Source: a virus (Duplodnaviria; Heunggongvirae; Uroviricota; Caudoviricetes). From it: a stretch of DNA of 64,000 nt. The DNA lies in IMG/VR virus record IMGVR_UViG_2872147552_000001; one strand, written 5' to 3'. Both the position numbers and the translations under genes were made by a program. The notes beneath the pieces are model-generated. The model saw nothing but the letters and a program-made list of their open reading frames with translations. It searched no databases and was not told the DNA's origin. Positions 1-64,000 of this stretch are shown here, piece by piece (positions within the stretch are counted from its first letter, which is position 1; every line of letters begins with the position of its first letter).

Positions 1-125
1 TGCACGGCTGAGACGCTCAACCAAACGCGCCAGCTTTTCCATGTCCCGAATAAGATATCGCTTAAATGCTTTCTGGCTGTTATTGAGTCTATTCCCCGCA
101 CGTTTGAACTGATGCGCATCGTATT

Positions 126-470
126 TCAGACCCATATATTCGCCCCCACTTCAAGATGCCCAGGTCTTCCTCGTAGCCCCCAGCGGCGATGAACACTGGA
201 CACCTTTAATTTTTGACCTTCAAGGATCAGCACATCATCAAGTTGTACAGCCGCTTCTAAAGGGACAACTAACACAGCATCAAACAGCTCCAGACTCGCC
301 TTACCACGACTACCAGAGCTATCAGCACGAACTGACGATTTCTCATTACTCTGTTCGAACTTAACCACGCCGACATTCGTCTTCCTGACGAATTGTAATT
401 GCGCCTCACCGTAAACGTTCTTTGCGCCAAAGCGGTAGATCGCAATTTCTGTTTGCCATGAAATATTCAT
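126..470 (-). CDS. hypothetical virion morphogenesis protein (head-tail joining region)
   Basis: Track ORF 126..566 trimmed to internal ATG at 470 (MNISWQ...), which has a GGGAGAG Shine-Dalgarno and avoids overlap with the upstream gene; co-oriented with the capsid module. Confidence 0.4.
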   Translation of the reverse strand: MNISWQTEIAIYRFGAKNVYGEAQLQFVRKTNVGVVKFEQSNEKSSVRADSSGSRGKASLELFDAVLVVPLEAAVQLDDVLILEGQKLKVSSVHRRWGLRGRPGHLEVGANIWV

Positions 471-549
471 GCTCTCTCCCTGTTGTTGTCGGTCGCTCTC
501 ATTACTGGCCAAAAAACCTTTCGACCAAAAGTAAATAATGCGACTGGCG

Positions 550-1383
550 TTACGCACGGCGAACAATCATACGGTTGTTGATGTAACTGACCAGCAAGCG
601 CCAGGTACTACGAGCCACATGCACGTTTGCAGCTTTACCGGTACGGTACATGTTGGTTGTTTCACCGATGGACTCTGACAAAATGCCATCCTCTCGTGCT
701 GCGGCTACATCATTGCCATTTGCGATCTCACACGCTTCGTTGACAACGGCAAGCATCAACGCTTCTTTGAAGTAGTCAGGGAACTCTTCAAACTTCTCCT
801 GCGTCATCTTTTCCCAATCGACTAAATCATGCCGGTACGCTCCATCTGCTCCCCACGGAATGTCATACACATTCAGCATATTTTGAGGGCGATCGTATCG
901 GTCAAAGTCGATACGTAGAATTTTGCGGATTGAGAACGGTAAAGTTTTAATTCGTCTGGTAGCCTCAATGAGACGCTTGCGCATTAAGCCTTCACCATCC
1001 GACAGCAAAGTGTCCCCATTCAGCATATCGATCGCCTGCATTTGAGCATCAGCGACAGTTGCAAACGACTGTTCTGGTATCGACAGTTCAAAACTATTCA
1101 GCAGAACATACATTTGCCGCTCTTCATGCGTCAGACCCGATGCAACAGCCTTCACAATGACGTACCGCAGATCGCGTTCTTTCTCAGAGAGCTGGTTATA
1201 TTCAGCCGACACGACAACCGGAATCGACATTTGACCGCTGGTAATTTCTAGCGGCTCGCCATCAACGAGAATAGCCCCGGTGCTGTCCTTTACTGTGTAG
1301 GTAGCAGATTCGATATCCAGCACGTTGAAGGCAAATGAAAGGGAAACAGCTTCACCGCTACGATACGAGTCGATCTGCGCCAT
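550..1383 (-). CDS. hypothetical structural protein (head-tail connector candidate)
   Basis: 277-aa ORF, ATG overlaps stop of upstream gene; position downstream of capsid and decoration genes. Confidence 0.4.
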   Translation of the reverse strand: MAQIDSYRSGEAVSLSFAFNVLDIESATYTVKDSTGAILVDGEPLEITSGQMSIPVVVSAEYNQLSEKERDLRYVIVKAVASGLTHEERQMYVLLNSFELSIPEQSFATVADAQMQAIDMLNGDTLLSDGEGLMRKRLIEATRRIKTLPFSIRKILRIDFDRYDRPQNMLNVYDIPWGADGAYRHDLVDWEKMTQEKFEEFPDYFKEALMLAVVNEACEIANGNDVAAAREDGILSESIGETTNMYRTGKAANVHVARSTWRLLVSYINNRMIVRRA

Positions 1384-1817
1384 TACTCACCGCCTTGTGC
1401 TTTCAGGATGCCTTCAATCATCTCGACAATTCCTTTCGCTTTGACACCAACCTGATTACCAATCACACGTAGACCGGCAATGCCTTCATTGTCTGCAATT
1501 GACTCCAACTCTTCTCGTGTGAAAGTCTGGATCTGTTTGGCCGGTTCATCTGGTGTCCCACGTTTCATTGGCACAATGTCAGGTGCTGCTGGCTCGGTAA
1601 TCAGGTCTGCGGTCAACTCGCCACGATCACTGTATGCGGCAGACGGAGAAACATTTTTGCCCTCGACTGTTGATGCTCGCATTGAGGCACAAATCCTTTG
1701 CTGATCGATAAAAGGCAACTCCGCTACGGACACCCCGTTCTCGAACTGAACGCCGCACAACATTCCCGAATAACCGGAAAATTGCGGTTCTAATAAAACA
1801 ATTTTTGCTGGTTTCAT
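1383..1817 (-). CDS. hypothetical structural protein
   Basis: 144-aa ORF in the capsid operon immediately after the Ig-like protein. Confidence 0.4.
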   Translation of the reverse strand: MKPAKIVLLEPQFSGYSGMLCGVQFENGVSVAELPFIDQQRICASMRASTVEGKNVSPSAAYSDRGELTADLITEPAAPDIVPMKRGTPDEPAKQIQTFTREELESIADNEGIAGLRVIGNQVGVKAKGIVEMIEGILKAQGGE

Positions 1818-1861
1818 AACGCATTCTCTCTACATGGGCGGCTTTCGCCGCCCAATATTGA

Positions 1862-2782
1862 TTATTCCTGTGCAGCAGTGACTTCTACGGTCGCTGTCGC
1901 TTTGTGGCTACCATCTTGGGTAGTAACCTCGATTGTGGCAGTACCAGCCGCAACGCCAGTTACAACACCGGTTTCGCTATCCACCGTTGCAAATTCGGTA
2001 TTTTTGGATTCCCAAGTAACGGTTTTATTTGTTGCTCCTGCCGGCTCGACATTTGCGGTCAGCTGAACAGTTTTGTTTGCCTCAACGTTTGTGCTATTTG
2101 GGTCGATTTCGACGCCGGTAACAGCCACAACAGGCGCAGTTACTTCCACCGTTGCAGTTCCCTTTTTGCTGCCATCTTGGGAAACGATCTCAATCGTCGC
2201 AGTGCCAACTTCTACACCAGTAACGTTCCCGCTCTGGTCTACCGTTGCCTTATCTTCATTTTTGGAAGACCAGGTAACAGCCTTATTCGTCGCATTTGAC
2301 GGCTGAACATTCGCTTTCAGACTGACTGATTTCCCTTTCTCAACAGACGTTGATTCTGGCGTTACCGTTACGGATTGAACGGCTACCGGATTTACGGTGA
2401 CTTCCACTGAAGCGGAAAGCTGGGTTTCCTGATCAGTTGCAGTAATTTTTACTTTGCCTGGTGCTACGCCAGTTACTAATCCAGTGCCGTTAACGGTTGC
2501 AATTTGGTCATTGGCTGACTTCCAGGTGAATGAACTGGCACTCTTACCCATAGTAATACCTGCACTAAGTTGAACAGTTTTCCCAACCAAAACTGACGGT
2601 GAAGCCGGGGTTATGTTTACGGATTGGGAGAAGGGAACCGCCTGCAAACAAGCAGATAGCTGACTTTGTTGTCGCTCGGTTAAAGGTTCATCGGAGATAG
2701 AATTGGTAAATCCGGCACGGCACATATGCCCCGTAAAATCCGAAAATGTCTCTTCCGTAATCTTCATCTTTTGTTCTGGCAT
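1862..2782 (-). CDS. Ig-like (Big_2-type) repeat protein, probable capsid decoration or fibre protein
   Basis: Three tandem ~80-aa repeats of the pattern VTGV..G.ATI.V...DGS.K.TATVEVTA typical of bacterial Ig-like group 2 domains; located directly after the major capsid gene; AGGAG RBS. Confidence 0.6.
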   Translation of the reverse strand: MPEQKMKITEETFSDFTGHMCRAGFTNSISDEPLTERQQSQLSACLQAVPFSQSVNITPASPSVLVGKTVQLSAGITMGKSASSFTWKSANDQIATVNGTGLVTGVAPGKVKITATDQETQLSASVEVTVNPVAVQSVTVTPESTSVEKGKSVSLKANVQPSNATNKAVTWSSKNEDKATVDQSGNVTGVEVGTATIEIVSQDGSKKGTATVEVTAPVVAVTGVEIDPNSTNVEANKTVQLTANVEPAGATNKTVTWESKNTEFATVDSETGVVTGVAAGTATIEVTTQDGSHKATATVEVTAAQE

Positions 2783-2855
2783 TTCTCGCTCCTACAAAAA
2801 GGGTGGGCGTATAGCCCACCCTTTAACATAGATAATTACTTATCTACTTCACTGA

Positions 2856-3731
2856 TTAAATTTTTACATTGGTCAGTGCAGCGATAGCCTTATCGTGCTT
2901 ATTCGCCAGAGAGCAGTACCACTTCACACGGGTACGTACTGCGTCTTTGTTCTGTACAGTACCAATGTTTTCAACAACGATACCTGCGTTGTCGCCGCCA
3001 TACAGACCAGTAACGCCGTTCTCTTCTGACAGATGCAGGCAGTAGATGCTTGCTTTGCCAGAATCGGTCGGGATGAAGTCGTTGATGATGAACGGAACGC
3101 CGTTATGACACAGCATCGGACGACCGAAGTTCTCCATCATGATTTCAGACGGACCTACGTTTACTGTACGCAGCAGCGCACGGTAAGCACGCAGGTGCTC
3201 TGAACGCATCATGATGCAGTCAGCACCAAGATCTTTCACCGCATCGACCAGTTCGTCGAACATAGAGAAAGTCATAGATGCACCGGCGATATCGATCTTC
3301 TGATCTGCGTGCATCAGGCGTGGAATGCCGTCAAACGCCTTGTTGTTGGAGCTGGAGTCACCCAAAATCAGGTTGCGACGGAACGCACGAGCCAGACCTT
3401 TAACTTTCTGACGAACCTGAATAGCCAACTGGTTGTTGGTGTCGGCCATAGTGGTCGCCAGGAATTTATCAACGTCTACGTCACCAGCCAGAATACGCAG
3501 TTTCGCAACGCATTCTTCGAAGGTTGCTGCACCTTCAGGGATGGTGTCGTTAACGTCGATGAAGGTAGCTTCACTCAGCGTTTTTTCACGGTTGTACAGA
3601 TATGCCTTTGAATTAATTTTCATAAAAGGCAGGATGGCAAACAGGTCATCGCGATCGATGATAGTTTCGATCACACCCTGTTCAAGTTCGTTGTTAGACA
3701 GCTTTTCAGCTTCTTCACGCAGTAATGGCAT
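2856..3731 (-). CDS. major capsid protein (by position and size)
   Basis: 291-aa ORF between scaffold-like gene and Ig-like decoration gene in the order TerS-TerL-portal-scaffold-capsid. Confidence 0.55.
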   Translation of the reverse strand: MPLLREEAEKLSNNELEQGVIETIIDRDDLFAILPFMKINSKAYLYNREKTLSEATFIDVNDTIPEGAATFEECVAKLRILAGDVDVDKFLATTMADTNNQLAIQVRQKVKGLARAFRRNLILGDSSSNNKAFDGIPRLMHADQKIDIAGASMTFSMFDELVDAVKDLGADCIMMRSEHLRAYRALLRTVNVGPSEIMMENFGRPMLCHNGVPFIINDFIPTDSGKASIYCLHLSEENGVTGLYGGDNAGIVVENIGTVQNKDAVRTRVKWYCSLANKHDKAIAALTNVKI

Positions 3732-3756
3732 CTATCAATTCCCTTTGATTTAGATG

Positions 3757-4644
3757 TTACTTAAGTCCAATTTTCCCCAGACCGGAGGCCAACTTATCCA
3801 TAGTCGACTTGTTCTTCGGTTGGGATATTGTGTAGGTCGATTTGGAATGTGAGCCTACACCCTGCTTGGCTTCGCTACGCATCAATGCGTCAGCTTCCGG
3901 ATCTGCCCGCACAATGCGTTCAATCGCGGATTCAAACGGCAACGGCTTACCTTCACCGTCAACCAGAACAGCTCGTTCTTTGTGACCTGCCGGTTTGTCA
4001 TAACCCACTACGCTACCGTCTTCACCAACTTCAAAATGAGAACCGTAGATCACGCGGGCTTTTGCCGGGGTCATCAGAACTTTGTCACGTAGGAAGAGAG
4101 AGTTACTGAAGGAAGCGCCCACGGTCATCTCGACTAATTGAGATTTCAGTGATGCGTTTTCACTTTCCAGTGCTGCATAACGTTCGTCACGCTGTGCCAG
4201 CTCTGCCTGGTGTGCTTCGATCATCTGTTTTTTAACAGCATCGAACTCACCACGACGCTCCAGTTCAGCTTGCTCCGCCTCACGACGTGCGTTTTCTGCG
4301 GCCTGTTCAGCTTCTAAAAGCTGGCGAGCACGAGCCGGATCGATATCACCGTACTGAGCAAGCTGATCGGCCAATGTGCGCTCTTTCTCTTTGCGCTTCA
4401 TGTTCTCCTTCAGCAGTTCAGCACCAGCTTTCTTGGTTTTACGAAGTTCGGCCAGTAACTCTTCCTGAGTCATGCCAGCGTATTCGTCATCGCCCTTCGG
4501 CTGCTCTTTTTGTTCACCCTGTTTGTCAGGATCTTGTGTACTCTGCTCATTATCAGCAGCTACACCGCCAGCGCCTCCACGCTCATGCGCTTCAGCGACA
4601 TCCATCAGACCACGACGGGCCAAAAGCATTTGCCACAGATTCAT
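3757..4644 (-). CDS. scaffolding protein (coiled-coil, E/A/K/R/Q-rich)
   Basis: 295-aa highly charged helical sequence (ELLAELRKTKKAGAELLKENMKRKEKE...) between portal and capsid genes; AAGGAA RBS. Confidence 0.5.
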   Translation of the reverse strand: MNLWQMLLARRGLMDVAEAHERGGAGGVAADNEQSTQDPDKQGEQKEQPKGDDEYAGMTQEELLAELRKTKKAGAELLKENMKRKEKERTLADQLAQYGDIDPARARQLLEAEQAAENARREAEQAELERRGEFDAVKKQMIEAHQAELAQRDERYAALESENASLKSQLVEMTVGASFSNSLFLRDKVLMTPAKARVIYGSHFEVGEDGSVVGYDKPAGHKERAVLVDGEGKPLPFESAIERIVRADPEADALMRSEAKQGVGSHSKSTYTISQPKNKSTMDKLASGLGKIGLK

Positions 4645-4665
4645 AAAAATTCCTTTTGTTACTTA

Positions 4666-6240
4666 TCACTCGTTCTCTTGAGTAGATGAGTCCCCATTCC
4701 CTCGGGGTTGATCTTGCCCGCTTTCTTGGGCTGCACCACGATCATAAGTAAGTACTGACTTATTTTCAAGGGTATTTAGATCATTTTTTGGAGGAAAATT
4801 CAAGAGATCTTTATCAAATTCCTTTTTCATCGCCTCAGTAATGTTCGGGAAAATCTTCTCAATAAGCATTTCCATCTGGTGACGACGTACAGAGTCCGGT
4901 GCCTGAAGTAATGACAGTTTCTCGGCAACAGAAAATTCATCAGTAAGGCCACGAATATCGAAACTTTCTGGATACGCAATTAAAGAGTGGTCTTCGTCCA
5001 GATCTACCCCCATCCATTTCGCAACCAGTAGCATGATTTGGCGTTCAGCCCTTTCCAGACGCTCTGCTTTTGTGACAAGCAAGCTATTTACACGCTGGAA
5101 GTCATACATTTTTGCGGCACCAGATGAATTATCGATTCCCTGTGCGTTGTCCTGCTTCGTTCGCTCACCAGCTACACCAACTGAATGGTAGATTTCGTTA
5201 ATCACCGTCTTAATCGTAGTGATGATCATCTGAGCTTGTTTCGGGTCTGGTGACAGATAAAACGGCTGGTTTCCACCTTCAGAATCGTAGGTGAAGACTC
5301 GCTTTGTGCCCATTTCAAGCACTTTAGTGTGGTTTTCATCACCAGGTAAAAGCGACTGTACCGGTATAGCCAACTGGCTAAATGTCTGATCCTGAATAAT
5401 GGCATCAAGGTTTGACAGATAGTTTGCAACCGCACGATCAAGATAAGCGATATCATCGATCAACGATGGGCTGAAATACGGTGATTCACTTTCTCCAATA
5501 CAATCAACAGGAAACACAGGAACTACGCCGAGATTATGCTCACCGCTATCCTCTAAAATAACTTTTGCCTGACGGCGACCTGCTCCACCAGCGCCCTTCT
5601 TCACTTCCTCACGGAACAGATACCACTCGTTTTGTGTCCACAGACGATAACGTTGGTATTCCTGACCTGTAGAAGTAAAAGGATCTGCGTCATCACGAGC
5701 GACTTCCACAATTAACGCCCACAACATATTCCCGTCGTCGTCCCATGCCACATCCAGCATTTGCTGAGGTGAAATCCAGTAGGCGTAGGCGCGAGCATCT
5801 TTCTTTTTCTCGTCAGCTACTGACTCAACATCACCACTCATCGTGCTATCGACAACAACCCATATGCGACCGTAAATAGACGACTGCAAATCAATAGCGG
5901 CCATAAATGAGTCAATAGAGGCATTCTGGCGAGTCGCACGTTTCCAGAAATTGCGGATCTGCTCTGGTGCCTCTTCGATATTTCTATGAATGTCTTCTTT
6001 AAAGAGATATTTGTTGATGAGGTTTACCACCTCACGAGTGTGGTTGAAGCGATAAGCACGTTCAACTCGCTCCTTAAACTCCTGATCTCCCTCTTTAAAG
6101 TAACGAAAGATATTGTCTGTAAACCAACCACGCCCGCCAGCGTAAGTGCTGGCGAGGAAGTCCCAATGTTCTTTTTTCTTTTCGTATTCCGGGTGGCGTC
6201 GCGCCACCAGATCCTTAATTTGTTTGTCGTTCAATTCCAT
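4666..6240 (-). CDS. portal protein (by position and size)
   Basis: 524-aa ORF immediately downstream of the large terminase. Confidence 0.55.
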   Translation of the reverse strand: MELNDKQIKDLVARRHPEYEKKKEHWDFLASTYAGGRGWFTDNIFRYFKEGDQEFKERVERAYRFNHTREVVNLINKYLFKEDIHRNIEEAPEQIRNFWKRATRQNASIDSFMAAIDLQSSIYGRIWVVVDSTMSGDVESVADEKKKDARAYAYWISPQQMLDVAWDDDGNMLWALIVEVARDDADPFTSTGQEYQRYRLWTQNEWYLFREEVKKGAGGAGRRQAKVILEDSGEHNLGVVPVFPVDCIGESESPYFSPSLIDDIAYLDRAVANYLSNLDAIIQDQTFSQLAIPVQSLLPGDENHTKVLEMGTKRVFTYDSEGGNQPFYLSPDPKQAQMIITTIKTVINEIYHSVGVAGERTKQDNAQGIDNSSGAAKMYDFQRVNSLLVTKAERLERAERQIMLLVAKWMGVDLDEDHSLIAYPESFDIRGLTDEFSVAEKLSLLQAPDSVRRHQMEMLIEKIFPNITEAMKKEFDKDLLNFPPKNDLNTLENKSVLTYDRGAAQESGQDQPRGNGDSSTQENE

Positions 6241-6266
6241 TTGAATAACCTTAGATAATTACTTAC

Positions 6267-7523
6267 CTATCGAGAACCACCAAGAATAACACGGTTTTTG
6301 ACTGGATACCTACGATGTACTGGATAGCCCAATGCGTCTGCACTATGCTCAATGCCACCTGTCTTATCCATATCTCGTGTTCCAGGCTTGTAGATGACTT
6401 TTTCCAGTGAATCAATCAAATGCTTGCACTTCGGATCGATATACAGCCGGATATCTCCAGATGCGGTCATCAGCATTCGGTTAACAGCATTAACACGATC
6501 CGCAATTGGCGGGTGCTTTTTCGAATAATCGACACGTAAGAATCCCTTCTCTTTGAATATGTCGACGTCAGACTCCCCGCGAGCATGTTGGCGATAAGCA
6601 CCTGCCGGATCTGGAAATACCGTTATCTGTGATTTCCAGCGCCAGAAGCGTCTCTCAAGCTCATCACAAACCTCTGCCGTGTTAGAGGAAAAGAGCACCA
6701 ATTCATCAATTGCCCATAGCTCACCATTTGGCTGAGGTTGCAAAATTACTGAAGACATCGGGTCAATGTTGAAGTCCTGCCCTACCCATATAGGCAACCG
6801 AGGGTTGAACTGAAGCGGTTTTACATGCACGTTACGATCGAACGGGTAGTAAACGCGCCCGGACATGTTCTCAAAGCTCGCCAGGTACTCCTGAGCGAAC
6901 GATTTCGGGTCCATATCGTTCTTAGCAGCTTCAATTTCCGCCGTAGGTACAAACGGAGAATCGGCAGTTACAAACTGCCAGCTCTTCCACTGTCCCTTTC
7001 TTTGCAGCTCTACGTTCTGGCCTATAGTCCACAGTTTGTGAAATTCCGAGAAGCCTTTTGGCGTACCAATGATCAGTGCACCGCCGCGTGTCGATGAAAG
7101 AGTAGGTCGTAACACCTTGTACCAGGTGTCAGCCTTCATATCCTGAAATTCATCAAGCACTACAAAATGCAACGCTACGCCGCGCAGAGTGTCAGGCTTA
7201 TCAGCACCTTTGAGGGCGATCTCCGAACCGTTCTTCAACACGATTGTCATCGTGGTGTCGTTCTTTTTCCTAACCCACTTACGAGGCAGAACTTCCTGTA
7301 GATCGTCCCACAAAATCTGGCGAGCCATCTGGTAAGTAGGAGCGACATACCAGACCCTTTGCTTTTTTTCCTTTGCCGCCGCACGAATAATAGTGGAGAT
7401 CGACAACCGGGATTTTCCCCAGCGTCGACCAGCACAAACAACTTTAAATCGATGCGGAGACTGGAAGACTTTCATCTGTCCAGAATGCAGTTGCACAAGA
7501 CTGAGCGAGGACGGGATTGCCAT
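6267..7523 (-). CDS. terminase large subunit
   Basis: Walker A-like CAGRRWGKS near the N-terminus followed by nuclease-type C-terminal half; ATG overlaps TerS stop (TAATG coupling). Confidence 0.8.
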   Translation of the reverse strand: MAIPSSLSLVQLHSGQMKVFQSPHRFKVVCAGRRWGKSRLSISTIIRAAAKEKKQRVWYVAPTYQMARQILWDDLQEVLPRKWVRKKNDTTMTIVLKNGSEIALKGADKPDTLRGVALHFVVLDEFQDMKADTWYKVLRPTLSSTRGGALIIGTPKGFSEFHKLWTIGQNVELQRKGQWKSWQFVTADSPFVPTAEIEAAKNDMDPKSFAQEYLASFENMSGRVYYPFDRNVHVKPLQFNPRLPIWVGQDFNIDPMSSVILQPQPNGELWAIDELVLFSSNTAEVCDELERRFWRWKSQITVFPDPAGAYRQHARGESDVDIFKEKGFLRVDYSKKHPPIADRVNAVNRMLMTASGDIRLYIDPKCKHLIDSLEKVIYKPGTRDMDKTGGIEHSADALGYPVHRRYPVKNRVILGGSR

Positions 7524-8155
7524 TATTCGTCCTCCCCTTTACTTCCATCATCTGTCGCATCAAATTCGCTTAGAGCTTCTTCTTCTAACGTCTCAAGCAA
7601 TTCGTCATCGATGATTTCAGGCTCGTCGTCTTCCTGACGTAATTTCGCCACCTGGGAAGGCGTAAGCTCACCAAATACCAGGTTCGGAATTTCTTCCTCG
7701 TCATTTTCCGCATGATCCATGCCCAATGCTTTGGACGAAACTTCAAAGCATTTTGCAAGGGTATTACTGGCTCTCTGTAAGCTCTTGAGAGAATCCTCAA
7801 TCGCCCCTAAAGGCTTACCCTCACGTTTGGCCGTAGTGACTTCGACCATCACCATCTGCCCCAACGCATACGCCCAGCCGTCATAACGTGTACGACGTTC
7901 TTCTATCTTTTCCGCACGGGCTTTAGCGCGAAGCTCTGCGTCAGATTTAAGAGACTCACGAACCATCTTCCCAACAGAGTCCGCGCCTTTCTCTAATCCT
8001 CGCTTTTTGAAATGTCTGGAGAGTGTTTCACGACGAATGCCGTACTCTTCCTCCAGCTTTGAGAGTGTATATTCGCCTGACGTCCATTTGGCTTCAGCTT
8101 CGGCCCACTCCGCTGGTGTCAGGCGAGTTTTTACCTCGTCTTTTTCGACCGTCAT
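7523..8155 (-). CDS. terminase small subunit (HTH DNA-binding)
   Basis: 210-aa protein with N-terminal HTH-like segment and acidic C-terminal tail, translationally coupled to TerL; GAGGGA RBS. Confidence 0.6.
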   Translation of the reverse strand: MTVEKDEVKTRLTPAEWAEAEAKWTSGEYTLSKLEEEYGIRRETLSRHFKKRGLEKGADSVGKMVRESLKSDAELRAKARAEKIEERRTRYDGWAYALGQMVMVEVTTAKREGKPLGAIEDSLKSLQRASNTLAKCFEVSSKALGMDHAENDEEEIPNLVFGELTPSQVAKLRQEDDEPEIIDDELLETLEEEALSEFDATDDGSKGEDE

Positions 8156-8249
8156 AGATCCCTCTAAAACACACAGAGCGCGTCCATGCGCTCTAAAACA
8201 ACTTGTTTACTGAATCTGCTAACCAACTTGTTTTCTGGGGTGTTTAATT

Positions 8250-8349
8250 AGGTCTGGGCATGTCTTATTAAGCCTGCTTCCGTATATATTTAATAAGTTA
8301 CTTATTATTTATATATACAGAAGCAGGTCTTTAAATAAGCTCCCAGACC
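8250..8349. repeat. nested inverted-repeat element, copy 1 (outer arms AGGTCTGGG/CCCAGACC, inner arms GCCTGCTTCCGTATATA/TATATACAGAAGCAGG)
   Basis: Long AT-rich palindrome seen directly in sequence upstream of the terminase operon; near-identical copy at 38751-38850. Confidence 0.6.
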
Positions 8350-8351
8350 GG

Positions 8352-8618
8352 TTACATCACCAGTAACTTCGCTTTGGCTCGACCTAAAGTGGTTAACCCA
8401 AGAGTTCGGCGGTGATAGCGATTGTCACTGCGTTGGCGCGTATGCCCTTTCTCCACCAGCCCCTTTTTTATCAGAGCGCGAATTGAGAACTGGATACTTT
8501 GCTTGGTTGTCTTGTACGGCAAAACTTCAAGCAATTCGTCCAGATCAAGTAAATGACCTCGCTCATAACCGAGGTTGAGCGTTTTGATGATGTCCTTTTG
8601 TTTATCGGTTAACGTCAT
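8352..8618 (-). CDS. small DNA-binding protein (winged-helix-like), hypothetical
   Basis: 88-aa basic ORF, AAGGA RBS; first gene upstream of the terminase. Confidence 0.35.
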   Translation of the reverse strand: MTLTDKQKDIIKTLNLGYERGHLLDLDELLEVLPYKTTKQSIQFSIRALIKKGLVEKGHTRQRSDNRYHRRTLGLTTLGRAKAKLLVM

Positions 8619-8627
8619 GGCAAATCC

Positions 8628-9527
8628 TTATGCCGGTAAAGCAATTTCTAACGGTTTATCCAAAGGTTGTTTGTCGAATGCCAGCAGTGGCAGCGTGTCA
8701 GGCAGCCGACGACCAAAGTCAGGGTTTCGGTACACACCATACAACGGAGACGTAAAGCTCAGGTTGTGAATGTCCTTGAGCAGCTTCACAATGCTGGCCT
8801 CGTCCACCAGACTGTCGGCAATGTCCTGAATCGTCGTGCCACGATTCCGCCCAGCTTTTGCCAGGGAACTGTTCTTGTGGTAGTCCGCTACCAGATCACG
8901 CAGTGCACGGCGACGACGAGACTCGCTCATTGCGAACAACTCTTTGACGATCGCCTCGTTATCACCCGGGTCGGAACGGAAATGGCGCTGGAATACACGC
9001 AGTGCACTTTCATAGCTCTTCGGTCGCTCAGGGCGGATGAACTTAAACCCTGCTTTCATGGCGAAGGGATTGTATTTGCTCATCGAGGACTGGATCTCAA
9101 TGATTGGCCGGTCGTGCATCCTGCTAACCAGGTTAATCATTCGATAGGAGACGCCGACACCGCGGTACTGAGTGTCCACAACGGAACGGCTGATCACCGC
9201 AAAGTTGTTGTTCACGTACCGCCCCCAATACTGGTTGGCCACGGTGGTATTGGTGGTTGGCTTCAGCTTAGGAAACATGCGATGGCGAGGCGCCAGCAGC
9301 AGTTTCGGGTAAGCCATAACCACGACGCCCACCAGCCGGTCGTCCAGTTCGCAGCGATAATACGTTGGCGCAAACGGCTTACCATCCGTCTTGTAGTGCA
9401 GCGACTTCAGCGCGTGCCAGTCTTCAACCGTGCCTTTGGTAACGGTCATACGCTCCAGAAAGTCCAGATGACGCGGGAACTCTTCCGGGCGGTAGCGTTT
9501 GATGATGATGCCTGTCATGTCGATCAC
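8628..9527 (-). CDS. GNAT-like acetyltransferase-domain protein (tentative)
   Basis: Segment VISRSVVDTQYRGVGVSYRMINLV resembles the GNAT acetyl-CoA-binding motif (Q/R-x-x-G-x-G/A); track start is GTG overlapping upstream stop, alternative ATG about 10 nt downstream with AGGTGA RBS. Confidence 0.35.
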   Translation of the reverse strand: MIDMTGIIIKRYRPEEFPRHLDFLERMTVTKGTVEDWHALKSLHYKTDGKPFAPTYYRCELDDRLVGVVVMAYPKLLLAPRHRMFPKLKPTTNTTVANQYWGRYVNNNFAVISRSVVDTQYRGVGVSYRMINLVSRMHDRPIIEIQSSMSKYNPFAMKAGFKFIRPERPKSYESALRVFQRHFRSDPGDNEAIVKELFAMSESRRRRALRDLVADYHKNSSLAKAGRNRGTTIQDIADSLVDEASIVKLLKDIHNLSFTSPLYGVYRNPDFGRRLPDTLPLLAFDKQPLDKPLEIALPA

Positions 9528-9778
9528 CTACGCTCGATATTGGCATTGATGAAGTCCAGGCGAAGCGATTCCATCGCCCCAACCATGACGTATGGACGCC
9601 CACCGTTATGCCAGCAATCCAGCACACTGCCGTCGTTGTTGATCATCAGCAGTGCCAGGCTCTGGCTTTTGCCTTCTCTGGCGTACTGGAGTGCTTCTTC
9701 CAGCAGGCGGATGACTTCAACGTTGTTGTTGTCAGCCTCTTTCGATGGCTTCAGCTCTACGATCTTCAAATCAGGCAT
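9524..9778 (-). CDS. hypothetical protein
   Basis: 84-aa ORF tightly packed between the ABC ATPase and the GNAT-like gene. Confidence 0.35.
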   Translation of the reverse strand: MPDLKIVELKPSKEADNNNVEVIRLLEEALQYAREGKSQSLALLMINNDGSVLDCWHNGGRPYVMVGAMESLRLDFINANIERR

Positions 9779-10409
9779 ATTCCACCTTCACGCGTTCTTT
9801 GTAGTGCTTGGTGATCTGCATATCCGGGCGCAGCGCGTTCTTCAGGTCTTCGTGAGTCGTCGCCACCATTACCGTCGCACCAACCTTTCGAGCGGCACGC
9901 TGGAGGTTAGATGCCACAACCTGAGCGGTTACACGGTCTAGAACAGCCCCGAACTCGTCAGCAGCCCACACTTTAGCGCCTGACTCAATCAGTTTGGCAA
10001 TCTTGAGACGATATTTCTGGCCGTCTGACATTTCAGAAGGCTTGCGAACAAACAGATATGCATCGTTCAGACCAGCCATAGATAACAACCCAAGCGCATC
10101 ACTGGTCGTTTTGCCCAACTGATCGATGACGTTAACCTCATTATCGAAGGTAAAATCATCGATGGAGGCTACAGACAGCCCTTCATCCTTCATCTGTCGT
10201 TGCAACTCGCGCAGCACAACGGATTTGCCGGATCCGGATTGGCCGGTGATGTACACCACATCGCCCTGCTTCACTTCCAGCTCCAGATTGTCGTAAAGCG
10301 TCCACTCTTTTTCGTCCAGACCAAGCCCGAACGACTCAGCGATTTCCAACGTGCGCGTGGTTTTATTTACGCGTGTCTGAAACGATACGTTGATGATGTA
10401 TTTGCTCAT
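9771..10409 (-). CDS. stand-alone ABC-type ATPase (nucleotide-binding domain only)
   Basis: Walker A GQSGSGKS, ABC signature LSDGQKYRL, Walker B VWAADEFGAVLD and H-loop ATTHEDL all present in a 212-aa protein with no transmembrane partner. Confidence 0.6.
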   Translation of the reverse strand: MSKYIINVSFQTRVNKTTRTLEIAESFGLGLDEKEWTLYDNLELEVKQGDVVYITGQSGSGKSVVLRELQRQMKDEGLSVASIDDFTFDNEVNVIDQLGKTTSDALGLLSMAGLNDAYLFVRKPSEMSDGQKYRLKIAKLIESGAKVWAADEFGAVLDRVTAQVVASNLQRAARKVGATVMVATTHEDLKNALRPDMQITKHYKERVKVEYA

Positions 10410-11074
10410 GCAGCCATCTCCCCGGAAGAGATCTTCTCCGCATATGCCACAAATGCGTCTACCCCGCTTTCTCCTGTCATTTCTTCCATGTGGGCAAGCA
10501 AATCACCAACAACAATGGCAGAGCCAGCAGGGAGCGTTTTAAAGCCCAATACGTCGACAACACGTACTTCTTCCGCTGCAACTTCACGACTGATCTCGGT
10601 GTGTTCATCCTTCTGTCGTTTAGTTTCTTCGCCAAGATCGATAACTAGCGAGTCGGTGTCCATTTCTTCTGTCATACTGCCAACGAGAACATTCAACTCA
10701 CGCTCTTCAAAGCCGAAAACCTCGATATCGTCCAGAACAAGCGACTCAAGCTCTTTCTGTAGCTTAATTGCATCGTAATCAATGCTGGCTAGTCGGTTAT
10801 CTTCAAGGCGCTTCGCACGAACCTCGTCATCACTCAGATCATCGCGAACAATAACCGGCACGCGCTCAAGTCCAGCAAAAATTGCAGCCTCACGGCGGCC
10901 GTGGCCAGTAATAATTACGTCGTTCTTATCGACCGTAATTGGCTGGTCAAATCCTCGCTTTTTAATGGCTGCGGCCAGATCTCGGATCTGCTGTTCATCA
11001 TGCTTTTTGGCATTCATCTCATAGGGAATAAGATCTGCCGGGTCGCGATATACGATTTCAAACTTTTTGGTCAT
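10406..11074 (-). CDS. ParB-like nuclease-domain protein 1
   Basis: ParB/Srx N-terminal domain motif (ITGHGRREAA); start moved to ATG at 11074 with AAGGAG RBS, overlapping stop of the next gene. Confidence 0.6.
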   Translation of the reverse strand: MTKKFEIVYRDPADLIPYEMNAKKHDEQQIRDLAAAIKKRGFDQPITVDKNDVIITGHGRREAAIFAGLERVPVIVRDDLSDDEVRAKRLEDNRLASIDYDAIKLQKELESLVLDDIEVFGFEERELNVLVGSMTEEMDTDSLVIDLGEETKRQKDEHTEISREVAAEEVRVVDVLGFKTLPAGSAIVVGDLLAHMEEMTGESGVDAFVAYAEKISSGEMAA

Positions 11075-11754
11075 TACATACGCTCCTTGTAGTAGTCGAC
11101 CAGCCACACCAGAGCCTCACCAGCGTTCTCCATTTCATTACCGGTGTTAATAGCCTGCTCTTTGATGATGTTTTTTATGGTTTCTGCAACACGATCTGAC
11201 GCATCGAAAGTTACTTTGAAGCGCATGGTCTGATGTTCCGCCCCCACACGTTCGGTTTTCTCTCGTTTGTCGGTATCGACAGGCTCATCACTACCACGAG
11301 ACAACGCCTCCAGTGCTTCAAGGTCGATTGCCGCCTCTTTTGCTAAAACCATCGAGATTTCGTCGTCATACGGGGCGATTTCAGACAGTTGATAGTCAAG
11401 TTCTGACTGAATTTCTTCAATGAAGCGTTGCAATGCGATTTGGTCGTCTTCACCGTATCGCTCGTTGTCCACCAGTGACATCTGTTTAGCTACGACATCG
11501 CTAATTTTGCCCACAGAAAGCACCGGAACCGTTGAAATTCCTTGCTCAATAGCAGCACGCCAGCGATGTTCGCCGCCGAGGATTTCAAAAAATCCATCTT
11601 CAAGTTCACGAGCCAAAATTGGCTTAAAAAAGCCCAATTTTTCGATAGAACCTTTCAGTTTTTCAAAATTCTGCGCACCAACCGAATTGGTGTTCCAGGT
11701 ATTCGGGCGAAGGTTGGCAACATCAACCTGCAAAATCGTGATTTTTACATCCAT
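11074..11754 (-). CDS. ParB-like nuclease-domain protein 2
   Basis: ParB/Srx motif ILGGEHRWRAA; track start 11772 is GTG, ATG at 11754 used. Confidence 0.55.
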   Translation of the reverse strand: MDVKITILQVDVANLRPNTWNTNSVGAQNFEKLKGSIEKLGFFKPILARELEDGFFEILGGEHRWRAAIEQGISTVPVLSVGKISDVVAKQMSLVDNERYGEDDQIALQRFIEEIQSELDYQLSEIAPYDDEISMVLAKEAAIDLEALEALSRGSDEPVDTDKREKTERVGAEHQTMRFKVTFDASDRVAETIKNIIKEQAINTGNEMENAGEALVWLVDYYKERM

Positions 11755-11836
11755 TTTATTGCTACAATCCACTAAGTAATCACTTACTTATTATAATAGC
11801 CAAATAACATACAAAAGGCACTAAGGAAAGAGGTTT

Positions 11837-13396
11837 ATGACTGTTCGGATTGTATCTAACGCAGTAAATGCGCTTATTTCTGGCGCAGATGACAAGGTAA
11901 AGCAACTGGTGCAGCAAATGTTGAGCTACGAAGTCGAGACTGGCGACTGGAAGGGCACAAGCACGATGTTCAACTGGAGTAAAAACTCGTTCCCTGCTGG
12001 CTTTGCCAAGCCTGTAGCGGCGAACTTGAACAAGGCGGGCATCAAATGTGTTCATATCCGCAAAGACAAAGCCCCGGCGCTTGGTAAACCAAATCCTGCG
12101 GTTAACCCATTCCCATACAATCCTGATTATGCGTATCAGGATCAGACTGTGGAAACACTGGTTCGAGAGGGAATGATGATTGCGCAGATCGCTACTGGTG
12201 GCGGGAAATCTAACGTTGCCTGCAAAGCAGCTGCACGTATCGGTCGAATGACATTATTTTTAACAACCCGCTCTGTTCTGATGTTTCAAATGGCCGAAAA
12301 CTTCCAGAGATCCATCGACTACCGCGCCGAAAATGGTGAACCGTGGTTAAAAGACCAAAAGGTTGGAGTCATTGGCTCGGGTGAGTTCCAGGTATCACGA
12401 CATATCAACGTCGCTACAGTTCAAACTCTTGCAAGTTTCCTCGAAGAACCACCACGCGATGCAACACCAGATAAGAAAAGCTACCACCTCAAACGTCGGG
12501 AGTTGGTGAAACGCTTCCTTTCAAGTGTCTCTCTTCTTATTCTGGAAGAGGCGCATGAGTCTTCAGGCTCAAATTTCTATGACATCGCCAGATTATGTGT
12601 GAACGCAGACTATCGTCTGGCGCTTACAGCCACGCCGTTCATGAAGGATTCGACGGAAGCCAACATGCGCCTGATGGCGGTGGCCGGGCGAATTGAAATT
12701 AAAGTCACAGAAAAGTACCTGATTGATCGAGGCATTCTGGCAAAGCCGTACTTCCTTTATCATAAAGTTGCCTACAAGCCAGACGAGGCCAGAATCAAGG
12801 CCGAACTTGCCAACAAACACCTCAATTTTAGAGTTGGTATGAGCACCGCCTACCAAAAGGCTTATCAGTTGGGGATCGTGTATAATTTGGGACGTAACGA
12901 GGCCATAGTGCGCGAGGCATTGCTTTATAAGCAACATTCACTCAACTGCATGACTCTGGTTCGTCTTAAACGCCACGGGCAAATCCTGATGGAGATGATG
13001 AAGGAGTCAGGTCTTAAAGTTGATTTCATCTATGGGGAATCTAACCAGACGACAAGGCAAGCAAAGCTGAATAGTTTAGCGTCTGGTGAAATAGATGTTT
13101 TAATAGGCTCGACTATTCTGGATGTTGGTGTTGATGTGCCAAGCGTTGGTGCGGTCATTCTTGCTGGTGGTGGGAAAGCAGAAGTTGAAATGAGACAGCG
13201 TGTCGGTCGTGGCTTACGAGCCAAAAAAAATCAGGCAAACGTGTGTTTTATCACTGATTTCATTGACATTAGCAACAAATACCTGTTGTCTCACTCTTAT
13301 GAGCGAAAACACATCATCGACACCACACCTGGCTTTGCAGAAGGTGTATTGCCTATTGATGGAGCATTCGATTTTGGAGTTCTGAAACGAGATTAG
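11837..13396 (+). CDS. SF2 helicase (ResIII/DEAH-like)
   Basis: Motif I ATGGGKS, motif II LEEAHE, motif III TATP, motif VI QRVGRGLRA; AAGGAAAGAGG RBS. Confidence 0.75.
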   Translation: MTVRIVSNAVNALISGADDKVKQLVQQMLSYEVETGDWKGTSTMFNWSKNSFPAGFAKPVAANLNKAGIKCVHIRKDKAPALGKPNPAVNPFPYNPDYAYQDQTVETLVREGMMIAQIATGGGKSNVACKAAARIGRMTLFLTTRSVLMFQMAENFQRSIDYRAENGEPWLKDQKVGVIGSGEFQVSRHINVATVQTLASFLEEPPRDATPDKKSYHLKRRELVKRFLSSVSLLILEEAHESSGSNFYDIARLCVNADYRLALTATPFMKDSTEANMRLMAVAGRIEIKVTEKYLIDRGILAKPYFLYHKVAYKPDEARIKAELANKHLNFRVGMSTAYQKAYQLGIVYNLGRNEAIVREALLYKQHSLNCMTLVRLKRHGQILMEMMKESGLKVDFIYGESNQTTRQAKLNSLASGEIDVLIGSTILDVGVDVPSVGAVILAGGGKAEVEMRQRVGRGLRAKKNQANVCFITDFIDISNKYLLSHSYERKHIIDTTPGFAEGVLPIDGAFDFGVLKRD

Positions 13397-13398
13397 TT

Positions 13399-13677
13399 AT
13401 GAGTGAAAAGAAAACAACTTACTGTCAGGTAGCATTGTCTGATAAGGCCAATGACAAACTTGGAAAGTTTCAAGTGAAACTAAAAGAAAAAAATATCAAA
13501 ATGTCTAAGGCTGAAGTCATAAATACCATTCTGGAACAATTGACAATGGCCGACTTTGACAAGGTTATATCTTCTGTCGGGGCTTCCGCTAAGACTCGTG
13601 AGAAAATCATGCGTATCTATGAGAACTCTAATATGACAAAGGAAGATCTCGAAACGCTATTAAGCAGATTAAAATAA
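13399..13677 (+). CDS. small DNA-binding protein, possibly ribbon-helix-helix
   Basis: 92-aa ORF whose N-terminus (KTTYCQVALSDKANDKLGKF) has a beta-strand-then-helix pattern like RHH proteins; coupled to helicase stop. Confidence 0.35.
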   Translation: MSEKKTTYCQVALSDKANDKLGKFQVKLKEKNIKMSKAEVINTILEQLTMADFDKVISSVGASAKTREKIMRIYENSNMTKEDLETLLSRLK

Positions 13678-13703
13678 TCACGCTATCAATTAGGGAGACA
13701 AAG

Positions 13704-14168
13704 ATGAAGTCTCCCATACTGTTCACTTTCTGTTCTAAAACTATCATGAAATACTCGCTTCTCCCTCTACTAACGTTACCAGTGTTGATGCTTACCGCGT
13801 GCCAATCACGCCCAATATCAATCCATGACGCCAAACCAGCACCGCAGGCCAAAGTGTTCAAGTATCAAAGCGCAGCGCCAGCTACGTTGGTGGTAATGAG
13901 AGACACAGGTTTTGTAGGAGCTGGATGTGATGCTTCCATTTTCATCAACGGCGAAACTGTCGCAAAACTGGCTACAGGCGAAAAAGCGACTTTCCATTTA
14001 AATGCCGGAGAATTAATTGTGGGTGCATCTCTTGAAGGTGCAGGTTTATGTGCTCTAAACCCCGCTCGTCAAGAGCGAGAAACGACTCTGAAGAATGGAG
14101 ACACAAAAGCATTCAGGGTGTTCACCAGCAATTCTGGTGACATCGACATTCTGCCAACAACTCTGTGA
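13704..14168 (+). CDS. lipoprotein (lipobox LTAC), hypothetical; superinfection-exclusion candidate
   Basis: Hydrophobic signal segment ending in L-T-A-C; GGGAGA RBS at the 13704 start, alternative start at 13746. Confidence 0.5.
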   Translation: MKSPILFTFCSKTIMKYSLLPLLTLPVLMLTACQSRPISIHDAKPAPQAKVFKYQSAAPATLVVMRDTGFVGAGCDASIFINGETVAKLATGEKATFHLNAGELIVGASLEGAGLCALNPARQERETTLKNGDTKAFRVFTSNSGDIDILPTTL

Positions 14169-14172
14169 TGAC

Positions 14173-14697
14173 ATGACAACCAAAGATATTACCTACGGTA
14201 TCCAAGCTGAACTCTGGCCGCGAGATTACACTAACGTTGAAAAACTACTGATGTTCTGGCGCAGAGAACAAATTCCTGTAAGGGTCACTCTCGAAGATGG
14301 CCAGGCGTTTTGCATGTACGTTTATGGCCTCATGCCATCTCGTAACAAAGTTGACCTTTGCCCAGCCCCTTTTGACAAAGAAAATCGTATAAGGCTCCCA
14401 CTTGAACGCATTAGTACAATTGAATCAGGTGTGGTTGACAGTATCGCTCACGATTTCAAAGGTCGACTAACAGTTCACCCTGATTATGTCGATAATCGGC
14501 CATCACGCCGCGATTTTTTTGCAATTTGCAACCAAGCCTACAAAGCAAACAAATCTATAAGGGTGTACATGGCGGATGGCCGTGAAATTGAGGGGGTGTC
14601 AGCAGGCGCAGATGCTTGTCAGGTTACACTACGTGTCGAGAACGGTAGAAAAATAGTTGTTTTGTTCGATTGGGTTGAACGAATTTTGCCTTTTTGA
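14173..14697 (+). CDS. hypothetical protein with two Rof-like repeats (tentative)
   Basis: Track ORF 14095..14697 trimmed to ATG at 14173 just after the upstream stop; repeats VRVTLEDGQAF and IRVYMADGREIEGV faintly resemble the Rho-inhibitor Rof fold. Confidence 0.35.
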   Translation: MTTKDITYGIQAELWPRDYTNVEKLLMFWRREQIPVRVTLEDGQAFCMYVYGLMPSRNKVDLCPAPFDKENRIRLPLERISTIESGVVDSIAHDFKGRLTVHPDYVDNRPSRRDFFAICNQAYKANKSIRVYMADGREIEGVSAGADACQVTLRVENGRKIVVLFDWVERILPF

Positions 14698-14700
14698 GTT

Positions 14701-15009
14701 ATGAAATCGATATTGTTACCACCATTATTTTTACTTTGCTCAGTTGCGGCAAATGCAATGGACTATAAGCCTGTCATTCAATCGCTGATGAATGATGTGT
14801 GCTCAACGTCTCAGAATGTATCAGTTTGCATGTATCAATTTTCGGCAGCCGTAAAAGCAGGAAAAGCGATAGGTGAGAATGTGGAACTGTGTAAGAAAGT
14901 GGCAAATGAAGAACGGGCAATGTTGGATTGCGAATCTAGCGAGTCATCGGCACAGTTCGTTGATGCGCTATTTGACACCAATCGTAAGGCTGTAGAGTCT
15001 GTTCAATAA
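14701..15009 (+). CDS. secreted or periplasmic small protein
   Basis: N-terminal signal peptide MKSILLPPLFLLCSVAANA followed by a Cys-containing mature domain. Confidence 0.45.
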   Translation: MKSILLPPLFLLCSVAANAMDYKPVIQSLMNDVCSTSQNVSVCMYQFSAAVKAGKAIGENVELCKKVANEERAMLDCESSESSAQFVDALFDTNRKAVESVQ

Positions 15010-15199
15010 ATCTATAAGGTTAATAACCGGCTAAGTCCGGTTATTATTTTTCACATCACTTCTTTATATCTATAAATCAAATAACCTAAATATATATAAG
15101 GTCTAAAGCCGGAATCGATTATTTATTTAGGGAACACCTTCGACGATCTCGCTTTTATTTCTAGGACTTTCATCCCTGCAAAAAAATTTAAAAAAACAC

Positions 15200-15228
15200 T
15201 TGCAATCTTTTTTCGCATATCGATAATT
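15200..15228 (+). promoter_or_regulatory. sigma70-type promoter candidate (TTGCAA - 17 nt - GATAAT)
   Basis: -35 and -10 hexamers with 17-nt spacer inside an AT-rich gap about 65 nt upstream of the 15293 start. Confidence 0.45.
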
Positions 15229-15292
15229 GAACTCGTCGAAAGCGAAGACGCTAACGACAATAAATTTTAAATTTACATAAGGAAAAATTATC

Positions 15293-15943
15293 ATGGCTAA
15301 CATTATCATTTCTAAAAAATCCATCATTGAAGCTGCTTCCATTGTATCCGATGAACTGCGCGAAAAAGCAGATCTGGCAACTCAAACATATAACGAACAT
15401 TATAAAAATGGTACGCACACTAAAGCAGACAAAGCAAATATGCAAGCTGCGACCACTAAACTTGCTTACTTCATCAACAACGTTGTAAACGCTGTAGAAG
15501 ACGAAAAATTATGCTCTGTTTTCTACTATGCGATCAAAGCAAGCAAACAAGCGCCAGAAGTTTTTTTCCGTGATGCAATGACTAACAGTTATTCTCTGGA
15601 AAAACTGGTTTATCTGGTCAAATCAATTAAATCTGGTAAATGCGTTTATTCCGTCGCTGATATGTCAGGATCTCGTGTATTTGCTTTAATCGATATGATT
15701 AACGACGAGATCGACACGTTCACCAATGGCGCTGTTTTCGATTTAATGAATGAAGCTAAAAAAGCGTGCGAAATTAAATTGGACGCTGGCTATACTCAAG
15801 CCAACCAGTTGATCAATCTTTGCGAACGTCTCGGACTTGTTGAAAAAGTCAAAGGAGCTGGGAGCGCGAAAGCTGGTACTCAGCAATATCGCTTCGTTAA
15901 AAATGATTTTTATAACTATCTGGCTGATGCTTTTAAAGCGTAA
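15293..15943 (+). CDS. hypothetical protein
   Basis: 216-aa ORF with AAGGAAAAA RBS after an AT-rich promoter region. Confidence 0.45.
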   Translation: MANIIISKKSIIEAASIVSDELREKADLATQTYNEHYKNGTHTKADKANMQAATTKLAYFINNVVNAVEDEKLCSVFYYAIKASKQAPEVFFRDAMTNSYSLEKLVYLVKSIKSGKCVYSVADMSGSRVFALIDMINDEIDTFTNGAVFDLMNEAKKACEIKLDAGYTQANQLINLCERLGLVEKVKGAGSAKAGTQQYRFVKNDFYNYLADAFKA

Positions 15944-15991
15944 TTAATGGAATCAAGCGCCCACTATGGGCGCTTTAAAGGAGCTTTAAAA

Positions 15992-16195
15992 ATGGTCAGC
16001 TATGACAAGATCCGCGCGGAATATCGCGCAAAGTATCGCGCTTATAAACTGGAATTAATCGATGATTTGATCGCGCAACGCGACCAATTAAATTTTACGT
16101 TTTCTGATTTGCTCAACAGCAAGCGAGATTGCAAGCGCAAACGTGAATACTTACGTTTAAGCGCATTAATCGGAAAACTTCAAAATTCTATTTAA
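15992..16195 (+). CDS. hypothetical small protein
   Basis: Track ORF 15947..16195 trimmed to ATG at 15992 with AAAGGAG RBS; the 15947 start would lie inside a hairpin. Confidence 0.35.
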   Translation: MVSYDKIRAEYRAKYRAYKLELIDDLIAQRDQLNFTFSDLLNSKRDCKRKREYLRLSALIGKLQNSI

Positions 16196-16216
16196 TTTTT
16201 TTTAAGGAGCTTTATC

Positions 16217-16447
16217 ATGTTTGTTCTTATCGCTGGCGTTAACGTGCGCAATGAATATTTTGTTAATCGCATCGCTGGGATCGCTGGTTACGCTGGGCGC
16301 TCAGTCGAGTTTATCGATGAAACAACGCGTAAAATTGATTTATTGAGCGACCAGGAGCGAAAAAAAGCAGACGTGAACGACGCTGATATATTTTTAATGT
16401 TAAAAGCGTTTGTAGAAATGGGATTTAAAATCAGTTTACACAAATAA
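16217..16447 (+). CDS. hypothetical small protein
   Basis: 76-aa ORF with AAGGAG RBS, followed by two hairpin-plus-T-run terminators. Confidence 0.4.
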   Translation: MFVLIAGVNVRNEYFVNRIAGIAGYAGRSVEFIDETTRKIDLLSDQERKKADVNDADIFLMLKAFVEMGFKISLHK

Positions 16448-16448
16448 A

Positions 16449-16478
16449 ATCGAGCGCCCATAGTGGGCGCTTTTTTCG
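16449..16478 (+). terminator. rho-independent terminator
   Basis: GAGCGCCCATAGTGGGCGC hairpin followed by TTTTTTCG. Confidence 0.6.
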
Positions 16479-16496
16479 TTTCCAATACTCCCACCA

Positions 16497-16526
16497 TAGC
16501 GCGCCATCATTGGCGCGTTTTTTATT
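16497..16526 (+). terminator. rho-independent terminator (second of tandem pair)
   Basis: AGCGCGCCATCATTGGCGCG hairpin followed by TTTTTTATT. Confidence 0.55.
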
Positions 16527-16938
16527 GTCTTTAACTCACTCCAACAACATAAAAATAAGCGCCAAAATAACGCCATAGACGCGCTTTTATATCCTTACCA
16601 GTACATACCCATTACTTAGCACATTAACGCGCTTAAAATGCGTTATATTGCGCTATAACGTATGGCTAATCATTGGCTTTTATTCTTGCTATGTGATCCG
16701 CGTTTATTTGTCGGCGCGGATCGGCATTTTGTGTTGTTCTGTATCCGCTCGCGTATTATGTGCGCGTGATTTTTCACATAATCACACCACTTAATCACGT
16801 ATGTGATTACGCTACGAAAGAAATCTGGATGTCTCAGGCGACGAAAGTCATCATAATTTTCCCCGCTCGCCTGTCCGACAACCGCTGGTTGGATTCCACC
16901 AGCTTCCCGATGTTTTTTTCTACATAAAGGCGAATGCA

Positions 16939-17052
16939 GCCGTTTCCCGAAAAAATCCTGGCCGTTTCCCGTCGGCTCATGAATACGTTCCTCGCCGTTT
17001 CTGAAAATTTCCCTGCGGCAGCTGGTGGCTATAGAGAAAGGGCCGTTTCTGG
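16939..17052 (+). repeat. direct-repeat array A (4 copies of GCCGTTTCC-type motif)
   Basis: CCGTTTCCCGAAAA, GCCGTTTCCCGTCGG, GCCGTTTCTGAAAA, GCCGTTTCTGGCC read directly; a Chi octamer GCTGGTGG lies at 17021-17028. Confidence 0.55.
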
Positions 17053-17064
17053 CCCTCTTCTCAG

Positions 17065-17547
17065 TTACACGCCATCAAGGATGTGGATGCGGTTGCTTGC
17101 GTATACATTCAGCATAAAGTTAGCGCAAAACAGTTTCCATGTATCAACGCCAGCGGTATACGTAATGTTTTTGCATTTAATCGCATTGTTGGCGATCCGC
17201 ATCCCCTGCGATACTGCTTCATCGTCGGAAAATTTGAACGACGATTGAGTTTTAATCCAGACAGAAATCTGCGTAGCGAACTCAATCAGCTTGGACTGGC
17301 AGAATCGCCCGGAGCGCACCGGAAAGACGAACGTTCCGAATCCAGAATTTACCACATACGCTTTCTCAAATACCCGCGAGTAACGACGATTGCCAATGAT
17401 GTCGCGTGCAATAATGCATTTTTCTTGTGCTGACAGTTCTACCGTCTCATTGTCGCGCCATGCACCAAGTACTCGTTTTTCAATGTCAGAGAACGTTACA
17501 GCGATATTGCCATGTGCGGGTGCGTTTACAGTAGCGATAAAATTCAT
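17065..17547 (-). CDS. hypothetical early protein
   Basis: 160-aa ORF with AAGGAA RBS, preceded by the conserved early promoter/operator module. Confidence 0.45.
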   Translation of the reverse strand: MNFIATVNAPAHGNIAVTFSDIEKRVLGAWRDNETVELSAQEKCIIARDIIGNRRYSRVFEKAYVVNSGFGTFVFPVRSGRFCQSKLIEFATQISVWIKTQSSFKFSDDEAVSQGMRIANNAIKCKNITYTAGVDTWKLFCANFMLNVYASNRIHILDGV

Positions 17548-17565
17548 GATTAATTCCTTATCGTA

Positions 17566-17601
17566 AATAACAAATTGTTTTCTTGTTGGTGTTAATTATC
17601 G
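17566..17601 (-). promoter_or_regulatory. early promoter/operator module (GATAAT ... AGAAAACAA-N-TTGTTT palindrome)
   Basis: Conserved element about 20-40 nt upstream of the start codon; one of at least 13 copies in the window. Confidence 0.45.
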
Positions 17602-17722
17602 TTGTACGAATAAGGCGTCAAAGTGGAAAGTTGCGGTAGCCGGACGGGAACAGGTGGGTTTGTCGGTTGCCTGGAGGTAAGAGGTTGGTGTTTTTAGCCT
17701 GCGGGAAACAGGATGGTCATTT

Positions 17723-17746
17723 AAGGCCACCAGCATTGGTGGCCTT
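17723..17746. terminator. hairpin AAGGCCACCAGCATTGGTGGCCTT (intergenic stem-loop family)
   Basis: Perfect 9-bp stem; contains the reverse complement of the Chi octamer; no strong T-run. Confidence 0.4.
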
Positions 17747-17751
17747 AATCT

Positions 17752-18039
17752 TTAGTGGAGCAGACCGATGTCGATGGTATCCCCTGAATCATCCACACGG
17801 ATCATCAGCATGGCGAAGGCGTTTAGTGGATAACTGGCGTGCCATTCAGGGAAGCGGTCATCTCGCATGAAGTCGGCAATGTCGTAAACGCATCCCTCAA
17901 AGTGGAAGAATCGCGTGCTTACCTGCTCGTCATATTCCACATGATCCATTTCTTGCTGTTCTGTTTCCGGCAAGTCCAGCCATGATTCAAGGAATACATT
18001 TTGTGCTTTAGGGGTAATGGTGAAATCAGTCATGAGCAT
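17752..18039 (-). CDS. hypothetical early protein
   Basis: Track ORF 17752..18165 trimmed to ATG at 18039, because the upstream part of the track ORF runs through the conserved promoter module. Confidence 0.45.
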   Translation of the reverse strand: MLMTDFTITPKAQNVFLESWLDLPETEQQEMDHVEYDEQVSTRFFHFEGCVYDIADFMRDDRFPEWHASYPLNAFAMLMIRVDDSGDTIDIGLLH

Positions 18040-18052
18040 ATCCTCACTGCGT

Positions 18053-18086
18053 AAACATGTTGTTTTCTTGTTGGTGTAATTATCGC
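18053..18086 (-). promoter_or_regulatory. early promoter/operator module
   Basis: Same GATAAT/AAACAA-N-TTGTTT architecture as at 17566. Confidence 0.45.
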
Positions 18087-18368
18087 AGTGTAGATAAGGC
18101 ATAAAAGAAGTTAATACAGGCTGAATACACAAGAAAGGTTCTGGAAGTTGATAGCCAGGTTTCAAACTAACCTTCGGTTATTAAAAGTCATTTAAGACCA
18201 CCAATGCTGGTGGCCTTAATAATTATCGACCGATTACGCTAAGGATCTTTTCCTCAACTGATTTGTTGTTGCGACTAAACTGCCTTGCGTATCTGATGAC
18301 AGAAGAGGCGTTTTGCTTTCTGACCATCTCGGCTCTTTCCTTCAGGCGTTTCTTGAAATCGCCCATAT

Positions 18369-18743
18369 TTACCACCAGGCGCAGAAGGTCAGTCTGTTAT
18401 TGTGAAAGTCGTGGTTCTTAATCAGATCTTCCACAATCTCTTTCAACTCCCCCACATCATGCCAGTAACCTTCATCGTACTCCTGACTGCCGAAGAAAAA
18501 ACCTTCCCGGGTAGGCAAGTACTCTTCGCAATTACTTTCGTTTATGTGCATCAAATGAGCCTTCAGAAAACAAATGTCATTCATCGTTAATTCTAAAAGC
18601 TCACAATTTTCGACTTCACCTACGTTGCGCTCCATCCACCCAACGAGCGCATTGAACTTACGGAAGTAAGCAACCTGCTTTCTGGATGCCTCGTTATTCA
18701 GATCGTTTTTAGGCTGTGTCTCGATATAGATATCAAGTCCCAT
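18369..18743 (-). CDS. hypothetical early protein
   Basis: Trimmed to ATG at 18743 with AAGGAAA RBS; conserved motif copy at 18797-18817. Confidence 0.45.
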   Translation of the reverse strand: MGLDIYIETQPKNDLNNEASRKQVAYFRKFNALVGWMERNVGEVENCELLELTMNDICFLKAHLMHINESNCEEYLPTREGFFFGSQEYDEGYWHDVGELKEIVEDLIKNHDFHNNRLTFCAWW

Positions 18744-18860
18744 GATGGTTTCCTTATTAAGTTGCTTCAGTGAAATCATTTTCACAAATCAGATAAGGCA
18801 GAAAACAAATTGTTATCGGGCATAAGAAAATGGCGCGGTTTACGCGCCATTTAAAGAGGA

Positions 18861-19256
18861 TTAAGCGAATACGCTTTCAGGGATTAAGGTGTCGGCAGGA
18901 ATGCCAGAGGTAATGCGCAGGCCGTACTGACCAATCCAGGCAGTGTTGGTATTCAGGTTGGAGGCGAATACGGTGTCAACCATATTCATCATTGGTTCAA
19001 ACACCTCTTCATCAACCTGGCGGAAGTAGTTCTCGATTTTCAGCAGCAGCGGGTCAGTTGCATCGAAAATAGACTGGTATTGAATCGCGTACTCGCCGCC
19101 GGAGGCATCACCTTTACGCACGATCGTACTGGCCTGGACTTCGGCACCAGTTTCGGTGTTGTACGTAACAACGGTGATTTTTGCCACATTCTTACCTTCG
19201 GCGGTTTCAGAGGCATAGTAAACATCAACTGTCAGTTTTTCGCGTTTAACGGTCAT
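18861..19256 (-). CDS. hypothetical early protein
   Basis: Trimmed to ATG at 19256 with GGAGAG RBS. Confidence 0.45.
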   Translation of the reverse strand: MTVKREKLTVDVYYASETAEGKNVAKITVVTYNTETGAEVQASTIVRKGDASGGEYAIQYQSIFDATDPLLLKIENYFRQVDEEVFEPMMNMVDTVFASNLNTNTAWIGQYGLRITSGIPADTLIPESVFA

Positions 19257-19320
19257 TTCACTCTCCGTAGTGTATTGGTTATTTTTATATTCTATGATCG
19301 TAAGTATGTACTTACAATAC

Positions 19321-19348
19321 AAAAAAGCCCCGTAAGGATGGCGGGGCT
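19321..19348 (-). terminator. rho-independent terminator
   Basis: Minus-strand hairpin AGCCCCGCCATCCTTACGGGGCT followed by TTTTTT. Confidence 0.55.
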
Positions 19349-19382
19349 GTCGTACTGTCGACTAATTACCACTTGCACATTA

Positions 19383-19694
19383 TCAGGCTATTGCCATCAC
19401 TGATGCTCTCTGAATTTCTTGCTGGGCCACGCGGTTAACTTCCATCAAAGCCAGTTCGAGCTGATGTTCCGGCCACATTCTTTGAAATGCCATCCAGCCT
19501 TTTCCACGCTGGCGACGAACATTCATTACATAACGAGTAAAGGTGTTTTTATCGAAAGACACCGCTGTTTCACGGAACAGACGAATAGAGGTTCCATTGG
19601 CAACGATGTCCAGCAAAGTTAATTGAGCAACCAGCGCAGGCTTCTCTTTTCTCTTCTGGTCTTTGTCCAGACCAAGAACCAATGATTTTTTCAT
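19383..19694 (-). CDS. hypothetical early protein (basic)
   Basis: Trimmed to ATG at 19694; promoter module copy at 19706-19740. Confidence 0.45.
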   Translation of the reverse strand: MKKSLVLGLDKDQKRKEKPALVAQLTLLDIVANGTSIRLFRETAVSFDKNTFTRYVMNVRRQRGKGWMAFQRMWPEHQLELALMEVNRVAQQEIQRASVMAIA

Positions 19695-19848
19695 CACAAC
19701 TCCGTAAACAACTTGTTTTCTCAATGGCGTAAATAATACCAGTAAGAAAACGGCTACAAAGCATAATGATCAGGTGCATGATCGATATGCAGGTTCTTCC
19801 CTGCGGCTACATATTAAGTTAAGCCAGCAATGCTGGCTTTGGTTGGGG

Positions 19849-20178
19849 TTACTCGAATACTTCAAGAAACTCCTGAACGTCCCAATGCTGGACGAGGTGA
19901 AGATAGACCTTAGAAATCACGTCATTTTCGCTATCGCATGTGAAGTAGTACTTCTGGCTGCGGTTGTATGTGTCCACACAAAATTCGCTCATATCCATAA
20001 AGTCAGCATCTTCACCCATGTCGCAAATCATCAAAGCAGGTGCGTCATCACGAGTCATCAGCTCAAGCACCCACCGCGAATTGATCAGAGTGGAAGACCA
20101 ACCTTCTAACTCATAAAACTGATCAAACTCTTTTTGAGTTAATTTCTTGATTTGGTTGATGTCGATATTTGCAAACAT
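19849..20178 (-). CDS. hypothetical early protein (acidic)
   Basis: Trimmed to ATG at 20178 with AAGGA RBS; promoter module copy at 20191-20224. Confidence 0.45.
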   Translation of the reverse strand: MFANIDINQIKKLTQKEFDQFYELEGWSSTLINSRWVLELMTRDDAPALMICDMGEDADFMDMSEFCVDTYNRSQKYYFTCDSENDVISKVYLHLVQHWDVQEFLEVFE

Positions 20179-20540
20179 AAAGCAATCCTTAAACAACTTG
20201 TTTTCTTGATGGTGTTATTATCGCAATAACGCACAGGCGAAAAAGGATTTTATTCCGGTGAATGTGGTTTTGGCAGTGAGTTTTCAGGTTCAGTACCGAG
20301 TACACTTTTTACATTATTCTGATTTAGTGGCCGAAGGTGGCTGGTGGGCAGAATAATCATCTCCCCGAAAACCTACTGAAATCGATTGTGACCCGTTGGC
20401 TGTCTGGCACAATTACGCTGTAGCTGGGCATTCAGAGGGAGTCCAACGGTAAGTTAGTCCGCCTGCACGTGAGCGCCTCTCTTCTTCCCGCACATTACAG
20501 GTGGGTAGCCGCAACTCTCCCTCACGCTATACCGGTACGC

Positions 20541-20672
20541 CGCCGTTCCTGAACCGGCATCGAGCCTTTTCCCGAAATCCACACAGGCAACTCGACCGTT
20601 TCCCTGAAAACCTCCAGCCGTTCCCCGAAGGCAACCCAGCCGTTTCTGTAGCGGGATGCAGCTTTTTCCCTG
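20541..20672 (+). repeat. direct-repeat array B (6 copies of GCCGTTCC/CCGTTTCC-type motif)
   Basis: GCCGTTCCTGAACC, CCTTTTCCCGAAATCC, ACCGTTTCCCTGAAAA, GCCGTTCCCCGAAGG, GCCGTTTCTGTAGCG, GCTTTTTCCCTGTATGG within about 130 bp. Confidence 0.55.
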
Positions 20673-21731
20673 TATGGACCGAAGGCTGACCGTAGGGGTG
20701 TTACGGGGGATAAAATCAGGAGTTGAATAAATACGAAAAAGGAGGCGACACCCCTCCTTCCCTCCCCACTTATACATACCTGGCTTCTTCGCTATACATG
20801 TTGTGTTTTATTCGTGTTTTATCTGTCTCAACCTCTCTATGGACGTTAACACTCACTCCTTCCAGAACGTTCTATACGGCGACTAATTCTGTTGGTGAAT
20901 TGGGTGTGTTGTTCTCTCTGTCGGTGTATGTGGTTTCGTTCGTTTTGCGGTGGTTCTTCTATGGGGTGTTCTCGTCGTTTTGGTGATTGTTCTTCTCCGT
21001 GTATGGAGTAATGGCAGGTGGGCGATTCCTTTCGTTGTTGTGTTTGAGTTGTTTGTCTGGAGTGTGAAAGGCTTTTGTAGTTATTCGTGTATTGGGTAAT
21101 GGCGTTTCCCGTGATTGTTCTGTTTCGTGTCTTTTGGGATTGAGAGAAGCCTTGCGGTTACAGGCTTCGTTGGGGGTTCAGTGATTCTGGTGTTTCTTCG
21201 CTGTTTGGGTAATGGCGTGTCGTGGGTATCGCGCGTATGAATGTTTTCGGATTGCCTGTGAAAGTTAGGTTGGTTGTCCGGTAGCCTGGGGAGAAGAGGT
21301 GGGTCTTTTCGGTAGCCTGCCATAAAGAGGTTGGTTGTTTTTGGAAATGGCATATGTGTTATTTAGTTGTTTTGTTATGCCTGAAAATAAGTTGTTTATA
21401 TGGTTATGTAACGCAACGGGAACGATTTTGAGCGTGTGTTTTTGTTGGTAGTGTGTTGGGTCGTCTGTGGTGAAAATTGGACGCTGTGGCGCTGTCTGCT
21501 GCGTAGAATTACGGGTATAAGCAGTGATGTGTGAAAACGTCAATTTTTTAGACCAAATAGGGTGAAAGCGTTGATGTTTCGTTGATCTGTTATTTAGTTG
21601 TTTTCTTGTTTGTATAAACAACTATAACCTATTGATATTTAAGGATGTGATTGCGGGTATGGAAGGGGAGTAGTGGCGATCAACGGATTCTTATAGAAAA
21701 GAATCAAATTGTGACCGCCATTATCAATGTT

Positions 21732-22466
21732 TTACTTAGTTTTGTTTAGCAGAGAGAGAATTTCATCACTAATTTCACTCGCCTGTTTGATAGCCAATGC
21801 AGTTACCTCTTCTATGGTTGGTGACTGTTGATGCTCATGTTTGGTTTCAGTTATGACAATGTGTTCTTCACCTGAATTTGCGCATAGTGCCGCATTGACT
21901 ATAAGGTTTGAGTAAGAATTTAGCAGAGCACTGTTGATAAACGCTTTCACGGTATTACTGTCTGCACCAAATACATCTTTTCTGACCGCTTCAGCCTCAC
22001 AGCGAACCCCTGCAGCAACATCGTGAAGAACATGTATGGCCTTGGAGCTTGTTTGTTCACAGTACTCAATCATTATTGTCGAATTGTTCTGTTCAACAAA
22101 TGATCTGATGCCTGACGATTCACCCATAGCATCGAAGGCAGCGTGACCCGCACTAGTAGAGATATCTTCGTAGAGTTCTTCATCGCTATCTTTTTCTTCA
22201 GGTGTCGAGGTGTCTTCATCGTCGTAATAGATATTGCCTTTAATCAGTGTTTTGGATACTTGATATAAACAATAAGAGACGAGATTTAAGCATTGGATTT
22301 TAGCTGTATTGTCCTTTGTCGCCTCGCTCTTCAGTTCTTTCGCTTCTTCAGTAAGGCTGTTGATAAGACTTTGTATTTTTTCCAACGCGTTAGGTGCACA
22401 CTCCGCGTTGTCCATAAAGAATTTATAACCAGTTCCAGGGATTTCTAAACTTTTCAACTTTTTCAT
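21732..22466 (-). CDS. hypothetical protein (AT-rich, acidic)
   Basis: 244-aa ORF of lower GC content than its neighbours. Confidence 0.4.
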   Translation of the reverse strand: MKKLKSLEIPGTGYKFFMDNAECAPNALEKIQSLINSLTEEAKELKSEATKDNTAKIQCLNLVSYCLYQVSKTLIKGNIYYDDEDTSTPEEKDSDEELYEDISTSAGHAAFDAMGESSGIRSFVEQNNSTIMIEYCEQTSSKAIHVLHDVAAGVRCEAEAVRKDVFGADSNTVKAFINSALLNSYSNLIVNAALCANSGEEHIVITETKHEHQQSPTIEEVTALAIKQASEISDEILSLLNKTK

Positions 22467-22511
22467 TTCTTTGATAATCCTAAAAACAAACTACCAATGC
22501 TTTAATATCTG

Positions 22512-22811
22512 TTACCAGTTCCAGCACTCAAGCCCTTCAACGACCGGTGCACCACAATCAAAATGTACAGAGTCAAAGCCTACATCAAGTACTTTCTGAA
22601 TGTTAGCAATCGCGCCTTCGGATATACCATATCGACGCAAGTCCTCTTTCCAGACATCATCCTGTAACCCGGCGTGGACAATACAACCGCCGTCAATTTG
22701 CGAAACCCAATCCAGCTCATTGCTTGCGATCATGAATCGGCGAGCATCTTCCTCTGATGTATGAGATGAACTGATCAATGCCACCTGGTAGGCTTGGGTA
22801 ATGTTCAACAT
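22512..22811 (-). CDS. hypothetical protein
   Basis: Track start 22820 is GTG; ATG at 22811 has GGAGTGG RBS; preceded by a complete two-operator promoter module at 22821-22892. Confidence 0.45.
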   Translation of the reverse strand: MLNITQAYQVALISSSHTSEEDARRFMIASNELDWVSQIDGGCIVHAGLQDDVWKEDLRRYGISEGAIANIQKVLDVGFDSVHFDCGAPVVEGLECWNW

Positions 22812-22820
22812 TTCAACCAC

Positions 22821-22892
22821 TCCGAAACAATTTGTTTTCTTATGTGGTTTATTATCTCCATCAACAAAAGGCAGAAAACAAATTGTTTTAGG
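22821..22892 (-). promoter_or_regulatory. complete early promoter module (two AAACAA-N-TTGTTT palindromes flanking GATAAT)
   Basis: Best-preserved copy of the module; the host-like insert begins immediately upstream. Confidence 0.5.
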
Positions 22893-22972
22893 TACTGTGT
22901 AAATCAGAAGGGATTGTGTCTATATGAAAATGCCCGGCGTGTTGCCGGGCATTGCGAAGAGAGGTTGTTTAA

Positions 22973-25006
22973 TTACTTAACCTGGTGGCCAGGTTTAGCA
23001 CCAGCATCCGGGCTTAACAGGAAGATATCTTTCCCGCCGGGGCCAGCAGCCATCACCATGCCTTCAGAGATACCGAAGCGCATTTTACGTGGTGCCAGGT
23101 TAGCCACCATAATGGTGTGACGACCAATCAGTGCCTGTGGATCTGGATAAGCGGAACGGATGCCTGAGAAGACATTACGCTTTTCACCACCGAGATCCAG
23201 CGTCAGGCGAAGCAGTTTGTCAGAACCTTCTACAAACTCTGCGTTTTCAATCAGCGCCACGCGCAGGTCAACTTTGGCGAAGTCGTCAAAGGTGATAGTT
23301 TCCTGAATCGGGTCGTCAGCCAGTGGGCCAGTTACCGGTGCGGCTGTGGCTTTCACTTCTTCTTTGGATGCTTCCACCAGTGCTTCAACCTGCTTCATAT
23401 CGATGCGGTTATACAGTGCCTTGAACGGATTTACTTTATGGCCCAGCAGCGGTTGCTGGATACCATCCCAGGTCAGTTCTGTATTCAGGAATGCTTCTGC
23501 ACGTTCAGTCAGTTTCGGCAGTACCGGCTTCAGGTACGTCATCAGCACGCGGAACAGGTTAATGCCCATAGAGCAAATCGCCTGCAGATCGGCATCGCGA
23601 CCTTCCTGCTTCGCCACCACCCACGGAGCCTGTTCATCGACATAGCGGTTAGCCAGGTCAGCCAATGCCATGATTTCACGGATAGCTTTACCAAATTCGC
23701 GGCTTTCCCATGCTTCGCCAATCACTTCAGCGGCATCAGTAAAGGTTTTGTACAGTTGCGGGTCAGCCAGTTCGCTTGCCAGCACGCCGTCAAAACGCTT
23801 GTTTATAAAGCCTGCATTACGGGAGGCCAGGTTAACCACTTTGTTCACGATATCGGCATTCACGCGCTGAACGAAATCCTCCAGGTTGAGATCGATATCA
23901 TCAATGCGCGAAGAGAGTTTCGCAGTGTAGTAGTAACGCAGGCTGTCGGCGTCAAAATGATTCAGCCAGGTGCTGGCTTTAATAAAGGTGCCGCGAGACT
24001 TGGACATCTTCGCGCCGTTCACCGTCACATAGCCGTGAACAAACAGGTTGGTCGGCTTGCGGAAGTTGCTGCCTTCCAGCATGGCAGGCCAGAACAGGCT
24101 GTGGAAGTAAACAATATCTTTACCGATGAAGTGGTACAGCTCGGCGGTGGAGTCTTTCTTCCAGTATTCATCGAAGCTGGTGGTATCGCCGCGCTTGTCG
24201 CACAGATTCTTGAAGGAACCCATGTAGCCAATCGGCGCGTCCAGCCAGACGTAGAAATATTTGCCCGGCGCGTCCGGAATTTCAAAACCGAAGTAAGGCG
24301 CATCGCGGGAGATATCCCACTGTTGCAGGCCGGATTCAAACCATTCCTGCATTTTGTTCGCCACCTGCTCCTGCAACGCGCCGCTGCGGGTCCATGCCTG
24401 CAACATTTCGCTGAAAGAAGGCAGATCAAAGAAGAAGTGTTCGGAATCACGCATTACCGGGGTAGCGCCAGAAACCACCGATTTCGGCTCGATCAATTCA
24501 GTCGGGCTATATGTTGCGCCGCAGACTTCACAGTTATCGCCGTATTGATCTGGCGCTTTACATTTCGGGCAGGTGCCTTTTACAAAACGATCCGGCAGGA
24601 ACATGCCTTTTTCCGGGTCGTACAACTGAGAGATAGTGCGGTTTTTAATAAAACCGTTCTCTTTCAGGCGAGTATAGATAAGCTCAGACAACTGACGGTT
24701 CTCTTCGCTGTGCGTCGAGTGATAGTTGTCATAGCTGATGTTAAAGCCTGCGAAATCAGTCTGGTGTTCCTGACTCATTTCGCCAATCATCTGCTCCGGT
24801 GTGATACCAAGCTGCTGCGCTTTCAGCATGATCGGCGTACCGTGGGCATCGTCGGCACAGATGAAATTAACCTCGTGGCCGCGCATTCGCTGGTAACGAA
24901 CCCAGACATCAGCCTGGATGTGCTCCAGCATATGGCCGAGGTGGATTGAGCCGTTAGCGTACGGCAGCGCGCACGTCACCAGAATTTTCTTCGCGACTTG
25001 GGTCAT
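22973..25006 (-). CDS. metG: methionyl-tRNA synthetase (chromosomal-type, near-identical to E. coli MetG as recalled)
   Basis: 677-aa product from [26 protein letters not shown] with HIGH and KMSKS motifs and the C-terminal tRNA-binding domain; track ORF extends 43 codons upstream of the true ATG at 25006; own hairpin terminator at 22931-22957. Confidence 0.95.
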
Positions 25007-25163
25007 AGTAGGCATTACTTCTTTGTAGTGAAAAGGGGCTTGATAGTAACAAAATGGCCTTATGTCTGCCATGTGATAACAGCATTTCTCATAAATGATT
25101 AAATGTCGTAGCTGGAGTACACTACAAGGCGACAATTGCGCAAATTAAAATAAAGGAGACGGG

Positions 25164-26264
25164 ATGAGCGAGTCCAAATCGCCGGATGCCCTGAGAGCAA
25201 TGGTAGCCGGTACGCTGGCTAATTTTCAGCACCCAACCCTGAAACACAACCTGACTACGCTTAAAGCGTTACACCATGTTGCGTTGATGGATGACACACT
25301 GCATGTCGAACTAATCATGCCTTTCGTGTGGAATAAGCCTTTTGAAGACCTGAAAGAGCAATGTAGTGGTGATCTGCTCCGTATCACTGGCGCAAAGGCT
25401 ATTGACTGGAAGCTGTCGTACAACATTGCCACGCTTAAGCGCGTCAAAAACCAACCAGGCATTAATGGCGTTAAGAACATTATCGCCGTCAGCTCAGGCA
25501 AGGGCGGCGTGGGTAAATCCTCCACGGCGGTAAACCTGGCACTGGCGTTGGCTGCTGAAGGTGCGAAAGTTGGTATTTTGGATGCCGATATCTATGGTCC
25601 ATCAATTCCAACCATGCTGGGTGCGGAAAACCAACGTCCAACCTCACCTGACGGTACTCACATGGCACCTATCATGTCTCATGGCCTGGCAACCAACTCT
25701 ATTGGTTATCTGGTCACCGACGACAATGCAATGGTGTGGCGTGGACCGATGGCCAGCAAGGCGCTGATGCAGATGTTGCAGGAAACTCTATGGCCTGATC
25801 TGGACTATCTCGTTCTCGATATGCCGCCGGGCACTGGTGATATTCAGTTGACGCTGGCGCAGAACATTCCTGTAACTGGTGCGGTTGTGGTAACTACGCC
25901 GCAAGACATCGCGCTGATCGATGCGAAGAAAGGCATTGTGATGTTCGAAAAAGTCGAAGTGCCGGTACTGGGTATCGTCGAAAACATGAGTGTGCATATT
26001 TGCAGTAACTGCGGTCATCACGAGCCAATTTTTGGCACCGGTGGCGCACAGAAACTGGCCGAGAAATACAACACGCAGTTGTTAGGCCAAATGCCACTTC
26101 ATATCTCTCTTCGTGAAGATCTGGATAACGGAACACCAACCGTTATTAGTCGTCCAGATAGCGAATTTACGGCTATTTATCGTGACCTCGCAGATCGCGT
26201 TGCCGCCCAAATGTATTGGCAAGGTGAAGTAATACCTGGCGAAATCGCATTCCGCGCAGTGTGA
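25164..26264 (+). CDS. apbC: Fe-S cluster carrier ATPase ApbC/Mrp
   Basis: 366-aa product with deviant Walker A SSGKGGVGKSSTAVNLA and CxxC motif (ICSNCGHHEPIFG); divergent from metG exactly as in the enterobacterial chromosome; AAAGGAGA RBS. Confidence 0.95.
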   Translation: MSESKSPDALRAMVAGTLANFQHPTLKHNLTTLKALHHVALMDDTLHVELIMPFVWNKPFEDLKEQCSGDLLRITGAKAIDWKLSYNIATLKRVKNQPGINGVKNIIAVSSGKGGVGKSSTAVNLALALAAEGAKVGILDADIYGPSIPTMLGAENQRPTSPDGTHMAPIMSHGLATNSIGYLVTDDNAMVWRGPMASKALMQMLQETLWPDLDYLVLDMPPGTGDIQLTLAQNIPVTGAVVVTTPQDIALIDAKKGIVMFEKVEVPVLGIVENMSVHICSNCGHHEPIFGTGGAQKLAEKYNTQLLGQMPLHISLREDLDNGTPTVISRPDSEFTAIYRDLADRVAAQMYWQGEVIPGEIAFRAV

Positions 26265-26269
26265 TAAAA

Positions 26270-26290
26270 AGGCGGTGCATTGCACCGCCT
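26270..26290 (-). terminator. hairpin terminator shared between apbC and the UmuD'-like gene
   Basis: GGCGGTGCATTGCACCGCC stem-loop; on the minus strand it is followed by a T-run. Confidence 0.5.
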
Positions 26291-26301
26291 AATCAGTTCT
26301 C

Positions 26302-26691
26302 CTACATCACGGGACAATCATCAAACTCGCCACTTCTTGCGTCGTTGATAATGTGAGTGATCACACCAAACACGGCATTGCTGCCCGTGCATCCATCGTC
26401 ATCCTTTGGCAATGCTTCCTTCTTACCGGTTCTTAAATCCTCCAGATGCTGACGTGGGTACTTCCGGTATCTTTTTACGCGATATTCCCCATCCAGAGCG
26501 CATACAAGCAGAGAACCATCAACCGGGGTAAGCGAGGAATCGACCACCAGCAATGCACCCTGTAATATTCCCTCACGATGATGACTATCAGCTGCCCTCA
26601 TGAAGTAGGTCGCTGAAGGATGTCTAATTATCTGCTGATCAAGAGAAATACGGCTCTCAGCATAATCCGCCGCAGGAGAAGGGAAGCCCAT
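26302..26691 (-). CDS. UmuD'-like S24 peptidase-fold protein (pre-processed form, P1 HumD-like)
   Basis: Product begins MGFPSPAADY..., i.e. at the position created by RecA-mediated cleavage of UmuD; conserved Ser and Lys of the S24 dyad retained (ADSH, VKR); GAGGG RBS; strong LexA box immediately upstream. Confidence 0.65.
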   Translation of the reverse strand: MGFPSPAADYAESRISLDQQIIRHPSATYFMRAADSHHREGILQGALLVVDSSLTPVDGSLLVCALDGEYRVKRYRKYPRQHLEDLRTGKKEALPKDDDGCTGSNAVFGVITHIINDARSGEFDDCPVM

Positions 26692-26707
26692 AGCGTTTTG
26701 CCCTCAA

Positions 26708-26727
26708 TACTGTTCATTTATACAGTA
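26708..26727. promoter_or_regulatory. LexA (SOS) box TACTGTTCATTTATACAGTA
   Basis: Matches the TACTGT-N8-ACAGTA consensus; lies 17-36 nt upstream of the UmuD'-like start codon. Confidence 0.75.
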
Positions 26728-26784
26728 TACATGAAAGAAGCTCACTCAGTGCAACTGATCGGTACATAGCACCAGACAAAGGAA

Positions 26785-26847
26785 CGTTATTTTCTCGAAC
26801 AAGAAAAGGTAGAAAACAAATTGTTTAAGGCCACAACTAGTGGCCTT
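26785..26847 (-). promoter_or_regulatory. truncated early promoter module plus terminator hairpin AAGGCCACAACTAGTGGCCTT
   Basis: Near-identical to the unit at 31041-31120 down to GTTATTTTC at about 26786, where similarity stops. Confidence 0.5.
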
Positions 26848-26863
26848 AATGGAGAAGGGATGC

Positions 26864-27427
26864 TTATTGGCTATGGCTAAAAATCAAATGAGACACTTCA
26901 TTTGGTTGTAGCTCGTCAAGATCCGGGGCCACAAAACCTTTTCCAAAAGACTTCACAAGTGATTCACCAGCCGCATCATTGTCACCTATTACGCGAAAGT
27001 CATACGGCAGCATTGCCAGTTGACGACGTAATCCTGCTGAGAAAGTCGAACCTAACAGCGCCCACGAATTTCCGCCCGCGTTGTGCACTGCTGCACTTTT
27101 AAAAATCGACTCAGTTATCCATATCGGTCCATCTTTTAAAGGAAGATAGGTTCCCCATAGTAGCTGTCTGCCGTTCGCTCGTGTGAAATACCGGGCCATC
27201 TTCGGATTGCTATGCTGCTTAGGAGCGCCTGGTCTGTATGTCTGATACCCGGCCAACATCCCATCAAACCTGTATAGAGGGAACGTAACAACTCCTTCGC
27301 TTTCATCGATCCACTGTCTATATGGATGCACATCATGGCGGTAGTTACGAGTTAGCAAATGAGCTTCCAGCTTTCCATATTTGGTCATAACTTCGCATCC
27401 CTCATAACACTTCCCATTTATCACCAT
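26864..27427 (-). CDS. Toprim-domain protein (primase-like)
   Basis: Conserved glutamate segment IWITESIFKSAAV and DxD motif RVIGDNDAAGESL typical of Toprim domains. Confidence 0.45.
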   Translation of the reverse strand: MVINGKCYEGCEVMTKYGKLEAHLLTRNYRHDVHPYRQWIDESEGVVTFPLYRFDGMLAGYQTYRPGAPKQHSNPKMARYFTRANGRQLLWGTYLPLKDGPIWITESIFKSAAVHNAGGNSWALLGSTFSAGLRRQLAMLPYDFRVIGDNDAAGESLVKSFGKGFVAPDLDELQPNEVSHLIFSHSQ

Positions 27428-28217
27428 ATTTCTCCATAGCTCTTAGCCAGTAAACATGGCCACTAGGCATAGTGATGTGAGGCTCGCCAAACTCTTCTCC
27501 ATGCACATCAAAGATGTCCCCAACAGAGAATTGGGGGATTTCTACGCCGTTTTCACCTATATGCGTAATTCGTATACGTTTCGGTTGAGATTCTCCCCCT
27601 TTGAGCGAGTTGTTCACTGCTCTGGCAATCTTCTCCCGCAATTGCTGCGTTCCGTGGTACTGAACCGCAATATCCCTCAACTCATTCACCAGTTCTCGAA
27701 TCTGGTGATCTTTAAGCTCATTATTTGAGTGATGGGTAACAACTCTGGTTAATTCACCCTTGTCTTTTGCTCTTACGTATGCAGCTCTTGTGCATTCGAC
27801 CCATGTATTACCGCCTACATTAACTTCGTAGATTAGGCTGGACTTATCTGTCAATTCGGAACAAATACGGGCCGTGGTCTGGCAACTAGAGCATTCGCAG
27901 TTATCGCGGAAACCGTGATCTACCGGTCGAGAAAGAGGTTTAACTTTTTCATCCAACTTCATCACAGCATCGTGATAAGCGTTCCAGCCGTCATCTTTAC
28001 CAAGTTGATAAATCTCTGAAGGCTCCATGTAGTCTATATCGCAACCTTCTTCATCCGATCTATCTGGTCGCTTCCCTGGTAATCGCTCATAAAAACGATT
28101 TCTGTCTCGACGTTCGGCTCTCAGTGCTAACGCAAGAAGTTGCTCAAGCGAGGTATTTGCACCAGCAATAATTTCATTGAGAATATCTTCTGTGAGATCT
28201 TTCGCTACCGTGCTCAT
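27402..28217 (-). CDS. hypothetical Cys-rich protein (possible zinc-binding partner of the Toprim protein)
   Basis: 271-aa ORF with clustered cysteines (CECSSCQ ... C); overlaps downstream gene by 26 nt. Confidence 0.3.
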   Translation of the reverse strand: MSTVAKDLTEDILNEIIAGANTSLEQLLALALRAERRDRNRFYERLPGKRPDRSDEEGCDIDYMEPSEIYQLGKDDGWNAYHDAVMKLDEKVKPLSRPVDHGFRDNCECSSCQTTARICSELTDKSSLIYEVNVGGNTWVECTRAAYVRAKDKGELTRVVTHHSNNELKDHQIRELVNELRDIAVQYHGTQQLREKIARAVNNSLKGGESQPKRIRITHIGENGVEIPQFSVGDIFDVHGEEFGEPHITMPSGHVYWLRAMEKYGDKWEVL

Positions 28218-28597
28218 TTATCTCTCTCAGTATGTTGCGATGGCGTAAATTTGACGACATCAAATATTTTGGATGGCATCAACTTTATCCGCGAGCTTAG
28301 TTCGGCTCTTCTCTGTAATGCGGTTAATAATGTTTTCGTTCTGACGCCTTCGTGTATCCTCATCCCTGGCACAAGAACTACATCGCAGGGGAGATGCTCA
28401 GGTGACAAATCATTTTGGGCATCGCTAATCAGTCGTGTAATCTCTCTTTCAAGCCGACCGCCTAGCTCTGTTTTAGTGCAATGTTCTGACCAATCACCAG
28501 CCTCAAGCAGCGCGAGAATGCTTAAAATATCGTCCAATAGATCAGTGGTATTATCGACTTCCTTCTGAAGCTCACCGGCTACTGATTTATGCATCAT
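28214..28597 (-). CDS. hypothetical protein
   Basis: 127-aa ORF translationally coupled to its neighbours. Confidence 0.35.
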   Translation of the reverse strand: MMHKSVAGELQKEVDNTTDLLDDILSILALLEAGDWSEHCTKTELGGRLEREITRLISDAQNDLSPEHLPCDVVLVPGMRIHEGVRTKTLLTALQRRAELSSRIKLMPSKIFDVVKFTPSQHTERDK

Positions 28598-29247
28598 TCG
28601 TCATCCTCATCCGAGTCATCCTCATCACAGGATGAGAGTAGTGGGTTAGTCATTCGCCCTACTTGAGTGGCGTAGCCACGCCGACAGAGATTGCGCAGCA
28701 CACTGTATATTTCGAACATCTCGGTTCGTTCATCGCCAACATCAAGCTCAGATGCTATAGCGTGGCATTCAGTCGCGAGAGCCGATATTTTCTGAAATAA
28801 CTCTGCATTATTCACTGTTCGACTCCTGCGGCGTTCTGGTAGTGACATCCAGTGTGTGACATTGCTAATCAGACCATATTCATTAGTTTGAGGATGGTTG
28901 CCGTTAGCGTCTCCGTATTTAAGACTCTCCATAAAGCCATAATGCCTATCACCATTAACGCTCACAAAGCCGTAATAAGCAGGTATAACGCCGATCTCAC
29001 ACGTAACCAGTAAAGGAAAACTAGTTCTCCAATTTAGCTCGCCAATTACAGGCATTCGCTCACTACAGCTTATCCAACCATCCTTAGATGCGGCTGTATT
29101 GGCATAGGCCTTACGGTGCTTCTGTAACTCTGCTGCAATCGCTCTCACGACTTCAACTGGTGCCCTTGCAGCAAACTCAATGTTGGTGATCAGCTCATTA
29201 AGATATTTCTCGCTTGGGTAGCATTTCTTATTGTTAACGGTGGTCAT
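28594..29247 (-). CDS. hypothetical protein with acidic C-terminal tail
   Basis: 217-aa ORF ending CDEDDSDEDDE. Confidence 0.35.
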   Translation of the reverse strand: MTTVNNKKCYPSEKYLNELITNIEFAARAPVEVVRAIAAELQKHRKAYANTAASKDGWISCSERMPVIGELNWRTSFPLLVTCEIGVIPAYYGFVSVNGDRHYGFMESLKYGDANGNHPQTNEYGLISNVTHWMSLPERRRSRTVNNAELFQKISALATECHAIASELDVGDERTEMFEIYSVLRNLCRRGYATQVGRMTNPLLSSCDEDDSDEDDE

Positions 29248-29432
29248 TAGGCAGCTCTCTCAACAACAAGCAATTCGTCGTAGTCATAATCAGTTTCGGA
29301 ACCATCCGTACCGAACAGAGTCACTTTGTCATTTTCCATCCAAAAAGATTTAACCGCACATTGTTGACCTTTAGATGTTATGAGCACATCACCAGGGATT
29401 ACGTCTTCAGCGCGAACCTCTAGTGTTCTCAT
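29247..29432 (-). CDS. hypothetical small protein
   Basis: 61-aa ORF, start and stop overlap adjacent genes. Confidence 0.3.
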   Translation of the reverse strand: MRTLEVRAEDVIPGDVLITSKGQQCAVKSFWMENDKVTLFGTDGSETDYDYDELLVVERAA

Positions 29433-29851
29433 CGTGCTGCCCCCTCTTTGGTGAAAATGCCTGCTGCAATGCTGTTTATGATGCTGTCAGTGCATGGAGT
29501 AGAAAGCTGGGCATCTCCAGCAATTTTCATGACCTCAACATCCGCATATCGAATACCGAGGTGTATCAGACCGGCTATACCTGACTTAAGTCGAACATTT
29601 TCCATAAACAGATCCTTTTCCCGCTGTTTAACGGTCTCCAGCTCAACACGCAACTTCTCAATTTCGGCAGCCATGTAGTAACCAACCATAGCGAAAGTGG
29701 CGAAAGGGTAGTCCGAATCATCAGGAGATACGGAGGCCATTAGCAGACCATCGTGCATGTTCTGGCTTCCATCAGTGATAGATACCGCATAAGAATCGCT
29801 GGTTTCCCGCTTATACAATACGACGACCGGGTTCTTGATTTTCTCTCTCAT
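29429..29851 (-). CDS. hypothetical protein
   Basis: 140-aa ORF in operon context. Confidence 0.35.
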   Translation of the reverse strand: MREKIKNPVVVLYKRETSDSYAVSITDGSQNMHDGLLMASVSPDDSDYPFATFAMVGYYMAAEIEKLRVELETVKQREKDLFMENVRLKSGIAGLIHLGIRYADVEVMKIAGDAQLSTPCTDSIINSIAAGIFTKEGAAR

Positions 29852-30405
29852 TACGATGCCTCTAACTTGTCTAACTCTTTCAGCCCTTCACGTACCGCGT
29901 TCACAATGCGTTCCAGATACTGGTATTTCGGGTTTGGTACCGTTGGCCAGTCGGCATACCACGGATCATCACCAAAGAGATTCAGTAGTTTGTTACCGAC
30001 GCCGAAACAGCAGCAGCTTTCTTTTACGTCATCGGCGTTTTCCGCCTCGTCCCACATTTCGCGAGCCAGTACGGCGTCTATTTCTCTCTCTCTTCGTAAC
30101 TTTATGATTTCTGACTTCACGAAAAGCAGATTTGCATCGTTGTCATCGTCGACCGTGCTTCGCAGTTGAGGGTCGAAATAGCCGATTAGATACTCGTTGC
30201 TGACCCGCTTAATGAACGTCTGCACATCATCACCGCCCATAGCAAACCAAGCCGCAGTCCACGCTTTTCCGTAGCAGGTGATGGTGATTCTTCCCTTACC
30301 AGGTTCGTAGTTTTCAATCATCACTCGAACCGGATCGAGGCGTTCCAGATCCGTCAGCACAAAGGAAAGAACATCTATTTTTTCGATCTTCATGCAGCCT
30401 CCCAC
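29851..30405 (-). CDS. hypothetical protein
   Basis: 184-aa ORF in operon context. Confidence 0.35.
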   Translation of the reverse strand: MGGCMKIEKIDVLSFVLTDLERLDPVRVMIENYEPGKGRITITCYGKAWTAAWFAMGGDDVQTFIKRVSNEYLIGYFDPQLRSTVDDDNDANLLFVKSEIIKLRREREIDAVLAREMWDEAENADDVKESCCCFGVGNKLLNLFGDDPWYADWPTVPNPKYQYLERIVNAVREGLKELDKLEAS

Positions 30406-31031
30406 GCGCTCCAGATCAGCGATTTGTGTTTTTCATAACGTTTGATGTGTACCGGTTTCAGAAGCGCAATACCTTCAGTGACTTTCGCCATTGCGCTTAA
30501 TAACAACGGGTGTTCTATACCTATCCTCTCCATGTACTCGACAACATCAGCGTTGGCACCAATCTCCTTCCCGTTAAAAAGTACGTCCAGCATCAGCTCT
30601 TTCTCTGCAAGGTAGATAGCTGAAAACTCAGGATCGCGACTCACGATAGAAGAGGTATTGTCGAGCAGGTCAGCCAGCTTGATCATGCGCGTCTGCATGT
30701 CGAGATTTTGCTCCAGCTCCCGGACATTGATGATGAAACGCTGTATTCGATTGCCGTCTTCTGGCCTTGCAATGTTGGTCAGAGCCTGAACCATTTCAGC
30801 TACGCGCTCACCGAAGTGATCACGAACCATCTCTATGGTTACATGGGTGTCTTCGACCACATCATGCAGAAGCGCCGCGATTTGCATCTCCACGGTTCCG
30901 TCATGCAATGCAACAATCTCTCGGACAGCAACCGGGTGGTTGATGTAGTCTTCGCCGGTATATTTTCTTTTCTGACCAACGCCACCATGAGCGCCAGCGG
31001 CGAACATATGAGCTTCGGAAATACTAGACAT
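30390..31031 (-). CDS. HD-domain small alarmone hydrolase (SpoT/Mesh1-type (p)ppGpp hydrolase domain)
   Basis: Motifs HPVAV, AALLHDVVEDT, FGERVAEMVQALT and IKLADLLDN match the RelA/SpoT hydrolase domain; 213 aa with no synthetase domain. Confidence 0.75.
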   Translation of the reverse strand: MSSISEAHMFAAGAHGGVGQKRKYTGEDYINHPVAVREIVALHDGTVEMQIAALLHDVVEDTHVTIEMVRDHFGERVAEMVQALTNIARPEDGNRIQRFIINVRELEQNLDMQTRMIKLADLLDNTSSIVSRDPEFSAIYLAEKELMLDVLFNGKEIGANADVVEYMERIGIEHPLLLSAMAKVTEGIALLKPVHIKRYEKHKSLIWSAWEAA

Positions 31032-31040
31032 TCTTAACTC

Positions 31041-31120
31041 CGTTGTTTTCTAGTTGTGGTTATTTTCACAAATAAGAAAAGGTAGAAAACAATTTATTTA
31101 AGGCCACAACTTATGGCCTT
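31041..31120 (-). promoter_or_regulatory. early promoter/operator module plus terminator hairpin AAGGCCACAACTTATGGCCTT
   Basis: Hairpin, inverted TTGTTTTCT/AGAAAACAA elements and -10-like sequence upstream of the HD hydrolase start. Confidence 0.45.
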
Positions 31121-31150
31121 TATTTATTCATGCCGAAGGATTTGTAGCGT

Positions 31151-31531
31151 CTAATTGCCGGATAAAATGGGGTGAGGTGCTTGCCAGTAGGCTCCACCGG
31201 TCCATGTGAACCCCATGCGAATAAGAGTGTTTATTGCGGCTTTGGTAGACTCCGATTCGACACTGGCTTTTCGAAACTCTTGAACCTCTTTCGCCAACTT
31301 GTATGTAATTGTGCAGGGGACGATTGCAGCCCAGCCTTTCTCATGACTGTTAATGACCATCTGGATGTGACCATCCAGAATAGGTTGATTAGGCATGTTA
31401 TTGAAAATGTCTGCCTGTTTTTGAATGTGAAGAAAAAGCCTTGCCAGCTCCATTTGCTCACTACGAGACAAGGGATTATCAAGAGGGCTTTTTGCAAAAG
31501 CGGCTATACGCTGTGCGTCAATGCCAAACAT
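31151..31531 (-). CDS. hypothetical protein
   Basis: 126-aa ORF. Confidence 0.35.
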   Translation of the reverse strand: MFGIDAQRIAAFAKSPLDNPLSRSEQMELARLFLHIQKQADIFNNMPNQPILDGHIQMVINSHEKGWAAIVPCTITYKLAKEVQEFRKASVESESTKAAINTLIRMGFTWTGGAYWQAPHPILSGN

Positions 31532-32235
31532 CAGCGCACCTCACCATCTTTATGGCTGGAGTTAACTTCCGCCATTAAATGTCTGACGTAATCGACAAGA
31601 GAGCCGCCTGGTGGAATCTGGCATTCCTCAACTAACTGGAAGTAGATATCCGCTGCATTACGTGTATTGCTACCCGCGCATATTCTTTCTTCCCGAAGTG
31701 CATGAAGCTCGTTGATCAAACGGTCACACTCTCCGTTACGCTGATCCACAACGGCCTCAAGCTCTGCGACGCGTTCACCTGGCGTCTTACCTTCTTTGCG
31801 TTGGATGGTAACGACGAAATCGCCAATTGCAGGGACGTTGTAATCCAGCTCAAGGTAGTTTTTGGCACCGCTGCGGACGAACTCACCCGCGAACATGGTG
31901 GCGAACATCGCAGAGGCCACTTCGCCGTTGAAAAGTGACTCCAGATCTAACGGAGTCCCGGCATCAAGAGCCTCTTTTGCTGTATCCATTGCATCCATGA
32001 ACCGATCAAACTCATTGGCGCGCTTTTCCAGGTTTTTCCATTGCTCGCTCCAACGTTTGGCAACGAAGTCTATGAATGTTTTCGCGGATTCATCAAAATT
32101 CCCCTCAAACTTAACGATGCCTTTATCAATAATGATCTGGCCTACCGCATCCTCTGCATAACCTTTCAATGTAAACTTGAAAGGAAAATCGGAATGGCCT
32201 GTGACGTTAAAATGCTCTAACTGGAGGTTGCTCAT
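31531..32235 (-). CDS. hypothetical protein
   Basis: 234-aa ORF; palindromic motif 32277-32297 upstream. Confidence 0.4.
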   Translation of the reverse strand: MSNLQLEHFNVTGHSDFPFKFTLKGYAEDAVGQIIIDKGIVKFEGNFDESAKTFIDFVAKRWSEQWKNLEKRANEFDRFMDAMDTAKEALDAGTPLDLESLFNGEVASAMFATMFAGEFVRSGAKNYLELDYNVPAIGDFVVTIQRKEGKTPGERVAELEAVVDQRNGECDRLINELHALREERICAGSNTRNAADIYFQLVEECQIPPGGSLVDYVRHLMAEVNSSHKDGEVR

Positions 32236-32295
32236 GTGTTTTCTCTTATCGTTTAGTTACTACATTCTTACATAAACTAAGTAAGTATTTACCTA

Positions 32296-33981
32296 TCATT
32301 TAACGCGTTTGAAAACGTATACGCTGACTGTGATCCCTGTGTCTTCAAACTCGTTGGTAAACGACTTCCCTCTGGCATAAACGTAATTATCCATCGTCAT
32401 CCAGTCCAGTATTGGCGCAGTGCCCGGCAATACTGCTACAAGACGCCCGCCGACTTTCAGATGCCCCAGCGCAGCCAGCGTGTGCTCTCTATGACGACCA
32501 AGCGAGTACGGCGGGTTCATAACGATTTTGTCGAACTGATAACCTACGTTGTCCTCAGACCACTTTATGAAGTCGCAGCAAATCGTGTTCGTATACCCTT
32601 TTCCGCGCAGGATATCAGCGAAGAGAGGTGCGATTTCTATGCAGGTAACATCTTCCAGATCGGCGTTAATATAGGCCAGAAGATCCCCACGTCCGGCTTG
32701 AGGCTCCAGCAGCTTCTCACCAGGCTTCAATTCAGTGGCTCTGGCAACGTACTCAGCAATCAAGCGTGGGGTAGGGTAGAACTGGTGTGATTTTGTATCC
32801 GGTATTAAACCGGTAGCCACAATCGTATTTAGCGTATGGACGATGTCATACGGGAACTGCCAGTGCTTTTTCTCCTGCACGCCGCCAATGAAGCTCAGTG
32901 TGCGCTCAAGCTCTTCCACCTGCGACTTCTGGAGAGCTGAATCAGAGAAGTACCATACGCCTTTGTCTTTGCTCAATCGCCCGTCACGAAGCGCAGTGCG
33001 AACCGGCACGGAGATCGTCTTCTGGATTAACCCGAACTGCTTTGGTGCCCGTGTTTTTGGCGCGGTGCGACATGGCGCGGGGATTGCAGCAGGCATACTG
33101 TAAGCCAGCACCTCATTCAACTTCCAGGCCACGTCAGGATGTATTTCAAAGTGAACGTTGCCGTTCTTGAACATCTTCACGCGCATCAGATTTCCATCGA
33201 CGTTCATCCAGTCACCGGTCTGGCAGTCGTTTGCCCGATACGCAGCTGATAGCACCTCAGCAGTGCGGTTGATGGTAATAAATTCTTTGTGCGCGAAGAA
33301 ATGAAGCAAGACACGCAGATCGTCGATGTAGTCCTCTTTGCGATAGTTCACGCTAACGCTGTCCCGCCAGAAATCAGAAATGCAGTCAGCGATTATCAGC
33401 CGCTCGCTGAAACCGTTTGTCTTATTTGTCTTGTGCGCAGGACTCAGCGCCTTAAACAAGCCATACACGCGCTCAGAGAGATATTTGTGCCTGTCATTCA
33501 GCAAATTAAGCATCGTGGGTATGACCGTTTCTGCTTTGAACTCCGGTACACCAACGAACTCTTTAACCTTCATCTGGTAGCCGGTTCTGTCAGTTTTGAT
33601 GACTTCCTGTTTGCCCTCTATAAACTGCTCGCGCCACTCATCTCGACGGGAAGCTGGCATGATCAGCAAAACGTTAGTCATGTCCGTGACCTTCCTCCAG
33701 TACTCGGCCCAAATATTCTGTTTCACCCATTCCAGATCGACTTTATCCAACCAACCTCGATTTAAACGCGAGCGATCTTCATCTGGTCGATGGTTTAGTC
33801 TCAGCAGGCGATTAATCATGTTGTGGCGTTCGTCGCCATAAACGAAGTCGTGTACCTGATACATGAAGGCGATCTCTTTCTCGCACTCGGCCACAATTTC
33901 GTGGATGACGTTCATTTCCTGCCGATAGTCGATAGCAGTGTTTGAGTTGGCATCGTCGATGATGGAAAGGGCTGTATTCAT
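32296..33981 (-). CDS. DNA N6-adenine (or N4-cytosine) methyltransferase fused to a ~380-aa N-terminal domain of unknown function
   Basis: C-terminal motif I (LEPQAGRGDLL) then motif IV (NPPYS) in gamma-class order; no recognisable motifs in the N-terminal 380 aa. Confidence 0.6.
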   Translation of the reverse strand: MNTALSIIDDANSNTAIDYRQEMNVIHEIVAECEKEIAFMYQVHDFVYGDERHNMINRLLRLNHRPDEDRSRLNRGWLDKVDLEWVKQNIWAEYWRKVTDMTNVLLIMPASRRDEWREQFIEGKQEVIKTDRTGYQMKVKEFVGVPEFKAETVIPTMLNLLNDRHKYLSERVYGLFKALSPAHKTNKTNGFSERLIIADCISDFWRDSVSVNYRKEDYIDDLRVLLHFFAHKEFITINRTAEVLSAAYRANDCQTGDWMNVDGNLMRVKMFKNGNVHFEIHPDVAWKLNEVLAYSMPAAIPAPCRTAPKTRAPKQFGLIQKTISVPVRTALRDGRLSKDKGVWYFSDSALQKSQVEELERTLSFIGGVQEKKHWQFPYDIVHTLNTIVATGLIPDTKSHQFYPTPRLIAEYVARATELKPGEKLLEPQAGRGDLLAYINADLEDVTCIEIAPLFADILRGKGYTNTICCDFIKWSEDNVGYQFDKIVMNPPYSLGRHREHTLAALGHLKVGGRLVAVLPGTAPILDWMTMDNYVYARGKSFTNEFEDTGITVSVYVFKRVK

Positions 33982-34084
33982 AATTGCACCATTAAGAAGT
34001 GATTTGTTTAATGGTGCAATTATTTCAAAAATGAAAAGGTACTAAATAGAAATAAACAGGCAATCCTTCAAATAAAGGCATTGG

Positions 34085-34699
34085 CTAATCATACTTGGAG
34101 GTATTTATCACCAGAATTTTGTTTGTATAAATCTTCTTAATATCCCATGTGACATTACCGGAATACCATTGACCGTTATATACTTGGTTTCCAGTTGCAC
34201 CTGTCATTGTTACATAGACAGGTCTGTCGTAATCGGTTCGTCTATAGTTATATACTCCAACCATAGCAGGCATTACCGCACATGGATACCCCATATCTAT
34301 TGTAAATTGAGGGTCAGAAATAGTGATAAGTTTCGCATCAAGGGGCATCATCTCACCGTGATACACCATTGCGCCTGCGCTGTTATACATGGCAATGCCA
34401 TAGCCAGAATGTGGTAACACCATATCAGAAAAAGCATAAACTGTTATTGTTCCGGGGCTACCATTTACCTGATGCAATCTGAGAGCATTGTATCCGTTAC
34501 TATGCTCATGAATAAACATCATGTTCGCCTTATTACTGCTTTTTATGAAGAAAAAGCATGATTTGTTTGATGGGATTGATGTTTGAAAAACAGAACCTTT
34601 AGATGTAGACATTGTCCCTTTATTAATCAGATTTTGCGGAGTAAATTCTGGACTCATCCACAAACTTCCATCTGATTGAGTAATTGACATCCCGAACAT
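34085..34699 (-). CDS. hypothetical protein (AT-rich island)
   Basis: Track ORF 34085..34756 trimmed to ATG at 34699, which follows the upstream stop by 2 nt; G/Y/N/T/S-rich, low GC. Confidence 0.3.
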   Translation of the reverse strand: MFGMSITQSDGSLWMSPEFTPQNLINKGTMSTSKGSVFQTSIPSNKSCFFFIKSSNKANMMFIHEHSNGYNALRLHQVNGSPGTITVYAFSDMVLPHSGYGIAMYNSAGAMVYHGEMMPLDAKLITISDPQFTIDMGYPCAVMPAMVGVYNYRRTDYDRPVYVTMTGATGNQVYNGQWYSGNVTWDIKKIYTNKILVINTSKYD

Positions 34700-34701
34700 A
34701 A

Positions 34702-34983
34702 TTATCCCCAGTATGTGTATATGTAAGAACCAAGCCCCGTATATAAATTTGACCAACTAACCGTATTTCCATTAATAGTAACTGTTGGAACAGGTAAATT
34801 AATGTAGTTGTCGTTGTTAAGAGGCATCAATGACCACACGGCATGTAGCGATTTACCCGGTGGCGGATTGGAGTACGTCTTAGAGCCTGATGACGCAGTA
34901 AATCGATCAAGAAAAAAAATAGGAGTAAGGAAGCCAGTAACGTTAATTCCTTTATTGTTGTAAATCCCTGTACCGTATGCCAT
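34702..34983 (-). CDS. hypothetical protein (AT-rich island)
   Basis: 93-aa ORF, same low-GC segment. Confidence 0.3.
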   Translation of the reverse strand: MAYGTGIYNNKGINVTGFLTPIFFLDRFTASSGSKTYSNPPPGKSLHAVWSLMPLNNDNYINLPVPTVTINGNTVSWSNLYTGLGSYIYTYWG

Positions 34984-35038
34984 TTTTCATCCTTGTTTTT
35001 TATCAACACAATATGGCCGATCATGCGGCCATATCAGA

Positions 35039-35608
35039 TCAATTAGAGCTTTGAAAGGCTTTGTGTGGCTGTGTTGCGAGGTTATGTCGATGGCTTAACT
35101 CACGCATCATGTCTTCAAGCCGACTCTTTGTGTCGTCGAGTTGGTCGGCCATTGCTCCCAAAAGCTGACGAACGGCCATCGGATCATCGCTGTTTAGTGA
35201 TGGCATTTTATAACCCGCCTGAGAAGACATAAGATTGAACGCAGACATCAACATCGTTAGAGAGGATTTAAGCCCAGCAATTTCACGATCTTTGCTGGCA
35301 ATAATCGCCTCACTCTTGTTAGTGTCATCAGTTCGTTGAGTCTCGCTCACCATATCCAAAGTCGCCTGCAACTTATCAGCGCGCTCTTTTTCAGCAAGAT
35401 AATGAACACCGAAATGATGTGCTAAAGCTACAACCTGAGTTGGCTCTTCAAAGGTGGACTCAAAATTAAGTGCTGTAACCACTCTCTCAAATATGGAAAC
35501 GTCTTCTATTCCTCGAAGAATGGCTAACATTTTGACCAGTTCATTAGCATCCATTTCTTCGAATAAGGCGTTTTGTTCATCAGCTATCGCTTTGCATTTC
35601 TTGCACAT
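35039..35608 (-). CDS. hypothetical protein
   Basis: 189-aa ORF with AGGAAAAACAC-ATG context; promoter module at 35627-35661. Confidence 0.4.
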   Translation of the reverse strand: MCKKCKAIADEQNALFEEMDANELVKMLAILRGIEDVSIFERVVTALNFESTFEEPTQVVALAHHFGVHYLAEKERADKLQATLDMVSETQRTDDTNKSEAIIASKDREIAGLKSSLTMLMSAFNLMSSQAGYKMPSLNSDDPMAVRQLLGAMADQLDDTKSRLEDMMRELSHRHNLATQPHKAFQSSN

Positions 35609-35905
35609 GTGTTTTTCCTAATGCTTAAACAAGTTGTTTTCTTATTGGCTTTATTGTGATGTGGCATAAAAGGGGAGCAAGCTAAACGTAAAGGTGCAAA
35701 CTCTCTATTTCGGTCAACGAAACACAAGGGCCATTTGGCCCTTGTCATTAACACGTTGCTTTACGGACTAGCGGATAAGCGAAGTAGATCGCCAGACCAA
35801 TGAGGACGCCATCAGAAATGACAGACATCATCTTTCCCGTAAAATCCACCAACACCGCCATCACCAGAAGAGCAATGACGGTCACAAGCCGGAATCTCTC
35901 AAGCA

Positions 35906-36331
35906 TTAGAGATAAGCATCCAGTGACAACTGAAGCGCCTGTGCGATCTTTTTCAGTGCCAGCTCTTCTTGTTCGCCAATACCGTCTTGGTCGGCAATAT
36001 CAAGGCACAGACACAGTACATCTACTGCATCATTAGTCCCGGCCACATCAGCCAGCTCACGTAAAGCCTGGGCATTAGCGCGGCGCGGTGAGGCTTCGTA
36101 TTGAGCACGGATATTGGCGCTCATTTGGGCAATCTCACCAGCAAACGGAGAAAACGCAGGCAGAGCTGCAATTGTTTTCTCAAGAATGGAAATTTCCTTT
36201 GCGTCGCATGTGCCATCGGCATAGGAGATCATGTACGCGCCCCACACGGTGGCTTCAACCGCATCACGGTTCTCCATTTTTTTGACTTCAATAACAGCTT
36301 TACGAGTTTTCTTTTTGAATAAACCTAACAT
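35906..36331 (-). CDS. TerB-like (tellurite-resistance TerB fold) protein, tentative
   Basis: All-helical 141-aa protein with paired ADG...E and DQDG...EE segments resembling TerB; AAGGAAAACAC RBS. Confidence 0.4.
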   Translation of the reverse strand: MLGLFKKKTRKAVIEVKKMENRDAVEATVWGAYMISYADGTCDAKEISILEKTIAALPAFSPFAGEIAQMSANIRAQYEASPRRANAQALRELADVAGTNDAVDVLCLCLDIADQDGIGEQEELALKKIAQALQLSLDAYL

Positions 36332-36423
36332 GTGTTTTCCTTTTATTATTTGTCAAAACAAGTTGTTTTCTAGTTTCATAAATGCTTGCGCAAAGATGGT
36401 CAATGCATATGCACTAACAACCG

Positions 36424-36612
36424 TCAGAAATAACCAAGTACCGAACCAACTGGAAAAACAAAAATCCCAACTACACGAGCCAAGGTCATGCCAGCCTGAA
36501 ACTGGAGATCACCAGAGCAAACAAGTTTTATAATGTTCGATACCCAACCGGCGGCCATGAGGGCCAGAATTGCCAGCCAAATTTTTCCAAAGTGATTTGA
36601 AAACCAGTTCAT
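36424..36612 (-). CDS. small membrane protein
   Basis: 62-aa ORF with two predicted hydrophobic helices. Confidence 0.35.
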   Translation of the reverse strand: MNWFSNHFGKIWLAILALMAAGWVSNIIKLVCSGDLQFQAGMTLARVVGIFVFPVGSVLGYF

Positions 36613-36621
36613 ACAACCGCC

Positions 36622-37116
36622 TTAGTCACAACATGATCCTGAGTAACTGGATGAACTTGAGGTATCGCATCCACCGTCATCCCATCCAGAGTGACAGGAC
36701 GCTCTACTGGAGTGGTGGTAATTGTCGTCGACGGAGGTGTGGTGATGGATGAACCCGGCATCAAAAGGCTCTGGCCGGCTGGAACGGCTATCGTCGCCAG
36801 TGAAACTATAATGAGAACGTAGGCCATTGGTTTCAGCCTCTTTCTTTGAAAATTTTCCATTCGAACTGTCCTTGTTGTTTTTCTCCTTCACTAAAGGCCG
36901 TGCATTTTTCGCTTGGTGTGAAGAACCAGAGGTAACAATCGCCCCCACGTTCGCAACAACTGACGCTTGCTTATCTAAACGTTCATTCAGCAACCGAACG
37001 GTAGTCTCCAGTTCATCAAGACGTGACAGAACACGACCGCTAAATAATTCGGCCAAAATTTGACGTAGTGAACGAGGACGTTTAGTTGCAGAAGTGAAAT
37101 AGGTTTGACGTGCCAT
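36622..37116 (-). CDS. hypothetical protein (frame ambiguous; overlaps an alternative-frame ORF 36609..36860)
   Basis: 164-aa ORF with basic helical N-terminus and Ser/Cys-rich C-terminus; alternative frame encodes a hydrophobic segment plus Pro/Thr-rich tail. Confidence 0.3.
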   Translation of the reverse strand: MARQTYFTSATKRPRSLRQILAELFSGRVLSRLDELETTVRLLNERLDKQASVVANVGAIVTSGSSHQAKNARPLVKEKNNKDSSNGKFSKKEAETNGLRSHYSFTGDDSRSSRPEPFDAGFIHHHTSVDDNYHHSSRASCHSGWDDGGCDTSSSSSYSGSCCD

Positions 37117-37261
37117 GTGGACTCCATCCAGTGTCAGAAAGAGTTGCGGCTGGCGATTGCCAGCCGCCTTTCTCGTTCCATCCTGGAACTGTGTCTTACC
37201 GACACATTGTCATCCTGACGCTGATAAGATACATGATTTAAAATGATAGGTAAACACTTAC

Positions 37262-37855
37262 TTACTGCTTGTTGTAAACAAAACCAATATCTTTCTTGTG
37301 AGGCATATCTGCTGCGGAAAAAGCTGCGATCTTCGCGAGTCGATCACATATTTCATTTTCACGATGCCCGGCGTGACCTTTAACCCACTTCCAGCGAACA
37401 TTATGTCGACTTGCAGCCTCATCCAGACGCTTCCACAGATCAACATTCTTTACCGGTTTTTTGTCAGAAGTCACCCATCCATTGCGTTTCCACCATTTCA
37501 TCCACTGTGTCATGCCGTTTTTCAGATACTGGCTATCAGAGTACAAAATAACGTTGCATGGATATTTCAAACGCTCCAGCCCGATAAGTGCGCCCATCAT
37601 CTCCATGCGGTTATTGGTGGTGCTATGAAAACCATCTGAGAACTCGCGTTCCTCACCACGATACTGGAGAACGATACCGTAACCACCCGGGCCACCCGGA
37701 TTTTTAAGGCAAGAGCCATCACTAAAGATTTTCACGGTTTTGAGCTGGGGATTGAACTCTACGACAGGCGTTGTGGGATTGGTGCGGGGAGAATTTTTGT
37801 TTTTGGCTTTTTTGCGAGTTTTTGCTTGCGATCGGGCTGGTGTCTTCGTCGTCAT
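37262..37855 (-). CDS. ribonuclease HI
   Basis: RNase H fold motifs ([41 protein letters not shown]); track GTG start 37906 replaced by ATG at 37855 with AGGAG RBS. Confidence 0.8.
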
Positions 37856-38439
37856 ATAAACTCCTGAATCAAGCGCCGCGCCGATTTTTTCCTCGCGCGT
37901 GCGCACACGCGTGCGTGTTAATAATTATTAAAATAAACAAATTACTTCCCAGAACAGGTTTTTATAAACCTGAACTGAACGAACGAAGTGAGTGAAGTTC
38001 ACCTCGAACGAAGTGAGAGGTTGTCTTTTCAGGTAATACTCTCCCAGGGAGGTGAGTATAAAAATCCCTCACCAACCTGGTCGTTTCATAACCTGAAAAG
38101 TTATGGCCTAAGTCTACTGCCAGCTTAGACTTGGGAAGTTATGGATGACAGCACCCCAGAACCGAGATCTTCCCACACTTTATGAAGGGGAGTACTGGAT
38201 TCAACCTCTCGAAACACCCCAGACTCGACAATCATAAAGTGACCCTTGTCTCCGCTCACTTTGGTTCCCCCTTCCCCGACACCTAAACGGCACCGGTTCT
38301 ACGCTGGTAGTGAGCTTTTTTTAAACCTGACGCCAGTGACGCTTACCCCCACCCATCAGGTCGAGTCTCCAGTCTACGACTGGAAACTAGCAGATCTTAG
38401 CACTTACAATTCACTTTATGAATAGTTTGTACTTATCTA

Positions 38440-38694
38440 TCATTTCGATTGATTATTTTCTCGACCATGTAGTTGAACATTCAAGGCAAACACCTCATTG
38501 ATCAACTCACCTAAAAGCTGTTCAACAAGTTCGCGATGCTCGCCAAGATGCAAGCACTTAATTGCCCATTCGTACAAGTTGAAAGCCTGCTCGCGATCTT
38601 TCATCATTTCACGGGCCTGGGCCAGAAAATCGCTCTCTACGAGCGCAACGACATTAGTCGGGTATGACATGTTGGTTTCCTTAAAGTGGTTCAT
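38440..38694 (-). CDS. hypothetical small protein
   Basis: 84-aa ORF downstream of nested hairpin element copy 2. Confidence 0.4.
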   Translation of the reverse strand: MNHFKETNMSYPTNVVALVESDFLAQAREMMKDREQAFNLYEWAIKCLHLGEHRELVEQLLGELINEVFALNVQLHGRENNQSK

Positions 38695-38750
38695 AAAATC
38701 GATTTTAAAGCGTCTGGGAAGGGGTTCTAGTGGATTCTGTAGTGGTGTTC

Positions 38751-38850
38751 AGGTCTGGGAGTCTCTGATATAAAACAGCCTGCTTCCGTATATTAATAAT
38801 TAATATGTAGTTATTTATATATACAGAAGCAGGCTAATTACAGACGCCAG
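38751..38850. repeat. nested inverted-repeat element, copy 2
   Basis: Shares AGGTCTGGG and the GCCTGCTTCCGTATAT / TATATACAGAAGCAGG arms with the copy at 8250-8349. Confidence 0.6.
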
Positions 38851-38856
38851 AACAAA

Positions 38857-39450
38857 CTAAGCAGCCTTCTTTGATGGTCTTTTTTTCCTGATCACATTCG
38901 CAGGATCATACCCTCCCAGACTTTTCATGACATCCAAAGGGATCTTGCTTATAGAGTGCCCAGCGTCCTGACAGAATCCTCGAAAAACAACGAGCATACT
39001 GCCACCGGGGTTGATGTTTACTTCTACCTGACCCAGATTGACGTCAGGCTCGACAAACGCTACGCGGCCACCAGACAGAATAATCGTCTCATTCGCACAC
39101 TCTGTTGCACGCTCATACCACTTTGTATCGAGGGATTGAGGAATTAGCATCACTGTTGTAACTCCGCGAGCCTGCTCACGTATAGCCGCATCAATCCAGG
39201 GGGAGATTTTGGAGTAGGGTGGATTGAGGAAGGCAATTGTACCTGGCTGCCCCCATTCAGATTTCAAAGCATCACGCTCAACGCCTATGAAATTAGGCAG
39301 CTTCGCATTATCCTTGTTGCAGGCAACGTCAACATCAAATGTCACTCCAAGATAACGTTGAATGGCAGAAAACAGCCAGTCAGGTGTTCTCCAGAGGTCA
39401 CGAAGAGAGTTGTCGCGCTTTCGCTGTTTGATTTTTTCGGCTGCAATCAT
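38857..39450 (-). CDS. phage-type DNA N6-adenine methyltransferase (Dam-like)
   Basis: IAFLNPPYS catalytic motif and overall size (197 aa) typical of phage Dam-family enzymes; palindromic motif 39461-39481 immediately upstream. Confidence 0.7.
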   Translation of the reverse strand: MIAAEKIKQRKRDNSLRDLWRTPDWLFSAIQRYLGVTFDVDVACNKDNAKLPNFIGVERDALKSEWGQPGTIAFLNPPYSKISPWIDAAIREQARGVTTVMLIPQSLDTKWYERATECANETIILSGGRVAFVEPDVNLGQVEVNINPGGSMLVVFRGFCQDAGHSISKIPLDVMKSLGGYDPANVIRKKRPSKKAA

Positions 39451-39633
39451 CTTCTTTCTCGATAGGTAAGTGATTACCTATTTTTGCATTTGATTTTATG
39501 TCTGGCAATCAAATAAAACGCGACAGAAATGCAAACGAGAAGCTCTCTGGCGCGTTTTTGTGGTGCTGGATATGTGATTGGCTTACCCAGCACTATAAAG
39601 CTCTCTATGGGCTTTATTTTCAGTAGGGGGACG

Positions 39634-40443
39634 TCATCCAATAGTGTACTCCGCGACAAACTTCTTAACGATCGGTGATTCTTCGTTCAATGTTAGATTT
39701 CCACCGTCTCTAACAGCAATTCCTGTAGCTGGAAATACAGCCATCATTTGCCCAGCCTGAGTTGACGCAGTGTTAAGCGGATACGGTTTTTCTGGATTGC
39801 TCATTAAAGCAATCTTAATACTATTACTTGTAGCCTTCTTTTCTGTGAGAAGGTGTCTCATGGAAATTACCGTGTAAACACTAATATCTGGACCTCCGCT
39901 AAACCAATTAAGAAGGTTTAATATCTTATCCTTTGCTTTGACAGGCGCGTTTTCGTAAGCGTCTAAGAAAATATCTTTTTCTAAGCCTGCTTTATTGAAA
40001 AACAAATCATCTTTATCACTTAAAGTAAAACGAGGACCTCTTGCAGTACGAGCTTTTTTATTTGTATTGCTATCATTTGACTGTTGAACTTTTAATTCAT
40101 CATTAACCTCAACACACTCTTCAACCTCAATAAACCCCAATTGTTCTGGCTCGTTTTCGGCAGATTCAACACTTTCAGCCTTAATTACGTTTATAGGCTC
40201 ATGAGCTAACTCCAACTCATTTAAAGCGGAGCTGAAATCACCTGCTTTTCCTTCATTGAACAGTTCTTCGGCAACATCATCAGAACTCATGGCTACGCCA
40301 GCATCGAGGCCGAGAAGCAGATCGTCAATATCATCAGTATTTTCAACCTGTGCAGCTTTTTTTACTGGTTCATCAAGTGATTGCAACATGGCTGTCAGCT
40401 CATCCAGATCATCATTTGTCATTACATTTTCAACCGAACTCAT
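39634..40443 (-). CDS. highly acidic protein, hypothetical (DNA-mimic-type anti-restriction candidate)
   Basis: N-terminal 130 aa about 30 percent D/E (DDLDELTAMLQSLDEP..., ESVESAENEPEQ); lower-GC segment. Confidence 0.4.
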   Translation of the reverse strand: MSSVENVMTNDDLDELTAMLQSLDEPVKKAAQVENTDDIDDLLLGLDAGVAMSSDDVAEELFNEGKAGDFSSALNELELAHEPINVIKAESVESAENEPEQLGFIEVEECVEVNDELKVQQSNDSNTNKKARTARGPRFTLSDKDDLFFNKAGLEKDIFLDAYENAPVKAKDKILNLLNWFSGGPDISVYTVISMRHLLTEKKATSNSIKIALMSNPEKPYPLNTASTQAGQMMAVFPATGIAVRDGGNLTLNEESPIVKKFVAEYTIG

Positions 40444-40601
40444 GTAAGTCTCCTTCTGTTTGGTTACATTTGCGTTTCGATGGCTACATTTTGACTAAAC
40501 CTATCAGGCGGAAAAGTATTAAATACAGGCAGGAAATGATTGAAAGGCGACTGTTCTTTAAAAGAAAGCCTACTTTAAACTTTTTAAAGTAGGCTTTTGT
40601 T

Positions 40602-41159
40602 TTACACAATTTCAGAGGGTAATTTAAAAAATCCGTACTTATTACGTGCCTTAAAGAAGCATTGCATCATTAAGTTTGTGTCATATAAGGCACTATGTGC
40701 TTTGGCATGATCGTATATAAAGCCAAGAGAGAAGGCCAACTCTTCAAGGCGGGGACGTTTACCGTCTTCTGTGGCCCACAATCCCGATAACATAGTATCT
40801 ATAACAGGAACTTCTGGCAGTCTTACTCCATACCCTGAAAACTCGTGTCGAATAAATGGTATATCAAATGCTTCGCCGTTATGAGCAACCCACACACTAC
40901 ATGCCCCCATATAAGCGCCAATTTCGCTGGCATGATTTGACAACAAAGGTTCAGCTGCGAGCTGTTCCAATGAAATGCCATGAACGGCTTGAGCTTTCGG
41001 ATCTATGTTTCTGCGAGGGTTAAAACGCATCTCCAGACTATCAATATGTCTCTGTGTCTCCAGTTCATAGCGGGTAATTGCGATTTCAATAATTTTATGA
41101 CCAGCAAGGAAATCCAGTCCCGTAGACTCGATATCGATGCCTGCAACAATCGTTGTCAT
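40602..41159 (-). CDS. DnaQ-like 3'-5' exonuclease (DEDDh)
   Basis: Exo I DIESTG, Exo II HNGEAFDIPF, Exo III HSALYD. Confidence 0.75.
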   Translation of the reverse strand: MTTIVAGIDIESTGLDFLAGHKIIEIAITRYELETQRHIDSLEMRFNPRRNIDPKAQAVHGISLEQLAAEPLLSNHASEIGAYMGACSVWVAHNGEAFDIPFIRHEFSGYGVRLPEVPVIDTMLSGLWATEDGKRPRLEELAFSLGFIYDHAKAHSALYDTNLMMQCFFKARNKYGFFKLPSEIV

Positions 41160-41168
41160 CAGAACTCC

Positions 41169-41588
41169 TTACAACTTCTTAGCGCCCTTAAGTAGTGCGC
41201 TACGTACAAATTGAGCCGCTTTTTTCAAAGTTTCTTCACTGGTTTCACAGACAATCGGATCTTTCCACTTACCTGACACAGTGTTGAGAATATTGATTTG
41301 GTTGCTATCCAGACAAACAGAGATATAAAGCACCGTGCCACCAGCCAGCATCAAATGCATAGGAAACAGAGGCTTTTTACTGCCTTCACTGAACTGAGAC
41401 ATGGCGATGTTAATGGCTTCACCCACTTGTGTACCAACAAGCCCCTGCGCAGTTTCGAATATGGCACGAATAGCCAGACGAGCCTCTCGATCGCTCATAA
41501 GCGACCGGGAATGTTCGTCCGCTACACGAATCAAAGCCTCTGTTGTTTTCCGATCCAGTTCATCTTCAAGCAACATTTCACTAAACAT
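41169..41588 (-). CDS. hypothetical protein
   Basis: 139-aa ORF. Confidence 0.35.
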   Translation of the reverse strand: MFSEMLLEDELDRKTTEALIRVADEHSRSLMSDREARLAIRAIFETAQGLVGTQVGEAINIAMSQFSEGSKKPLFPMHLMLAGGTVLYISVCLDSNQINILNTVSGKWKDPIVCETSEETLKKAAQFVRSALLKGAKKL

Positions 41589-41649
41589 TTTTTATCCTTA
41601 ACCCATTTTGAGAGTTTTATTGTCGCAATGTCGAAGAGGCGAACAATTT

Positions 41650-42294
41650 CTAATGAACGGTCACTCGGCCACAGAACCGGTTTTCTATCTTTTCTACAGC
41701 GTTATCTAGCATTCTCATCACTGATCTGGCTCTTGCTTCAACCGTGCGATATCGGTTGGAAACGACGAAGGTTTGCAGATCCCCCCTTTGCGGATGCAGG
41801 TGAATTTTTGTCAGTTCCCCGCACATCAACGCATCAATACGAGCGACATACAGACGGTCTAATGATGCTCGTTGTGATCGCAAGTAATCTCGCTCTGAGA
41901 GAGCGACTCCCGGGCGTAGGCCAGCAATGGCGTTAAAGTTTGAAATAGCAGTTTTGTGGCAAAACTTTTCGATATCGAGGGCTAACTCAATACACCGATC
42001 TTCATTTGTATGGCCGACCAAATCCAACGTGTAGGCCATAACATCAGCAGGTGTGCGATCGATAACAAAGCCTTCAACACCACGTGTAAGTAGCTCTATA
42101 TGCTTTGCTATTTCCATTTGAATCTGAAGCCGCTCATATAGAGGCATAGACTCACCTACTCGAACACCGAGGCGGCTCATCAAACTTCCGACACCAGCAT
42201 CCACGTAAGGGATTCCGTAATGTTTGTCGATATATTTAGCCAGGGTTGTTTTCCCACTGCCCTGAGCACCAGTGATCCCAATCCGGTAATCCAT
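41650..42294 (-). CDS. P-loop nucleotide kinase (possible dNMP/thymidylate-type kinase)
   Basis: Walker A GITGAQGSGKTTLAKYI at N-terminus, DRT segment resembling the kinase DRY/DRX motif; embedded among nucleotide-metabolism genes. Confidence 0.5.
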   Translation of the reverse strand: MDYRIGITGAQGSGKTTLAKYIDKHYGIPYVDAGVGSLMSRLGVRVGESMPLYERLQIQMEIAKHIELLTRGVEGFVIDRTPADVMAYTLDLVGHTNEDRCIELALDIEKFCHKTAISNFNAIAGLRPGVALSERDYLRSQRASLDRLYVARIDALMCGELTKIHLHPQRGDLQTFVVSNRYRTVEARARSVMRMLDNAVEKIENRFCGRVTVH

Positions 42295-42770
42295 TACGAC
42301 CTTCTGTATACGATCTGCGAAAAGCCAGGCTCTTCCTCGCTGGCTCGTTGGGTAAAAACTGTTTCAACAGGCACAAAGCCTAAATTACGCATCATGCTTG
42401 CCGGGAAGAATGCATCGGCGTTTGGCACATCAACGCCGATGTGGGAGAGCCAAATCTCTTCAACATGCGGCATGAATAGCGAGTAAATTTGTTCCCCGCC
42501 AATCACCCACACAGGCTCTGGTAATCGCAACACATCATCCACACCAGCAGGGTAGAATCCATTTGGTACAAAGCCATGAGAGCGCGTCAAAACGAGGTTA
42601 TGACGCTCTGGAAGAGGGCGTTTGAGACTTTCCATCGTTTTACGCCCCATAACGACAGTGGCGTTTTTGGTGAGTCTCTTAAATAGCTTCAGATCGGTAG
42701 AACAACGCCAGGGGAGTTCATTCGCTATGCCGATCTCATAGTTACGGCCAACAGCAGCGATCATCTTCAT
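42294..42770 (-). CDS. dihydrofolate reductase
   Basis: MKMIAAVGRNYEIGIANELPW... with the DHFR-type N-terminal M-I-A-A and GRKT motifs; 158 aa. Confidence 0.8.
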   Translation of the reverse strand: MKMIAAVGRNYEIGIANELPWRCSTDLKLFKRLTKNATVVMGRKTMESLKRPLPERHNLVLTRSHGFVPNGFYPAGVDDVLRLPEPVWVIGGEQIYSLFMPHVEEIWLSHIGVDVPNADAFFPASMMRNLGFVPVETVFTQRASEEEPGFSQIVYRRS

Positions 42771-43180
42771 TTGCTCACCTCATAGATGACCGGTCGATGG
42801 TGAGAGTCGGCTAAAGCGGCACGGAGTCGAGGATCGTGCACCAGCGCAGCGATAAGCAGATCGCCTTTATGCTCCGCTAATGTGCGCTTAATATGCTTCT
42901 CATAACTGGTGCCATTCGGTACGAGATGAAGCCAGTCATAATCAACGCCAAAATCTTTCAGCCATCGTTTAGTTGGCGCTTCAAGAGTTTCAGAGCGGCT
43001 ACTGATAAGCACCACTTCAGCCCCTGAGCGAGCAAAACCACGCAACATACGGCTGGTGGGGAAAATGAGTTCATCACCGGCAATGAGCTGGCCTGCATCC
43101 GCGTCAGATACTGATTTACGATGGCTGGCATTTGCCAGCACACCTTCAATTTCGCATAAGACATACATACCTCTTGCCAT
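42767..43180 (-). CDS. hypothetical protein (possible degenerate HAD-type phosphatase)
   Basis: Track ORF trimmed to internal ATG at 43180 to avoid a 110-nt overlap with the thymidylate synthase gene. Confidence 0.3.
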   Translation of the reverse strand: MARGMYVLCEIEGVLANASHRKSVSDADAGQLIAGDELIFPTSRMLRGFARSGAEVVLISSRSETLEAPTKRWLKDFGVDYDWLHLVPNGTSYEKHIKRTLAEHKGDLLIAALVHDPRLRAALADSHHRPVIYEVSK

Positions 43181-43181
43181 A

Positions 43182-44285
43182 TCACACCGCCACTGGAACC
43201 TTGATCCACGGAAGAGTGCTGTAGCCGCACACCTGCACACCTTCCCATTTGAAGTCGTCCAGTTCGGCCCATTCATGCGGGAAGATGACAACCGGGTCGG
43301 ACTCTTTGGGCGGCTCGCGCTTCATCAGTTCCTCAACGCCTTCCATGTGGTTGTTGTACAAATGCACGTCAAAGCCAAAATGCACGAATGCGCCAGCCAT
43401 GTGGCCGGTGATCTTCGCGAGGAAGTGGGTGAGAATGCCGTAACCGGCGATGTTGAACGGCATACCAACAAAGGTATCGACACTGCGTTGAACCAGGCAT
43501 GAGTTCAGAATGCGTTTCGGGATGCCCAGCTCGTCCAGCATGTTCTCAGTAATGCCGCCATCTCTTTCCAGAAGACACAGCATCTGGGTGTAAATGGACT
43601 CGTGGCCGTGGCGGTTGTGCTGTATACCAATGTCAGTTGCCATCGTTAAACGGGTTTCAAAATCCAGCTCACGACTCCACAAAGAGAAGACAAAGTGGCA
43701 AGGTGGCAGTTTCATATCCTCAAGCTCGCCTACGTTCCATGCGTTAAGCATGATGCGACGATCGGTAGGGTTCGTGCGCAGTGTATCGACAATACGCTGT
43801 AGCTGATCGATTTCACGGGACAGCACTACGCGATCTTCACTGATACCCAGGTATCCCTCGACTCTGTACCCGCGTTCACGGAAAGTAGCGATCTTGCTCA
43901 GATATTCACTATGGCTCACGATGCGGGTATCTTCCCATCGACGCCACTGCTTACCGTAAACCGGCCCCAAATCGCCATTCTCATCGGCCCATGCATCCCA
44001 AATCTTAACGCCGTTATCCTTGAGAAATTGGATGTTGCCCGTGCCTTTCAGATACCACTCAAGTTCGACAAGCAGTGGCTTAAGATTTACCGCCTTTCCA
44101 GAAATAAGCGGCACAGTCCCACCAGTAAGCATGTAATAAGAGGGAACGTAGCAGGTGCTTAAAGTACCAGTGCCTGTGCGATCATCAGCCTGCACGCCGC
44201 TTTTAAGCACCGTCTCAATAACTTTTGCATACGATGCGTTTGTTACCTGACCGTTCGTATGCTCTCGATTCAAAAGGAGTGACAC
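43182..44285 (-). CDS. thymidylate synthase family enzyme with ~100-aa internal insertion
   Basis: DDRTGTGT, LGPVYGKQWR, RRIMLNAW...LPPCHFVF and QRSVD...MPFNIAGY match ThyA active-site motifs; 367 aa versus about 264-290 for typical enzymes; GTG start. Confidence 0.7.
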   Translation of the reverse strand: MSLLLNREHTNGQVTNASYAKVIETVLKSGVQADDRTGTGTLSTCYVPSYYMLTGGTVPLISGKAVNLKPLLVELEWYLKGTGNIQFLKDNGVKIWDAWADENGDLGPVYGKQWRRWEDTRIVSHSEYLSKIATFRERGYRVEGYLGISEDRVVLSREIDQLQRIVDTLRTNPTDRRIMLNAWNVGELEDMKLPPCHFVFSLWSRELDFETRLTMATDIGIQHNRHGHESIYTQMLCLLERDGGITENMLDELGIPKRILNSCLVQRSVDTFVGMPFNIAGYGILTHFLAKITGHMAGAFVHFGFDVHLYNNHMEGVEELMKREPPKESDPVVIFPHEWAELDDFKWEGVQVCGYSTLPWIKVPVAV

Positions 44286-44455
44286 AAAAACCTCACAAAG
44301 ATAAGTAATTACTTATTCATCATGTGAGTTTACATTCATTGAGAGAACAAGACCAGACAGATAAAAAAATGGTGGCCATAGGCCACCAAAACGAATAGTC
44401 ATTCCAGAGTTTTATTACGCATGTTAAATATACATAGATAGATAACTACCTACAA

Positions 44456-45325
44456 TTATTTTTTGATCATTCCGTACATTGCTGAGGCTTTAGCTTGCTC
44501 AACAAAGGAGGATAAATCGACATCACTATAGGTTGGAGACTTCAGAATCTTTCCATCGGAAATTCGAAAACCGATCATCTTATCGGTGCCATCAGCATGG
44601 CGGAATCCCAGATCTGAAGAGTCGTATTTGCAGTTGGCCACAGCCTGGCGACGTTCCTCAACATCAGCAGGCCATAATTTTGTCATGTTAGACCGATGAA
44701 TTTCGCCAACCAGCTCGACGACATTGATACCGAGGAAATCAGCCAGTCGATAAGTCATCATGCACGCCACATAGATTTTGTTCATTACACGGCGCAGTTC
44801 CTGAATCAGCTCAGAATCCTTAACAGCCTTCTTCTCAAGTTTATCTGCCAGCTCTTCGAGCATACATGACGCCTCACGAGCTTCCTGAAATGGCATTGCC
44901 ATATCATCGAAAACAGTGTTACCAGGCACAAAAATTGTCTGCATAAAGCGATCAATGCTCTGTTCCTGCGTGTAATAGGTCATGCCGGTAGAAATACCAC
45001 CTTTGATGGCGACCATCGTACCAACACCAACGTATAAAAAGTCGGCCATTGCATCCAGCAGTTGCTCAATATCCCCATTCATTGCAGCTGGAATACCTTC
45101 CACTACAGCTTCTTCATGAATCAGGCTTGCACGGAGACGAAGCAGCTCTGGTGTCGGCATAACGCGTCTCGGATGCTGGAAGAGTTCATGAAACTGATCG
45201 ACCATCTTGTAAATACTTTCAGTGGCTACACCATGGCCTTCATGCAACTCATATGGTTCTGGCTTAAATCCAATGAGTCGATCGGTGGCAAGTTTCAGGT
45301 GGTCAGTCAGTTTGGTAAAGTTCAT
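44456..45325 (-). CDS. hypothetical protein (possible all-alpha NTP pyrophosphohydrolase)
   Basis: 289-aa helical protein with E/D-rich segments between thyA-like and nrdB; assignment weak. Confidence 0.3.
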   Translation of the reverse strand: MNFTKLTDHLKLATDRLIGFKPEPYELHEGHGVATESIYKMVDQFHELFQHPRRVMPTPELLRLRASLIHEEAVVEGIPAAMNGDIEQLLDAMADFLYVGVGTMVAIKGGISTGMTYYTQEQSIDRFMQTIFVPGNTVFDDMAMPFQEAREASCMLEELADKLEKKAVKDSELIQELRRVMNKIYVACMMTYRLADFLGINVVELVGEIHRSNMTKLWPADVEERRQAVANCKYDSSDLGFRHADGTDKMIGFRISDGKILKSPTYSDVDLSSFVEQAKASAMYGMIKK

Positions 45326-45402
45326 GCTAGTTTTGTTCCTTCTTAATTCTTGTGATCCATTGTGGCCCAGCGTTGCCAGGCCACATAATGCTTTGTATCG
45401 GT

Positions 45403-46545
45403 TTACAGGTCTGCAAACTGGCTTAGAGAAGCCTTATCCACGGTAGAATCGATCTGACCTACCAGATATGTGCTTTGCTCTGCCTCTTGTGGTGCAATTT
45501 GCAGTGTGTCGGTTAACAACCACTTGTTCATCCAGACCAGCGGATCGGTGGTAACCTCTGGAAATAAAGCCTTCAGGCCAAGACGATTCATAGCCAGATT
45601 GGTGCGGTATTTTACATAGGTTTTGAGAATATCCGCGTTTAAACCAATCATCGAACCGTCTTTGAAGAGATAGTCTGCCCAGTTCATTTCTTGTTCGGCG
45701 ACTGATTTCATGGTGTCGTAAATGACGTTTTCTTCATCAGCAGCAATCTCTTTCCACAATAAACCTTCGCGACCGGTACGCATGAAGCGGATCATGCGTT
45801 CAGTTCCTTCGCAATGCAGAGCTTCATCACGGGCAATAAAGCGCATAATTTTGGTGTTACCCTCAAGCAACTTCCGTTCGCCAAAGGCAAACGTACATGC
45901 AAAACTTACATAGAAACGGATCGCCTCAAGCGCATTAATGGACACCAACGTGCGGAAAAGCTGACGGTGCAAAGGGTATGGCTCCCAGCCATATTCATTT
46001 ACGTACAGACGTTCAAACTCTTTCTCACCTAACGACTGGCGCTCGCAGGTCATCCCATAAAGCCTGTCATATTCAGCAGAGATACTGATCGCTCGGTTGA
46101 TGATTTCTTCATCCGTAACAATACCGTCAAAAACAATACTCGGATCGTCCACCATGCCACGAATAATGTGGGTGTAGCTGCGGCTATGGATAGTCTCAGA
46201 GAAAGACCACGTTTCAACCCACGTTTCCAGTTCAGGAATAGAGATAAGCGGCAGCAGAGTTGCGTTTGGGCTACGTCCCTGAACTGAATCGAGCAACGTT
46301 TGATAACGGAGATTACTCAGGAAAATGTGGCGTTCGTGGTCCCGCAGCTTCGTATTGAAGTCGATGCGATCGCTCGAAATATCAACTTCTTCCGGCCGCC
46401 AGAAGAAAGACAATTGACGTTCAATCAACTTTTCAAAATCACGGTATTTTTGTTGATCGTAACGTGCCACGTTGACAGATTGTCCGAGGAACATAGGCTC
46501 TTTGGTTGCATCATTAGCACCCAAACGGAACGTTGAATATGACAT
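45403..46545 (-). CDS. nrdB: ribonucleotide reductase class Ia beta subunit
   Basis: 380 aa with the di-iron/tyrosyl-radical region ([23 protein letters not shown]...) and C-terminal tail; AAAGGAAAAACAC RBS. Confidence 0.85.
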
Positions 46546-46645
46546 GTGTTTTTCCTTTTTTGATGTGTTTAAACAAGTTGTTATCTTATGTGTTTAAACA
46601 AGGCTTACAAATCAAAGATAAGGTGGGGATATACCCCACCATATG

Positions 46646-48961
46646 TCAGATTTTGCAGGCTCCGTCGCACTCATCTTCTGGCTCGACGGCTACAGCTTGC
46701 GTCAGTGGATTCTGCGCTTCGTCGTCATCACGCTTTCCTGCCCCATCTCTGGTGTTGTGGTAGTAAAGCGTTTTAACTCCCATCTTGTAGGCGAGAAGCA
46801 AATCTGACAGTAGCGTCATCATTGGGACTTTATCGCCTTCAAAGCGAGAAGGGTCATAGTTGGTATTGGCTGAAATAGCCTGGTCAAAGAACTTCTGGAT
46901 GATCGCCACCTTTGTCAGATAGCCGCGGTTGTCCGGCATATCCCACAGGTATTCATACTGTTCCTTCAGTTTTTCAAACTCAGGCACGACCATCTTAACG
47001 ATGCCGTCCTTAGAAGATTTCACCGACACCGGTCCACGAGGCGGTTCGATGCCGTTGGTGGAATTAGTGATCTGGCTGGAAGTCTCGCATGGCATTTGTG
47101 CCGTCAGTGTGGAGTTGCGAAGGCCGTATTTTGCAATACGTTCACGCAGTTCTTCCCACGGCATCTTTAACTCAAAGTTGGTTTCGCCGCTTTCGTCTAA
47201 TGAAGAACGGTAATGGTCGATCGGCAACTGACCAATTGCGTACTTGGTCTGCTCAAACCAGTCACACTCACCTTTTGCTTCAGCAAGTCGGCAGCTGGCA
47301 TCAAGAAGGTAATACTGGATAGCTTCGAACGTTTCATGCACCAGTTTATTGCCAGCGGTATCAGAATAACGAACGCCATTCTTTGCCAGGTAATAAGCAA
47401 AGTTGGTTACACCAATTCCCAAGCTACGACGAGCTTTGGCAGGCACTTCGGCTGCCTCCATCGGATAGTCTTGATAATCCAGTAACGAATCCAGTGCAGC
47501 AACGGCATAGAACGCCACCTCTTTAAGAGACTCCAGTGAACGGATGGCTCCGAGGTTAAAAGCGGATAAAGTGCATAGCGCGATCTCACCGTTCGGGTCG
47601 TCGGTAAATGCCAGTGGACGAGTGGGTAGAGTGATCTCCATGCACAGGTTTGACTGGCGGACAGGTGCAAGAGCAGGAATGAAAGCGCCATGCTCATTAA
47701 TATGATCGACGTTCGCAATATAAATTCGGCCCGTGGACGCTCGTTCCTGCATCAGAGATGAGAACAGCTCAATGGCAGGTACTGACTTCTTGCGAATTGA
47801 ATCATCGGCTTCGTATTTATGGTACAGCTTTTCAAACAGATCCTGGTCTGTGAAGAAGGCTTCGTACATATCAGGCACATCATGCGGGCTGAACAGAGTG
47901 ATGTTCTCGCTTCTGACGAGTCGACGGTACATTAGACGGTTACTCATGACGCCGTAATCAAGATGGCGAACGCGGTTTTCATCAATACCACGGTTATTTT
48001 TCACCACCAGCAGACTTTCAACTTCAAGATGCCAGATCGGGTAAAACGCTGTTGCTGCGCCACCACGAACACCACCTTGCGAACAAGATTTAACAGCCGT
48101 CTGGAAATGCTTCAGGAATGGAATAACTCCGGTATGGGTGGCTTCACCATTGCGGATCTCGCTGCCCAGCGCACGGATACGGCCAAAACCAATACCAATT
48201 CCAGCACGACGTGAAACGTAGTCGATAATTGCGGCTGAAGCTGCACTAATCCCTTTCAGACTATCGCCAGACTCAATCAGCACACAACTGGAGAACTGAC
48301 GGGTTGGAGTACGGACGCCAGCCATGATTGGTGTGGGCAGAGACAGTTTGAACGTACTTGTAACGTCATAGAAACCTTTGACCATCTCCATACGTGTTTT
48401 GCCCGCGCAGTCGTCTTCCCAATTCTGGAACAGACACATGCCCACCAGCATATAGATATGTTGCGGGCCTTCGTGAATCTCACCAGTAACACGGTTTTGA
48501 ACGAGGTATTTGCTTTGCAACTGCACCGTAGCTGCATAGCCAAAAAGATCGTCACGTTTAGGCTTAATGTAATTGCCGAGTTCTTCGATCTCTTCAAATG
48601 AATAATGTGTCAGCAAATCCTTGTCATAAACGCCCTTGTTAACGTTCTTGACAATGTGTTGGTAGAAGTTCGGATAGTCGTAACGACCGAAGGCATCTTT
48701 GCGGATTTTAAAAATGTTCAGGCGGGCAGCCACCTGCGAGTAATTTGGTGCATCTGGTGAGATCAAATCAGCGGCAGATTTAACCAAAGCCTCATGCAAC
48801 TGGCTGGTGGTAATCCCATCAAAAATGCTGGCCGCAGCTCCCATTGCTACAGCGGATGCGCTTACGCCACGAATGCCTTCTACGCCATACATTACGACGC
48901 GGTTGTATTTTTCTTCGGATAACGGCTCTGTTTGGCCGTTACGTTTTACGATGCTTATCAT
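46646..48961 (-). CDS. nrdA: ribonucleotide reductase class Ia alpha subunit
   Basis: 771 aa, N-terminal ATP-cone, catalytic core, C-terminal redox cysteines CDGACKI; no intein. Confidence 0.9.
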   Translation of the reverse strand: MISIVKRNGQTEPLSEEKYNRVVMYGVEGIRGVSASAVAMGAAASIFDGITTSQLHEALVKSAADLISPDAPNYSQVAARLNIFKIRKDAFGRYDYPNFYQHIVKNVNKGVYDKDLLTHYSFEEIEELGNYIKPKRDDLFGYAATVQLQSKYLVQNRVTGEIHEGPQHIYMLVGMCLFQNWEDDCAGKTRMEMVKGFYDVTSTFKLSLPTPIMAGVRTPTRQFSSCVLIESGDSLKGISAASAAIIDYVSRRAGIGIGFGRIRALGSEIRNGEATHTGVIPFLKHFQTAVKSCSQGGVRGGAATAFYPIWHLEVESLLVVKNNRGIDENRVRHLDYGVMSNRLMYRRLVRSENITLFSPHDVPDMYEAFFTDQDLFEKLYHKYEADDSIRKKSVPAIELFSSLMQERASTGRIYIANVDHINEHGAFIPALAPVRQSNLCMEITLPTRPLAFTDDPNGEIALCTLSAFNLGAIRSLESLKEVAFYAVAALDSLLDYQDYPMEAAEVPAKARRSLGIGVTNFAYYLAKNGVRYSDTAGNKLVHETFEAIQYYLLDASCRLAEAKGECDWFEQTKYAIGQLPIDHYRSSLDESGETNFELKMPWEELRERIAKYGLRNSTLTAQMPCETSSQITNSTNGIEPPRGPVSVKSSKDGIVKMVVPEFEKLKEQYEYLWDMPDNRGYLTKVAIIQKFFDQAISANTNYDPSRFEGDKVPMMTLLSDLLLAYKMGVKTLYYHNTRDGAGKRDDDEAQNPLTQAVAVEPEDECDGACKI

Positions 48962-49034
48962 GTATCACCAAATAAAGAGGGCCACTATATTTAGTGGCCC
49001 ATGTTAATAGATAAGCACTTACCTATCAATGAGA

Positions 49035-49604
49035 TCAAATGAGAGACTTGAGAACATCGCGCACCTGGCGAAACTGATCTGTTTGCATACCGGTATGGAT
49101 GGCAGCCACCGCATCAGCCAAATGTTCGTTTTTGTTCACGAGAACATCCTGTCCAGATTGCTTACGACGCAGCCACGGTGCTTTAGGGTGTTTTTTCGTA
49201 GCCCACTGGATAATCTCTTCTTTCGATGTAGTAAGTTTATTGCCGACAAAATGTTTAATTTCGTTTGGAGTAACCTGGATCAATGGCTTATCTACGCACG
49301 CAAGTACACCGATGCAAATACCGTAAGACGTCTGCGAACGAGAGTTTTGGCTCCCAACCGGTAGCTCACAAAAAACCATATTTGCCTTATCAATGATTGG
49401 CTTCGCAACACGCCATATTTCACTGGCACGGCGCAGATCGTCACTGTTCACACGAACGGTCTTTTTGTTACTCCCCGCTTTAGTCTCAACAAGAGTAAGG
49501 CCGTGAATCTCAAGTTCGTCCGTTTCAAGGTCTAAAGTGCCCACAGCAAGCCCAAAGTTGCTCATAGAGGGATCAACACCAACTACGCTGATTTTTTTAC
49601 TCAT
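49035..49604 (-). CDS. RuvC-like Holliday junction resolvase
   Basis: N-terminal VGVDPSMSNFGLAV matches the RuvC/RNase H-fold first catalytic Asp motif; 189 aa. Confidence 0.55.
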   Translation of the reverse strand: MSKKISVVGVDPSMSNFGLAVGTLDLETDELEIHGLTLVETKAGSNKKTVRVNSDDLRRASEIWRVAKPIIDKANMVFCELPVGSQNSRSQTSYGICIGVLACVDKPLIQVTPNEIKHFVGNKLTTSKEEIIQWATKKHPKAPWLRRKQSGQDVLVNKNEHLADAVAAIHTGMQTDQFRQVRDVLKSLI

Positions 49605-49613
49605 ATAGTCTCC

Positions 49614-50357
49614 TTACCATGTTCCCCATATAGGGTTTTCCAATAATCTCGCCTCCAACGAATTGGCTACTATTGCCGTTTGCAACGTTGGTTGGGGATA
49701 GTTTGCAAAGTCTGAATACTCATTTTCCTGCGTGACACGTTTATCTGCGGCATGTTTAACACCACTTGCTATGAAATGACGCATGATGCCCAATAGCCTC
49801 CGACTGTCTGCACTATCGTTTGCTAAAACATGAGGGAGCTGAAGTTCGATTTCTACCATTTCTCCATACTTACCAACAAACTGTAGTTTGTCCGCACTGT
49901 ACTTTTTATCCCTCCTTTGGATAAGGAAACCAGTAAAAGCATCACCTGGCGATGCCAAACTATCCACCCGCTTATTGGCAAGTCGAATAAGGTTCGTGAA
50001 AGCCATACAGTGATGCGCACCCATTCCCCCAAAGAACCCTTCGCTATTAATGTTAAGATCTTCAGTTTCATGGGATGCAATAAACCCAGGCCCGACGTTG
50101 GGAAGATATCCCCCCTCAACAAAAGGATTAATCAGGATCGGCGCAATACATCCAGGTGGTAGTGATTTCAAACTTTGCATCAATGGCGTCTCGGATATTA
50201 GACCAAGCAACGCGGCGAATTGTACTCCGTCAATATTGTTGCTGCCCCACAGAATACGTGGAGCCGCACCATTGGAGGTATGCCCATTGATCAGTTTTAT
50301 CGACTGCATCACTGCAAATACCTGCAAAAACTGTGAGCGGCTTAATTTAAACGACAT
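49614..50357 (-). CDS. hypothetical protein
   Basis: 247-aa ORF coupled to the SbcC-like gene. Confidence 0.35.
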   Translation of the reverse strand: MSFKLSRSQFLQVFAVMQSIKLINGHTSNGAAPRILWGSNNIDGVQFAALLGLISETPLMQSLKSLPPGCIAPILINPFVEGGYLPNVGPGFIASHETEDLNINSEGFFGGMGAHHCMAFTNLIRLANKRVDSLASPGDAFTGFLIQRRDKKYSADKLQFVGKYGEMVEIELQLPHVLANDSADSRRLLGIMRHFIASGVKHAADKRVTQENEYSDFANYPQPTLQTAIVANSLEARLLENPIWGTW

Positions 50358-52263
50358 AGCTGCGCCCCTCTTTAACTTCCAGCGTAATAGTTTCCCGGAA
50401 CCACGACTTCATCTCTTTATGGGAGATAATCAGCACAGTACCTCGCTCGCGAGCTTTGGACTCCAGAATACCCATGAGGCGTTCAAGACCGGCTGTATCG
50501 AGTGCATCGTCAATTTCGTCGCCGATAAACAAATCGATGTTTTTACTCGCCCGGTTACTAACCAGATCCTGCAATGCCAAAGAACACGCAATGCGAACCT
50601 TCCGCTTCTCACCACCAGAGAGGGTTTGGAACGACTTACTTGAACCTTTCTTCTGCACACTAATGTTGAATTTGTCGCGATACTCACCTTTTTTAGTGAC
50701 ATCCATCGTCGACCACTCAGCAGTAATATTCCCGTCAGACAACGTATTGAGATACTCGGCAGTGCGTGTATTCAGGAAAGGCGTAACAGACGTCAAAATA
50801 TGAGAACGCACCCCGGCAGGAGAGTAGACCTGACGAGCTTTTTCCAATAGCAACGTTTGTTCCTGAATAGCCTTCAACTCATCTTTTAAGGACTTGAAGG
50901 TAGACTTACTGGATACCAGGTTATCTTCGTGTCTGGCGATAAGAGCAATAAACGGATTAATCTCTTTTGATATACGATCGACCTCAGTACGAGCACGAGT
51001 CACAAGAGACTCAATAGCAACAACCTCCTTCTCACGATGACGCAAAGATGAGAGTTGTTTCGTAAGCTCTTCAATCCGGGCAATGATAGCCGTTACATCA
51101 GGTGTCGTTTTAACAAGGGCAGACTCAATGCTTAACGCTTTCTCAAGATTCGTTTTGTGTTTAGCCATTGCCTCTGCAAGTGTCTTCGCCTGACCAATTT
51201 CCTGACGTGCTTGTTCAATGAAACTCTCCTTCACCGTTGATAGATCTTCTTCGCAGTAGGCTTTGCCACAAGTAGGGCATGGTGATCCCACTTTAGTACC
51301 AACCTCTTCTGCTTTGGTCTTAAAATTACGCGCGCGGTTCATTGCATCAGCCTGACTATTTTCTGTAGCTTTGATGCTTGCCCGAATATCAGTTATCGCA
51401 CCACGAACTTTGAGCAACTTGGCGTCATGTTCTTCTTTTGAGGCTAACTTTTTGCGCTCACTTTCGATTGCCTTCTCGGTATCACGTATCTGTTCGGGAA
51501 GAGTGCGGATCTCAAGTTCAACTTCCGTTAACTCAACTTCGGCACTGGCCAGCCCAGCCAGGGCATCGTCATAACGTTTAGAACGCTCTTGCTCCCATGA
51601 TTCAGAGGAGGCTTTCGCTGACTCAATTTCTGACTGTGTTGCCTCAATGGTCGAGATTGTCGACTCCAATTTGGTTTTAACCACATCCATACGTGCGGCA
51701 GCTGCATTAGCTCGCTCACGAGCAATAGCGTAGGCGCGTGTCAGTCTGTCAACGCCAGCGGCTTCTTCTACGATGGTTTTGAGGTTTTTGTCGGACATTC
51801 CAGGTAAATCTGGCATAGCTTCTTGGCTCGCATAGATGGAAGCCATGAAAACCTCTTTAGATGCACCGATCAGACGCTCGACGAACTCCTGCGTCAGCGC
51901 ATCTTTGCCTTTCGTCATATCGCCATCTTCACCACGAACGATAAGACGATTTTTGAACTCTTTGTGTTTACGGTGACGAATGATTGCGTATCTCTTGCCT
52001 TCATCCTCGATGGTTACTGCAACACGACAGTTCTTTTCATGGTCGGTAGACAACACATCGTCACCCTTCACACCATGAGCTGTTTCGCCATAAAGACACC
52101 ACATCAGACTATTCATTAGAGTTGACTTTCCAGAGCCATTACTTGATGCGGAACTATCATCACTATTAACACCCTGAATAAGCACTAAACCACGCTGATC
52201 TAACTCGACCTCCGCGCTGGCGATAGCCATAAAATTCTCAACCTGGAGCTTTAAAAACTTCAT
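50347..52263 (-). CDS. SbcC/Rad50-like recombination ATPase (T4 gp46-type)
   Basis: Walker A GVNSDDSSASSNGSGKST, long coiled-coil with central CPTC zinc-hook, signature LSGGEKRKV, Walker B LFIGDEIDDALD. Confidence 0.8.
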   Translation of the reverse strand: MKFLKLQVENFMAIASAEVELDQRGLVLIQGVNSDDSSASSNGSGKSTLMNSLMWCLYGETAHGVKGDDVLSTDHEKNCRVAVTIEDEGKRYAIIRHRKHKEFKNRLIVRGEDGDMTKGKDALTQEFVERLIGASKEVFMASIYASQEAMPDLPGMSDKNLKTIVEEAAGVDRLTRAYAIARERANAAAARMDVVKTKLESTISTIEATQSEIESAKASSESWEQERSKRYDDALAGLASAEVELTEVELEIRTLPEQIRDTEKAIESERKKLASKEEHDAKLLKVRGAITDIRASIKATENSQADAMNRARNFKTKAEEVGTKVGSPCPTCGKAYCEEDLSTVKESFIEQARQEIGQAKTLAEAMAKHKTNLEKALSIESALVKTTPDVTAIIARIEELTKQLSSLRHREKEVVAIESLVTRARTEVDRISKEINPFIALIARHEDNLVSSKSTFKSLKDELKAIQEQTLLLEKARQVYSPAGVRSHILTSVTPFLNTRTAEYLNTLSDGNITAEWSTMDVTKKGEYRDKFNISVQKKGSSKSFQTLSGGEKRKVRIACSLALQDLVSNRASKNIDLFIGDEIDDALDTAGLERLMGILESKARERGTVLIISHKEMKSWFRETITLEVKEGRSYVV

Positions 52264-52492
52264 ATAACACCTCTGATACCGCGTGTTAGCTTTTGGCCTT
52301 CTTTCAATCTGAACTCCGTATGCGCCGGGAAGGATCTGCGCCTCAATACGCCTTTTCTTGTTAACCTTCCAAGATAAAACGCTACGGGATTTCCTTGTGG
52401 CGGGTAGGGCTTGTGAAACATCACCGTCTGGCCTCGTTCAAGTCTTTTCATCGTGATGGCAAAGTCTCGAAAGCTCCCATAACGACTTTGCT

Positions 52493-53578
52493 TCACACAG
52501 CCTCCGAACTCTCCGCTTCGGTGAGGATTTCCTGACACAAAATATCCAATTTGCTCAGATCAAATCCGCCGTCAGTATCGTGGACAATCTTGCAATAAGC
52601 AGATACCGACTCTCCCAGGCTATCGATTTTGCTGGTTTCAGTTGTGCTGGCTGTACCTTCCATCATTGATGACTTACGGATGAAGTTGCACACGACACCT
52701 TTTGCACCCATTGTTTTGAGGATGTTCTGGTACTTAATGCCTTCTTCATCGTTCTCAATTACGGCGCGGAAACGCACGTAGTTGCCGCGAATTTGGTCAT
52801 CAGCAACATCATCTTCCAGGTTAATGAATTTAGGCGCACTGGTTTCGTAGTGACTGAAACTGCCGTCCGGGTTTACGATCATGTAGCCAGCCAGAGATCC
52901 AACATCTCCCCAATTTTGATGAGTCAGTGCACCGACACTGATAACTCCAGGAATGACCTCTTTGTGGTTGTGGTAATGCCCACTAAGCACGAGACGAAAG
53001 CCGATATCCTTTAACTCCTGCGCATCGATACCGACGTCAGGCATTGTTGGAATGGCTTTGTTAATGGATGTATGGATAACAACGTCATGATTATCACCTT
53101 CTACGCTCTTACGTAATGCTTTCAGATCGCTGATAAGCTCCGCATGATTGTTACGCCAGCTAATCAGGTGGACAGTCACATCACCAATTTTTATTGAGTG
53201 TGGGCGCTTGCCACATACGATTACCACGCCGATAGAACTCAGCGATGCTGCTGCGTTGGCGCTATATACTGAATCGTTGGTTTCAAGATCGTGATTACCG
53301 GCCAGCATTACTACTGTCAGATCAAGCTCGTTGATAATCCACTTGTACGTTTCAGTTACGTAATGCAAAACAGAAGGGGACACAGTTCCTCGGACGTGAA
53401 ATGTATCACCGGCAACCAACATGTACTTACAACCGGCCTTCTTCATGGCGATGGCTGCTTCTTTCGTTGCTTCCAACTGTATTTCAAGTCTGGAGTTAAG
53501 CCCCTCAGCGTTCGTCGTGGAGAACGCATCCCATTTGTGGTAGTGGCAGTCAGAAATGACGCCGTATGGCAAAGTCAT
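52493..53578 (-). CDS. SbcD/Mre11-like nuclease (T4 gp47-type)
   Basis: Calcineurin-like phosphoesterase motifs (DCHYH, GDTFH, GNHD, GHYH). Confidence 0.8.
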   Translation of the reverse strand: MTLPYGVISDCHYHKWDAFSTTNAEGLNSRLEIQLEATKEAAIAMKKAGCKYMLVAGDTFHVRGTVSPSVLHYVTETYKWIINELDLTVVMLAGNHDLETNDSVYSANAAASLSSIGVVIVCGKRPHSIKIGDVTVHLISWRNNHAELISDLKALRKSVEGDNHDVVIHTSINKAIPTMPDVGIDAQELKDIGFRLVLSGHYHNHKEVIPGVISVGALTHQNWGDVGSLAGYMIVNPDGSFSHYETSAPKFINLEDDVADDQIRGNYVRFRAVIENDEEGIKYQNILKTMGAKGVVCNFIRKSSMMEGTASTTETSKIDSLGESVSAYCKIVHDTDGGFDLSKLDILCQEILTEAESSEAV

Positions 53579-53832
53579 GTGTTTTTCCTTTGTGGTTATT
53601 TTGATACAAATTCTAAGAGCAATGAGGAGGTAAACAACTATGCATAACGGTATGTTAGGAATGAAACTAGCGCCTTAATATACAAAATTTATAAGTAAGT
53701 ATATACCTATTTATCGTGGCGCAACTTTGCTTGTCTGTATGACTAAAAATAAGACAGGATCACTGTAGAACGCTATGAGAGCTATTTTGAGGGGGCGTAG
53801 ATTCTATCTACGCCAATATACGATCTGGAGGG

Positions 53833-54477
53833 TTACAGCGCGTCAGTTGGCTTTTTACGCGCTGCATTTATGCTTATGACGCCAGCTTTAGGACGTGGAT
53901 CGACAAGGTTCAGTTCTTCTTCGCTATGGTATTCAAGGTCGAACTCACGTTTTACATGTCTGATGTAGATTGCAGTGAGCAGGCTATCTTTGGTCAGGAA
54001 GTGTCCGTAGGATTTGCGGATCACTTCTTCAACCTTCTCGATTTTCTCACCACCCATGCAGAGGTGATTAAACCGGCTGTGTTTCCGCAACATCTCGTCA
54101 ACTGGGCCTGAGTAAACCTTGTCTACTTTCCCAAAACGAATGATTTTTCCTGTATCTGCGGATACAAGGCAAATCAGTTTGTCTGGTGATAAACGATCTC
54201 GCCACGTTACTCCTGAACGGAGTGTGTTGAAGTAGGGCGCATCCAATCCGATGATCGGTTTACGAAATGCGAGCAATGGAACGTACCTGATACAACTATT
54301 CAAATGAAAGTTCACACCAGCCTTATCAAGTTTAATTCTGGTTTCGTAGATCGGGCACTTCGCCGCTATACCGCAGATATCACAAAGTAACTTCTGCTTA
54401 TTCAGGTTGGAATTTGATTCGATAGTGTAGGAGCCGTCCTCAAGACGACGAACCCAGCGCGTGCGTTTTAGATCCAT
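53833..54477 (-). CDS. hypothetical protein
   Basis: 214-aa ORF abutting the iteron/origin region. Confidence 0.35.
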   Translation of the reverse strand: MDLKRTRWVRRLEDGSYTIESNSNLNKQKLLCDICGIAAKCPIYETRIKLDKAGVNFHLNSCIRYVPLLAFRKPIIGLDAPYFNTLRSGVTWRDRLSPDKLICLVSADTGKIIRFGKVDKVYSGPVDEMLRKHSRFNHLCMGGEKIEKVEEVIRKSYGHFLTKDSLLTAIYIRHVKREFDLEYHSEEELNLVDPRPKAGVISINAARKKPTDAL

Positions 54478-54676
54478 AATCGTTTTTTCAGTAGTTATTG
54501 GCCGATGCTACGATAACTCATTAGGCATACCTTAATCTGCATTTGCCTGTTTTACTTATCCCAGTTATCCACTGGATAGATCCAAATAAGAGATCCCAAG
54601 TAAGATCAAATAGAAGATCCAAAGAGATCCCAGATCGCCTCTAGCCGTTGCGGTTACTGGTCTGAAAGGGTGTTGC

Positions 54677-54779
54677 CATCCACTATGGAGAGCAAAGAAA
54701 CCTCTGTAGAGAGCTGAATAACCGCTATGAAGAGTAAAACAACCACTCTGGAGAGCTGTATATATCCACTGTAGAGAGT
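54677..54779 (+). repeat. iteron array 1 (5 direct repeats, consensus A-A/T-CCACT-A/G-T-A/G-GAGAG-C/T, about 21-22 bp spacing)
   Basis: ATCCACTATGGAGAGC, ACCTCTGTAGAGAGC, AACCGCTATGAAGAGT, AACCACTCTGGAGAGC, ATCCACTGTAGAGAGT. Confidence 0.7.
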
Positions 54780-54890
54780 AGAGCACATTGTCTTTTATGG
54801 ATAACTTAATGACTTAATTCTTCATTAACATACTGATATACATAGATATATTTTAAACTCTACTCTTAGTCATGATTCTTATGTCCTTAA

Positions 54891-54946
54891 ATATCCACAG
54901 AAGAGTAGAGTTACCTGTTCTTGAAATCCTCTGATTTTTATCCACA
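54891..54946 (+). promoter_or_regulatory. DnaA boxes (ATATCCACA 8/9 at 54891-54899; TTATCCACA 9/9 at 54938-54946) in an AT-rich spacer
   Basis: Perfect match to the TTATCCACA consensus, located between iteron arrays 1 and 2 next to a 110-bp AT-rich stretch. Confidence 0.6.
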
Positions 54947-55057
54947 GGCCCGATCCAGTAATTCAGATCACAAAGAGAACCAAAGAGACCCATAAAGACC
55001 CAATAAGATCCCCGCCCACCTCAAACCGTTGTGCCATCTGCCTTCAGACATGATCGA

Positions 55058-55180
55058 TATCCACTATAGAGAGCGAATAATCCACTATAGGGAGCAAAGC
55101 AACCACTATAGAGAGGAGAAAAACCACTATAGACGGTAGGATAACCGCTGTGATGAGTGCTACTATCCACTGTAATCAGC
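55058..55180 (+). repeat. iteron array 2 (6 direct repeats)
   Basis: ATCCACTATAGAGAGC, ATCCACTATAGGGAGC, AACCACTATAGAGAGG, AACCACTATAGACGGT, AACCGCTGTGATGAGT, ATCCACTGTAATCAGC immediately upstream of the rep gene. Confidence 0.7.
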
Positions 55181-55220
55181 AAAGGCCACCAAAGCCGTCG
55201 AATAACAAGAGACATTTGGA

Positions 55221-56276
55221 ATGAGCGAAAACGGCAATAAAAACATAGCGATCGTTGAAGCATTTTCAGAAACAGATAAAAAGACAGGCGAAGTTGTTAC
55301 GTTGGTTCCTAACACTAATAACACTGTTCAGCCTGTTGCTTTGATGCGTCTGGGCCTCTTCGTTCCGACGCTGAAATCGACATCCAGAGGAAGAAAGGGG
55401 CAAATGGTCTCTATGGATGCCTCTGCTGAACTCAAACAGCTGTCTCTGGCAAAAGCCGAAGGGTACGAAGACATAAGGATCTCTGGCCTTCGGCTTGATA
55501 TGGATAACGACTTTAAAACGTGGGTGGGAATAATCCACGCGTTTGCCAAACACAAGGTCGTTGGCGATACTGTCACGTTGCCGTTCGTTGAGTTTGTAAG
55601 GCTGTGTGGCATTCCGACCGCCAGGTCATCAGCGAAGTTACGCAAACGCCTGGACAGTTCGCTAAGCCGTATTGCCACAAATACCATCTCGTTCCGTAGT
55701 AAAGGCTCTGATGAGTTTTACGTAACGCATCTTGTGCAAACGGCAAAATATAGTGTCAAGCACGATACGGTCGAACTGAAAGCAGATCCCAAGATTTTCG
55801 AACTCTACCAGTTCGACAAAAAGGTTCTTCTGCAACTCCGGGCTATAAACGAACTCTCAAGAAAAGAATCCGCTCAGGCGCTTTATACTTTTATTGAAAG
55901 TTTGCCGCCTGATCCGGCACCAATATCACTAGCCCGTTTACGCGCCAGACTTAATCTGACAAGTCGCACTATTACTCAGAATGCGACGGTAAGAAAGGCT
56001 ATGGAACAGCTGCGAGAGATAGGATATCTCGATTACACGGAAGTTAAGCGCGGAAACTCGGTCTACTTCGTCATCCACTATAGGCGGCCAAAGTTACGCC
56101 AGGCACAAATATCAACAAAAATCGATAATGATGAGACGGAATATAGCCTCCCAGATGAGAATCAAGATGACATTATCGACGTTGTGCCTGACGAAAAAGA
56201 AGGCAAAATGGTCATGTTGAGTAAAGAAGAACTGGCGCTTCTCGAAGAGTTGCGCAAGGCAAAGACTCGCAAATAG
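55221..56276 (+). CDS. replication initiator protein (iteron-binding Rep candidate)
   Basis: 351-aa plus-strand ORF flanked on both sides by iteron arrays, DnaA boxes and an AT-rich region; assignment by context. Confidence 0.55.
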
Positions 56277-56278
56277 CC

Positions 56279-56395
56279 CAACCACTGTAGTTAGTAGTAA
56301 GGCTCACTATCCACTGTAGTGAGCCTTACTTATATCTGTAATTCGCTATCCACTATAGTGAGTATCGTTATCTGTTGATAACCACTGTAGGCAGT
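56279..56395 (+). repeat. iteron array 3 (4 direct repeats downstream of rep)
   Basis: AACCACTGTAGTTAGT, ATCCACTGTAGTGAGC, ATCCACTATAGTGAGT, AACCACTGTAGGCAGT. Confidence 0.65.
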
Positions 56396-56494
56396 AGAAT
56401 GCAAATACTGAATTAAATGTTAGTGATCACTAACACTGATGAAACAAGGGCTGCGAGGTTAGTGGTCACTGGGTATCTTGGAAAATTTACTGTC

Positions 56495-56760
56495 TATAGT
56501 GGTTGTTGTCGCCCTCATCTTTGAGCGTATCCACTGTGGCGAGTGGATATCCACTGAAAACAGCAAAGGCTTACTCACCATAGTGTATACCCGCTGGACA
56601 TCTCACTCCAATACTCACCATAGTGGTTGTTTGATGCGAATGAAAGGCTGTCTACTCGCTACAGTGGTTAGCAGATATGTAGGAAGAGAGGACTGCAGAC
56701 CACAGTGGATAATGAGCTGATACGAATGCGGTGAGCTGGCTACTCACCGCAGTGGTTGGT
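56495..56760 (-). repeat. iteron array 4 (about 6 copies, mostly inverted orientation)
   Basis: CTATAGTGGTTG, CACCATAGTG, CACCATAGTGGTTG, CTACAGTGGTT, CCACAGTGGATAAT, CACCGCAGTGGTTGG are reverse complements of the iteron core. Confidence 0.55.
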
Positions 56761-56764
56761 GCTA

Positions 56765-56977
56765 TTAGTGTATTTTCTTCAACAGACCCCAAAGTGTTCC
56801 GGCTTTTGTAGTCAGTTTTCCTGTTTCTGGATCGTACATACGCCATTCACGCCGCTGGTGGACGATATACCCATCTTCACGTTCCAGACGCTCAAGAATG
56901 CCAGGCTGCTTGAAACCCTTAGCGCGCCAGTATCCGCTTGTTTTCTCGATTTCCAGACCTGCCAGTGTTAATGCCAT
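56765..56977 (-). CDS. hypothetical small protein
   Basis: 70-aa ORF. Confidence 0.3.
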   Translation of the reverse strand: MALTLAGLEIEKTSGYWRAKGFKQPGILERLEREDGYIVHQRREWRMYDPETGKLTTKAGTLWGLLKKIH

Positions 56978-57312
56978 TATCCAACCTCCTTGCAGTCATC
57001 GAAAAGGTAGCTTTGCTGAGAAGCGTGAACGCCATAGAAGCCCTTGTATTTGTTGTATACGAAGTGGTCTTCTCCGACGCCGGTTAATTTGCCATTACGA
57101 TTTGTGAGATATGGGGATGACAATACTCGATCGTCACGCACAACATAGAACTGGTCGCCGCTGTCTACGACCATCGCTCCATATGGTGCTTTTATGACGT
57201 CGGTAAGAGCACCATTCTTAACGTCGGCTACAGACATTTCACACTGATAAACAGTGGTGTCGGCCACAACGATCGAAGAAAGGAACAACAGCGCGAATGG
57301 GATGGCCTTCAT
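56977..57312 (-). CDS. secreted small protein
   Basis: Signal peptide MKAIPFALLFLSSIVVA followed by a Cys-containing domain. Confidence 0.4.
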   Translation of the reverse strand: MKAIPFALLFLSSIVVADTTVYQCEMSVADVKNGALTDVIKAPYGAMVVDSGDQFYVVRDDRVLSSPYLTNRNGKLTGVGEDHFVYNKYKGFYGVHASQQSYLFDDCKEVG

Positions 57313-57488
57313 GCTGCCACCTCTTTGATTACATCAAATGCTGAATTAAATACGAGCACGATAGCCAAAGCGTTTATGACTACGTCGTGCACCGGGGAAA
57401 AGACTTTACGAATGACACCAGTGAAAATGCAGTCGATGACAAAAGCTATTGAAACGATGAGTAACAAGTATTCAATAAAAATCTTCAT
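57309..57488 (-). CDS. small membrane protein (59 aa, not in ORF track)
   Basis: ATG at 57488, two hydrophobic helices (MKIFIEYLLLIVSIAFVIDCIF...), stop overlaps next ATG (ATGA). Confidence 0.3.
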   Translation of the reverse strand: MKIFIEYLLLIVSIAFVIDCIFTGVIRKVFSPVHDVVINALAIVLVFNSAFDVIKEVAA

Positions 57489-57527
57489 GATAGGTAGATA
57501 CTAACTTATATAAATTTTACTGTAAAC

Positions 57528-57803
57528 TCACTCAAAAGTGCTGATGCTTAAAATACGCTCAAGATGTTCGGCATCTTCATCACTGATTTGTTGAGTCTCT
57601 TCTACGTACCAACAGTTGCCGTTATGCCAACAAACACCATCATCATCAACCATCACTGAATCAGCGTCATGACCTGTATATTCAACGAGAATACGCTGGA
57701 TCAGCGCGTCAGTTTCTTCGTCGTTAAGGCCATCGGCTTTGACCATAAAAAGCGGAAACACGTCATAGACAGTGCTGGTAACGATTCGAACTAAAACTCT
57801 CAT
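57528..57803 (-). CDS. hypothetical small protein
   Basis: 91-aa ORF with AAGGAAAAACAC RBS. Confidence 0.35.
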   Translation of the reverse strand: MRVLVRIVTSTVYDVFPLFMVKADGLNDEETDALIQRILVEYTGHDADSVMVDDDGVCWHNGNCWYVEETQQISDEDAEHLERILSISTFE

Positions 57804-57858
57804 GTGTTTTTCCTTTTGTGGTTAGTGTTTACTTATTTTGTTAGTTATGAATAGGCGA

Positions 57859-58284
57859 TCAATCTTCTTGTTTAGGGAAAAACTGTTCAATAACTCTGTC
57901 AACGGCTGTGTCTATATGGAGTAGATGCCACACAACCATATCTTTGCTTCCCATGCCTTGTGTGAATATCACGTCATACTTACGCCATGCGCAGTGGAAC
58001 CAATATGCTGAGTCATCAATTGGTAAATCCTCTCCCGCCTCTTTGAAGTATTTCAGCAGCATTGCCTGCTCTGCCGTTGGCGTTGGACCTATTTCCTGAG
58101 CGTACATACGGATGAATCGCTGCCAGTCTGTCTCGTCGGGGGTTGGATCTGGTGGGGTCATTTCTGCGATAGCGTTTCGTAGCTGATGCGCCCAATCAGG
58201 TTCAGGAAAGCCTTTTGCTACTTCATCATCAATAACATCCAGAGCCACGTTTGCGGCATCGTAGAGTTTCTTAATAACTGTCAT
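57859..58284 (-). CDS. hypothetical protein
   Basis: 141-aa ORF behind promoter module copy at 58301-58332. Confidence 0.4.
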   Translation of the reverse strand: MTVIKKLYDAANVALDVIDDEVAKGFPEPDWAHQLRNAIAEMTPPDPTPDETDWQRFIRMYAQEIGPTPTAEQAMLLKYFKEAGEDLPIDDSAYWFHCAWRKYDVIFTQGMGSKDMVVWHLLHIDTAVDRVIEQFFPKQED

Positions 58285-58332
58285 GTTTTCTTATCCTTTT
58301 AAACAAATTGTTTTCTTAATAAGATAATTGCG

Positions 58333-58359
58333 ATAAAAAAGGCGTCCAACTGGACGCCT
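58333..58359 (-). terminator. rho-independent terminator
   Basis: Minus-strand hairpin AGGCGTCCAGTTGGACGCCT followed by TTTTTTAT. Confidence 0.6.
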
Positions 58360-58375
58360 GAACTTTTTAGGGGAG

Positions 58376-59206
58376 TTATTTCACTGTAATGAAAGGAGTG
58401 TTAGCCCCTTGAGTCATGTACTGCGGTAACTGGCCATTCCATTTATTGATGGCTTCCAGTTCCATAACGTTCGGGTTTTGACGCAGAGCTTCACCGCGCA
58501 GACGAATGGCGTCTGCTTCTGCTTGCGCACGAGCACGGATAGCATCAGCTTCACCATTAGCCTGTTCACGTAGCATATTCGCCTCAGCTTTACGTTGTTC
58601 AACTTCCTGCTGACGTTGCAGAGTACGCTGGTTAGCCGTTACTTTGGCGTTGATAGATTCTATGACGGTTTTTGGGTAATCAGGCTTTCCAACCCATGAC
58701 AGGCTCAGTACCTCAATACCAACCGGAGACATCTCTTTCTGAATATCTTTCAGTGCGTTGTCCAGCAATTGCGCCTTACCACCGTCGATAAATGAGTCAG
58801 TGGTCATACGGCTGGCCAAACGGTTTAGAGAGTCGGCAATTTTCTGACGCAGATCTGATTCGGTGATATCGTCTACGCCTTTGCGATAGGTCTGGAACAC
58901 CGTCGTTACCTTGTCACGATTAACCAGATACGCAACGCCAATTTTGTGACCAATAGCAGTACCGTCACTCATCTGGAATGTGAATGGCTCGTCGTAGGTC
59001 TTCATTTGTTTGAAGGTCGGGAATACGTAAAGTTCGGTGTTAAGACCTGTCCATTGGCGACCAACGCCAACCACTTCACCAATCCCTTTGTCTTCACCTA
59101 ATTTGTTTACTTTGATGCCAACGTATCCAGGCTCCACGCGATCGCAGCCAGTAAGACCCATTGTGCAAATAGCCGCCAGAGCAACTGCAAGTAAACCTTT
59201 CTTCAT
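58376..59206 (-). CDS. SPFH/band-7 (prohibitin-like) domain lipoprotein
   Basis: Lipobox LTGC after signal peptide; SPFH-type core and Ala/Glu/Arg/Gln-rich coiled-coil C-terminus (QRKAEANMLREQANGEADAIRARAQAEADAIRLRGEA). Confidence 0.65.
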   Translation of the reverse strand: MKKGLLAVALAAICTMGLTGCDRVEPGYVGIKVNKLGEDKGIGEVVGVGRQWTGLNTELYVFPTFKQMKTYDEPFTFQMSDGTAIGHKIGVAYLVNRDKVTTVFQTYRKGVDDITESDLRQKIADSLNRLASRMTTDSFIDGGKAQLLDNALKDIQKEMSPVGIEVLSLSWVGKPDYPKTVIESINAKVTANQRTLQRQQEVEQRKAEANMLREQANGEADAIRARAQAEADAIRLRGEALRQNPNVMELEAINKWNGQLPQYMTQGANTPFITVK

Positions 59207-59209
59207 TAC

Positions 59210-59410
59210 TTATTTCCCCTTTGCTTTGATTAATGAGTTGATAAACTTACGACCAGCAATAAGACCGATTACAGGAGCACCAAAACCAACGATAACTCCA
59301 AACATGACGGCTAAATCACTCTTGGTAGAAATCAGCGACGGAACCAGTAAACCGTAGATGAGAGCCACTGAAAGGCCTGTGGCTACTGCCAATAGATAGA
59401 TTTTGATCAT
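59210..59410 (-). CDS. small two-helix membrane protein (NfeD-like partner candidate)
   Basis: 66-aa hydrophobic ORF 3 nt upstream of the SPFH gene; AGGAAAACAC RBS. Confidence 0.45.
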   Translation of the reverse strand: MIKIYLLAVATGLSVALIYGLLVPSLISTKSDLAVMFGVIVGFGAPVIGLIAGRKFINSLIKAKGK

Positions 59411-59472
59411 GTGTTTTCCTATGTGGTTGTTATGCGAAAATAATAAGTAAGTGCTTATATATTTTCAAGAGA

Positions 59473-59499
59473 TAAAAAAGGCGTCCTGTGGACGCCTTG
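59473..59499 (-). terminator. rho-independent terminator
   Basis: Minus-strand hairpin AAGGCGTCCACAGGACGCCTT followed by TTTTTATCTC. Confidence 0.6.
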
Positions 59500-59502
59500 T
59501 GT

Positions 59503-61842
59503 TTACTCTTCTACTGACTCGGTGGGGTTGTCTTTTGCTCTTCGGTCGTCGATTGCCTGCAAAGCCGCAATGATTTCAGCCAGTGGCTTCTCCCGATACA
59601 TCTCGACGATCTGCGATTTGGTGTATTTCTTGTCACCAATTTCAACTCGCCCGCTGGCGTTCTTTGGCAGGTATCCTTCTTCCAGCATGTACTCGACGAG
59701 CGATTCGATAACGTCGAGGCCACGAGTAGGATCGAAGTAGAATTTCCAGGTGCATTTGCCATACGGTGGTGCAACTTTGTTTTTGATGCATTCTGCGCCT
59801 ACGTCCTGGCCGATCTTCTCTTTACCATCCTTCATCACCGATGCACCAAGACGGATACGTACAGAAGCGTAGAACTTCGGTGAATCTCCACCTGGCGACG
59901 TAGTAGGGTCGCCAAACATTACACCGATTTTTGTGCGAACCTGATTCAAGAAGATGATGCAGGCGTTGTATTTGCGTGCCCACAAAGCCAGAGTAGGGAA
60001 GTTCGCACTCGTCGCACGAGCCAGTGCCGTATTGTCGTTCATGTTTAGCTGATCTTTGTCTTTGGCAGTGCCTTCAGCCATCTTTTCGAACTTCTCGGCT
60101 TTGGAGTTCGGAACCATAGACGCAAGAGAGTCAGCCACGATACAGATTGGTGCTGATTCGGGGATAAGCTCTTCATCACGAACCAATTTAAGTATTGTGC
60201 CGATCAACTCTACAGAGTCTTCGAAGGTATCTGGCTGCTTGTATACCCACTGACCGTCATCCTCATCTGCGTTCAGGCCATTGGCGACAGCCAGGCCAAC
60301 GTCAAAACTGTTTTCATGATCGAGGAATACCGCCAGACCATCCTGTTTTTGTGCTGACACCATCGCAGCCGTCGCGAGGAATGTGTTGTGGCTGATAATC
60401 CCGTTAGACCAGAAAGAGTGTGTTTCCGGCATCGCTACGTCGAACGTTGGTGCTTCACCTTCCTCAATAGCCACGACTTCGTCGTAGAACAAGTTAGAGC
60501 CAATTACCGCTGCCAGTTGTGCAAACAGATGCTCGTTAAAACGATTCTTTCTGCCAATGAAGGAGACATAGATTTCTCGCAGTTTGTCTATTCCGACACG
60601 ATCGCCGCGGCCAATAACGTGGTCTACCAGAGCGTAGTCTTCACGGGTGGTCTTGGTGAGCGACTCGTAGAGTGATTTCACTAAGCCGCTGATGTGCGGA
60701 ACATAGCCTGAGTAAGTGCGGTCAAAACCAATGTCCCGTTTGGTTGCCACTGATAAACGTGCCGGAGATTCGAAACCAATCGTTGACAGAAAAAGGTCGT
60801 AATTAGAGCCACTGAATGACAGCCGGTAATATGTATTTTCATAACCCGCGACGTGTTTTTCAGAGATAGTTGACGTAATCCCCAGATTCAGGAGCATGAG
60901 GCGAATTTGCTGTAGCAGCAGCCCACTCGCGCTCACAACCTCAATGCAGCGACCATCATTGACGTGGCATTCCAGCTCAAAGTAGCCGCGAAGGAATGCA
61001 ATTTGAGCCTCGCTATTGGCGCGACGCACACTCAACGGAACCTGCTTGCCAGCAGCTTTCTCATACTCCAGACCATATTCTTTAAAAAGCAGCGAACGCA
61101 CCTCTTTGCTAAACAGCACATGGTCTTCCGAGCCGTTATGTTTTCTCGTAACTGGCATCTTGTCTGATACCAGCGAAATGAGGCGGTAGTACTCATCCTT
61201 GATGAATGGATCTGTGTTAGAAAAATGCACAGAATTTTCAGAGGCCACGTATCCGTCAGCAATTAAATAGCCCATCAGTTTTGCGATATTGGCATCCAGG
61301 TGCTGATCGCCGAATTGATGTGTGCCAACCATTGAAGGAATCGTGTCGCCTACACTGATTTTTTCAGCATACCGCCAGACGATATTGCCTAAGTCGTCAA
61401 CCACACGGATTGGGTGACGGAACGTAGCCTCGATGTAACCCCCTGATGCCAGCTTAATGCGCTTGAATTTGCGACGGTTGTTCCATGTCAGGTGTGAGGT
61501 CTTCTCTATCACGCCATTTTCATTGATGAGTCCAACGTTATGCTCTACATCGCGAGTAGTGCATGTCGCTTTGTACCCTTCAATCTCAAACAACTCTTTC
61601 ACTGTTACCATTCCACGCTCCGTCAGCAGCATGGTGTCTGCGGTAACACATTTCCCCGCACTTGGTGGCCCGAATACTTCTACGATACGACCACATGGGA
61701 AACCGCCATCGTAACGACCGGAAATAGCTTTGTTTAACGGAGGAAAGCCTGTGTCAATCCAATGAGTTACTTTCTGAATTTCGTCGTTGCTACCGATTTT
61801 CTTTTTCAGAGCAAGTGCCAGTGCGGATTTTCCTTTTGCCAT
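59503..61842 (-). CDS. RecA/UvsX-family recombinase interrupted by an intein
   Basis: Extein reads GRIVEVFGPPSAGK-[intein]-TFLATAAMVSAQKQDGLAVFLDHENSF..., colinear with RecA GRIVEIYGPESSGKTT...; 779-aa precursor. Confidence 0.8.
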   Translation of the reverse strand: MAKGKSALALALKKKIGSNDEIQKVTHWIDTGFPPLNKAISGRYDGGFPCGRIVEVFGPPSAGKCVTADTMLLTERGMVTVKELFEIEGYKATCTTRDVEHNVGLINENGVIEKTSHLTWNNRRKFKRIKLASGGYIEATFRHPIRVVDDLGNIVWRYAEKISVGDTIPSMVGTHQFGDQHLDANIAKLMGYLIADGYVASENSVHFSNTDPFIKDEYYRLISLVSDKMPVTRKHNGSEDHVLFSKEVRSLLFKEYGLEYEKAAGKQVPLSVRRANSEAQIAFLRGYFELECHVNDGRCIEVVSASGLLLQQIRLMLLNLGITSTISEKHVAGYENTYYRLSFSGSNYDLFLSTIGFESPARLSVATKRDIGFDRTYSGYVPHISGLVKSLYESLTKTTREDYALVDHVIGRGDRVGIDKLREIYVSFIGRKNRFNEHLFAQLAAVIGSNLFYDEVVAIEEGEAPTFDVAMPETHSFWSNGIISHNTFLATAAMVSAQKQDGLAVFLDHENSFDVGLAVANGLNADEDDGQWVYKQPDTFEDSVELIGTILKLVRDEELIPESAPICIVADSLASMVPNSKAEKFEKMAEGTAKDKDQLNMNDNTALARATSANFPTLALWARKYNACIIFLNQVRTKIGVMFGDPTTSPGGDSPKFYASVRIRLGASVMKDGKEKIGQDVGAECIKNKVAPPYGKCTWKFYFDPTRGLDVIESLVEYMLEEGYLPKNASGRVEIGDKKYTKSQIVEMYREKPLAEIIAALQAIDDRRAKDNPTESVEE
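60385..61650 (-). mobile_element. intein (422 aa) with LAGLIDADG homing-endonuclease domain, inserted in the recombinase Walker A motif
   Basis: Starts with Cys (CVTADTMLLTERG), ends His-Asn followed by Thr (+1); internal LMGYLIADGYV and FLRGYFELECHVN LAGLIDADG-like motifs. Confidence 0.75.
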
Positions 61843-61844
61843 GA

Positions 61845-62117
61845 TCAGGCTCCTTTTGTTTCGTTGATTCGTTTTAAAGCGGCGGATTCATCGAATACAA
61901 TCGCATCGTGGTTAAGGAGTCTGGATACACGAGCGAGGATTTTTACGACCTGCTCGCTGACTAATCCAAACTCGCGATCTGTCGCTTTCATTCCGGCAGC
62001 GCCTAGAATTGACGGCAGTGCGATGACAGCGTACTCACCGTGATAAAAGACAATCTCTTTTGCCAGTTGGGCAGGGGTGGTTGTAGCGCCATTGATAATC
62101 GATTTAAGCATTAGCAA
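61845..62117 (-). CDS. hypothetical small protein
   Basis: 90-aa ORF between the flap endonuclease and recombinase genes. Confidence 0.35.
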   Translation of the reverse strand: MLMLKSIINGATTTPAQLAKEIVFYHGEYAVIALPSILGAAGMKATDREFGLVSEQVVKILARVSRLLNHDAIVFDESAALKRINETKGA

Positions 62118-63106
62118 TACCTTTCGAATGGAAGAACAAACACTTCAAGGTCTTCAAGGAACGAACGGAAATTCAGCTCGTAGCACAGTTGCTCGAATGC
62201 TTTCACGTCACGATTGCCTTTGATTGTTTCGATTTCGGTAGGCGGAAACTTCGTCTCAATCAGGTTCATTAGCGTGATGTTTCTCTTGAACGCTTCGAGC
62301 ATTCGACAGCCTGTTTTCTCGTTGAAGGCATTCTTCGCTAGTTTGTTGAAGGCGGTCTTATGACGCCCTTTATTAACCACGATTGAGCCGTCGTTGATGC
62401 CGCGTACCATCGTTGCGACACTTCCCCATTCATGCAGCAGCTCTTTCGCACCGCCAGCACCAATGCCACCAACACCGCTAATGTTGTCCGAGTTATCGCC
62501 TTGTAATGCTTTTGCTTCCAAAAATGCGCGAGGCGTGGCGAATCCTGTCAGCTCCGCAAATTGCTCAAAATTAACCTGCTTGTTTTTGGCGTCTTCACGC
62601 AGGCTTACCCAGCTTACGTTTTCGCGAACTAACTGAAGCCAGTCGCTATCGCCTGTTAACAGATAGATGTGTTCAACGGTTGGCTGCGGTGCCATGCGGG
62701 ATACCAGCAGCCCGGCCAGATCATCCGCTTCTGCATCTTTTGCAATGATTTGGTTAACACCAAGCGCGGTCATCATTTTGAGGATGTATGGCTTCTGGAT
62801 AGCAAAGCCTTCCTTCATCTTTTTCATATCAGGATCGTCGTCGCGATTTGCTTTGTAGTCCGGGTAAAAGTCGCGACGCTTGTCACTAAATCCATCCCAA
62901 AGAATCATAGGTCGGGCATGGAGGATGGAGGCATAACGACGGACGTTCTTAACAAAGCCGAAAGCAGCCTGTACTTCCATTTCGCCGTTGTGCAATTTGT
63001 CAGATTGTTGGTGGTAATAACCCAGGCTATTGCCATCTACGAAGAGATAATTCACCGGTACATTCCTTCCAAAAAGTAAGGCGTCCGTAGACGCCTTACT
63101 GGTCAC
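62111..63106 (-). CDS. 5'-3' exonuclease / flap endonuclease (FEN, T5 D15-like)
   Basis: Motifs LFVDGNSLGY, DAEADDLAG, LLTGDSDWLQL and GDNSDNISGVGGIG match the PIN-like 5' nuclease and H3TH regions; GTG start. Confidence 0.8.
   Translation of the reverse strand: MTSKASTDALLFGRNVPVNYLFVDGNSLGYYHQQSDKLHNGEMEVQAAFGFVKNVRRYASILHARPMILWDGFSDKRRDFYPDYKANRDDDPDMKKMKEGFAIQKPYILKMMTALGVNQIIAKDAEADDLAGLLVSRMAPQPTVEHIYLLTGDSDWLQLVRENVSWVSLREDAKNKQVNFEQFAELTGFATPRAFLEAKALQGDNSDNISGVGGIGAGGAKELLHEWGSVATMVRGINDGSIVVNKGRHKTAFNKLAKNAFNEKTGCRMLEAFKRNITLMNLIETKFPPTEIETIKGNRDVKAFEQLCYELNFRSFLEDLEVFVLPFERYC
63070..63101 (-). terminator. rho-independent terminator
   Basis: Minus-strand hairpin AGTAAGGCGTCTACGGACGCCTTACT followed by TTTTTGG. 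Confidence 0.5.
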
Positions 63107-63115
63107 GTAATGGGA

Positions 63116-63982
63116 TTACAGAGAGTCCAGCTCTCTCAGTAGGTCATCCAGACCTTCATCTTCCGTCGCAGATGCGGTTGCTACAGATGTCGCTGCGACT
63201 GCTTCAGACTCTTTGACTGATACAGCAACGGCAGCGGAACTTGCCTCTGGTTTAAATTCAGTTTCAACGGCACGGAGGATTTCTTCATCAACCAGACTGG
63301 TTGGTTCAGAAGCCGGTGTGTGCGCGGTTGCTACAGCCGTCGCTCCTTCTGTATGACCAGTGACAGAGCCAAATCCAGGTAGTGCCGCAGCCGATGTTTT
63401 CGCGGTTGAGGAAATTGCTGGTGCAGATGCTGCGGCAGTTGGTGCAGCGATGCCAATCAGACGACCCATAGTGCGAACTGTCGACAGAAGACGAGTTTCA
63501 TCAGCCTGATTTGCGTATGCGATCAGATCATGCTGGGTGTTCCAGAATTTATCTTCGATATCGCCTTTGTAGACTTTACGCTTAGGCGAGACGTCATATT
63601 TGGTATCGCGACCAGAGCCAGTACGTTTAATCAGGAATGCGTAGCCTTCCTCTTTGCTCAGTGGATTGCCGATATCATCAGCGATGTCTTCGGTGATTGC
63701 TTTGCAGATATCATCGAATACAGTAGACGGCAGCTCGATTAACTGGCATTTCTCAGCATCTGCGAAATCCTCACGAGCAGAAAGAATGCCGTTGACCAGG
63801 TAGCGAGGAGTGGCACGCATTTGACCGATGCGTTCTTCCATTGCTTTGTTACCCTTGTGACGAGCGCGACCTTCCATCACCATTTCGCATAGCTGACAAG
63901 CGCGACCGTGAGTATGTTGCTCACAAATATAAGCGTTGGTTGCTTCTTTACCTTCCTCGTTCTGATACTTAACGTAGTGCAT
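63116..63982 (-). CDS. single-stranded DNA-binding protein candidate (acidic C-terminal tail); N-terminus may continue beyond the window
   Basis: N-terminal Cys/His cluster (CEQHTHGRACQLCE), Ala/Thr/Ser-rich linker and acidic tail DEGLDDLLRELDSL; no stop codon between the ATG at 63982 and the window edge. Confidence 0.4.
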   Translation of the reverse strand: MHYVKYQNEEGKEATNAYICEQHTHGRACQLCEMVMEGRARHKGNKAMEERIGQMRATPRYLVNGILSAREDFADAEKCQLIELPSTVFDDICKAITEDIADDIGNPLSKEEGYAFLIKRTGSGRDTKYDVSPKRKVYKGDIEDKFWNTQHDLIAYANQADETRLLSTVRTMGRLIGIAAPTAAASAPAISSTAKTSAAALPGFGSVTGHTEGATAVATAHTPASEPTSLVDEEILRAVETEFKPEASSAAVAVSVKESEAVAATSVATASATEDEGLDDLLRELDSL

Positions 63983-64000
63983 ACCGAAAGTCTGGAAGAA

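What the first reader, a model, noticed from the sequence alone, without database searches (positions are those of the whole stretch)
16939..20672. Two arrays of GCCGTTTCC-type direct repeats bracketing the early-gene cluster, with clustered Chi octamers
Seen in sequence: array A (16939-17052, 4 copies) and array B (20541-20672, 6 copies) of CCGTT(T)CC(C)GAA-type repeats flank the 17.0-20.2 kb block of small early genes. Chi octamers GCTGGTGG occur on the plus strand at 17021-17028, 18206-18213 and 20340-20347, and the reverse complement at 17726-17733. That is four in about 3.3 kb of mostly non-coding DNA, where about two per 64 kb would be expected by chance. Established knowledge: Chi attenuates RecBCD degradation of linear DNA; direct-repeat arrays are typical protein-binding sites. 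Inference: the arrays may be partition or replication sites and the Chi cluster may protect entering or replicating DNA.
Basis: partly seen in the sequence, partly recalled or inferred. Interest (0 to 1): 0.5.

Follow-up and report, generated by a model that had tools for sequence, protein, structure and literature searches.

The report
Phased repeat arrays in SSU5-type phage-plasmid
Two short arrays of a 15-base motif, spaced two turns of the DNA helix apart, flank a block of small genes in an SSU5/pHCM2/pMT1-type phage-plasmid. They are conserved from E. coli to Yersinia, so they are very probably docking sites for a DNA-binding protein whose role is unknown, while the Chi "cluster" is no denser than Chi in the rest of the element.

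Summary
The window is an SSU5/pHCM2/pMT1-type phage-plasmid, 98% identical to Escherichia phage Cyrano. Both arrays are real. Array A has three copies of (A)GCCGTTTCCC(T)GAAAA plus a fourth inside a terminator hairpin loop; array B has six copies. All copies lie on the + strand, 22 bp apart (one 31-33 bp step per array), and the motif clusters nowhere else in the 110-kb element. Motif positions are conserved across genera while spacers drift. Copy number changes by whole 22-bp units. Relatives whose neighbouring protein is only 31-33% identical still carry arrays with the same core. The arrays are not the plasmid's RepA iterons, do not track the partition system, and share only a heptamer with lambda cosB. 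The best candidate binder is the adjacent 216-aa protein, which has a predicted C-terminal winged helix and stays linked to array A in every lineage examined. The role is unresolved; I rank an origin-like replication element first, then regulation or insulation, segregation and packaging. The Chi cluster is weak here: 5 octamers of 17 in the window (P about 0.11), mixed orientation, two in copies of one terminator hairpin. It is stronger in some sister lineages. The finding is a new, unannotated cis-element of a known general kind.

The parts
16939..17008 (+). Array A: three motif copies (16939 GCCGTTTCCCGAAAA, 16961 GCCGTTTCCCGTCGG, 16994 GCCGTTTCTGAAAAT), spaced 22 and 33 bp
17006..17028 (+). 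Conserved block AATTTCCCTGCGGCAGCTGGTGG at the right edge of array A; its last 8 bases are the Chi octamer 17021-17028
   Evidence: Chi broken in pMT1, PhiR41_1, SSU5, absent in L133/L147
17031..17062 (-).
   Evidence: different stems, same loop core, in other lineages
20542..20675 (+). Array B: six motif copies at 20542, 20564, 20595, 20617, 20639, 20661, spaced 22/31/22/22/22 bp
20736..20762 (-). Hairpin terminator just upstream (in the minus-strand sense) of array B; it ends the CA-rich minus-strand transcript of 21.7-20.8 kb
15293..15943 (+). p216 (CYRAN_113 homologue): N-terminal helical domain plus C-terminal winged helix; candidate binder of the arrays
16448..16938 (.). Conserved non-coding zone between the + strand terminators (16452-16519) and array A; rich in GCGC-core inverted repeats
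17065..20196 (-). Six small genes of unknown function (17065-17547, 17752-18033, 18369-18743, 18861-19256, 19383-19694, 19849-20178), each flanked by promoter-like upstream sequence and a hairpin; four share one promoter-operator leader. The set varies between lineages
17631..17723 (+). Second repeat family (GGTAGCCTGG-N6-AAGAGGTGGG, 30-bp period), three copies about 690 bp to the right of array A
21276..21341 (+). The same 30-31-bp family, two copies about 730 bp to the right of array B
17721..17748 (.). Terminator hairpin TTAAGGCCACCAGCATTGGTGGCCTTAA holding Chi 17727-17734 (-)
   Evidence: (I1)
18192..18219 (.). The same hairpin module in the other orientation, holding Chi 18206-18213 (+)
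   Evidence: (I1)
16896..16903 (-).
   Evidence: (I4)
20340..20347 (+). Chi octamer between the gene-6 promoter and array B; conserved in the Klebsiella lineage

Best explanation
The two arrays are cis-acting, non-coding docking platforms for a sequence-specific DNA-binding protein encoded by the conserved phage core of the element. The most likely binder is the neighbouring 216-aa protein (p216), which has a helical, probably oligomerising, N-terminal domain and a C-terminal winged helix. Because the ~15-bp sites repeat every 22 bp (two helical turns) or 31-33 bp (three turns), all sites face one side of the DNA. Several protein units can therefore bind side by side and cooperatively, building one nucleoprotein complex at each end of the variable small-gene block. 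The two complexes could pair and loop out the 3.6 kb between them. I rank as the most likely role an origin-type replication element for phage (lytic or secondary) replication, organised like P4 ori/crr or SPP1 oriL/oriR: two clusters of initiator sites kilobases apart. This would be separate from the RepA plasmid origin. What is shown: the repeats, their phasing, their conservation, their uniqueness in the genome, and their linkage to p216. What is inferred: protein binding, p216 as the binder, cooperativity and looping, and the replication role. The Chi octamers are not part of the mechanism. They mostly fall in GCCACC/GGTGGC terminator stems and conserved blocks of an element whose overall Chi density is host-like.
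Confidence: 0.35

Rival explanations
1. Transcriptional control or insulation. A regulator (p216 or another protein) coats the arrays and acts as a roadblock or boundary just downstream of the two minus-strand terminators. Alternatively it acts as a distal operator or enhancer for the cassette promoters, isolating the variable small-gene block from its neighbours.
For: Each array begins 25-55 bp after an intrinsic terminator of leftward transcription. The bracketed block consists of independent promoter-operator-gene-terminator cassettes. Winged-helix proteins of the MarR/ArsR type are typically regulators.
Against: The cassettes already carry their own palindromic operator, AAACAAnTTGTTT, which is unrelated to the array motif. 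Array B lies 270-400 bp from the nearest promoter. Arrays of 3-6 or more same-face sites are unusual for simple operators. The arrays persist while the cassettes between them change.
Confidence: 0.22
2. Segregation or positioning site. The arrays are centromere-like sites of a partition or tethering system. Either p216 acts alone (as pSK1 Par and R388 StbA do) or the arrays are dispersed centromeres, as in N15.
Against: The partition genes differ between pMT1 (type Ia parAB) and pGD31-F25 (222-aa ParA-like), while array A carries the same motif copies in both. The module travels with the phage core rather than with the plasmid genes, even in distant relatives. p216 was not reported among genes expressed in lysogeny. 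No NTPase gene is adjacent.
Confidence: 0.15
3. Packaging recognition (pac- or cosB-like). The small terminase binds the phased repeats to start DNA packaging.
For: Small terminases bind phased repeats, as established for SPP1 pacL/pacR, P1 pac and lambda cosB. Lambda cosB carries the same heptamer, CGTTTCC, three times between cosN and nu1. The element has a TerS-like HTH protein and a T4-type TerL.
Against: The arrays lie 9-12 kb from terS/terL and across a divergent promoter. There are two clusters 3.6 kb apart, not one compact site. The copies are all direct, unlike lambda's R3-R2(inverted)-R1 layout. Neither TerS nor p216 resembles gpNu1. The arrays persist in derivatives without terminase.
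Confidence: 0.1
4. Recombination module boundaries. The conserved arrays serve as homology flanks for swapping the variable cassette block between related phage-plasmids, with nearby Chi sites stimulating RecBCD-dependent exchange or protecting ends.
For: The gene set between the arrays varies between lineages while the flanks are conserved. The A-B interval is Chi-rich in several lineages: Cronobacter 7 of 14 in 3.1 kb (P = 0.001), Klebsiella P = 0.014, pHCM2 P = 0.04. In the E. coli lineage, inward-facing Chi octamers bracket array A.
Against: Homology flanks would not need a phased, motif-specific pattern with diverged spacers. The Chi excess is not significant in this element and is absent in pMT1 and L133. 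Orientations are mixed, and many Chi octamers are by-products of related terminator stems.
Confidence: 0.08
5. Binding sites for a conserved host protein rather than a phage-plasmid protein.
For: The motif is nearly invariant across host genera, as expected if the binder is a conserved enterobacterial factor.
Against: I know of no enterobacterial regulator with this site (my own knowledge, not tested). The motif persists, with drift, in relatives from hosts of 33% and 55% GC together with the p216 homologue.
Confidence: 0.07

Closest known systems
Satellite phage P4 ori / crr (alpha-protein iterons)
   Same: Two clusters of short direct repeats kilobases apart that bind one protein and are thought to cooperate by looping. 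They lie in a phage-plasmid-type element and are separate from any host-type origin. (This is established knowledge, not tested here.)
   Different: The P4 repeat is TGTTCACC and its binder is the primase-helicase alpha. Here the motif is GCCGTTTCC, the candidate binder is a 216-aa winged-helix protein with no enzymatic domain, and replication activity is unproven.
Iteron origins of P1/F/IncFIB RepA plasmids (incC/incA) and the ori iterons of lambdoid O genes
   Same: Phased direct repeats of about 20 bp period occur in two clusters. Unrelated viral contigs even carry 22-bp iterons with the same CCGTTTCC 8-mer, inside a lambda-O-like gene (L012) and upstream of a plasmid rep gene (L104).
   Different: This plasmid's own RepA iterons are a different sequence next to repA. 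The arrays here flank no rep gene, lie inside no gene, and lack DnaA boxes and an AT-rich element. No protein homology links the window to those contigs near the arrays.
Lambda cosB R1-R3 sites for gpNu1
   Same: They share the heptamer core CGTTTCC, carry several copies, and bind a winged-helix protein.
   Different: The lambda sites are about 50 bp apart with R2 inverted, and they adjoin cosN and nu1. Here the copies are direct, 22 bp apart, and 9-12 kb from the terminase genes. There is no similarity to gpNu1.
Centromere arrays of type II/III and single-protein partition systems (R1 parC, TubR-tubC, pSK1 Par, R388 StbA-stbS)
   Same: Clusters of same-face direct repeats are bound cooperatively by a small HTH or winged-helix protein, sometimes in two blocks. 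TubR appears among the structural neighbours of p216.
   Different: No ParM-, TubZ- or ParA-type NTPase gene is adjacent. The arrays do not co-vary with the partition genes. The two blocks are 3.6 kb apart rather than flanking one promoter.
Chi (GCTGGTGG) recombination hotspots
   Same: These are exact octamers, and the element as a whole has an E. coli-like density: 17 per 64 kb against 1.3 expected from shuffles.
   Different: There is no significant local excess here and no common orientation, and several octamers are embedded in terminator stems.

Membership tests
Iteron-like protein-binding array (generic) | Several same-orientation copies of one motif at spacings that are whole numbers of helical turns | tested here: met
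   Spacings are 22/33 bp (A) and 22/31/22/22/22 bp (B), all on the + strand.
Iteron-like protein-binding array (generic) | Motif conserved more than spacers in diverged relatives; copy number changes by whole units | tested here: met
   Motif-independent loci.
Iteron-like protein-binding array (generic) | Demonstrated binding of a protein | not testable with these tools
   Needs EMSA, footprinting or ChIP with p216 (CYRAN_113) and other candidates.
RepA (P1/IncFIB-type) origin and inc iterons | Same sequence as the iterons flanking the plasmid's repA | tested here: not met
   The RepA iterons read (A/T)ATCCACTRTAGWGAG at record positions 110145-110645 and 1055-1540 of pGD31-F25. A PWM of the array motif finds no cluster there.
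RepA (P1/IncFIB-type) origin and inc iterons | DnaA box and AT-rich unwinding element beside the iterons | tested here: not met
   The only DnaA-like box (16770) is not conserved. GC content is 0.39-0.52 around array A and 0.58-0.60 at array B.
ParABS-type centromere | Site co-varies with, or lies beside, the partition genes | tested here: not met
   pMT1 has type Ia parAB and pGD31-F25 a 222-aa ParA-like gene, yet array A carries the same motif copies in both. The par genes lie about 40 kb away.
Lambda-type cosB | R-element core CGTTTCC | tested here: met
   Lambda positions 53(+), 114(-) and 155(+). The array copies contain CGTTTCC or CGTTYC.
Lambda-type cosB | gpNu1-like small terminase and position next to the terminase genes and cosN | tested here: not met
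   BLASTP E = 9.5 and hhalign probability 0.1%. The arrays lie 9-12 kb from terS/terL.
pac/cos site in general | Virion DNA ends or packaging series start at the site | not testable with these tools
   No virion read data could be analysed. The literature search found no end mapping for SSU5-type phages.
Chi hotspot cluster | Local density above the element's background | tested here: not met
   5 of 17 octamers in 3.45 kb gives P = 0.11; for the whole plasmid P = 0.14. Sister lineages range from P = 0.001 to 1.
Chi hotspot cluster | Common orientation relative to a DNA end or to the replication direction | tested here: not met
   Orientations are -,+,-,+,+ here and are mixed in all lineages.
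CRISPR array | Identical repeats separated by unique spacers of about 30 bp, with variable spacer content | tested here: not met
   The period is 22 bp, the repeats are degenerate, and the 'spacers' of about 7 bp are orthologous between lineages.
Structured RNA family | Match to a curated covariance model | tested here: not met
   No Rfam match near the gathering score in 15500-23000.

The most novel reading that the evidence does not exclude
p216 and its two phased arrays form a previously undescribed origin or DNA-organising module of the whole SSU5/pHCM2/pMT1/pKPHS1 supercommunity. In this reading a non-enzymatic winged-helix protein assembles on two iteron clusters 3-4 kb apart, next to a 900-bp G-skewed tract, and starts or licenses phage-mode replication independently of the RepA plasmid origin. 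That would be the switch point between plasmid and phage replication.
Probability: 0.25. Interest if true: 0.6.

Novelty: new member of a known kind. Interest (0 to 1): 0.4.

Why it matters
SSU5-type phage-plasmids are among the commonest large non-conjugative plasmids of clinical E. coli, Klebsiella, Salmonella and Enterobacter, and pMT1 of Yersinia pestis belongs to the same group. Homologous DNA was found in 770-838 PLSDB records. How these elements switch from plasmid to phage replication, and which cis sites they need, is essentially uncharted. The region is annotated only as hypothetical proteins, and I found no paper that mentions the arrays. The arrays, the linked winged-helix protein p216 and the adjacent skewed tract are a compact target for deletion and binding tests. 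If the arrays prove to be an origin or segregation site, they could explain copy-number bursts of resistance-carrying phage-plasmids and provide a typing or curing target. If they are only regulatory, the result is of local interest.

Tried and rejected
- **RepA iterons:** rejected, because the sequence differs.
- **Centromere of the ParA system:** rejected as unlikely. The par modules differ between lineages, the array does not, and no repeats lie beside parA.
- **Lambda cosB homology:** only the heptamer is shared.
- **Coding sequence:** Cyrano annotates CYRAN_104 over array B. Rejected, because a 22-nt unit deletion in PhiR41_1 breaks any reading frame and RefSeq calls no gene there.
- **Structured RNA:** no Rfam match.
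- **Segmental duplication of an array-plus-30-mer module:** only the 30-mers align between the two regions, with score 55 against at most 31 for shuffles.
- **Contig-end positions in IMG/VR as a clue to virion ends:** uninformative.
- **GC-skew switch at the arrays:** none.
- **More distant p216 loci in the species-genome collection:** only close relatives were returned.
- **Literature:** searches for SSU5 with terminase, cohesive ends, PhageTerm or iteron, and for the motif itself, found nothing on these arrays. The iterons of 'IncpKPHS1' plasmids are described as lying 48-218 bp downstream of repA, so they are probably the RepA iterons. Three papers could not be opened, and the AFDB fold library was unavailable.


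Full report
**What the window is.**
The 5 kb around the finding is 98% identical to Escherichia phage Cyrano (the pLF82 phage-plasmid) and 98-99% identical to about 170 E. coli and E. albertii plasmids of around 110 kb. More distant matches occur in Klebsiella, Enterobacter, Salmonella (pHCM2, phage SSU5), Citrobacter, Cronobacter and Yersinia pestis pMT1. The window is therefore an SSU5-type phage-plasmid. In the near-identical plasmid pGD31-F25, repA sits about 38 kb away around the circle. The replication genes (DnaB-like helicase, primase, Pol III alpha) and a small ParA-like gene lie 40 kb or more away. In window coordinates, the terminase genes lie at 6.3-8.2 kb, two ParB_N-domain genes at 10.4-11.8 kb, and a UvsW-type helicase at 11.8-13.4 kb.

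**The arrays are real.**
Exact GCCGTTTC occurs five times in 64 kb, always on the + strand and always inside the two arrays. A degenerate pattern gives 9 matches, 8 of them in the arrays. Array A copies start at 16939, 16961 and 16994, with a further copy at 17042. Array B copies start at 20542, 20564, 20595, 20617, 20639 and 20661. Start-to-start spacings are 22 and 33 bp (then 48) in A, and 22, 31, 22, 22, 22 bp in B. These are two or three helical turns, so all sites face one side of the duplex. Same-strand clusters of 4 and 5 hits within 140 bp were never reached in 300 Markov-1 simulated sequences (maximum 3). A position-weight scan of the whole 110-kb plasmid finds no other cluster. The unit consensus is (C)AGCC(G/T)TTTCCC(T)GAAAA.

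**The fourth copy of array A is a special case.**
It lies in the loop of the hairpin GGGCC-GTTTCT-GGCCC, followed on the minus strand by a T-rich tail. This hairpin is the terminator of the 160-aa gene that ends at 17065. Other lineages have different stems (GGGGC/GCCCC, GCCG/CGGC, GCGAG/CTCGC) around a similar loop.

**Conservation of the arrays.**
- *Loci found by BLAST of the flanks, so independent of the motif.* pMT1, a Klebsiella plasmid, pHCM2 and an Enterobacter plasmid carry array A at the same place with spacings of 22 and 34 bp. All except pMT1, which is rearranged by an IS1541 insertion, also carry array B.
- *Pattern of conservation.* The motif columns are invariant while the spacers differ. 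A profile over 39 distinct array-A sequences shows at least 90% identity in the third copy and the adjoining TTCCCTGCGGnAGCTGGTG block, against 40-70% in spacers. The first two copies were used to collect those sequences, so they do not count as evidence.
- *Copy-number change.* Array B differs by exact unit deletions: 22 bp in PhiR41_1 and 44 bp in one IMG/VR contig. This excludes a coding function and keeps the phase.
- *A working phage.* Phage SSU5, which is functional, has both arrays.

**Transcriptional setting.**
Both arrays sit in transcriptionally shielded pockets. Array A lies between two + strand terminators (16452-16519) and the minus-strand terminator at 17031-17062. Array B starts about 55 bp beyond the minus-strand terminator at 20762-20736. 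Rfam finds nothing in the region.

**What lies between and around the arrays.**
- *The bracketed block.* The 17.0-20.2 kb block holds six small minus-strand genes with no Pfam family and only function-unknown PHROGs. It is about 63% coding, not mostly non-coding.
- *Cassette structure.* Hairpin terminators separate most of the genes. Four genes share one leader: a promoter-like region followed by the palindrome AAACAAnTTGTTT just before the ribosome-binding site. The block therefore looks like a row of independent cassettes.
- *Variation and expression.* The gene set differs between lineages while the flanks stay the same. Nothing shows that these are early genes.
- *A second repeat family.* GGTAGCCTGG-N6-AAGAGGTGGG, with a 30-31-bp period, occurs about 700 bp to the right of each array and is also conserved across genera.
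- *A skewed tract.* To the right of array B lies a 900-bp non-coding tract with extreme strand asymmetry (G 0.30, T 0.39, C 0.13; GC skew +0.45).

**Which protein might bind the arrays.**
- *Distribution of the family.* p216 has no Pfam family and is confined to this group of elements.
- *Remote homologues keep the architecture.* A profile search of 1.8 billion representative proteins found a few homologues at 31-33% identity. Their contigs keep the order: ParB_N genes, helicase, p216, non-coding DNA, array, small minus-strand genes. The two contigs that extend far enough (L143, L147) also keep the second array; L143 further shows the GT-rich tract and the 30-mers.
- *The arrays in those relatives keep the core.* L143 (55% GC) has seven CCGTTTCC(C)G copies plus a second array. 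L147 has CCTTTTCCCG, AGCCGTTTTC and GGCTTTTCCCTGCGG. L144 (33% GC) has GGCGTTTT(T)GAAAT twice and GGGAAAACGTTCCC twice.
- *Rearranged lineage.* In L131, p216 is inverted and array A then lies about 420 bp upstream of it.
- *Recognition helix.* The predicted helix (residues 168-179) contains three of the 17 residues invariant in the whole family (T168, Q169, Q172), and YTQANQLI is the most conserved peptide.
- *Weight of this evidence.* This is circumstantial but consistent support for p216 as the binder. There is no direct evidence.

**What the arrays are not.**
- *RepA iterons.* The plasmid's RepA iterons read (A/T)ATCCACTRTAGWGAG, at 21-bp spacing upstream and in further copies downstream of repA, with a DnaA box and GATC-rich DNA. 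The array motif is unrelated. The paper on 'IncpKPHS1' plasmids places its iterons 48-218 bp downstream of repA, which probably means these RepA iterons.
- *Centromere of the ParA system.* The partition genes differ between lineages: type Ia parAB in pMT1 and a 222-aa ParA-like protein plus a 117-aa partner in pGD31-F25. Array A carries the same motif copies in both, which argues against it being that system's centromere. No repeats lie beside the ParA-like gene either.
- *Lambda cosB.* Lambda cosB holds the heptamer CGTTTCC three times between cosN and nu1, which is the core of the R elements known from the literature. However, lambda's sites are about 50 bp apart with the middle one inverted, and they adjoin the terminase genes. 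Neither the TerS-like protein of this element nor p216 resembles gpNu1.
- *Classical origin features.* No conserved DnaA box or AT-rich element adjoins the arrays. Cumulative GC skew falls monotonically, with its extremes at repA and no switch at the arrays.

**An analogy from other phages.**
A scan of IMG/VR for two CCGTTTCC copies 22 bp apart recovered the SSU5-type contigs. It also recovered unrelated contigs in which 22-bp iterons with the same 8-mer lie inside a lambda-O-like gene (L012) or upstream of a plasmid rep gene with DnaA boxes (L104). No protein near those arrays is homologous to anything near the arrays here. This shows what such arrays commonly do, but it is not evidence of membership.

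**Chi.**
- *Counts and significance.* The window holds 17 Chi octamers against 1.3 expected from shuffles, and the whole plasmid holds 26. That density is like the E. coli chromosome. Given 17 sites in 64 kb, some 3.5-kb stretch holds five or more with P = 0.11; for the whole plasmid P = 0.14.
- *Context of each octamer.* Two of the five are the same terminator hairpin (GGCCACCAGCATTGGTGGCC) in opposite orientations. The one at 17021 ends a conserved block of array A but is broken in pMT1, PhiR41_1 and SSU5 and absent in more distant relatives. Orientations are mixed.
- *Sister lineages.* The same interval is sometimes clearly Chi-rich: Cronobacter 7 of 14 in 3.1 kb (P = 0.001), Klebsiella P = 0.014, pHCM2 P = 0.04. 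It is sometimes not: Enterobacter, Kluyvera, pMT1 and L133. Many of these octamers come from related terminators with GCCACC/GGTGGC stems and AGCAY loops.
- *Conclusion on Chi.* I regard the Chi content mainly as a by-product of these modules and of the element's host-like oligonucleotide usage. A modest selected excess in some lineages is not excluded.

**Interpretation.**
- *What I regard as established.* I am confident (about 0.8) that the arrays are functional protein-binding platforms. I am moderately confident (about 0.4) that p216 is the binder.
- *Leading role: origin-like (about 0.25-0.3 on its own).* The module belongs to the conserved phage core, not to the variable rep and par modules. 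It has two clusters of initiator-type repeats kilobases apart, like P4 ori/crr or SPP1 oriL/oriR. It adjoins a UvsW-type helicase gene and a strongly G-skewed tract. No other phage origin is apparent.
- *Other roles.* Regulation or insulation is plausible because each array sits right after a terminator. A segregation or tethering role is possible but fits the par-gene comparison poorly. A packaging role is the least likely, given the distance from the terminase genes.
- *Relevant transcription data.* The LF82 study lists Cyrano genes transcribed in lysogeny. CYRAN_113 (p216) is not among them, whereas CYRAN_109 (inside the block) and CYRAN_102 are (PMC9928086). That fits a lytic-phase function but is weak evidence.

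**Novelty.**
I found no annotation of the arrays in Cyrano, PhiR41_1, SSU5 or the RefSeq plasmids, and no paper that mentions them. The arrays belong to a well-known general kind, phased direct-repeat binding sites. They are an undescribed member of that kind in a clinically widespread group of elements, with an unusual layout of two arrays bracketing a variable cassette block. The overall interest is moderate.

Noticed in passing
window 20800-21700: A non-coding tract of about 900 bp has extreme strand asymmetry (+ strand G 0.30, T 0.39, C 0.13, A 0.18; GC skew about +0.45). It is conserved at 66-73% across genera. The minus-strand transcript would be CA-rich and would end at the hairpin 20762-20736. 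The tract holds two degenerate copies of the cassette leader CAAGAAAACAACTAAATAAC. It could be a long non-coding RNA, a rut-like region or an R-loop-prone region.
   Followed up: partly
window 17631-17723 and 21276-21341: A second conserved repeat family, GGTAGCCTGG-N6-AAGAGGTGGG with a 30-31-bp period, has one cluster about 700 bp to the right of each GCCGTTTCC array. It is present in pMT1, Klebsiella, pHCM2 and Enterobacter plasmids and in the distant relative L143.
   Followed up: partly
window 17569-17623, 18053-18107, 19707-19761, 20192-20246 (minus-strand genes): Four of the six small genes share one upstream module: promoter-like hexamers followed by the palindrome AAACAAnTTGTTT just before the ribosome-binding site. 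This suggests a common dimeric repressor. Hairpin terminators separate most of the genes.
   Followed up: partly
window 14095-14697 (+): This gene encodes a homologue of FljA, the repressor of phase-1 flagellin (Pfam Flag1_repress, E = 2.5e-84), with a weak Hfq-like C-terminus. It is conserved next to p216 even in distant relatives.
   Followed up: no
window 22973-25135 (-) and the adjacent + strand gene: The phage-plasmid carries a full-length methionyl-tRNA synthetase (metG) and an ApbC/Mrp iron-sulfur carrier gene. These are host-type housekeeping genes.
   Followed up: no
[not shown]
   Followed up: partly
window 16448-16938: A 500-bp conserved non-coding zone between convergent transcription units is packed with GCGC-core inverted repeats (AACGCGCC/GGCGCGTT types) and several terminator-like hairpins. 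pMT1, pHCM2 and Enterobacter plasmids additionally have TCTGGCGA twice, 11 bp apart.
   Followed up: partly
window 8352-11754 (-): Two paralogous ParB_N-domain proteins, an ABC-type ATPase and two unknown genes sit between terS and the helicase. This block is conserved in all relatives, including the most distant. Its function (DNA modification, nuclease or partition-like) was not examined.
   Followed up: no
L012 4071-5165; L104 about 5480-5813 (minus orientation): Unrelated viral contigs carry 22-bp iterons of the form ATTCGGCnnTTGnGCCGTTTCC inside a lambda-O-like gene, and CCGTTTCCTCACAA iterons with DnaA boxes upstream of a plasmid-type rep gene. They share the 8-mer of the arrays studied here.
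   Followed up: partly
L130 (Cronobacter pCsaCS931a) 12385-15455; L004; L005: In some sister lineages the interval between the arrays is clearly Chi-rich: 7 of 14 octamers in 3.1 kb (P = 0.001). Many of them lie in terminators with GCCACC/GGTGGC stems.
   Followed up: yes
L146 (contig end 94 bp after the p216 homologue): A 43-kb metagenomic contig of a distant relative ends right where array A would begin. This may be an assembly break at the repeats.
   Followed up: no

What the first reader, a model, noticed from the sequence alone, without database searches (positions are those of the whole stretch)
17566..20224. Conserved early promoter/operator module repeated at least 13 times
Seen in sequence: upstream of most small genes in 17-20.2 kb, and also upstream of genes starting at 22811, 31031, 35608, 36331, 46545 and 58284, lies a module with a -10-like GATAAT, the palindrome AAACAA-N-TTGTTT (often with AGAAAACAA), and a conserved RBS context AAGGAAAAACAC-ATG. 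Copies are at about 17566, 18053, 18797, 19706, 20191, 22821, 26785, 31041, 35627, 36355, 46571, 58301 and 8196-8245. Inference: a palindrome between the -10 and the RBS is where a dimeric repressor operator or an RNA-level translational operator would sit. It marks a co-regulated early regulon, and its repetition gives substrates for recombination (the host insert is bounded by two copies).
Basis: seen in the sequence. Interest (0 to 1): 0.55.

Follow-up and report, generated by a model that had tools for sequence, protein, structure and literature searches.

The report
Repeated promoter-operator cassette of a phage-plasmid
A 13-19 bp palindrome (AGAAAACAA-N-TTGTTT) sits at a fixed place in about 20 promoters of this SSU5-type phage-plasmid; it most likely is the binding site of one element-encoded repressor that keeps the genes silent in the plasmid state, and the repeated cassettes also act as cross-over points for swapping small genes.

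Summary
The window is an SSU5-like phage-plasmid (98% identical to Escherichia phage Cyrano/pLF82).

- **Position:** the sites are all intergenic. They lie in gene-sense orientation, 10-11 nt downstream of a -10-like hexamer, so the centre is near +14.
- **Second copy:** four promoters also carry, or carry only, an inverted copy centred near -38, between a terminator and the -35 region.
- **Conservation:** the motif is kept at orthologous promoters (terS, nrdB, helicase, parA, cobT) in Salmonella SSU5, Yersinia pMT1 and Klebsiella plasmids, while the flanks diverge.
- **Expression:** published RNA-seq of the Cyrano lysogen shows the downstream genes at background.

The best reading is a DNA-level repressor operator built into a portable terminator-promoter-leader cassette. 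It marks a genome-wide regulon covering late, replication and partition genes, not an "early" one.

Indel and replacement junctions between close relatives fall inside the cassettes, as with the PeSL elements of T4-like phages.

The binding protein is not identified. The best candidate is the small protein encoded after parA, which lies outside the window. An RNA-level operator for the element's FljA-like, Hfq-fold protein is the main rival.

The parts
8221..8236 (-). Operator copy O1 in the terS (late operon) leader: AGAAAACAAGTTGGTT. It lies 10 nt after the -10-like CCTAAT (8247-8252).
   Evidence: Conserved in SSU5, pMT1 and PhiR41_1.
8196..8211 (-). Operator copy O2 in the terS leader: AGTAAACAAGTTGTTT, 25 bp after O1. 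It is followed by the terminator-like hairpin GAGCGCATGGACGCGCTC + TGTGTGTTTT (8176-8193) and then terS (start 8155).
17568..17600 (-). Module: -10 GATAAT (17595-17600), 11 nt, operator AGAAAACAATTTGTTA (17568-17583). Gene start at 17547.
18053..18084 (-). Module: TGC-GATAAT extended -10 (18079-18084), 10 nt, operator AGAAAACAACATGTTT (18053-18068). The whole cassette 17750-18187 is absent from PhiR41_1.
18778..18815 (-). Module with the upstream inverted copy only: TAACAATTTGTTTTCT (18800-18815), GCCTT, TGT-GAAAAT (-10 at 18778-18783). It is preceded by the terminator GGCGCGTAAACCGCGCC (18832-18848).
19706..19738 (-). Module: TGG-TATTAT (-10 at 19733-19738), 11 nt, operator AGAAAACAAGTTGTTT (19706-19721). 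Gene start at 19694.
20191..20222 (-). Module: TGC-GATAAT (-10 at 20217-20222), 10 nt, operator AGAAAACAAGTTGTTT (20191-20206). The cross-over point relative to PhiR41_1 lies inside the operator (20199-20206).
22825..22888 (-). Full module: inverted upstream copy AAACAATTTGTTTTCT (22873-22888, centre about -38), GCCTT, -10 GATAAT (22851-22856), downstream copy AGAAAACAAATTGTTT (22825-22840, centre about +14). The two centres are 51 bp apart.
26789..26826 (-). Module with the upstream inverted copy only (26811-26826) and -10 GAAAAT (26789-26794). It directly abuts the hairpin AAGGCCACTAGTTGTGGCCTT (26827-26847). Downstream lie a LexA box (26708-26727) and the UmuD'-like gene.
31043..31099 (-). 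Full module with a truncated downstream copy: upstream inverted copy AAATAAATTGTTTTCT (31084-31099), -10 GAAAAT (31062-31067), left half-site AGAAAACAA only (31043-31051). Homology with Cyrano and PhiR41_1 breaks at 31057-31060.
35627..35642 (-). Operator AGAAAACAACTTGTTT, 10 nt after the -10-like CACAAT. Gene start at 35608.
   Evidence: Conserved in Klebsiella.
36356..36371 (-). Operator AGAAAACAACTTGTTT upstream of the TciA-like gene (start 36331).
   Evidence: Conserved in Klebsiella.
46571..46586 (-). Operator AGATAACAACTTGTTT upstream of nrdB. Here it overlaps the -10-like TAAGAT, which sits 11 nt after GCCTT. It is preceded by the terminator GGTGGGGTATATCCCCACC (46622-46640).
58301..58316 (-). 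Operator AGAAAACAATTTGTTT upstream of the gene starting at 58284. It is preceded by the terminator GGCGTCCAGTTGGACGCC (58341-58358).
17721..17748 (-). Terminator hairpin TTAAGGCCACC..GGTGGCCTTAA, repeated at 18192-18219. The two copies bound a gene-plus-module cassette that PhiR41_1 lacks.

Best explanation
The repeat is the operator of one element-encoded DNA-binding repressor. It is built into a portable regulatory cassette made of an intrinsic terminator, an optional inverted operator over the -35 region, a sigma-70 promoter with a good and often TG-extended -10 but a weak -35, an operator from about +5 to +20, and a Shine-Dalgarno sequence.

The ideal site is the 19-bp palindrome AGAAAACAA-N-TTGTTTTCT. 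In each copy the half nearer the promoter core is complete, and the far half keeps only its inner six bases. A dimer, or a dimer of dimers, bound at +14 or at -38, or at both 51 bp (about five helical turns) apart, would block RNA polymerase.

About 20 such sites per genome place accessory small genes, nucleotide-metabolism and replication genes, the partition operon and the terminase/structural operon under one regulator. This keeps them silent while the element lives as a plasmid.

- **Shown:** the enrichment, geometry, orientation and conservation of the site; the silence of the downstream genes in a lysogen of a 98%-identical relative; and cassette junctions that fall in the modules.
- **Inferred:** that the -10-like hexamers are used, that a protein binds, and that it represses.

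Because the cassettes are 50-60 bp repeats in a genome with T4-type recombination genes, they also serve as cross-over points that add, delete or re-promote small genes.
For: **Enrichment and placement**
- 16 hits against 0.5 expected, and 23 against 0.39 expected.
- All strong copies are intergenic.

**Fixed geometry**
- The rule is GCCTT, 11 nt, -10 hexamer, 10-11 nt, AGAAAACAA.
- It holds at 17568, 18053, 19706, 20191, 22825 and 31043. The upstream part holds at 18803 and 26814.
- Downstream-copy centres lie at about +14 and upstream-copy centres at about -38.

**Inverted upstream copies**
- They sit between a terminator hairpin and the -35 region.
- The same is seen in SSU5 at L005 38319. 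This DNA should not be in either transcript.

**Information content**
- It is symmetric over the arms (1.3-1.8 bits per position) and nil at the central base.
- The central base varies among orthologues (T, A or G at the helicase site).

**Conservation**
- SSU5 has 15 distinct sites in L005 and 5 in L004.
- pMT1 gives 7 matches (6 distinct sites) in 40 kb against 0.12 expected.
- The sites are kept at Klebsiella orthologues that are only about 71% identical overall.
- Alignments show the palindrome kept while the leaders diverge or carry indels.

**Expression**
- In the LF82 lysogen RNA-seq (PMC9928086 Table S1) the background median is 9.8.
- Genes behind the sites read terS 7.1, cobT 7.8, CYRAN_58 5.7, nrdB 12.9, TciA 7.0, CYRAN_87 7.1, CYRAN_93 6.3, CYRAN_101 7.5, CYRAN_105 12.8, CYRAN_106 12.2, CYRAN_108 5.7 and CYRAN_110 6.7.
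- Only parA (50), CYRAN_111 (25) and the helicase (21) are above background.

**RNA alternatives are weak**
- Leader hairpins fold at -0.7 to -1 kcal/mol and are not better than shuffles.
- Rfam gives no match.
Against: - No transcription start sites are known, and the -35 regions are poor. The simple sigma-70 scan finds none of the modules, so the promoters may need an activator instead of, or as well as, a repressor.
- Silence in the lysogen is equally expected for activator-dependent promoters.
- Much of the constant spacing could reflect common descent of duplicated cassettes rather than selection.
- At the nrdB, TciA, helicase and 58301 sites the offset to the best -10-like hexamer differs.
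- The downstream copies are always sense-oriented and end 13-27 nt before the start codon (43 nt at terS). That also fits a 5'-UTR element.
- parA carries a perfect site yet is expressed 5-9 times above background.
- No binding protein is identified.
- A distant relative, Moellerella pW1-b, keeps the promoter scaffold and AAGAAA after the -10 but not the palindrome.
Confidence: 0.6

Rival explanations
1. The downstream copies act in the mRNA as a translational operator. The A-rich and U-rich stretch AGAAAACAA-N-UUGUUU, just 5' of the Shine-Dalgarno sequence, would be bound by the element's FljA-like protein (window 14176-14697). That protein would block ribosome entry, as FljA does on fliC mRNA.
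For: - The element encodes a FljA homologue (Pfam Flag1_repress, E 2.5e-84).
- Its AlphaFold model (pLDDT 82) is a tandem of two Hfq-like domains. The best PDB matches are all Hfq (TM 0.7-0.85 normalised to the target, rmsd about 1.1 Å).
- FljA-type proteins block fliC translation (PMC2652032).
- The gene is conserved in SSU5, pMT1 and, in diverged form, Moellerella. It is expressed about 2-fold above background in the lysogen.
- The downstream copies are all sense-oriented and end 13-27 nt before the start codon.
- The Salmonella fliC 5' UTR shares the core CAAGTTGT, 12 nt before its SD.
Against: - The inverted copies lie between terminators and the -35 region and should not be transcribed.
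- E. coli fliC is also repressed by FljA-type proteins, yet the one E. coli fliC 5' UTR I read (strain Z247) lacks the core. The Salmonella match is therefore probably chance.
- The FljA-like gene is only 77.7% identical between the window and Cyrano, whose flanks are 97-98% identical and whose operators are the same. Family members range from 53 to 98% identity.
- mRNA levels, not just protein, are at background in the lysogen.
- The spacing tracks the -10 hexamer.
Confidence: 0.12
2. No dedicated regulator exists. The cassette would be a conserved strong-expression unit: an AT-rich UP-like stretch, a -10, and an AU-rich, S1-binding translational-enhancer leader. Recombination among copies would keep it uniform, as with PeSL elements of T4-like phages, and the palindrome would be incidental.
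For: - Indel and replacement junctions fall in the cassettes, as for PeSLs (PMC2839356).
- From my own recall, untested here, the leader resembles the AU-rich T7 gene 10 leader (AGAAAUAAUUUUGUUUAA).
- Moellerella keeps the scaffold and the A-rich leader without the palindrome.
Against: - The palindrome is kept at single-copy core-gene promoters (nrdB, helicase, parA, terS) across lineages about 71% identical, while the adjacent leader diverges.
- The central base varies freely, but both arms are held.
- The same palindrome appears inverted in untranscribed DNA.
- Strong constitutive promoters would not give background RNA in a lysogen.
Confidence: 0.14
3. The site binds an activator or loads an antiterminator that is made after induction. 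That factor would switch these units on and let polymerase read through the many intercistronic terminators, including the hairpin in the terS leader.
For: - The -35 regions are weak.
- A terminator-like hairpin sits between the two terS operators and terS, and it is conserved with loop changes only.
- The genes are silent without induction.
- An 88-aa protein encoded just upstream of terS (8352-8618) looks like a winged-helix DNA binder by eye only; Pfam found no family. It is silent in the lysogen.
Against: - A centre at +14 is not an activator position.
- The site also occurs at parA, which is on in the lysogen.
- The 88-aa protein is 61% identical in Moellerella, which lacks the palindrome.
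Confidence: 0.08
4. A host protein, such as a nucleoid-associated protein or a global regulator, binds the site.
For: The motif is AT-rich and is shared by elements living in Escherichia, Salmonella, Klebsiella and Yersinia.
Against: - From recalled consensus sequences, it does not fit LexA, CRP, FNR, Fur, IHF, Fis, PhoP, KdgR or DeoR. The only LexA box in the window is elsewhere.
- The Moellerella relative lacks it.
Confidence: 0.05

Closest known systems
Dispersed-operator regulons of plasmid prophages and plasmids: P1 C1 repressor with many scattered operators; RK2 KorB (a ParB protein) with 12 OB palindromes and KorA with OA sites; pSM19035 omega
   Same: One short site is repeated at many separate promoters around an extrachromosomal element. 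It sits over the -35 region or just downstream of the -10, and it places maintenance, replication and (for P1) lytic functions under one element-encoded protein. The site also lies in the partition operon's own promoter, as for KorB and omega.
   Different: - The sequence is unrelated to those operators.
- P1 operators are asymmetric 17-mers, whereas this one is a palindrome.
- Omega binds heptad arrays.
- No binding protein is shown here.
- Some promoters are bracketed by two inverted copies 51 bp apart, each with the complete half-site facing the promoter.

Knowledge of these systems is my own recall, not tested here.
PeSL (promoter-early stem-loop) cassettes of T4-like phages (Arbiol et al. 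2010, PMC2839356)
   Same: They are repeated intergenic terminator-plus-sigma-70-promoter cassettes that flank small orphan genes in a plastic region. Insertions, deletions and promoter swaps between close relatives have their junctions inside the cassettes. The genome encodes T4-type recombination proteins (UvsW, UvsY, gp32-like, RecA/UvsX-like, gp46/47-like).
   Different: - PeSLs belong to virulent phages and carry no operator. Their conserved palindrome is the GC-rich terminator itself.
- Here the conserved palindrome is AT-rich, is not a terminator, and also occurs at core-gene promoters outside the plastic region.
- Mini-circles were not testable.
Translational operators of phage RNA-binding repressors (T4 RegA; Salmonella FljA on fliC mRNA)
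   Same: A short AU-rich element lies next to the ribosome-binding site of many mRNAs, and the element encodes an FljA-family, Hfq-fold protein.
   Different: - The site does not overlap the start codon.
- Its spacing follows the -10 hexamer.
- Inverted copies lie in untranscribed DNA.
- RNA levels are already at background in the lysogen.

Membership tests
Repressor operator of a dispersed regulon (P1 C1 / RK2 KorB / omega type) | The same short site is present at many independent promoters of the element, far above chance. | tested here: met
   16 hits against 0.5 expected and 23 against 0.39 expected in the window. About 20 distinct sites in SSU5.
Repressor operator of a dispersed regulon (P1 C1 / RK2 KorB / omega type) | The site overlaps the promoter core or the first 20 transcribed bases. 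| tested here: inconclusive
   Counted from the -10-like hexamers, the centres fall at about +14 and -38. Transcription starts are not mapped, and some sites have other offsets.
Repressor operator of a dispersed regulon (P1 C1 / RK2 KorB / omega type) | The target genes are off in the prophage or plasmid state. | tested here: met
   In published LF82 RNA-seq for the 98%-identical Cyrano, 12 of 15 genes behind sites are at background.
Repressor operator of a dispersed regulon (P1 C1 / RK2 KorB / omega type) | A cognate element-encoded DNA-binding protein binds the site. | not testable with these tools
   Candidates only. For the post-parA 119-aa protein, the model was poor (pLDDT 64) and there was no match to ParG, omega or any PDB chain.
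PeSL-type mobile regulatory cassette | A composite of a sigma-70-like promoter and an adjacent terminator stem-loop, repeated between small genes. | tested here: met
   Terminator-like hairpins at 17721-17748 and 18192-18219 and at 18832-18848, 22932-22950, 26827-26847, 31100-31120, 46622-46640 and 58341-58358. Each lies upstream of a module.
PeSL-type mobile regulatory cassette | Insertion, deletion or replacement junctions between close relatives lie within the cassettes. | tested here: met
   Junctions at 20199-20206 (inside the operator), 31057-31060 (between the -10 and the operator) and 17749/18188 (the repeated terminator).
PeSL-type mobile regulatory cassette | Circular excision products form between neighbouring cassettes. 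| not testable with these tools
   This needs inverse PCR or long-read data from induced cultures.
RNA translational operator / structured leader | All copies lie in transcribed 5' UTRs. | tested here: not met
   The copies at 18800-18815, 22873-22888, 26811-26826 and 31084-31099 lie between a terminator and the -35 region. Some SSU5 copies, at L005 37625 and 38319, are placed the same way.
RNA translational operator / structured leader | A hairpin more stable than chance, or a match to a known RNA family. | tested here: not met
   For the three leaders whose fold involves the palindrome, MFE is -0.7 to -1 kcal/mol with z of +0.3 to +1.0. There are no Rfam hits at gathering threshold.
Canonical sigma-70 promoter | -35 TTGACA-like and -10 TATAAT-like hexamers 16-18 bp apart. 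| tested here: inconclusive
   The -10 is good (GATAAT or GAAAAT, preceded by TGn in 5 modules). The -35 is T-rich and weak, and the consensus scan reports none of the modules.
LexA (SOS) box | CTGT-N8-ACAG. | tested here: not met
   The motif has no such core. The single LexA box in the window is at 26708-26727, upstream of the UmuD'-like gene.

The most novel reading that the evidence does not exclude
The palindrome would be the binding site of the small protein encoded immediately after the type Ib parA gene (119 aa in Cyrano, 29975-30334, outside this window). That protein would then be both the centromere-binding partition adaptor and the global silencer of phage genes, so the roughly 20 dispersed operators would double as centromere-like sites. 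Partition, copy control and the lysis-lysogeny state of SSU5/pHCM2/pMT1-type phage-plasmids would be tied to one protein. This would be a phage counterpart of KorB in RK2 or omega in pSM19035.

Circumstantial support:
- A perfect site lies just after the -10-like hexamer of the par promoter in Cyrano, SSU5 and Klebsiella. Inverted half-sites AAGAAAACA and TGTTTTCTT lie in the Moellerella par promoter.
- The segment IKSRT(M/V)S.EDE plus RSDV.RAA is invariant in proteins only 29-50% identical overall.
- The protein's mRNA is 9-fold above background in the lysogen.
- It co-occurs with the element family in about 800 plasmids.

Against:
- The ribbon-helix-helix fold is not confirmed.
- pMT1 keeps the sites, but no homologue was found in the roughly 46 kb I searched by tblastn, and Yersinia is not among the top genera in the plasmid search. 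About 20 kb of pMT1 was not examined.
Probability: 0.3. Interest if true: 0.65.

Novelty: new member of a known kind. Interest (0 to 1): 0.45.

Why it matters
SSU5-type phage-plasmids are common in Enterobacteriaceae. More than 700 plasmid records match, including pHCM2 of Salmonella Typhi, pMT1 of Yersinia pestis and Klebsiella elements.

I found no description of how they stay silent as plasmids. The papers I could search do not mention an operator.

A defined operator with about 20 mapped copies gives a direct experimental handle: pull-down or ChIP to find the repressor, reporters to test it, and a way to predict which cargo genes are expressed in carriers.

The cassette junctions also show how these elements gain and lose small genes, and how a cargo gene can acquire or lose repression by a cross-over inside a 16-bp site.

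Tried and rejected
- **S24 peptidase gene behind the 26811 copy as the repressor:** rejected. It is a UmuD'-like protein of 129 aa with no DNA-binding domain, and it has its own LexA box.
- **CYRAN_45 'putative repressor':** rejected. It is absent from SSU5, which has the motif. Its own divergent promoter region carries different repeats, GGTAAG..CTTACC.
- **FljA link through the fliC 5' UTR:** Salmonella shares CAAGTTGT, but the E. coli fliC leader I read does not. I treat the match as chance.
- **92-aa protein after uvsW (13399-13677):** it has a ribbon-helix-helix-like pattern by eye and is expressed 12-fold above background. It is kept as a weaker candidate. Its operon's promoter has a different palindrome, TAAGTAATCACTTACTTA, and homologues exist only within the family.
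- **88-aa protein before terS:** unlikely. It is silent in the lysogen and 61% identical in the motif-less Moellerella plasmid.
- **Sigma-28 and T4 MotA-box readings of the GCCTT / CGATAA region:** considered by eye and dropped, because the spacing does not fit.
- **A 2026 bioRxiv preprint on a phage-plasmid promoter:** it could not be opened.
- **Working limit:** several loci fetched by accession did not reach the Python sandbox, so counts for SSU5 50-100 kb and pMT1 come from the DNA search only.

Full report
**What the window is.** Bases 17000-21000 match Escherichia phage Cyrano (pLF82, OV696614) at 98.4% over the full length. They also match other about 108-kb E. coli phage-plasmids, more distantly Klebsiella elements, and Salmonella phage SSU5 over a short 40-nt stretch. 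The Cyrano annotation shows that the window runs, reverse-complemented, from the recombination and nucleotide-metabolism genes, through a region of small unknown genes, to the terminase and head genes. Nearly all genes are on the minus strand. A 501-nt nrdA-nrdB probe finds 735 plasmid records: Klebsiella 350, Escherichia 170, Enterobacter 89, Salmonella 52 and Yersinia 15, among others.

- AAACAANTTGTTT with ≤1 mismatch occurs 16 times against 0.51 expected, and no shuffle exceeds 2.
- The oriented 16-mer AGAAAACAANTTGTTT with ≤2 mismatches gives 23 matches against 0.39 expected.
- By the Cyrano gene starts all 15 strong copies are intergenic. A crude ORF call makes about 12% of the window non-coding.
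- Information content is 1.3-1.8 bits per position over AAACAA and TTGTTT and about 1 bit over the preceding AGA. It is zero at the centre.

Three details need correction.
- GATAAT itself is present at four modules. GAAAAT is at three, TATTAT at one, and the other sites have weaker hexamers.
- The AGGAAAA(A)CACATG context belongs to only three of the listed genes, and it also occurs at unrelated genes.
- Four copies (18800-18815, 22873-22888, 26811-26826, 31084-31099) are inverted and lie upstream of the -35 region, not between the -10 and the RBS.

**Anatomy.** Read in gene sense, the modules in the 17-31 kb region follow one rule:
- a T-rich -35 region;
- GCCTT;
- 11 nt;
- the -10 hexamer, preceded by TGn in five modules;
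- 10-11 nt, often AACACCA;
- AGAAAACAA-N-TTGTTT;
- 13-27 nt to the start codon.

If transcription starts 7 nt after the -10, the downstream copy spans about +5 to +20, with its centre at +14.

At 22825/22876 and 31043/31087 a second, inverted copy (AAACAA-N-TTGTTTTCT) is centred at about -38, 51 bp from the first. At 18803 and 26814 only this upstream copy is present. In every copy the half nearer the promoter core is complete (AGAAAACAA or TTGTTTTCT), and the far half keeps only its inner six bases.

Each upstream copy lies between a GC-rich terminator-like hairpin and the -35 region. At nrdB the same GCCTT-N11 scaffold ends in TAAGAT, and the operator overlaps that hexamer. The terS leader has two tandem sense copies 25 bp apart. 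They are followed by a conserved terminator-like hairpin and then the start codon.

**Outside the window and in relatives.**
- In the rest of Cyrano the site precedes parA, the replicative helicase and cobT.
- SSU5 has 15 distinct sites in 50-100 kb, counted from 18 matches against 0.11 expected, and five more in 1-50 kb. They sit at the same genes.
- pMT1 gives seven matches (six distinct sites) in 40 kb against 0.12 expected.
- Klebsiella plasmids are only about 71% identical at nrdAB, yet they keep the site at nrdB, TciA, the CYRAN_87 orthologue, parA and the helicase.
- Alignments of the nrdB and terS upstream regions show the palindrome held while the neighbouring leader diverges or carries indels.
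- The distant Moellerella plasmid pW1-b lacks the palindrome: one weak hit against 0.49 expected. It does keep the scaffold GCCTT-N11-(C/G/T)A(A/T)AAT-N10-AAGAAA.

**Expression.** Table S1 of PMC9928086 gives RNA-seq of the LF82 lysogen, with a background median of 9.8.
- Genes directly behind a site are at background: terS 7.1, cobT 7.8, CYRAN_58 5.7, nrdB 12.9, TciA 7.0, CYRAN_87 7.1, CYRAN_93 6.3, CYRAN_101 7.5, CYRAN_105 12.8, CYRAN_106 12.2, CYRAN_108 5.7 and CYRAN_110 6.7.
- The exceptions are parA (50), CYRAN_111 (25) and the helicase (21).
- The same paper reports that ciprofloxacin induces Cyrano 39-fold.

The promoters are therefore off in the plasmid state. This fits repression, but it does not exclude a need for an activator.

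**DNA or RNA?** Four points favour DNA.
- The inverted copies sit in DNA that should not be transcribed from either side.
- The spacing follows the -10 hexamer.
- Both arms are conserved while the centre varies freely.
- The RNA hairpin of real leaders is negligible, at -0.7 to -1 kcal/mol with z above 0, and Rfam finds nothing.

Three points favour RNA.
- The downstream copies are always in sense orientation.
- They lie close to the SD.
- The element encodes an FljA homologue. Its model is a tandem of two Hfq-like domains, and FljA-type proteins block fliC translation (PMC2652032).

The Salmonella fliC leader shares CAAGTTGT with the motif, but the E. coli fliC leader I read does not. The FljA-like gene is also a divergent allele, 77.7% identical between the window and Cyrano, although the two elements have identical operators. 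I therefore rank the RNA reading well below the DNA reading.

**Who binds?** This is not settled.
- The annotated 'putative repressor' CYRAN_45 is missing from SSU5 and has different repeats at its own promoter.
- The S24 protein is UmuD'-like and has no DNA-binding domain.
- The best lead is the 119-aa protein encoded directly after the type Ib parA gene.
  - Its operon's promoter carries a perfect site in Cyrano and SSU5 and a close variant in Klebsiella. The Moellerella par promoter has inverted half-sites AAGAAAACA and TGTTTTCTT.
  - A short strand-plus-helix segment is invariant in proteins otherwise 29-50% identical.
  - It is expressed in the lysogen at 89.
  - In type Ib partition systems the small adaptor normally autoregulates the operon. 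This is established knowledge for ParG and omega, recalled and not tested here.
  - However, I could not confirm a ribbon-helix-helix fold.
  - I also found no homologue in the roughly 46 kb of pMT1 that I searched by tblastn. Yersinia is not among the top genera in the plasmid search, yet pMT1 retains the sites.
- A 92-aa protein after uvsW (13399-13677; 114 in the lysogen) is a second candidate.

**Recombination.** Comparison with Cyrano and PhiR41_1 shows three junctions inside cassettes.
- *20199-20206.* PhiR41_1 has an extra promoter-gene-terminator-promoter unit. The window looks like a deletion whose cross-over lies inside the 16-bp operator. As a result, the same gene is driven by different promoter halves in the two phages.
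- *31057-31060.* The upstream copy, the -35 region and the -10 are shared, but the leader and the genes differ.
- *17750-18187.* This gene-plus-module cassette is bounded by two copies of one terminator hairpin, and PhiR41_1 lacks it.

This is the behaviour described for PeSL cassettes in T4-like phages (PMC2839356). The element also carries T4-type recombination genes.

**Verdict.** The feature is real and functional-looking. It is best read as a repressor operator embedded in a mobile terminator-promoter cassette. It defines a genome-wide regulon rather than an early one in a widespread but poorly studied phage-plasmid family. The kind is known (P1 C1 operators, RK2 KorB and KorA sites, omega sites, PeSLs). 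As far as I could search, this motif, its geometry and its family have not been described.

Noticed in passing
window 14176-14697 (+): A FljA (phase-1 flagellin repressor) homologue is a conserved gene of this phage-plasmid family. It is present in SSU5 and pMT1, and Moellerella has a diverged candidate at the same position that BLAST does not detect. Its model (pLDDT 82) is a tandem of two Hfq-like domains, and the best PDB matches are all Hfq. The allele is only 77.7% identical to Cyrano's, although the flanks are 97-98% identical.
   Followed up: partly
window 26708-26727: The only LexA box in the window (TACTGTTCATTTATACAGTA) lies 17 nt upstream of a UmuD'-like gene (26302-26691). That gene starts at the UmuD cleavage-site region and is strongly expressed in the Cyrano lysogen (148 against 9.8). 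SSU5 has a LexA-like box (CTGTTTATATATACAG) upstream of the 88-aa gene SSU5_103 (about L005 38010-38028).
   Followed up: partly
window 8273-8327 and 38770-38835 (-): A second repeated element has two copies: a long inverted repeat CCTGCTTCTGTATATAT...ATATACGGAAGCAGG followed by CCCAGACCT..ACACC. One copy lies upstream of the terS promoter, and the Cyrano and SSU5 records begin inside it. The other lies downstream of the adenine-methyltransferase gene. It may be a late-promoter or activator site, a strong terminator, or a packaging-related site.
   Followed up: no
window 16939-17049: Four direct copies of GCCGTTTC lie within 110 bp, in a 600-bp non-coding stretch (16448-17064) between convergent gene blocks. 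They look like iterons or a centromere.
   Followed up: no
window 8176-8193 (-): A terminator-like hairpin GAGCGCATGGACGCGCTC + TGTGTGTTTT lies between the two operator copies and the terS start codon. Its stem is conserved in SSU5 and pMT1, with changes only in the loop. This suggests attenuation or antitermination control of the late operon.
   Followed up: partly
window 11773-11790 (+): The perfect palindrome TAAGTAA-TCAC-TTACTTA overlaps the spacer and -10 (TATAAT) of the uvsW promoter. That operon, uvsW plus the 92-aa gene, is transcribed against the bulk of the genome and is expressed in the lysogen. It is probably a separate autoregulatory operator.
   Followed up: no
window 22973-26264: Cargo of host type: a full-length methionyl-tRNA synthetase gene (-) and a MinD/Mrp-like ATPase gene (+). 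They are flanked by the modules at 22825-22888 and 26789-26826. They are present in Cyrano and PhiR41_1 but are not annotated in SSU5.
   Followed up: partly
window 15180-15300: A near-consensus sigma-70 promoter (TTGCAA, 17 nt, GATAAT) lies in a very AT-rich stretch upstream of a conserved 216-aa gene (15293-15943). Its Cyrano orthologue is nevertheless silent in the lysogen (5.9).
   Followed up: no
Cyrano 40268-40822 (L002; outside the window): CYRAN_43 is expressed about 720-fold above background in the lysogen. It lies in an integrase-plus-HTH-repressor island next to tRNA genes. SSU5 has no such island at that position, and no homologue was sought elsewhere in SSU5.
   Followed up: no

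Follow-up and report, generated by a model that had tools for sequence, protein, structure and literature searches.

An extremely G+T-rich stretch in an SSU5-like E. coli phage-plasmid, which shows 97% identity to phage Cyrano, is the core of a 1.5-kb gene-free and repeat-packed gap (20197-21731) that is conserved in all SSU5-type phage-plasmids as part of their backbone. All positions refer to the window, that is, the whole stretch of 64,000 nt that was analysed. The order of the promoter, operator and repeat motifs found in the gap suggests, as the best explanation, that this locus could be a transcription-activated lytic origin (oriLyt), apart from the RepA plasmid origin. This proposal is tentative, and falls somewhat short of being probable. 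In broader terms, a repressor-gated lytic origin or control region is the likeliest function.

Conservation of the locus

The gap has been matched in 838 PLSDB plasmids from at least nine enterobacterial genera (Klebsiella, Escherichia, Enterobacter, Salmonella, Citrobacter, Cronobacter, and others), while a search of E. coli retrieved it from 243 plasmids and from no chromosome. Kluyvera and Buttiauxella also carry it, with an identical order of motifs. The comparison with related genomes, proposed in the preliminary description as a check, revealed that the position of the locus, its motif order, composition, and length are kept across at least nine genera. The core retains 66-75% G+T and a length of 742-794 bp despite identities that drop to 61-75%; the best 500 nt in 11 relatives have a G+T content of 0.70-0.75, and 742-794 bp separate the anchors in 12 of the 13 genomes. 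A 460-bp copy present in large Klebsiella IncHI1B/FIB plasmids is an IS-flanked relic and uninformative.

The core and the two repeat arrays have a nucleotide diversity (π) of 0.022-0.025 (0.0245 in the G+T core and 0.023 in the 22-bp array). The reference values, obtained from cleanly orthologous flanking genes, are ~0.054 for third codon positions and ~0.013 for positions 1 and 2, which places the diversity of the locus at ~40% of that of the neighbouring third positions. As judged from these values, the locus is under constraint. The suggestion that this DNA could be a degraded gene remnant or junk is not sustained, since the locus is conserved in at least nine genera and evolves more slowly than neighbouring third positions. 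The locus also marks the exact border between the variable genes of the right flank and the conserved genes of the left flank.

Strand composition

The G/T run quoted in the preliminary description maps to 20902-20949. The G+T content is 0.664 between 20700 and 21700, and rises to 0.735 between 20880 and 21480 (G 0.33, T 0.41, A 0.14, C 0.12). The extreme bias originally noticed at 20.7-21.7 kb is fully borne out, as the top 600-nt window (20890-21489) reaches 0.74, ~7.6 SD above the mean of all 600-nt windows over the 64 kb (mean 0.499, SD 0.032). The next most extreme 600-nt window only reaches 0.568, which makes the skewed core unique in the 64 kb. The skew plot that had been recommended shows a GC skew of +0.33 and an AT skew of -0.27 at 21001-22000, the sole strong reversal in the 64 kb.

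Coding capacity and RNA properties

The gap is flanked by two minus-strand genes (19849..20178 and 21732..22466), an orientation that had been correctly reported. The region of 1 kb initially described as ORF-free is indeed devoid of genes, but its real extent is longer, from 20197 to 21731. PGAP annotation of the gap in a 98%-identical plasmid contains no features, and a conserved-ORF check found no ORF that is full-length in every relative. Annotators disagree on the strand of the ORFs within the gap, each of the six frames shows translated similarity, and relatives with 93% identity differ by a 2-nt indel within the core. Judged from its reading frames, the gap is non-coding and the ORFs inside it, previously considered low-complexity and implausible, are spurious. 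Both a protein-coding gene and a pseudogene were rejected, with no in-frame ORF conserved, frames broken by indels, and annotators split on strand.

The prediction that a minus-strand transcript would be C+A-rich and largely unstructured agrees with the weak structure suggested by the folding energies of 781 nt, which are -128 kcal/mol for the minus strand vs -202 kcal/mol for the plus strand. Rfam covariance models yielded no matches in the whole window at gathering thresholds, and only speF (14.6 bits, E = 0.68) at E ≤ 1; a tRNA/tmRNA search found nothing. No signal of a structured RNA was obtained on either strand (single-sequence z-scores of -1.9, +1.8, and +0.2), nor of a conserved RNA structure, with consensus energies of -1 to -13 kcal/mol per 100 nt. 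The large z-scores given by sliding alifold are artefacts of a near-zero shuffle variance, the absolute energies being tiny.

Repeat arrays, AT-rich tract and hairpin

The features recognized in the gap are listed in Table 1.

Table 1. Features of the gap and its boundaries, with positions in the window
Feature	Position	Strand	Basis
Promoter/operator cassette for the downstream gene at 19849..20178, marking the left boundary	20191..20225	-	Near-copies, PWM
Variable left segment with Chi GCTGGTGG (20339-20346)	20236..20520		Alignment
About six degenerate 22-bp direct repeats, iteron-like, core GCCGTTTCCCTGAA	20541..20712	+	Autocorrelation
Short AT-rich tract (62% A+T), between 22-bp array and hairpin	20703..20742		Conservation 0.71-0.85
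Hairpin and polypurine block	20736..20767	-	Terminator scan, per-genome folds
G+T-rich core (C+A-rich on the minus strand)	20880..21500	+	Composition, relatives, diversity
Direct GTAATGG(C) units, each after TTCTTCTCCGTGTAT-like sequence	20985..21351	+	Motif counts
Three tandem 31-nt units, CGGTAGCCTG-N5-AAGAGGTKGGT-nTTTT	21248..21340	+	Autocorrelation, pattern search
AT-rich (76%) block with operator-like palindrome	21359..21397		Composition, alignment
Candidate sigma70-type promoter P_B	21514..21560	-	Invariant hexamers, variable spacer
CGTTGA/TCAACG boxes, inverted arrangement; right boundary	21566..21728		Conserved blocks, RNA-seq stop
Copy of the standard phage promoter/operator cassette, P_A	21588..21625	-	PWM 17.1 bits

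The 22-bp array was revealed by autocorrelation at 20520-20700, where lags of 22 and 44 have z values of 4.7 and 4.1, respectively. Its approximately six units have the core GCCGTTTCCCTG in common, and the repeat families D3, D6, and D7 are found within it. Units are visible in SSU5 and Klebsiella, and exactly one whole unit is missing in PhiR41_1. TRF does not call the array, whose units are degenerate, although they are tandem repeats in the size range (17-22 bp) and with the ~22-bp register that characterize iteron origins. The tract adjacent to the array is not the richest in A+T, as richer ones (76%) are located at 21355-21400 and 21585-21650, distant from the 22-bp array. To the left of the array, the variable segment exhibits the lowest conservation of the gap (0.16-0.6), and SSU5-type relatives hold a small plus-strand gene there.

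The hairpin, with the minus-strand sequence GGGGAGGGAAGGAGGGG-GUGUCG-CCUCCUUUUU, has the canonical form of an intrinsic terminator solely in the lineage of E. coli; SSU5-type genomes lack the U-tract, and per-genome folds indicate that their hairpin needs G.U pairs that are valid on minus-strand RNA only. The polypurine block is kept in 13 genomes. Long-range pairing between this block and the 31-nt repeats was rejected, as it did not exceed shuffles in 11 of 13 genomes.

Two further families occupy the core. The GTAATGG(C) sites lie at 21008-21015, 21096-21103, and 21209-21216, with a degenerate copy at 21344-21351. Genomes hold 3-6 copies of GTAATGG each, on one strand only and 41-142 bp apart, and exact GTAATGGC appears eight times in the 64 kb, three of them inside 210 bp. 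These units were also considered as degenerate copies of the promoter cassette, an origin discarded because the cassette PWM fails to recover them. The 31-nt units, which give an autocorrelation z of 4.8 at their own length, hardly vary among 11 genomes. A second triplet of this family is found at 17634-17720, 50-120 bp upstream of another promoter cassette, and the eight matches to the 31-nt pattern (vs 0.64 expected) all belong to the two triplets, except for two. The 22-bp and GTAATGG clusters are single-copy in the 99 kb of Cyrano examined, a uniqueness that would be shown by a cis-acting site.

Promoters, operators and boundaries

The cassette at the left boundary consists, on the minus strand, of TGCGATAAT (an extended -10), followed by ACACCATCAAGA and the palindrome AAACAAGTTGTTT. 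It reaches the second-highest PWM score (40.0 bits), is invariant in four genomes, and has a near-copy of 28 nt at 18060-18087 and a copy of 20 nt at 17575. In P_A, TTTATA is followed by caaacaaga and AAACAACTAAATA, a layout that matches the promoter of RNR-beta at 46571, but neither a Shine-Dalgarno sequence nor a start codon is found downstream. The TTGTTTTCTT of P_A is invariant in 11 genomes, and shuffled controls for the PWM yielded 0-2 matches above 12 bits per 128 kb.

P_B comprises an A-tract, a -35 element TTGACG (21543-21538), a variable spacer of 17 nt, and a -10 element TTATAC(C) (21520-21514), from which transcription would start near 21508. Its hexamers are invariant or near-invariant across 11 genomes while the spacer varies, and the pattern TTGACG-17-TTATAC occurs once in the 64 kb vs 0.08 expected. 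A consensus promoter scan reported neither P_A nor P_B, and the -10 elements of both are weak.

The putative operator is a dispersed 13-bp palindrome, AAACAA-N-TTGTTT, with 16 sites in the window. As it also appears upstream of parA, it may not be purely a lytic switch. The homologue of CYRAN_45 is the putative repressor. The AT-rich block at the right end of the core holds the palindrome AAATAAGTTGTTT (21385-21397), which is perfect in SSU5-type genomes, as well as the first copy of TTATTTAGTTGTTTT. The inverted pair CTTATACC that brackets the core was evaluated as a phage-wide promoter motif and discarded (27 matches vs 30 expected). At the right boundary, the boxes are situated at 21566 and 21580 on one side and at 21679 and about 21722 on the other, with a composite inverted repeat at 21674-21720. 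The blocks of this boundary have a conservation of 0.94-0.95, and the RNA-seq signal of the upstream gene ends there.

Expression in lysogens

In the published RNA-seq data for Cyrano (GSE154648), where the gap corresponds to 94270-95805, the interval inside the core shows an FPKM of 0 in LB and no higher than ~14 in 10 lysogen samples; the counts, for which strand-specificity is unstated, span the CYRAN_103 and CYRAN_104 intervals (21265-21621 and 20373-20777) only. The adjacent upstream gene, CYRAN_102, reaches 45-590 FPKM in lysogens, and the signal falls between CYRAN_102 and CYRAN_103, with 0-14 FPKM where the locus begins. This silence in dormant phage-plasmids speaks against a long non-coding RNA (lncRNA) expressed constitutively as a decoy. 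Nevertheless, the minus-strand promoter and operator motifs, together with the hairpin, leave room for a transcript restricted to the lytic cycle.

A candidate lytic origin

The phage encodes a helicase, a primase, the Pol III alpha and epsilon subunits, RNase H, a gp32-like SSB, UvsY, and a RecA-like protein. A phage with its own replication genes must initiate lytic replication at some site, but annotations contain no such site. The RepA origin is located at 54.5-56.8 kb, 33 kb away, with its own iterons (CCACTRTAGRGAG) and a DnaA box. The RepA iteron has 18 matches, 17 of them at 54.68-56.67 kb and one, isolated and with two mismatches, at 1826; none lies at 20-22 kb, and the locus shows no enrichment of DnaA boxes. 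The possibility that the locus is a P1/F-type RepA origin, a type marked by iterons, a DnaA box, and GATC repeats beside repA, was rejected on both grounds. In a 52-kb defective derivative, an IS100 is inserted inside the gap while RepA is retained, so the locus is not required for plasmid replication.

Read along the minus strand, the locus shows P_A and P_B, neither of them with a start codon after it, a C+A-rich stretch of ~750 nt that includes the GTAATGG and 31-nt units, the polypurine block and hairpin, the AT-rich tract, the six 22-bp repeats, and the promoter of the next gene. In the model of a lytic origin, the operator would keep the locus silent in the lysogen, and leftward transcription after induction would open or prime the end that holds the AT-rich tract and the iteron-like repeats, for example via a purine-rich RNA:DNA hybrid that is stable and serves as a substrate for the phage RNase H. 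Phage replication proteins would bind to the repeat arrays and be loaded onto the C+A strand, which as a single strand would be free of structure. Hybrids of a C+A-rich RNA are not particularly stable, and such stability would come only from the short polypurine block. The replication-associated role suggested in the preliminary description appears plausible in this form, through the 22-bp repeats, the AT-rich tract, and the single-copy arrays, but not as a passive mutational skew.

A more specific version, which must be regarded as speculative and rather improbable, is that a repressor-gated RNA-primed origin of undescribed design switches SSU5-type phage-plasmids from plasmid to lytic replication. 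In such a design, a leader of ~750 nt made almost entirely of C and A would be unable to fold or self-pair, its 3' polypurine tract would hold a persistent R-loop beside the iteron array, and the displaced C+A strand would load the phage helicase, SSB, or recombinase. The selected feature would be the strand composition itself, not the sequence. The literature searched describes no lytic origin or regulatory circuit for SSU5/pHCM2-type phage-plasmids. Publications focused on SSU5 are silent on the locus, and in the papers searched its motifs occur only as unrelated primers.

Comparison with known replication origins

The origin of phage lambda, ori-lambda, sits within the initiator gene O. Like lambda-type iteron origins, the locus contains tandem direct repeats of ~20 bp that keep a helical register, beside a palindrome and a short tract of 62% A+T that may act as a DNA-unwinding element, near a candidate repressor-controlled promoter that fires towards or through the site, an arrangement by which initiation would be blocked in the lysogen. 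Unlike ori-lambda, no initiator is identifiable at the locus, since the eight flanking proteins match PHROGs of unknown function only and, in Pfam, only DUF5983; an initiator may be encoded elsewhere. Moreover, the repeats of the locus are more degenerate, and ori-lambda lacks a counterpart to the asymmetric core of 0.6-0.75 kb, to GTAATGG, and to the 31-nt units.

RNA-primed origins include ColE1 RNA II, the T7 primary origin, the R-loops of T4 ori(uvsY) and ori(34), and mitochondrial OH/CSB. Judged from motifs alone, the locus would share with them an upstream promoter aimed at the initiation site from several hundred nt away, and an RNA that ends in a purine- or G-rich block with the capacity for a persistent hybrid. 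The element also possesses RNase H and a T4-like set of proteins (UvsY, a gp32-like SSB, and a RecA-like protein). However, elaborate folding is essential for ColE1 RNA II, while the RNA of the locus would be selected for none, and the T4 and T7 origins are shorter than 200 bp.

The lytic replicon of P1 consists of the C1-operator-controlled promoter P53, repL, and oriL, the latter inside the repL coding sequence. P1 is likewise a phage-plasmid that combines a RepA-iteron origin with a separate, repressor-controlled lytic origin (a candidate in the present case), and in both elements one operator is scattered before many genes. The differences are that the P1 operator is an asymmetric 17-mer instead of a 13-bp palindrome, and that no repL homologue is found near the locus.

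Alternative explanations

A possible but rather unlikely alternative to a lytic origin is that the locus produces an untranslated RNA or leader in the lytic phase that acts through Rho, as an oversized rut region backed by the hairpin. Its input would come from the operator-controlled promoters or from read-through of the variable upstream accessory genes, and it would act as a transcriptional firewall or a timer that separates the accessory genes from the conserved block of small genes and terminase, or might titrate Rho. As in Rho-dependent terminators such as lambda tR1, the predicted RNA is C-rich, G-poor, unstructured, and untranslated. In the minus-strand RNA, the C/G ratio amounts to 1.98 over 748 nt, 78-nt windows have a median ratio of 2.38 and a maximum of 5.5, and YC dinucleotides rank at the 95th percentile for the window, so a putative rut site (at least 80 nt, untranslated, unstructured, and with C well above G) can be recognized. 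The absence of an ORF and of a Shine-Dalgarno sequence or ATG after the promoter cassette, the hairpin at the far end, the location on the border of variable and conserved genes, and the fall in signal from CYRAN_102 to the start of the locus also favour this reading. Nevertheless, this fall has already occurred no more than ~110 nt past the upstream stop codon, ahead of the C+A core. A rut site requires ~80 nt and not 750, a tenth of the length present here, and neither the single-copy 22-bp array, the oriented GTAATGG and 31-nt units, nor the conserved length would be explained.

It is more doubtful that the locus is a DNA-level protein-binding array with no role in replication initiation, such as an enhancer- or silencer-like nucleoprotein site for the adjacent early operon, a pac region, a recombination or resolution site, or a second centromere. 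The four families of oriented direct repeats and the operator-like palindromes inside the locus would fit such an array, and the 31-nt triplet upstream of another promoter cassette suggests a transcription-factor site. However, a pac or cos site would be expected in or just upstream of terS (7523..8155), a gene 12 kb from the locus that is preceded by another gap, of 470 bp and with two palindromes, and this option was discarded on location. Both parA and the integrase gene are located elsewhere, ordinary regulatory regions in this element measure 100-300 bp, and the extreme, selected strand asymmetry across 600 bp would be left unexplained.

A passive by-product is very unlikely, whether of a decayed gene, of duplicated cassettes, or of strand-biased mutation of a plus strand that is often single-stranded. 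Degenerate copies of the promoter cassette do exist, and the per-site spectrum of the core shows more A>G than T>C (0.099 vs 0.027). However, C>T (0.061) is not above G>A (0.081), which leaves plus-strand deamination unsupported as the cause of the skew, and recent polymorphisms erode it (31 GT->AC vs 16 AC->GT), a net erosion that fits selection keeping up the skew. The excess of G<->T substitutions, considered as a proof of selection on composition, is indecisive, as base abundance accounts for much of it. Finally, diversity is less than half the third-codon-position value, and order, length, and composition are kept across genera in the absence of a conserved ORF.

Least probable of all is a constitutive lncRNA acting as a sponge for an A/C-motif RNA-binding protein (Hfq/Crc-like or CsrA-like): the C+A-rich minus strand is unstructured, contains 3-6 copies of the single-stranded motif GCCAUUAC, and resembles CsrB/RsmZ and CrcZ in being non-coding with a short motif in several copies, but, unlike these sponges, it is unexpressed in lysogens (0 in LB, ≤~14 FPKM in the other samples), contains no (ARN)4 Hfq-type runs (below composition-matched shuffles) and seven GGA vs a mean of 10, and lacks hairpin-presented motifs and any Rfam family. 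The decoy proposed in the preliminary description is thereby weakened in its constitutive form, with FPKM values of 0-14 and no Hfq-type runs, while a lytic-only transcript is possible.

Implications for SSU5-type phage-plasmids

SSU5/pHCM2-type phage-plasmids are widespread in clinical Enterobacteriaceae and carry resistance and accessory genes. The locus and the dispersed AAACAA-N-TTGTTT operator provide targets with defined coordinates for studying the switch from plasmid to lytic replication. If composition is what selection keeps, the locus would represent an unusual functional "structure-free" nucleic-acid element in a phage.

Composition and coding status of the locus

The interval at 20197-21731 is gene-free and carries no PGAP annotation. 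Its G+T content is 0.664 at 20700-21700, where the preliminary description had placed an ORF-free region of extreme strand bias, 0.735 in the core (20880-21480), and 0.74 in the top 600-nt stretch (20890-21489), against a window mean of 0.499 (sd 0.032) and 0.568 in the runner-up extreme stretch. The ORFs called in this gap by other annotators fall on differing strands, stop-to-stop segments show partial similarity in all six frames with none full-length across all relatives, and a frame-breaking 2-nt indel lies within the core between relatives that are 93% identical. The region is therefore non-coding, and both the bias and the lack of ORFs first described are borne out.

Distribution and conservation

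This region is 97.4% identical to that of Escherichia phage Cyrano, which strain LF82 carries as an SSU5-like plasmid prophage; alignments of the region to Salmonella phage SSU5 and to phage-plasmids of Klebsiella show 67-73% identity. In E. coli it matches no chromosome but 243 plasmids, about 105-120 kb in size, and it is present in 838 PLSDB plasmids (from Klebsiella, Escherichia, Enterobacter, Salmonella, Citrobacter, Cronobacter, and others). The adjacent metG (22973..25135) is a copy borne by the plasmid; the segment 22973-26264 holds full-length metG and apbC (mrp) genes nearly identical to those of the E. coli chromosome, and CYRAN_99, the apbC homologue of Cyrano, is expressed about 9-fold over the prophage background in LF82 RNA-seq. 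Variable accessory genes cluster at this right flank, a hot spot occupied in other genera by a GIY-YIG nuclease gene and other genes.

The comparison with related genomes that had been proposed shows that composition, motif order, and core length are kept across genera. In eleven elements that represent five genera and have an identity of 0.61-0.93 to the window, G+T remains 70-75% in the best 500 nt; further elements, of Kluyvera and Buttiauxella, located via a flanking protein, match the window in composition and motif order. Two invariant anchors around the core are 742-794 bp apart in 12 of 13 genomes, the remaining one being an insertion carrier. For 18 close relatives, nucleotide diversity was computed as 0.0245 (core), 0.023 (22-bp array), and 0.022 (31-nt array), against 0.02-0.07 (about 0.054) at third positions and about 0.013 at positions 1+2 of flanking genes with clean orthology.

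Several lineage-specific features were also observed. Salmonella pN16S089-2 (L014) has an insertion of roughly 200-330 nt past the first 31-nt unit. The variable left segment of SSU5-type relatives includes a 243-nt gene absent from the E. coli lineage, and a Chi sequence, GCTGGTGG (20339-20346), is kept in this variable left part in the E. coli and Klebsiella types and not in SSU5. Klebsiella plasmids of 150-280 kb hold a 460-600 bp remnant of the right-hand part that differs little from its Klebsiella phage-plasmid counterpart (for instance, at 5850-6470 of L008, a 229-kb K. pneumoniae IncHI1B/FIB plasmid); beside it are a type I R-M system and a fragment of an IS3-family transposase. The remnant is evidence that phage-plasmids and large Klebsiella plasmids have recombined in the past.

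Repeats, palindrome, and promoters

Coordinates and strands of repeated and candidate regulatory features
Feature	Position	Strand	Remarks
Palindrome AAACAA-N-TTGTTT	8196, 8221, 17568, 18053, 18803, 19706, 20191, 21385, 22825, 22876, 26814, 31087, 35627, 36356, 46571, 58301		16 in the window, 0.5 expected
22-bp direct repeats, about six, degenerate	20541-20712		Autocorrelation z = 4.7 (lag 22), 4.1 (lag 44)
GTAATGG direct units	In core	Plus (all)	3-6 copies
31-nt units, three	21248-21340		Autocorrelation z = 4.8 (lag 31)
Promoter/operator cassette copy	21588-21615	Minus	PWM 17.1 bits; shuffles, 0-2 matches >12 bits per 128 kb
243-nt gene of SSU5-type relatives	L002 3604-3846, L014 1386-1628, L015 1395-1637	Plus	

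The 22-bp and GTAATGG clusters each occur once in the 99 kb of Cyrano examined, and PhiR41_1 (L005) is short by exactly one 22-bp unit. Next to the 22-bp array lie a short AT-rich tract and then a hairpin, whose canonical terminator form is confined to the E. coli lineage and which elsewhere relies on G.U pairs valid solely on the minus-strand RNA. A minus-strand polypurine block of 17-20 nt, kept in 13 genomes, overlaps this hairpin. A tandem triplet related to the 31-nt units is found at 17634-17720, in a separate gap (17548-17751); it comes after the hairpin that terminates the preceding gene, and a near-identical promoter cassette lies 50-120 bp downstream of it. The RfaH ops element is GGCGGTAGCGTG, and the start of the 31-nt unit, CGGTAGCCTG (21279-21288, 21310-21319, and 17634-17643), resembles it; being on the plus strand, it would lie on the non-template strand for rightward transcription only.

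The 13-bp palindrome is always upstream of minus-strand genes, between the -10 and the Shine-Dalgarno sequence or over the -35, and about 17 Cyrano genes have it in front of them, among them terS, parA, and those for the helicase and RNR-beta. It looks like the dispersed operator of an undescribed phage-wide regulon, with a regulatory logic resembling that of P1 C1. The cassette copy at the locus is not followed by a start codon; forty nt past it come an A-tract and a candidate second promoter (TTGACG, a 17-nt spacer, and TTATAC), in which the hexamers are invariant and the spacer is variable. An invariant composite inverted repeat (21674-21720; outer arms TGGCGATCA / TGACCGCCA), with an additional inner 7-bp stem, GATTCTT/AAGAATC, in the E. 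coli lineage, lies just past the stop codon of the upstream gene, CYRAN_102 in Cyrano, whose RNA-seq signal ends there; no U-tract follows.

RNA structure and expression in lysogens

Against Rfam there was no match at the gathering thresholds, and E<=1 brought up nothing beyond noise; no tRNA or tmRNA was found. Single-sequence folds of the locus are no better than shuffles, and consensus folding of an 11-genome alignment yields negligible energies. In LF82 RNA-seq, given as log2(FPKM+5), where 2.32 is zero, CYRAN_103 (window ~21265-21621, minus) shows 2.32 in both LB replicates and a maximum of 4.27 among 10 samples, which corresponds to FPKM 0 to about 14, in lysogens and with the strand-specificity of counting unstated; CYRAN_104 (window ~20373-20777) shows 2.6-4.66, and the upstream neighbour CYRAN_102 5.6-9.2, or about 45-590 FPKM (PMC9928086). 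A decoy long non-coding RNA, as initially suggested, is therefore unlikely in constitutive form.

Possible functions

The RepA plasmid origin is of the textbook P1/F type (54.5-56.8 kb; replicon at 54550-56770). Two clusters of iterons ATCCACTATAGAGAG at 21-bp spacing lie upstream of repA, accompanied by AGATCC repeats and, at 54938, a perfect DnaA box; downstream of repA is an incA-like array with iterons in both orientations. The locus was rejected as this origin, as it lacks the RepA iterons; nor is it enriched in DnaA boxes. The terS gene is 12 kb away (TerL is of the Terminase_6 type), and parA and the integrase gene are sited elsewhere. A defective 52-kb derivative (L040, CP057440.1 39774-41575) retains RepA despite an IS100 in the left part of the gap; plasmid maintenance therefore does not depend on the locus.

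The locus is a single-copy, constrained, non-coding site in which iteron-like repeats accompany an AT-rich tract and a palindrome, and a promoter bearing the operator-like palindrome of the phage is aimed at it; it is silent in lysogens and unneeded for plasmid replication. The most economical explanation, which we put forward tentatively, is a transcription-activated lytic origin. The main rival, an element that loads Rho and serves as an insulator or a timing device where the variable accessory genes meet the conserved lytic block, is somewhat unlikely; the untranslated minus-strand RNA predicted here, C-rich and G-poor (C/G 2.0), speaks for it, and the two models are mutually compatible. 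That the repeats form a protein-binding array of another role is doubtful. A skew arising as a passive by-product is improbable: polarised core polymorphisms oppose it (31 GT->AC versus 16 AC->GT), C>T is not higher than G>A, and the implied mutational equilibrium is near 58% G+T against 70-73% observed, which, on small counts, favours selection over plus-strand deamination; the surplus of G<->T differences among distant relatives does not by itself decide the matter. A constitutive sponge RNA, given the lysogen expression, is the least probable.

The element has helicase, primase, polymerase, and RNase H genes of its own, together with those for T4-like recombination proteins, and no lytic origin is among its annotations; no description of the region, of an SSU5-type lytic origin, or of the palindrome was found in the literature searched. 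A and C do not base-pair, and for a transcription-activated lytic origin the strand asymmetry may have been selected to keep either the transcript or, once displaced, the C+A strand structure-free; an RNA:DNA hybrid could nucleate at the polypurine end.
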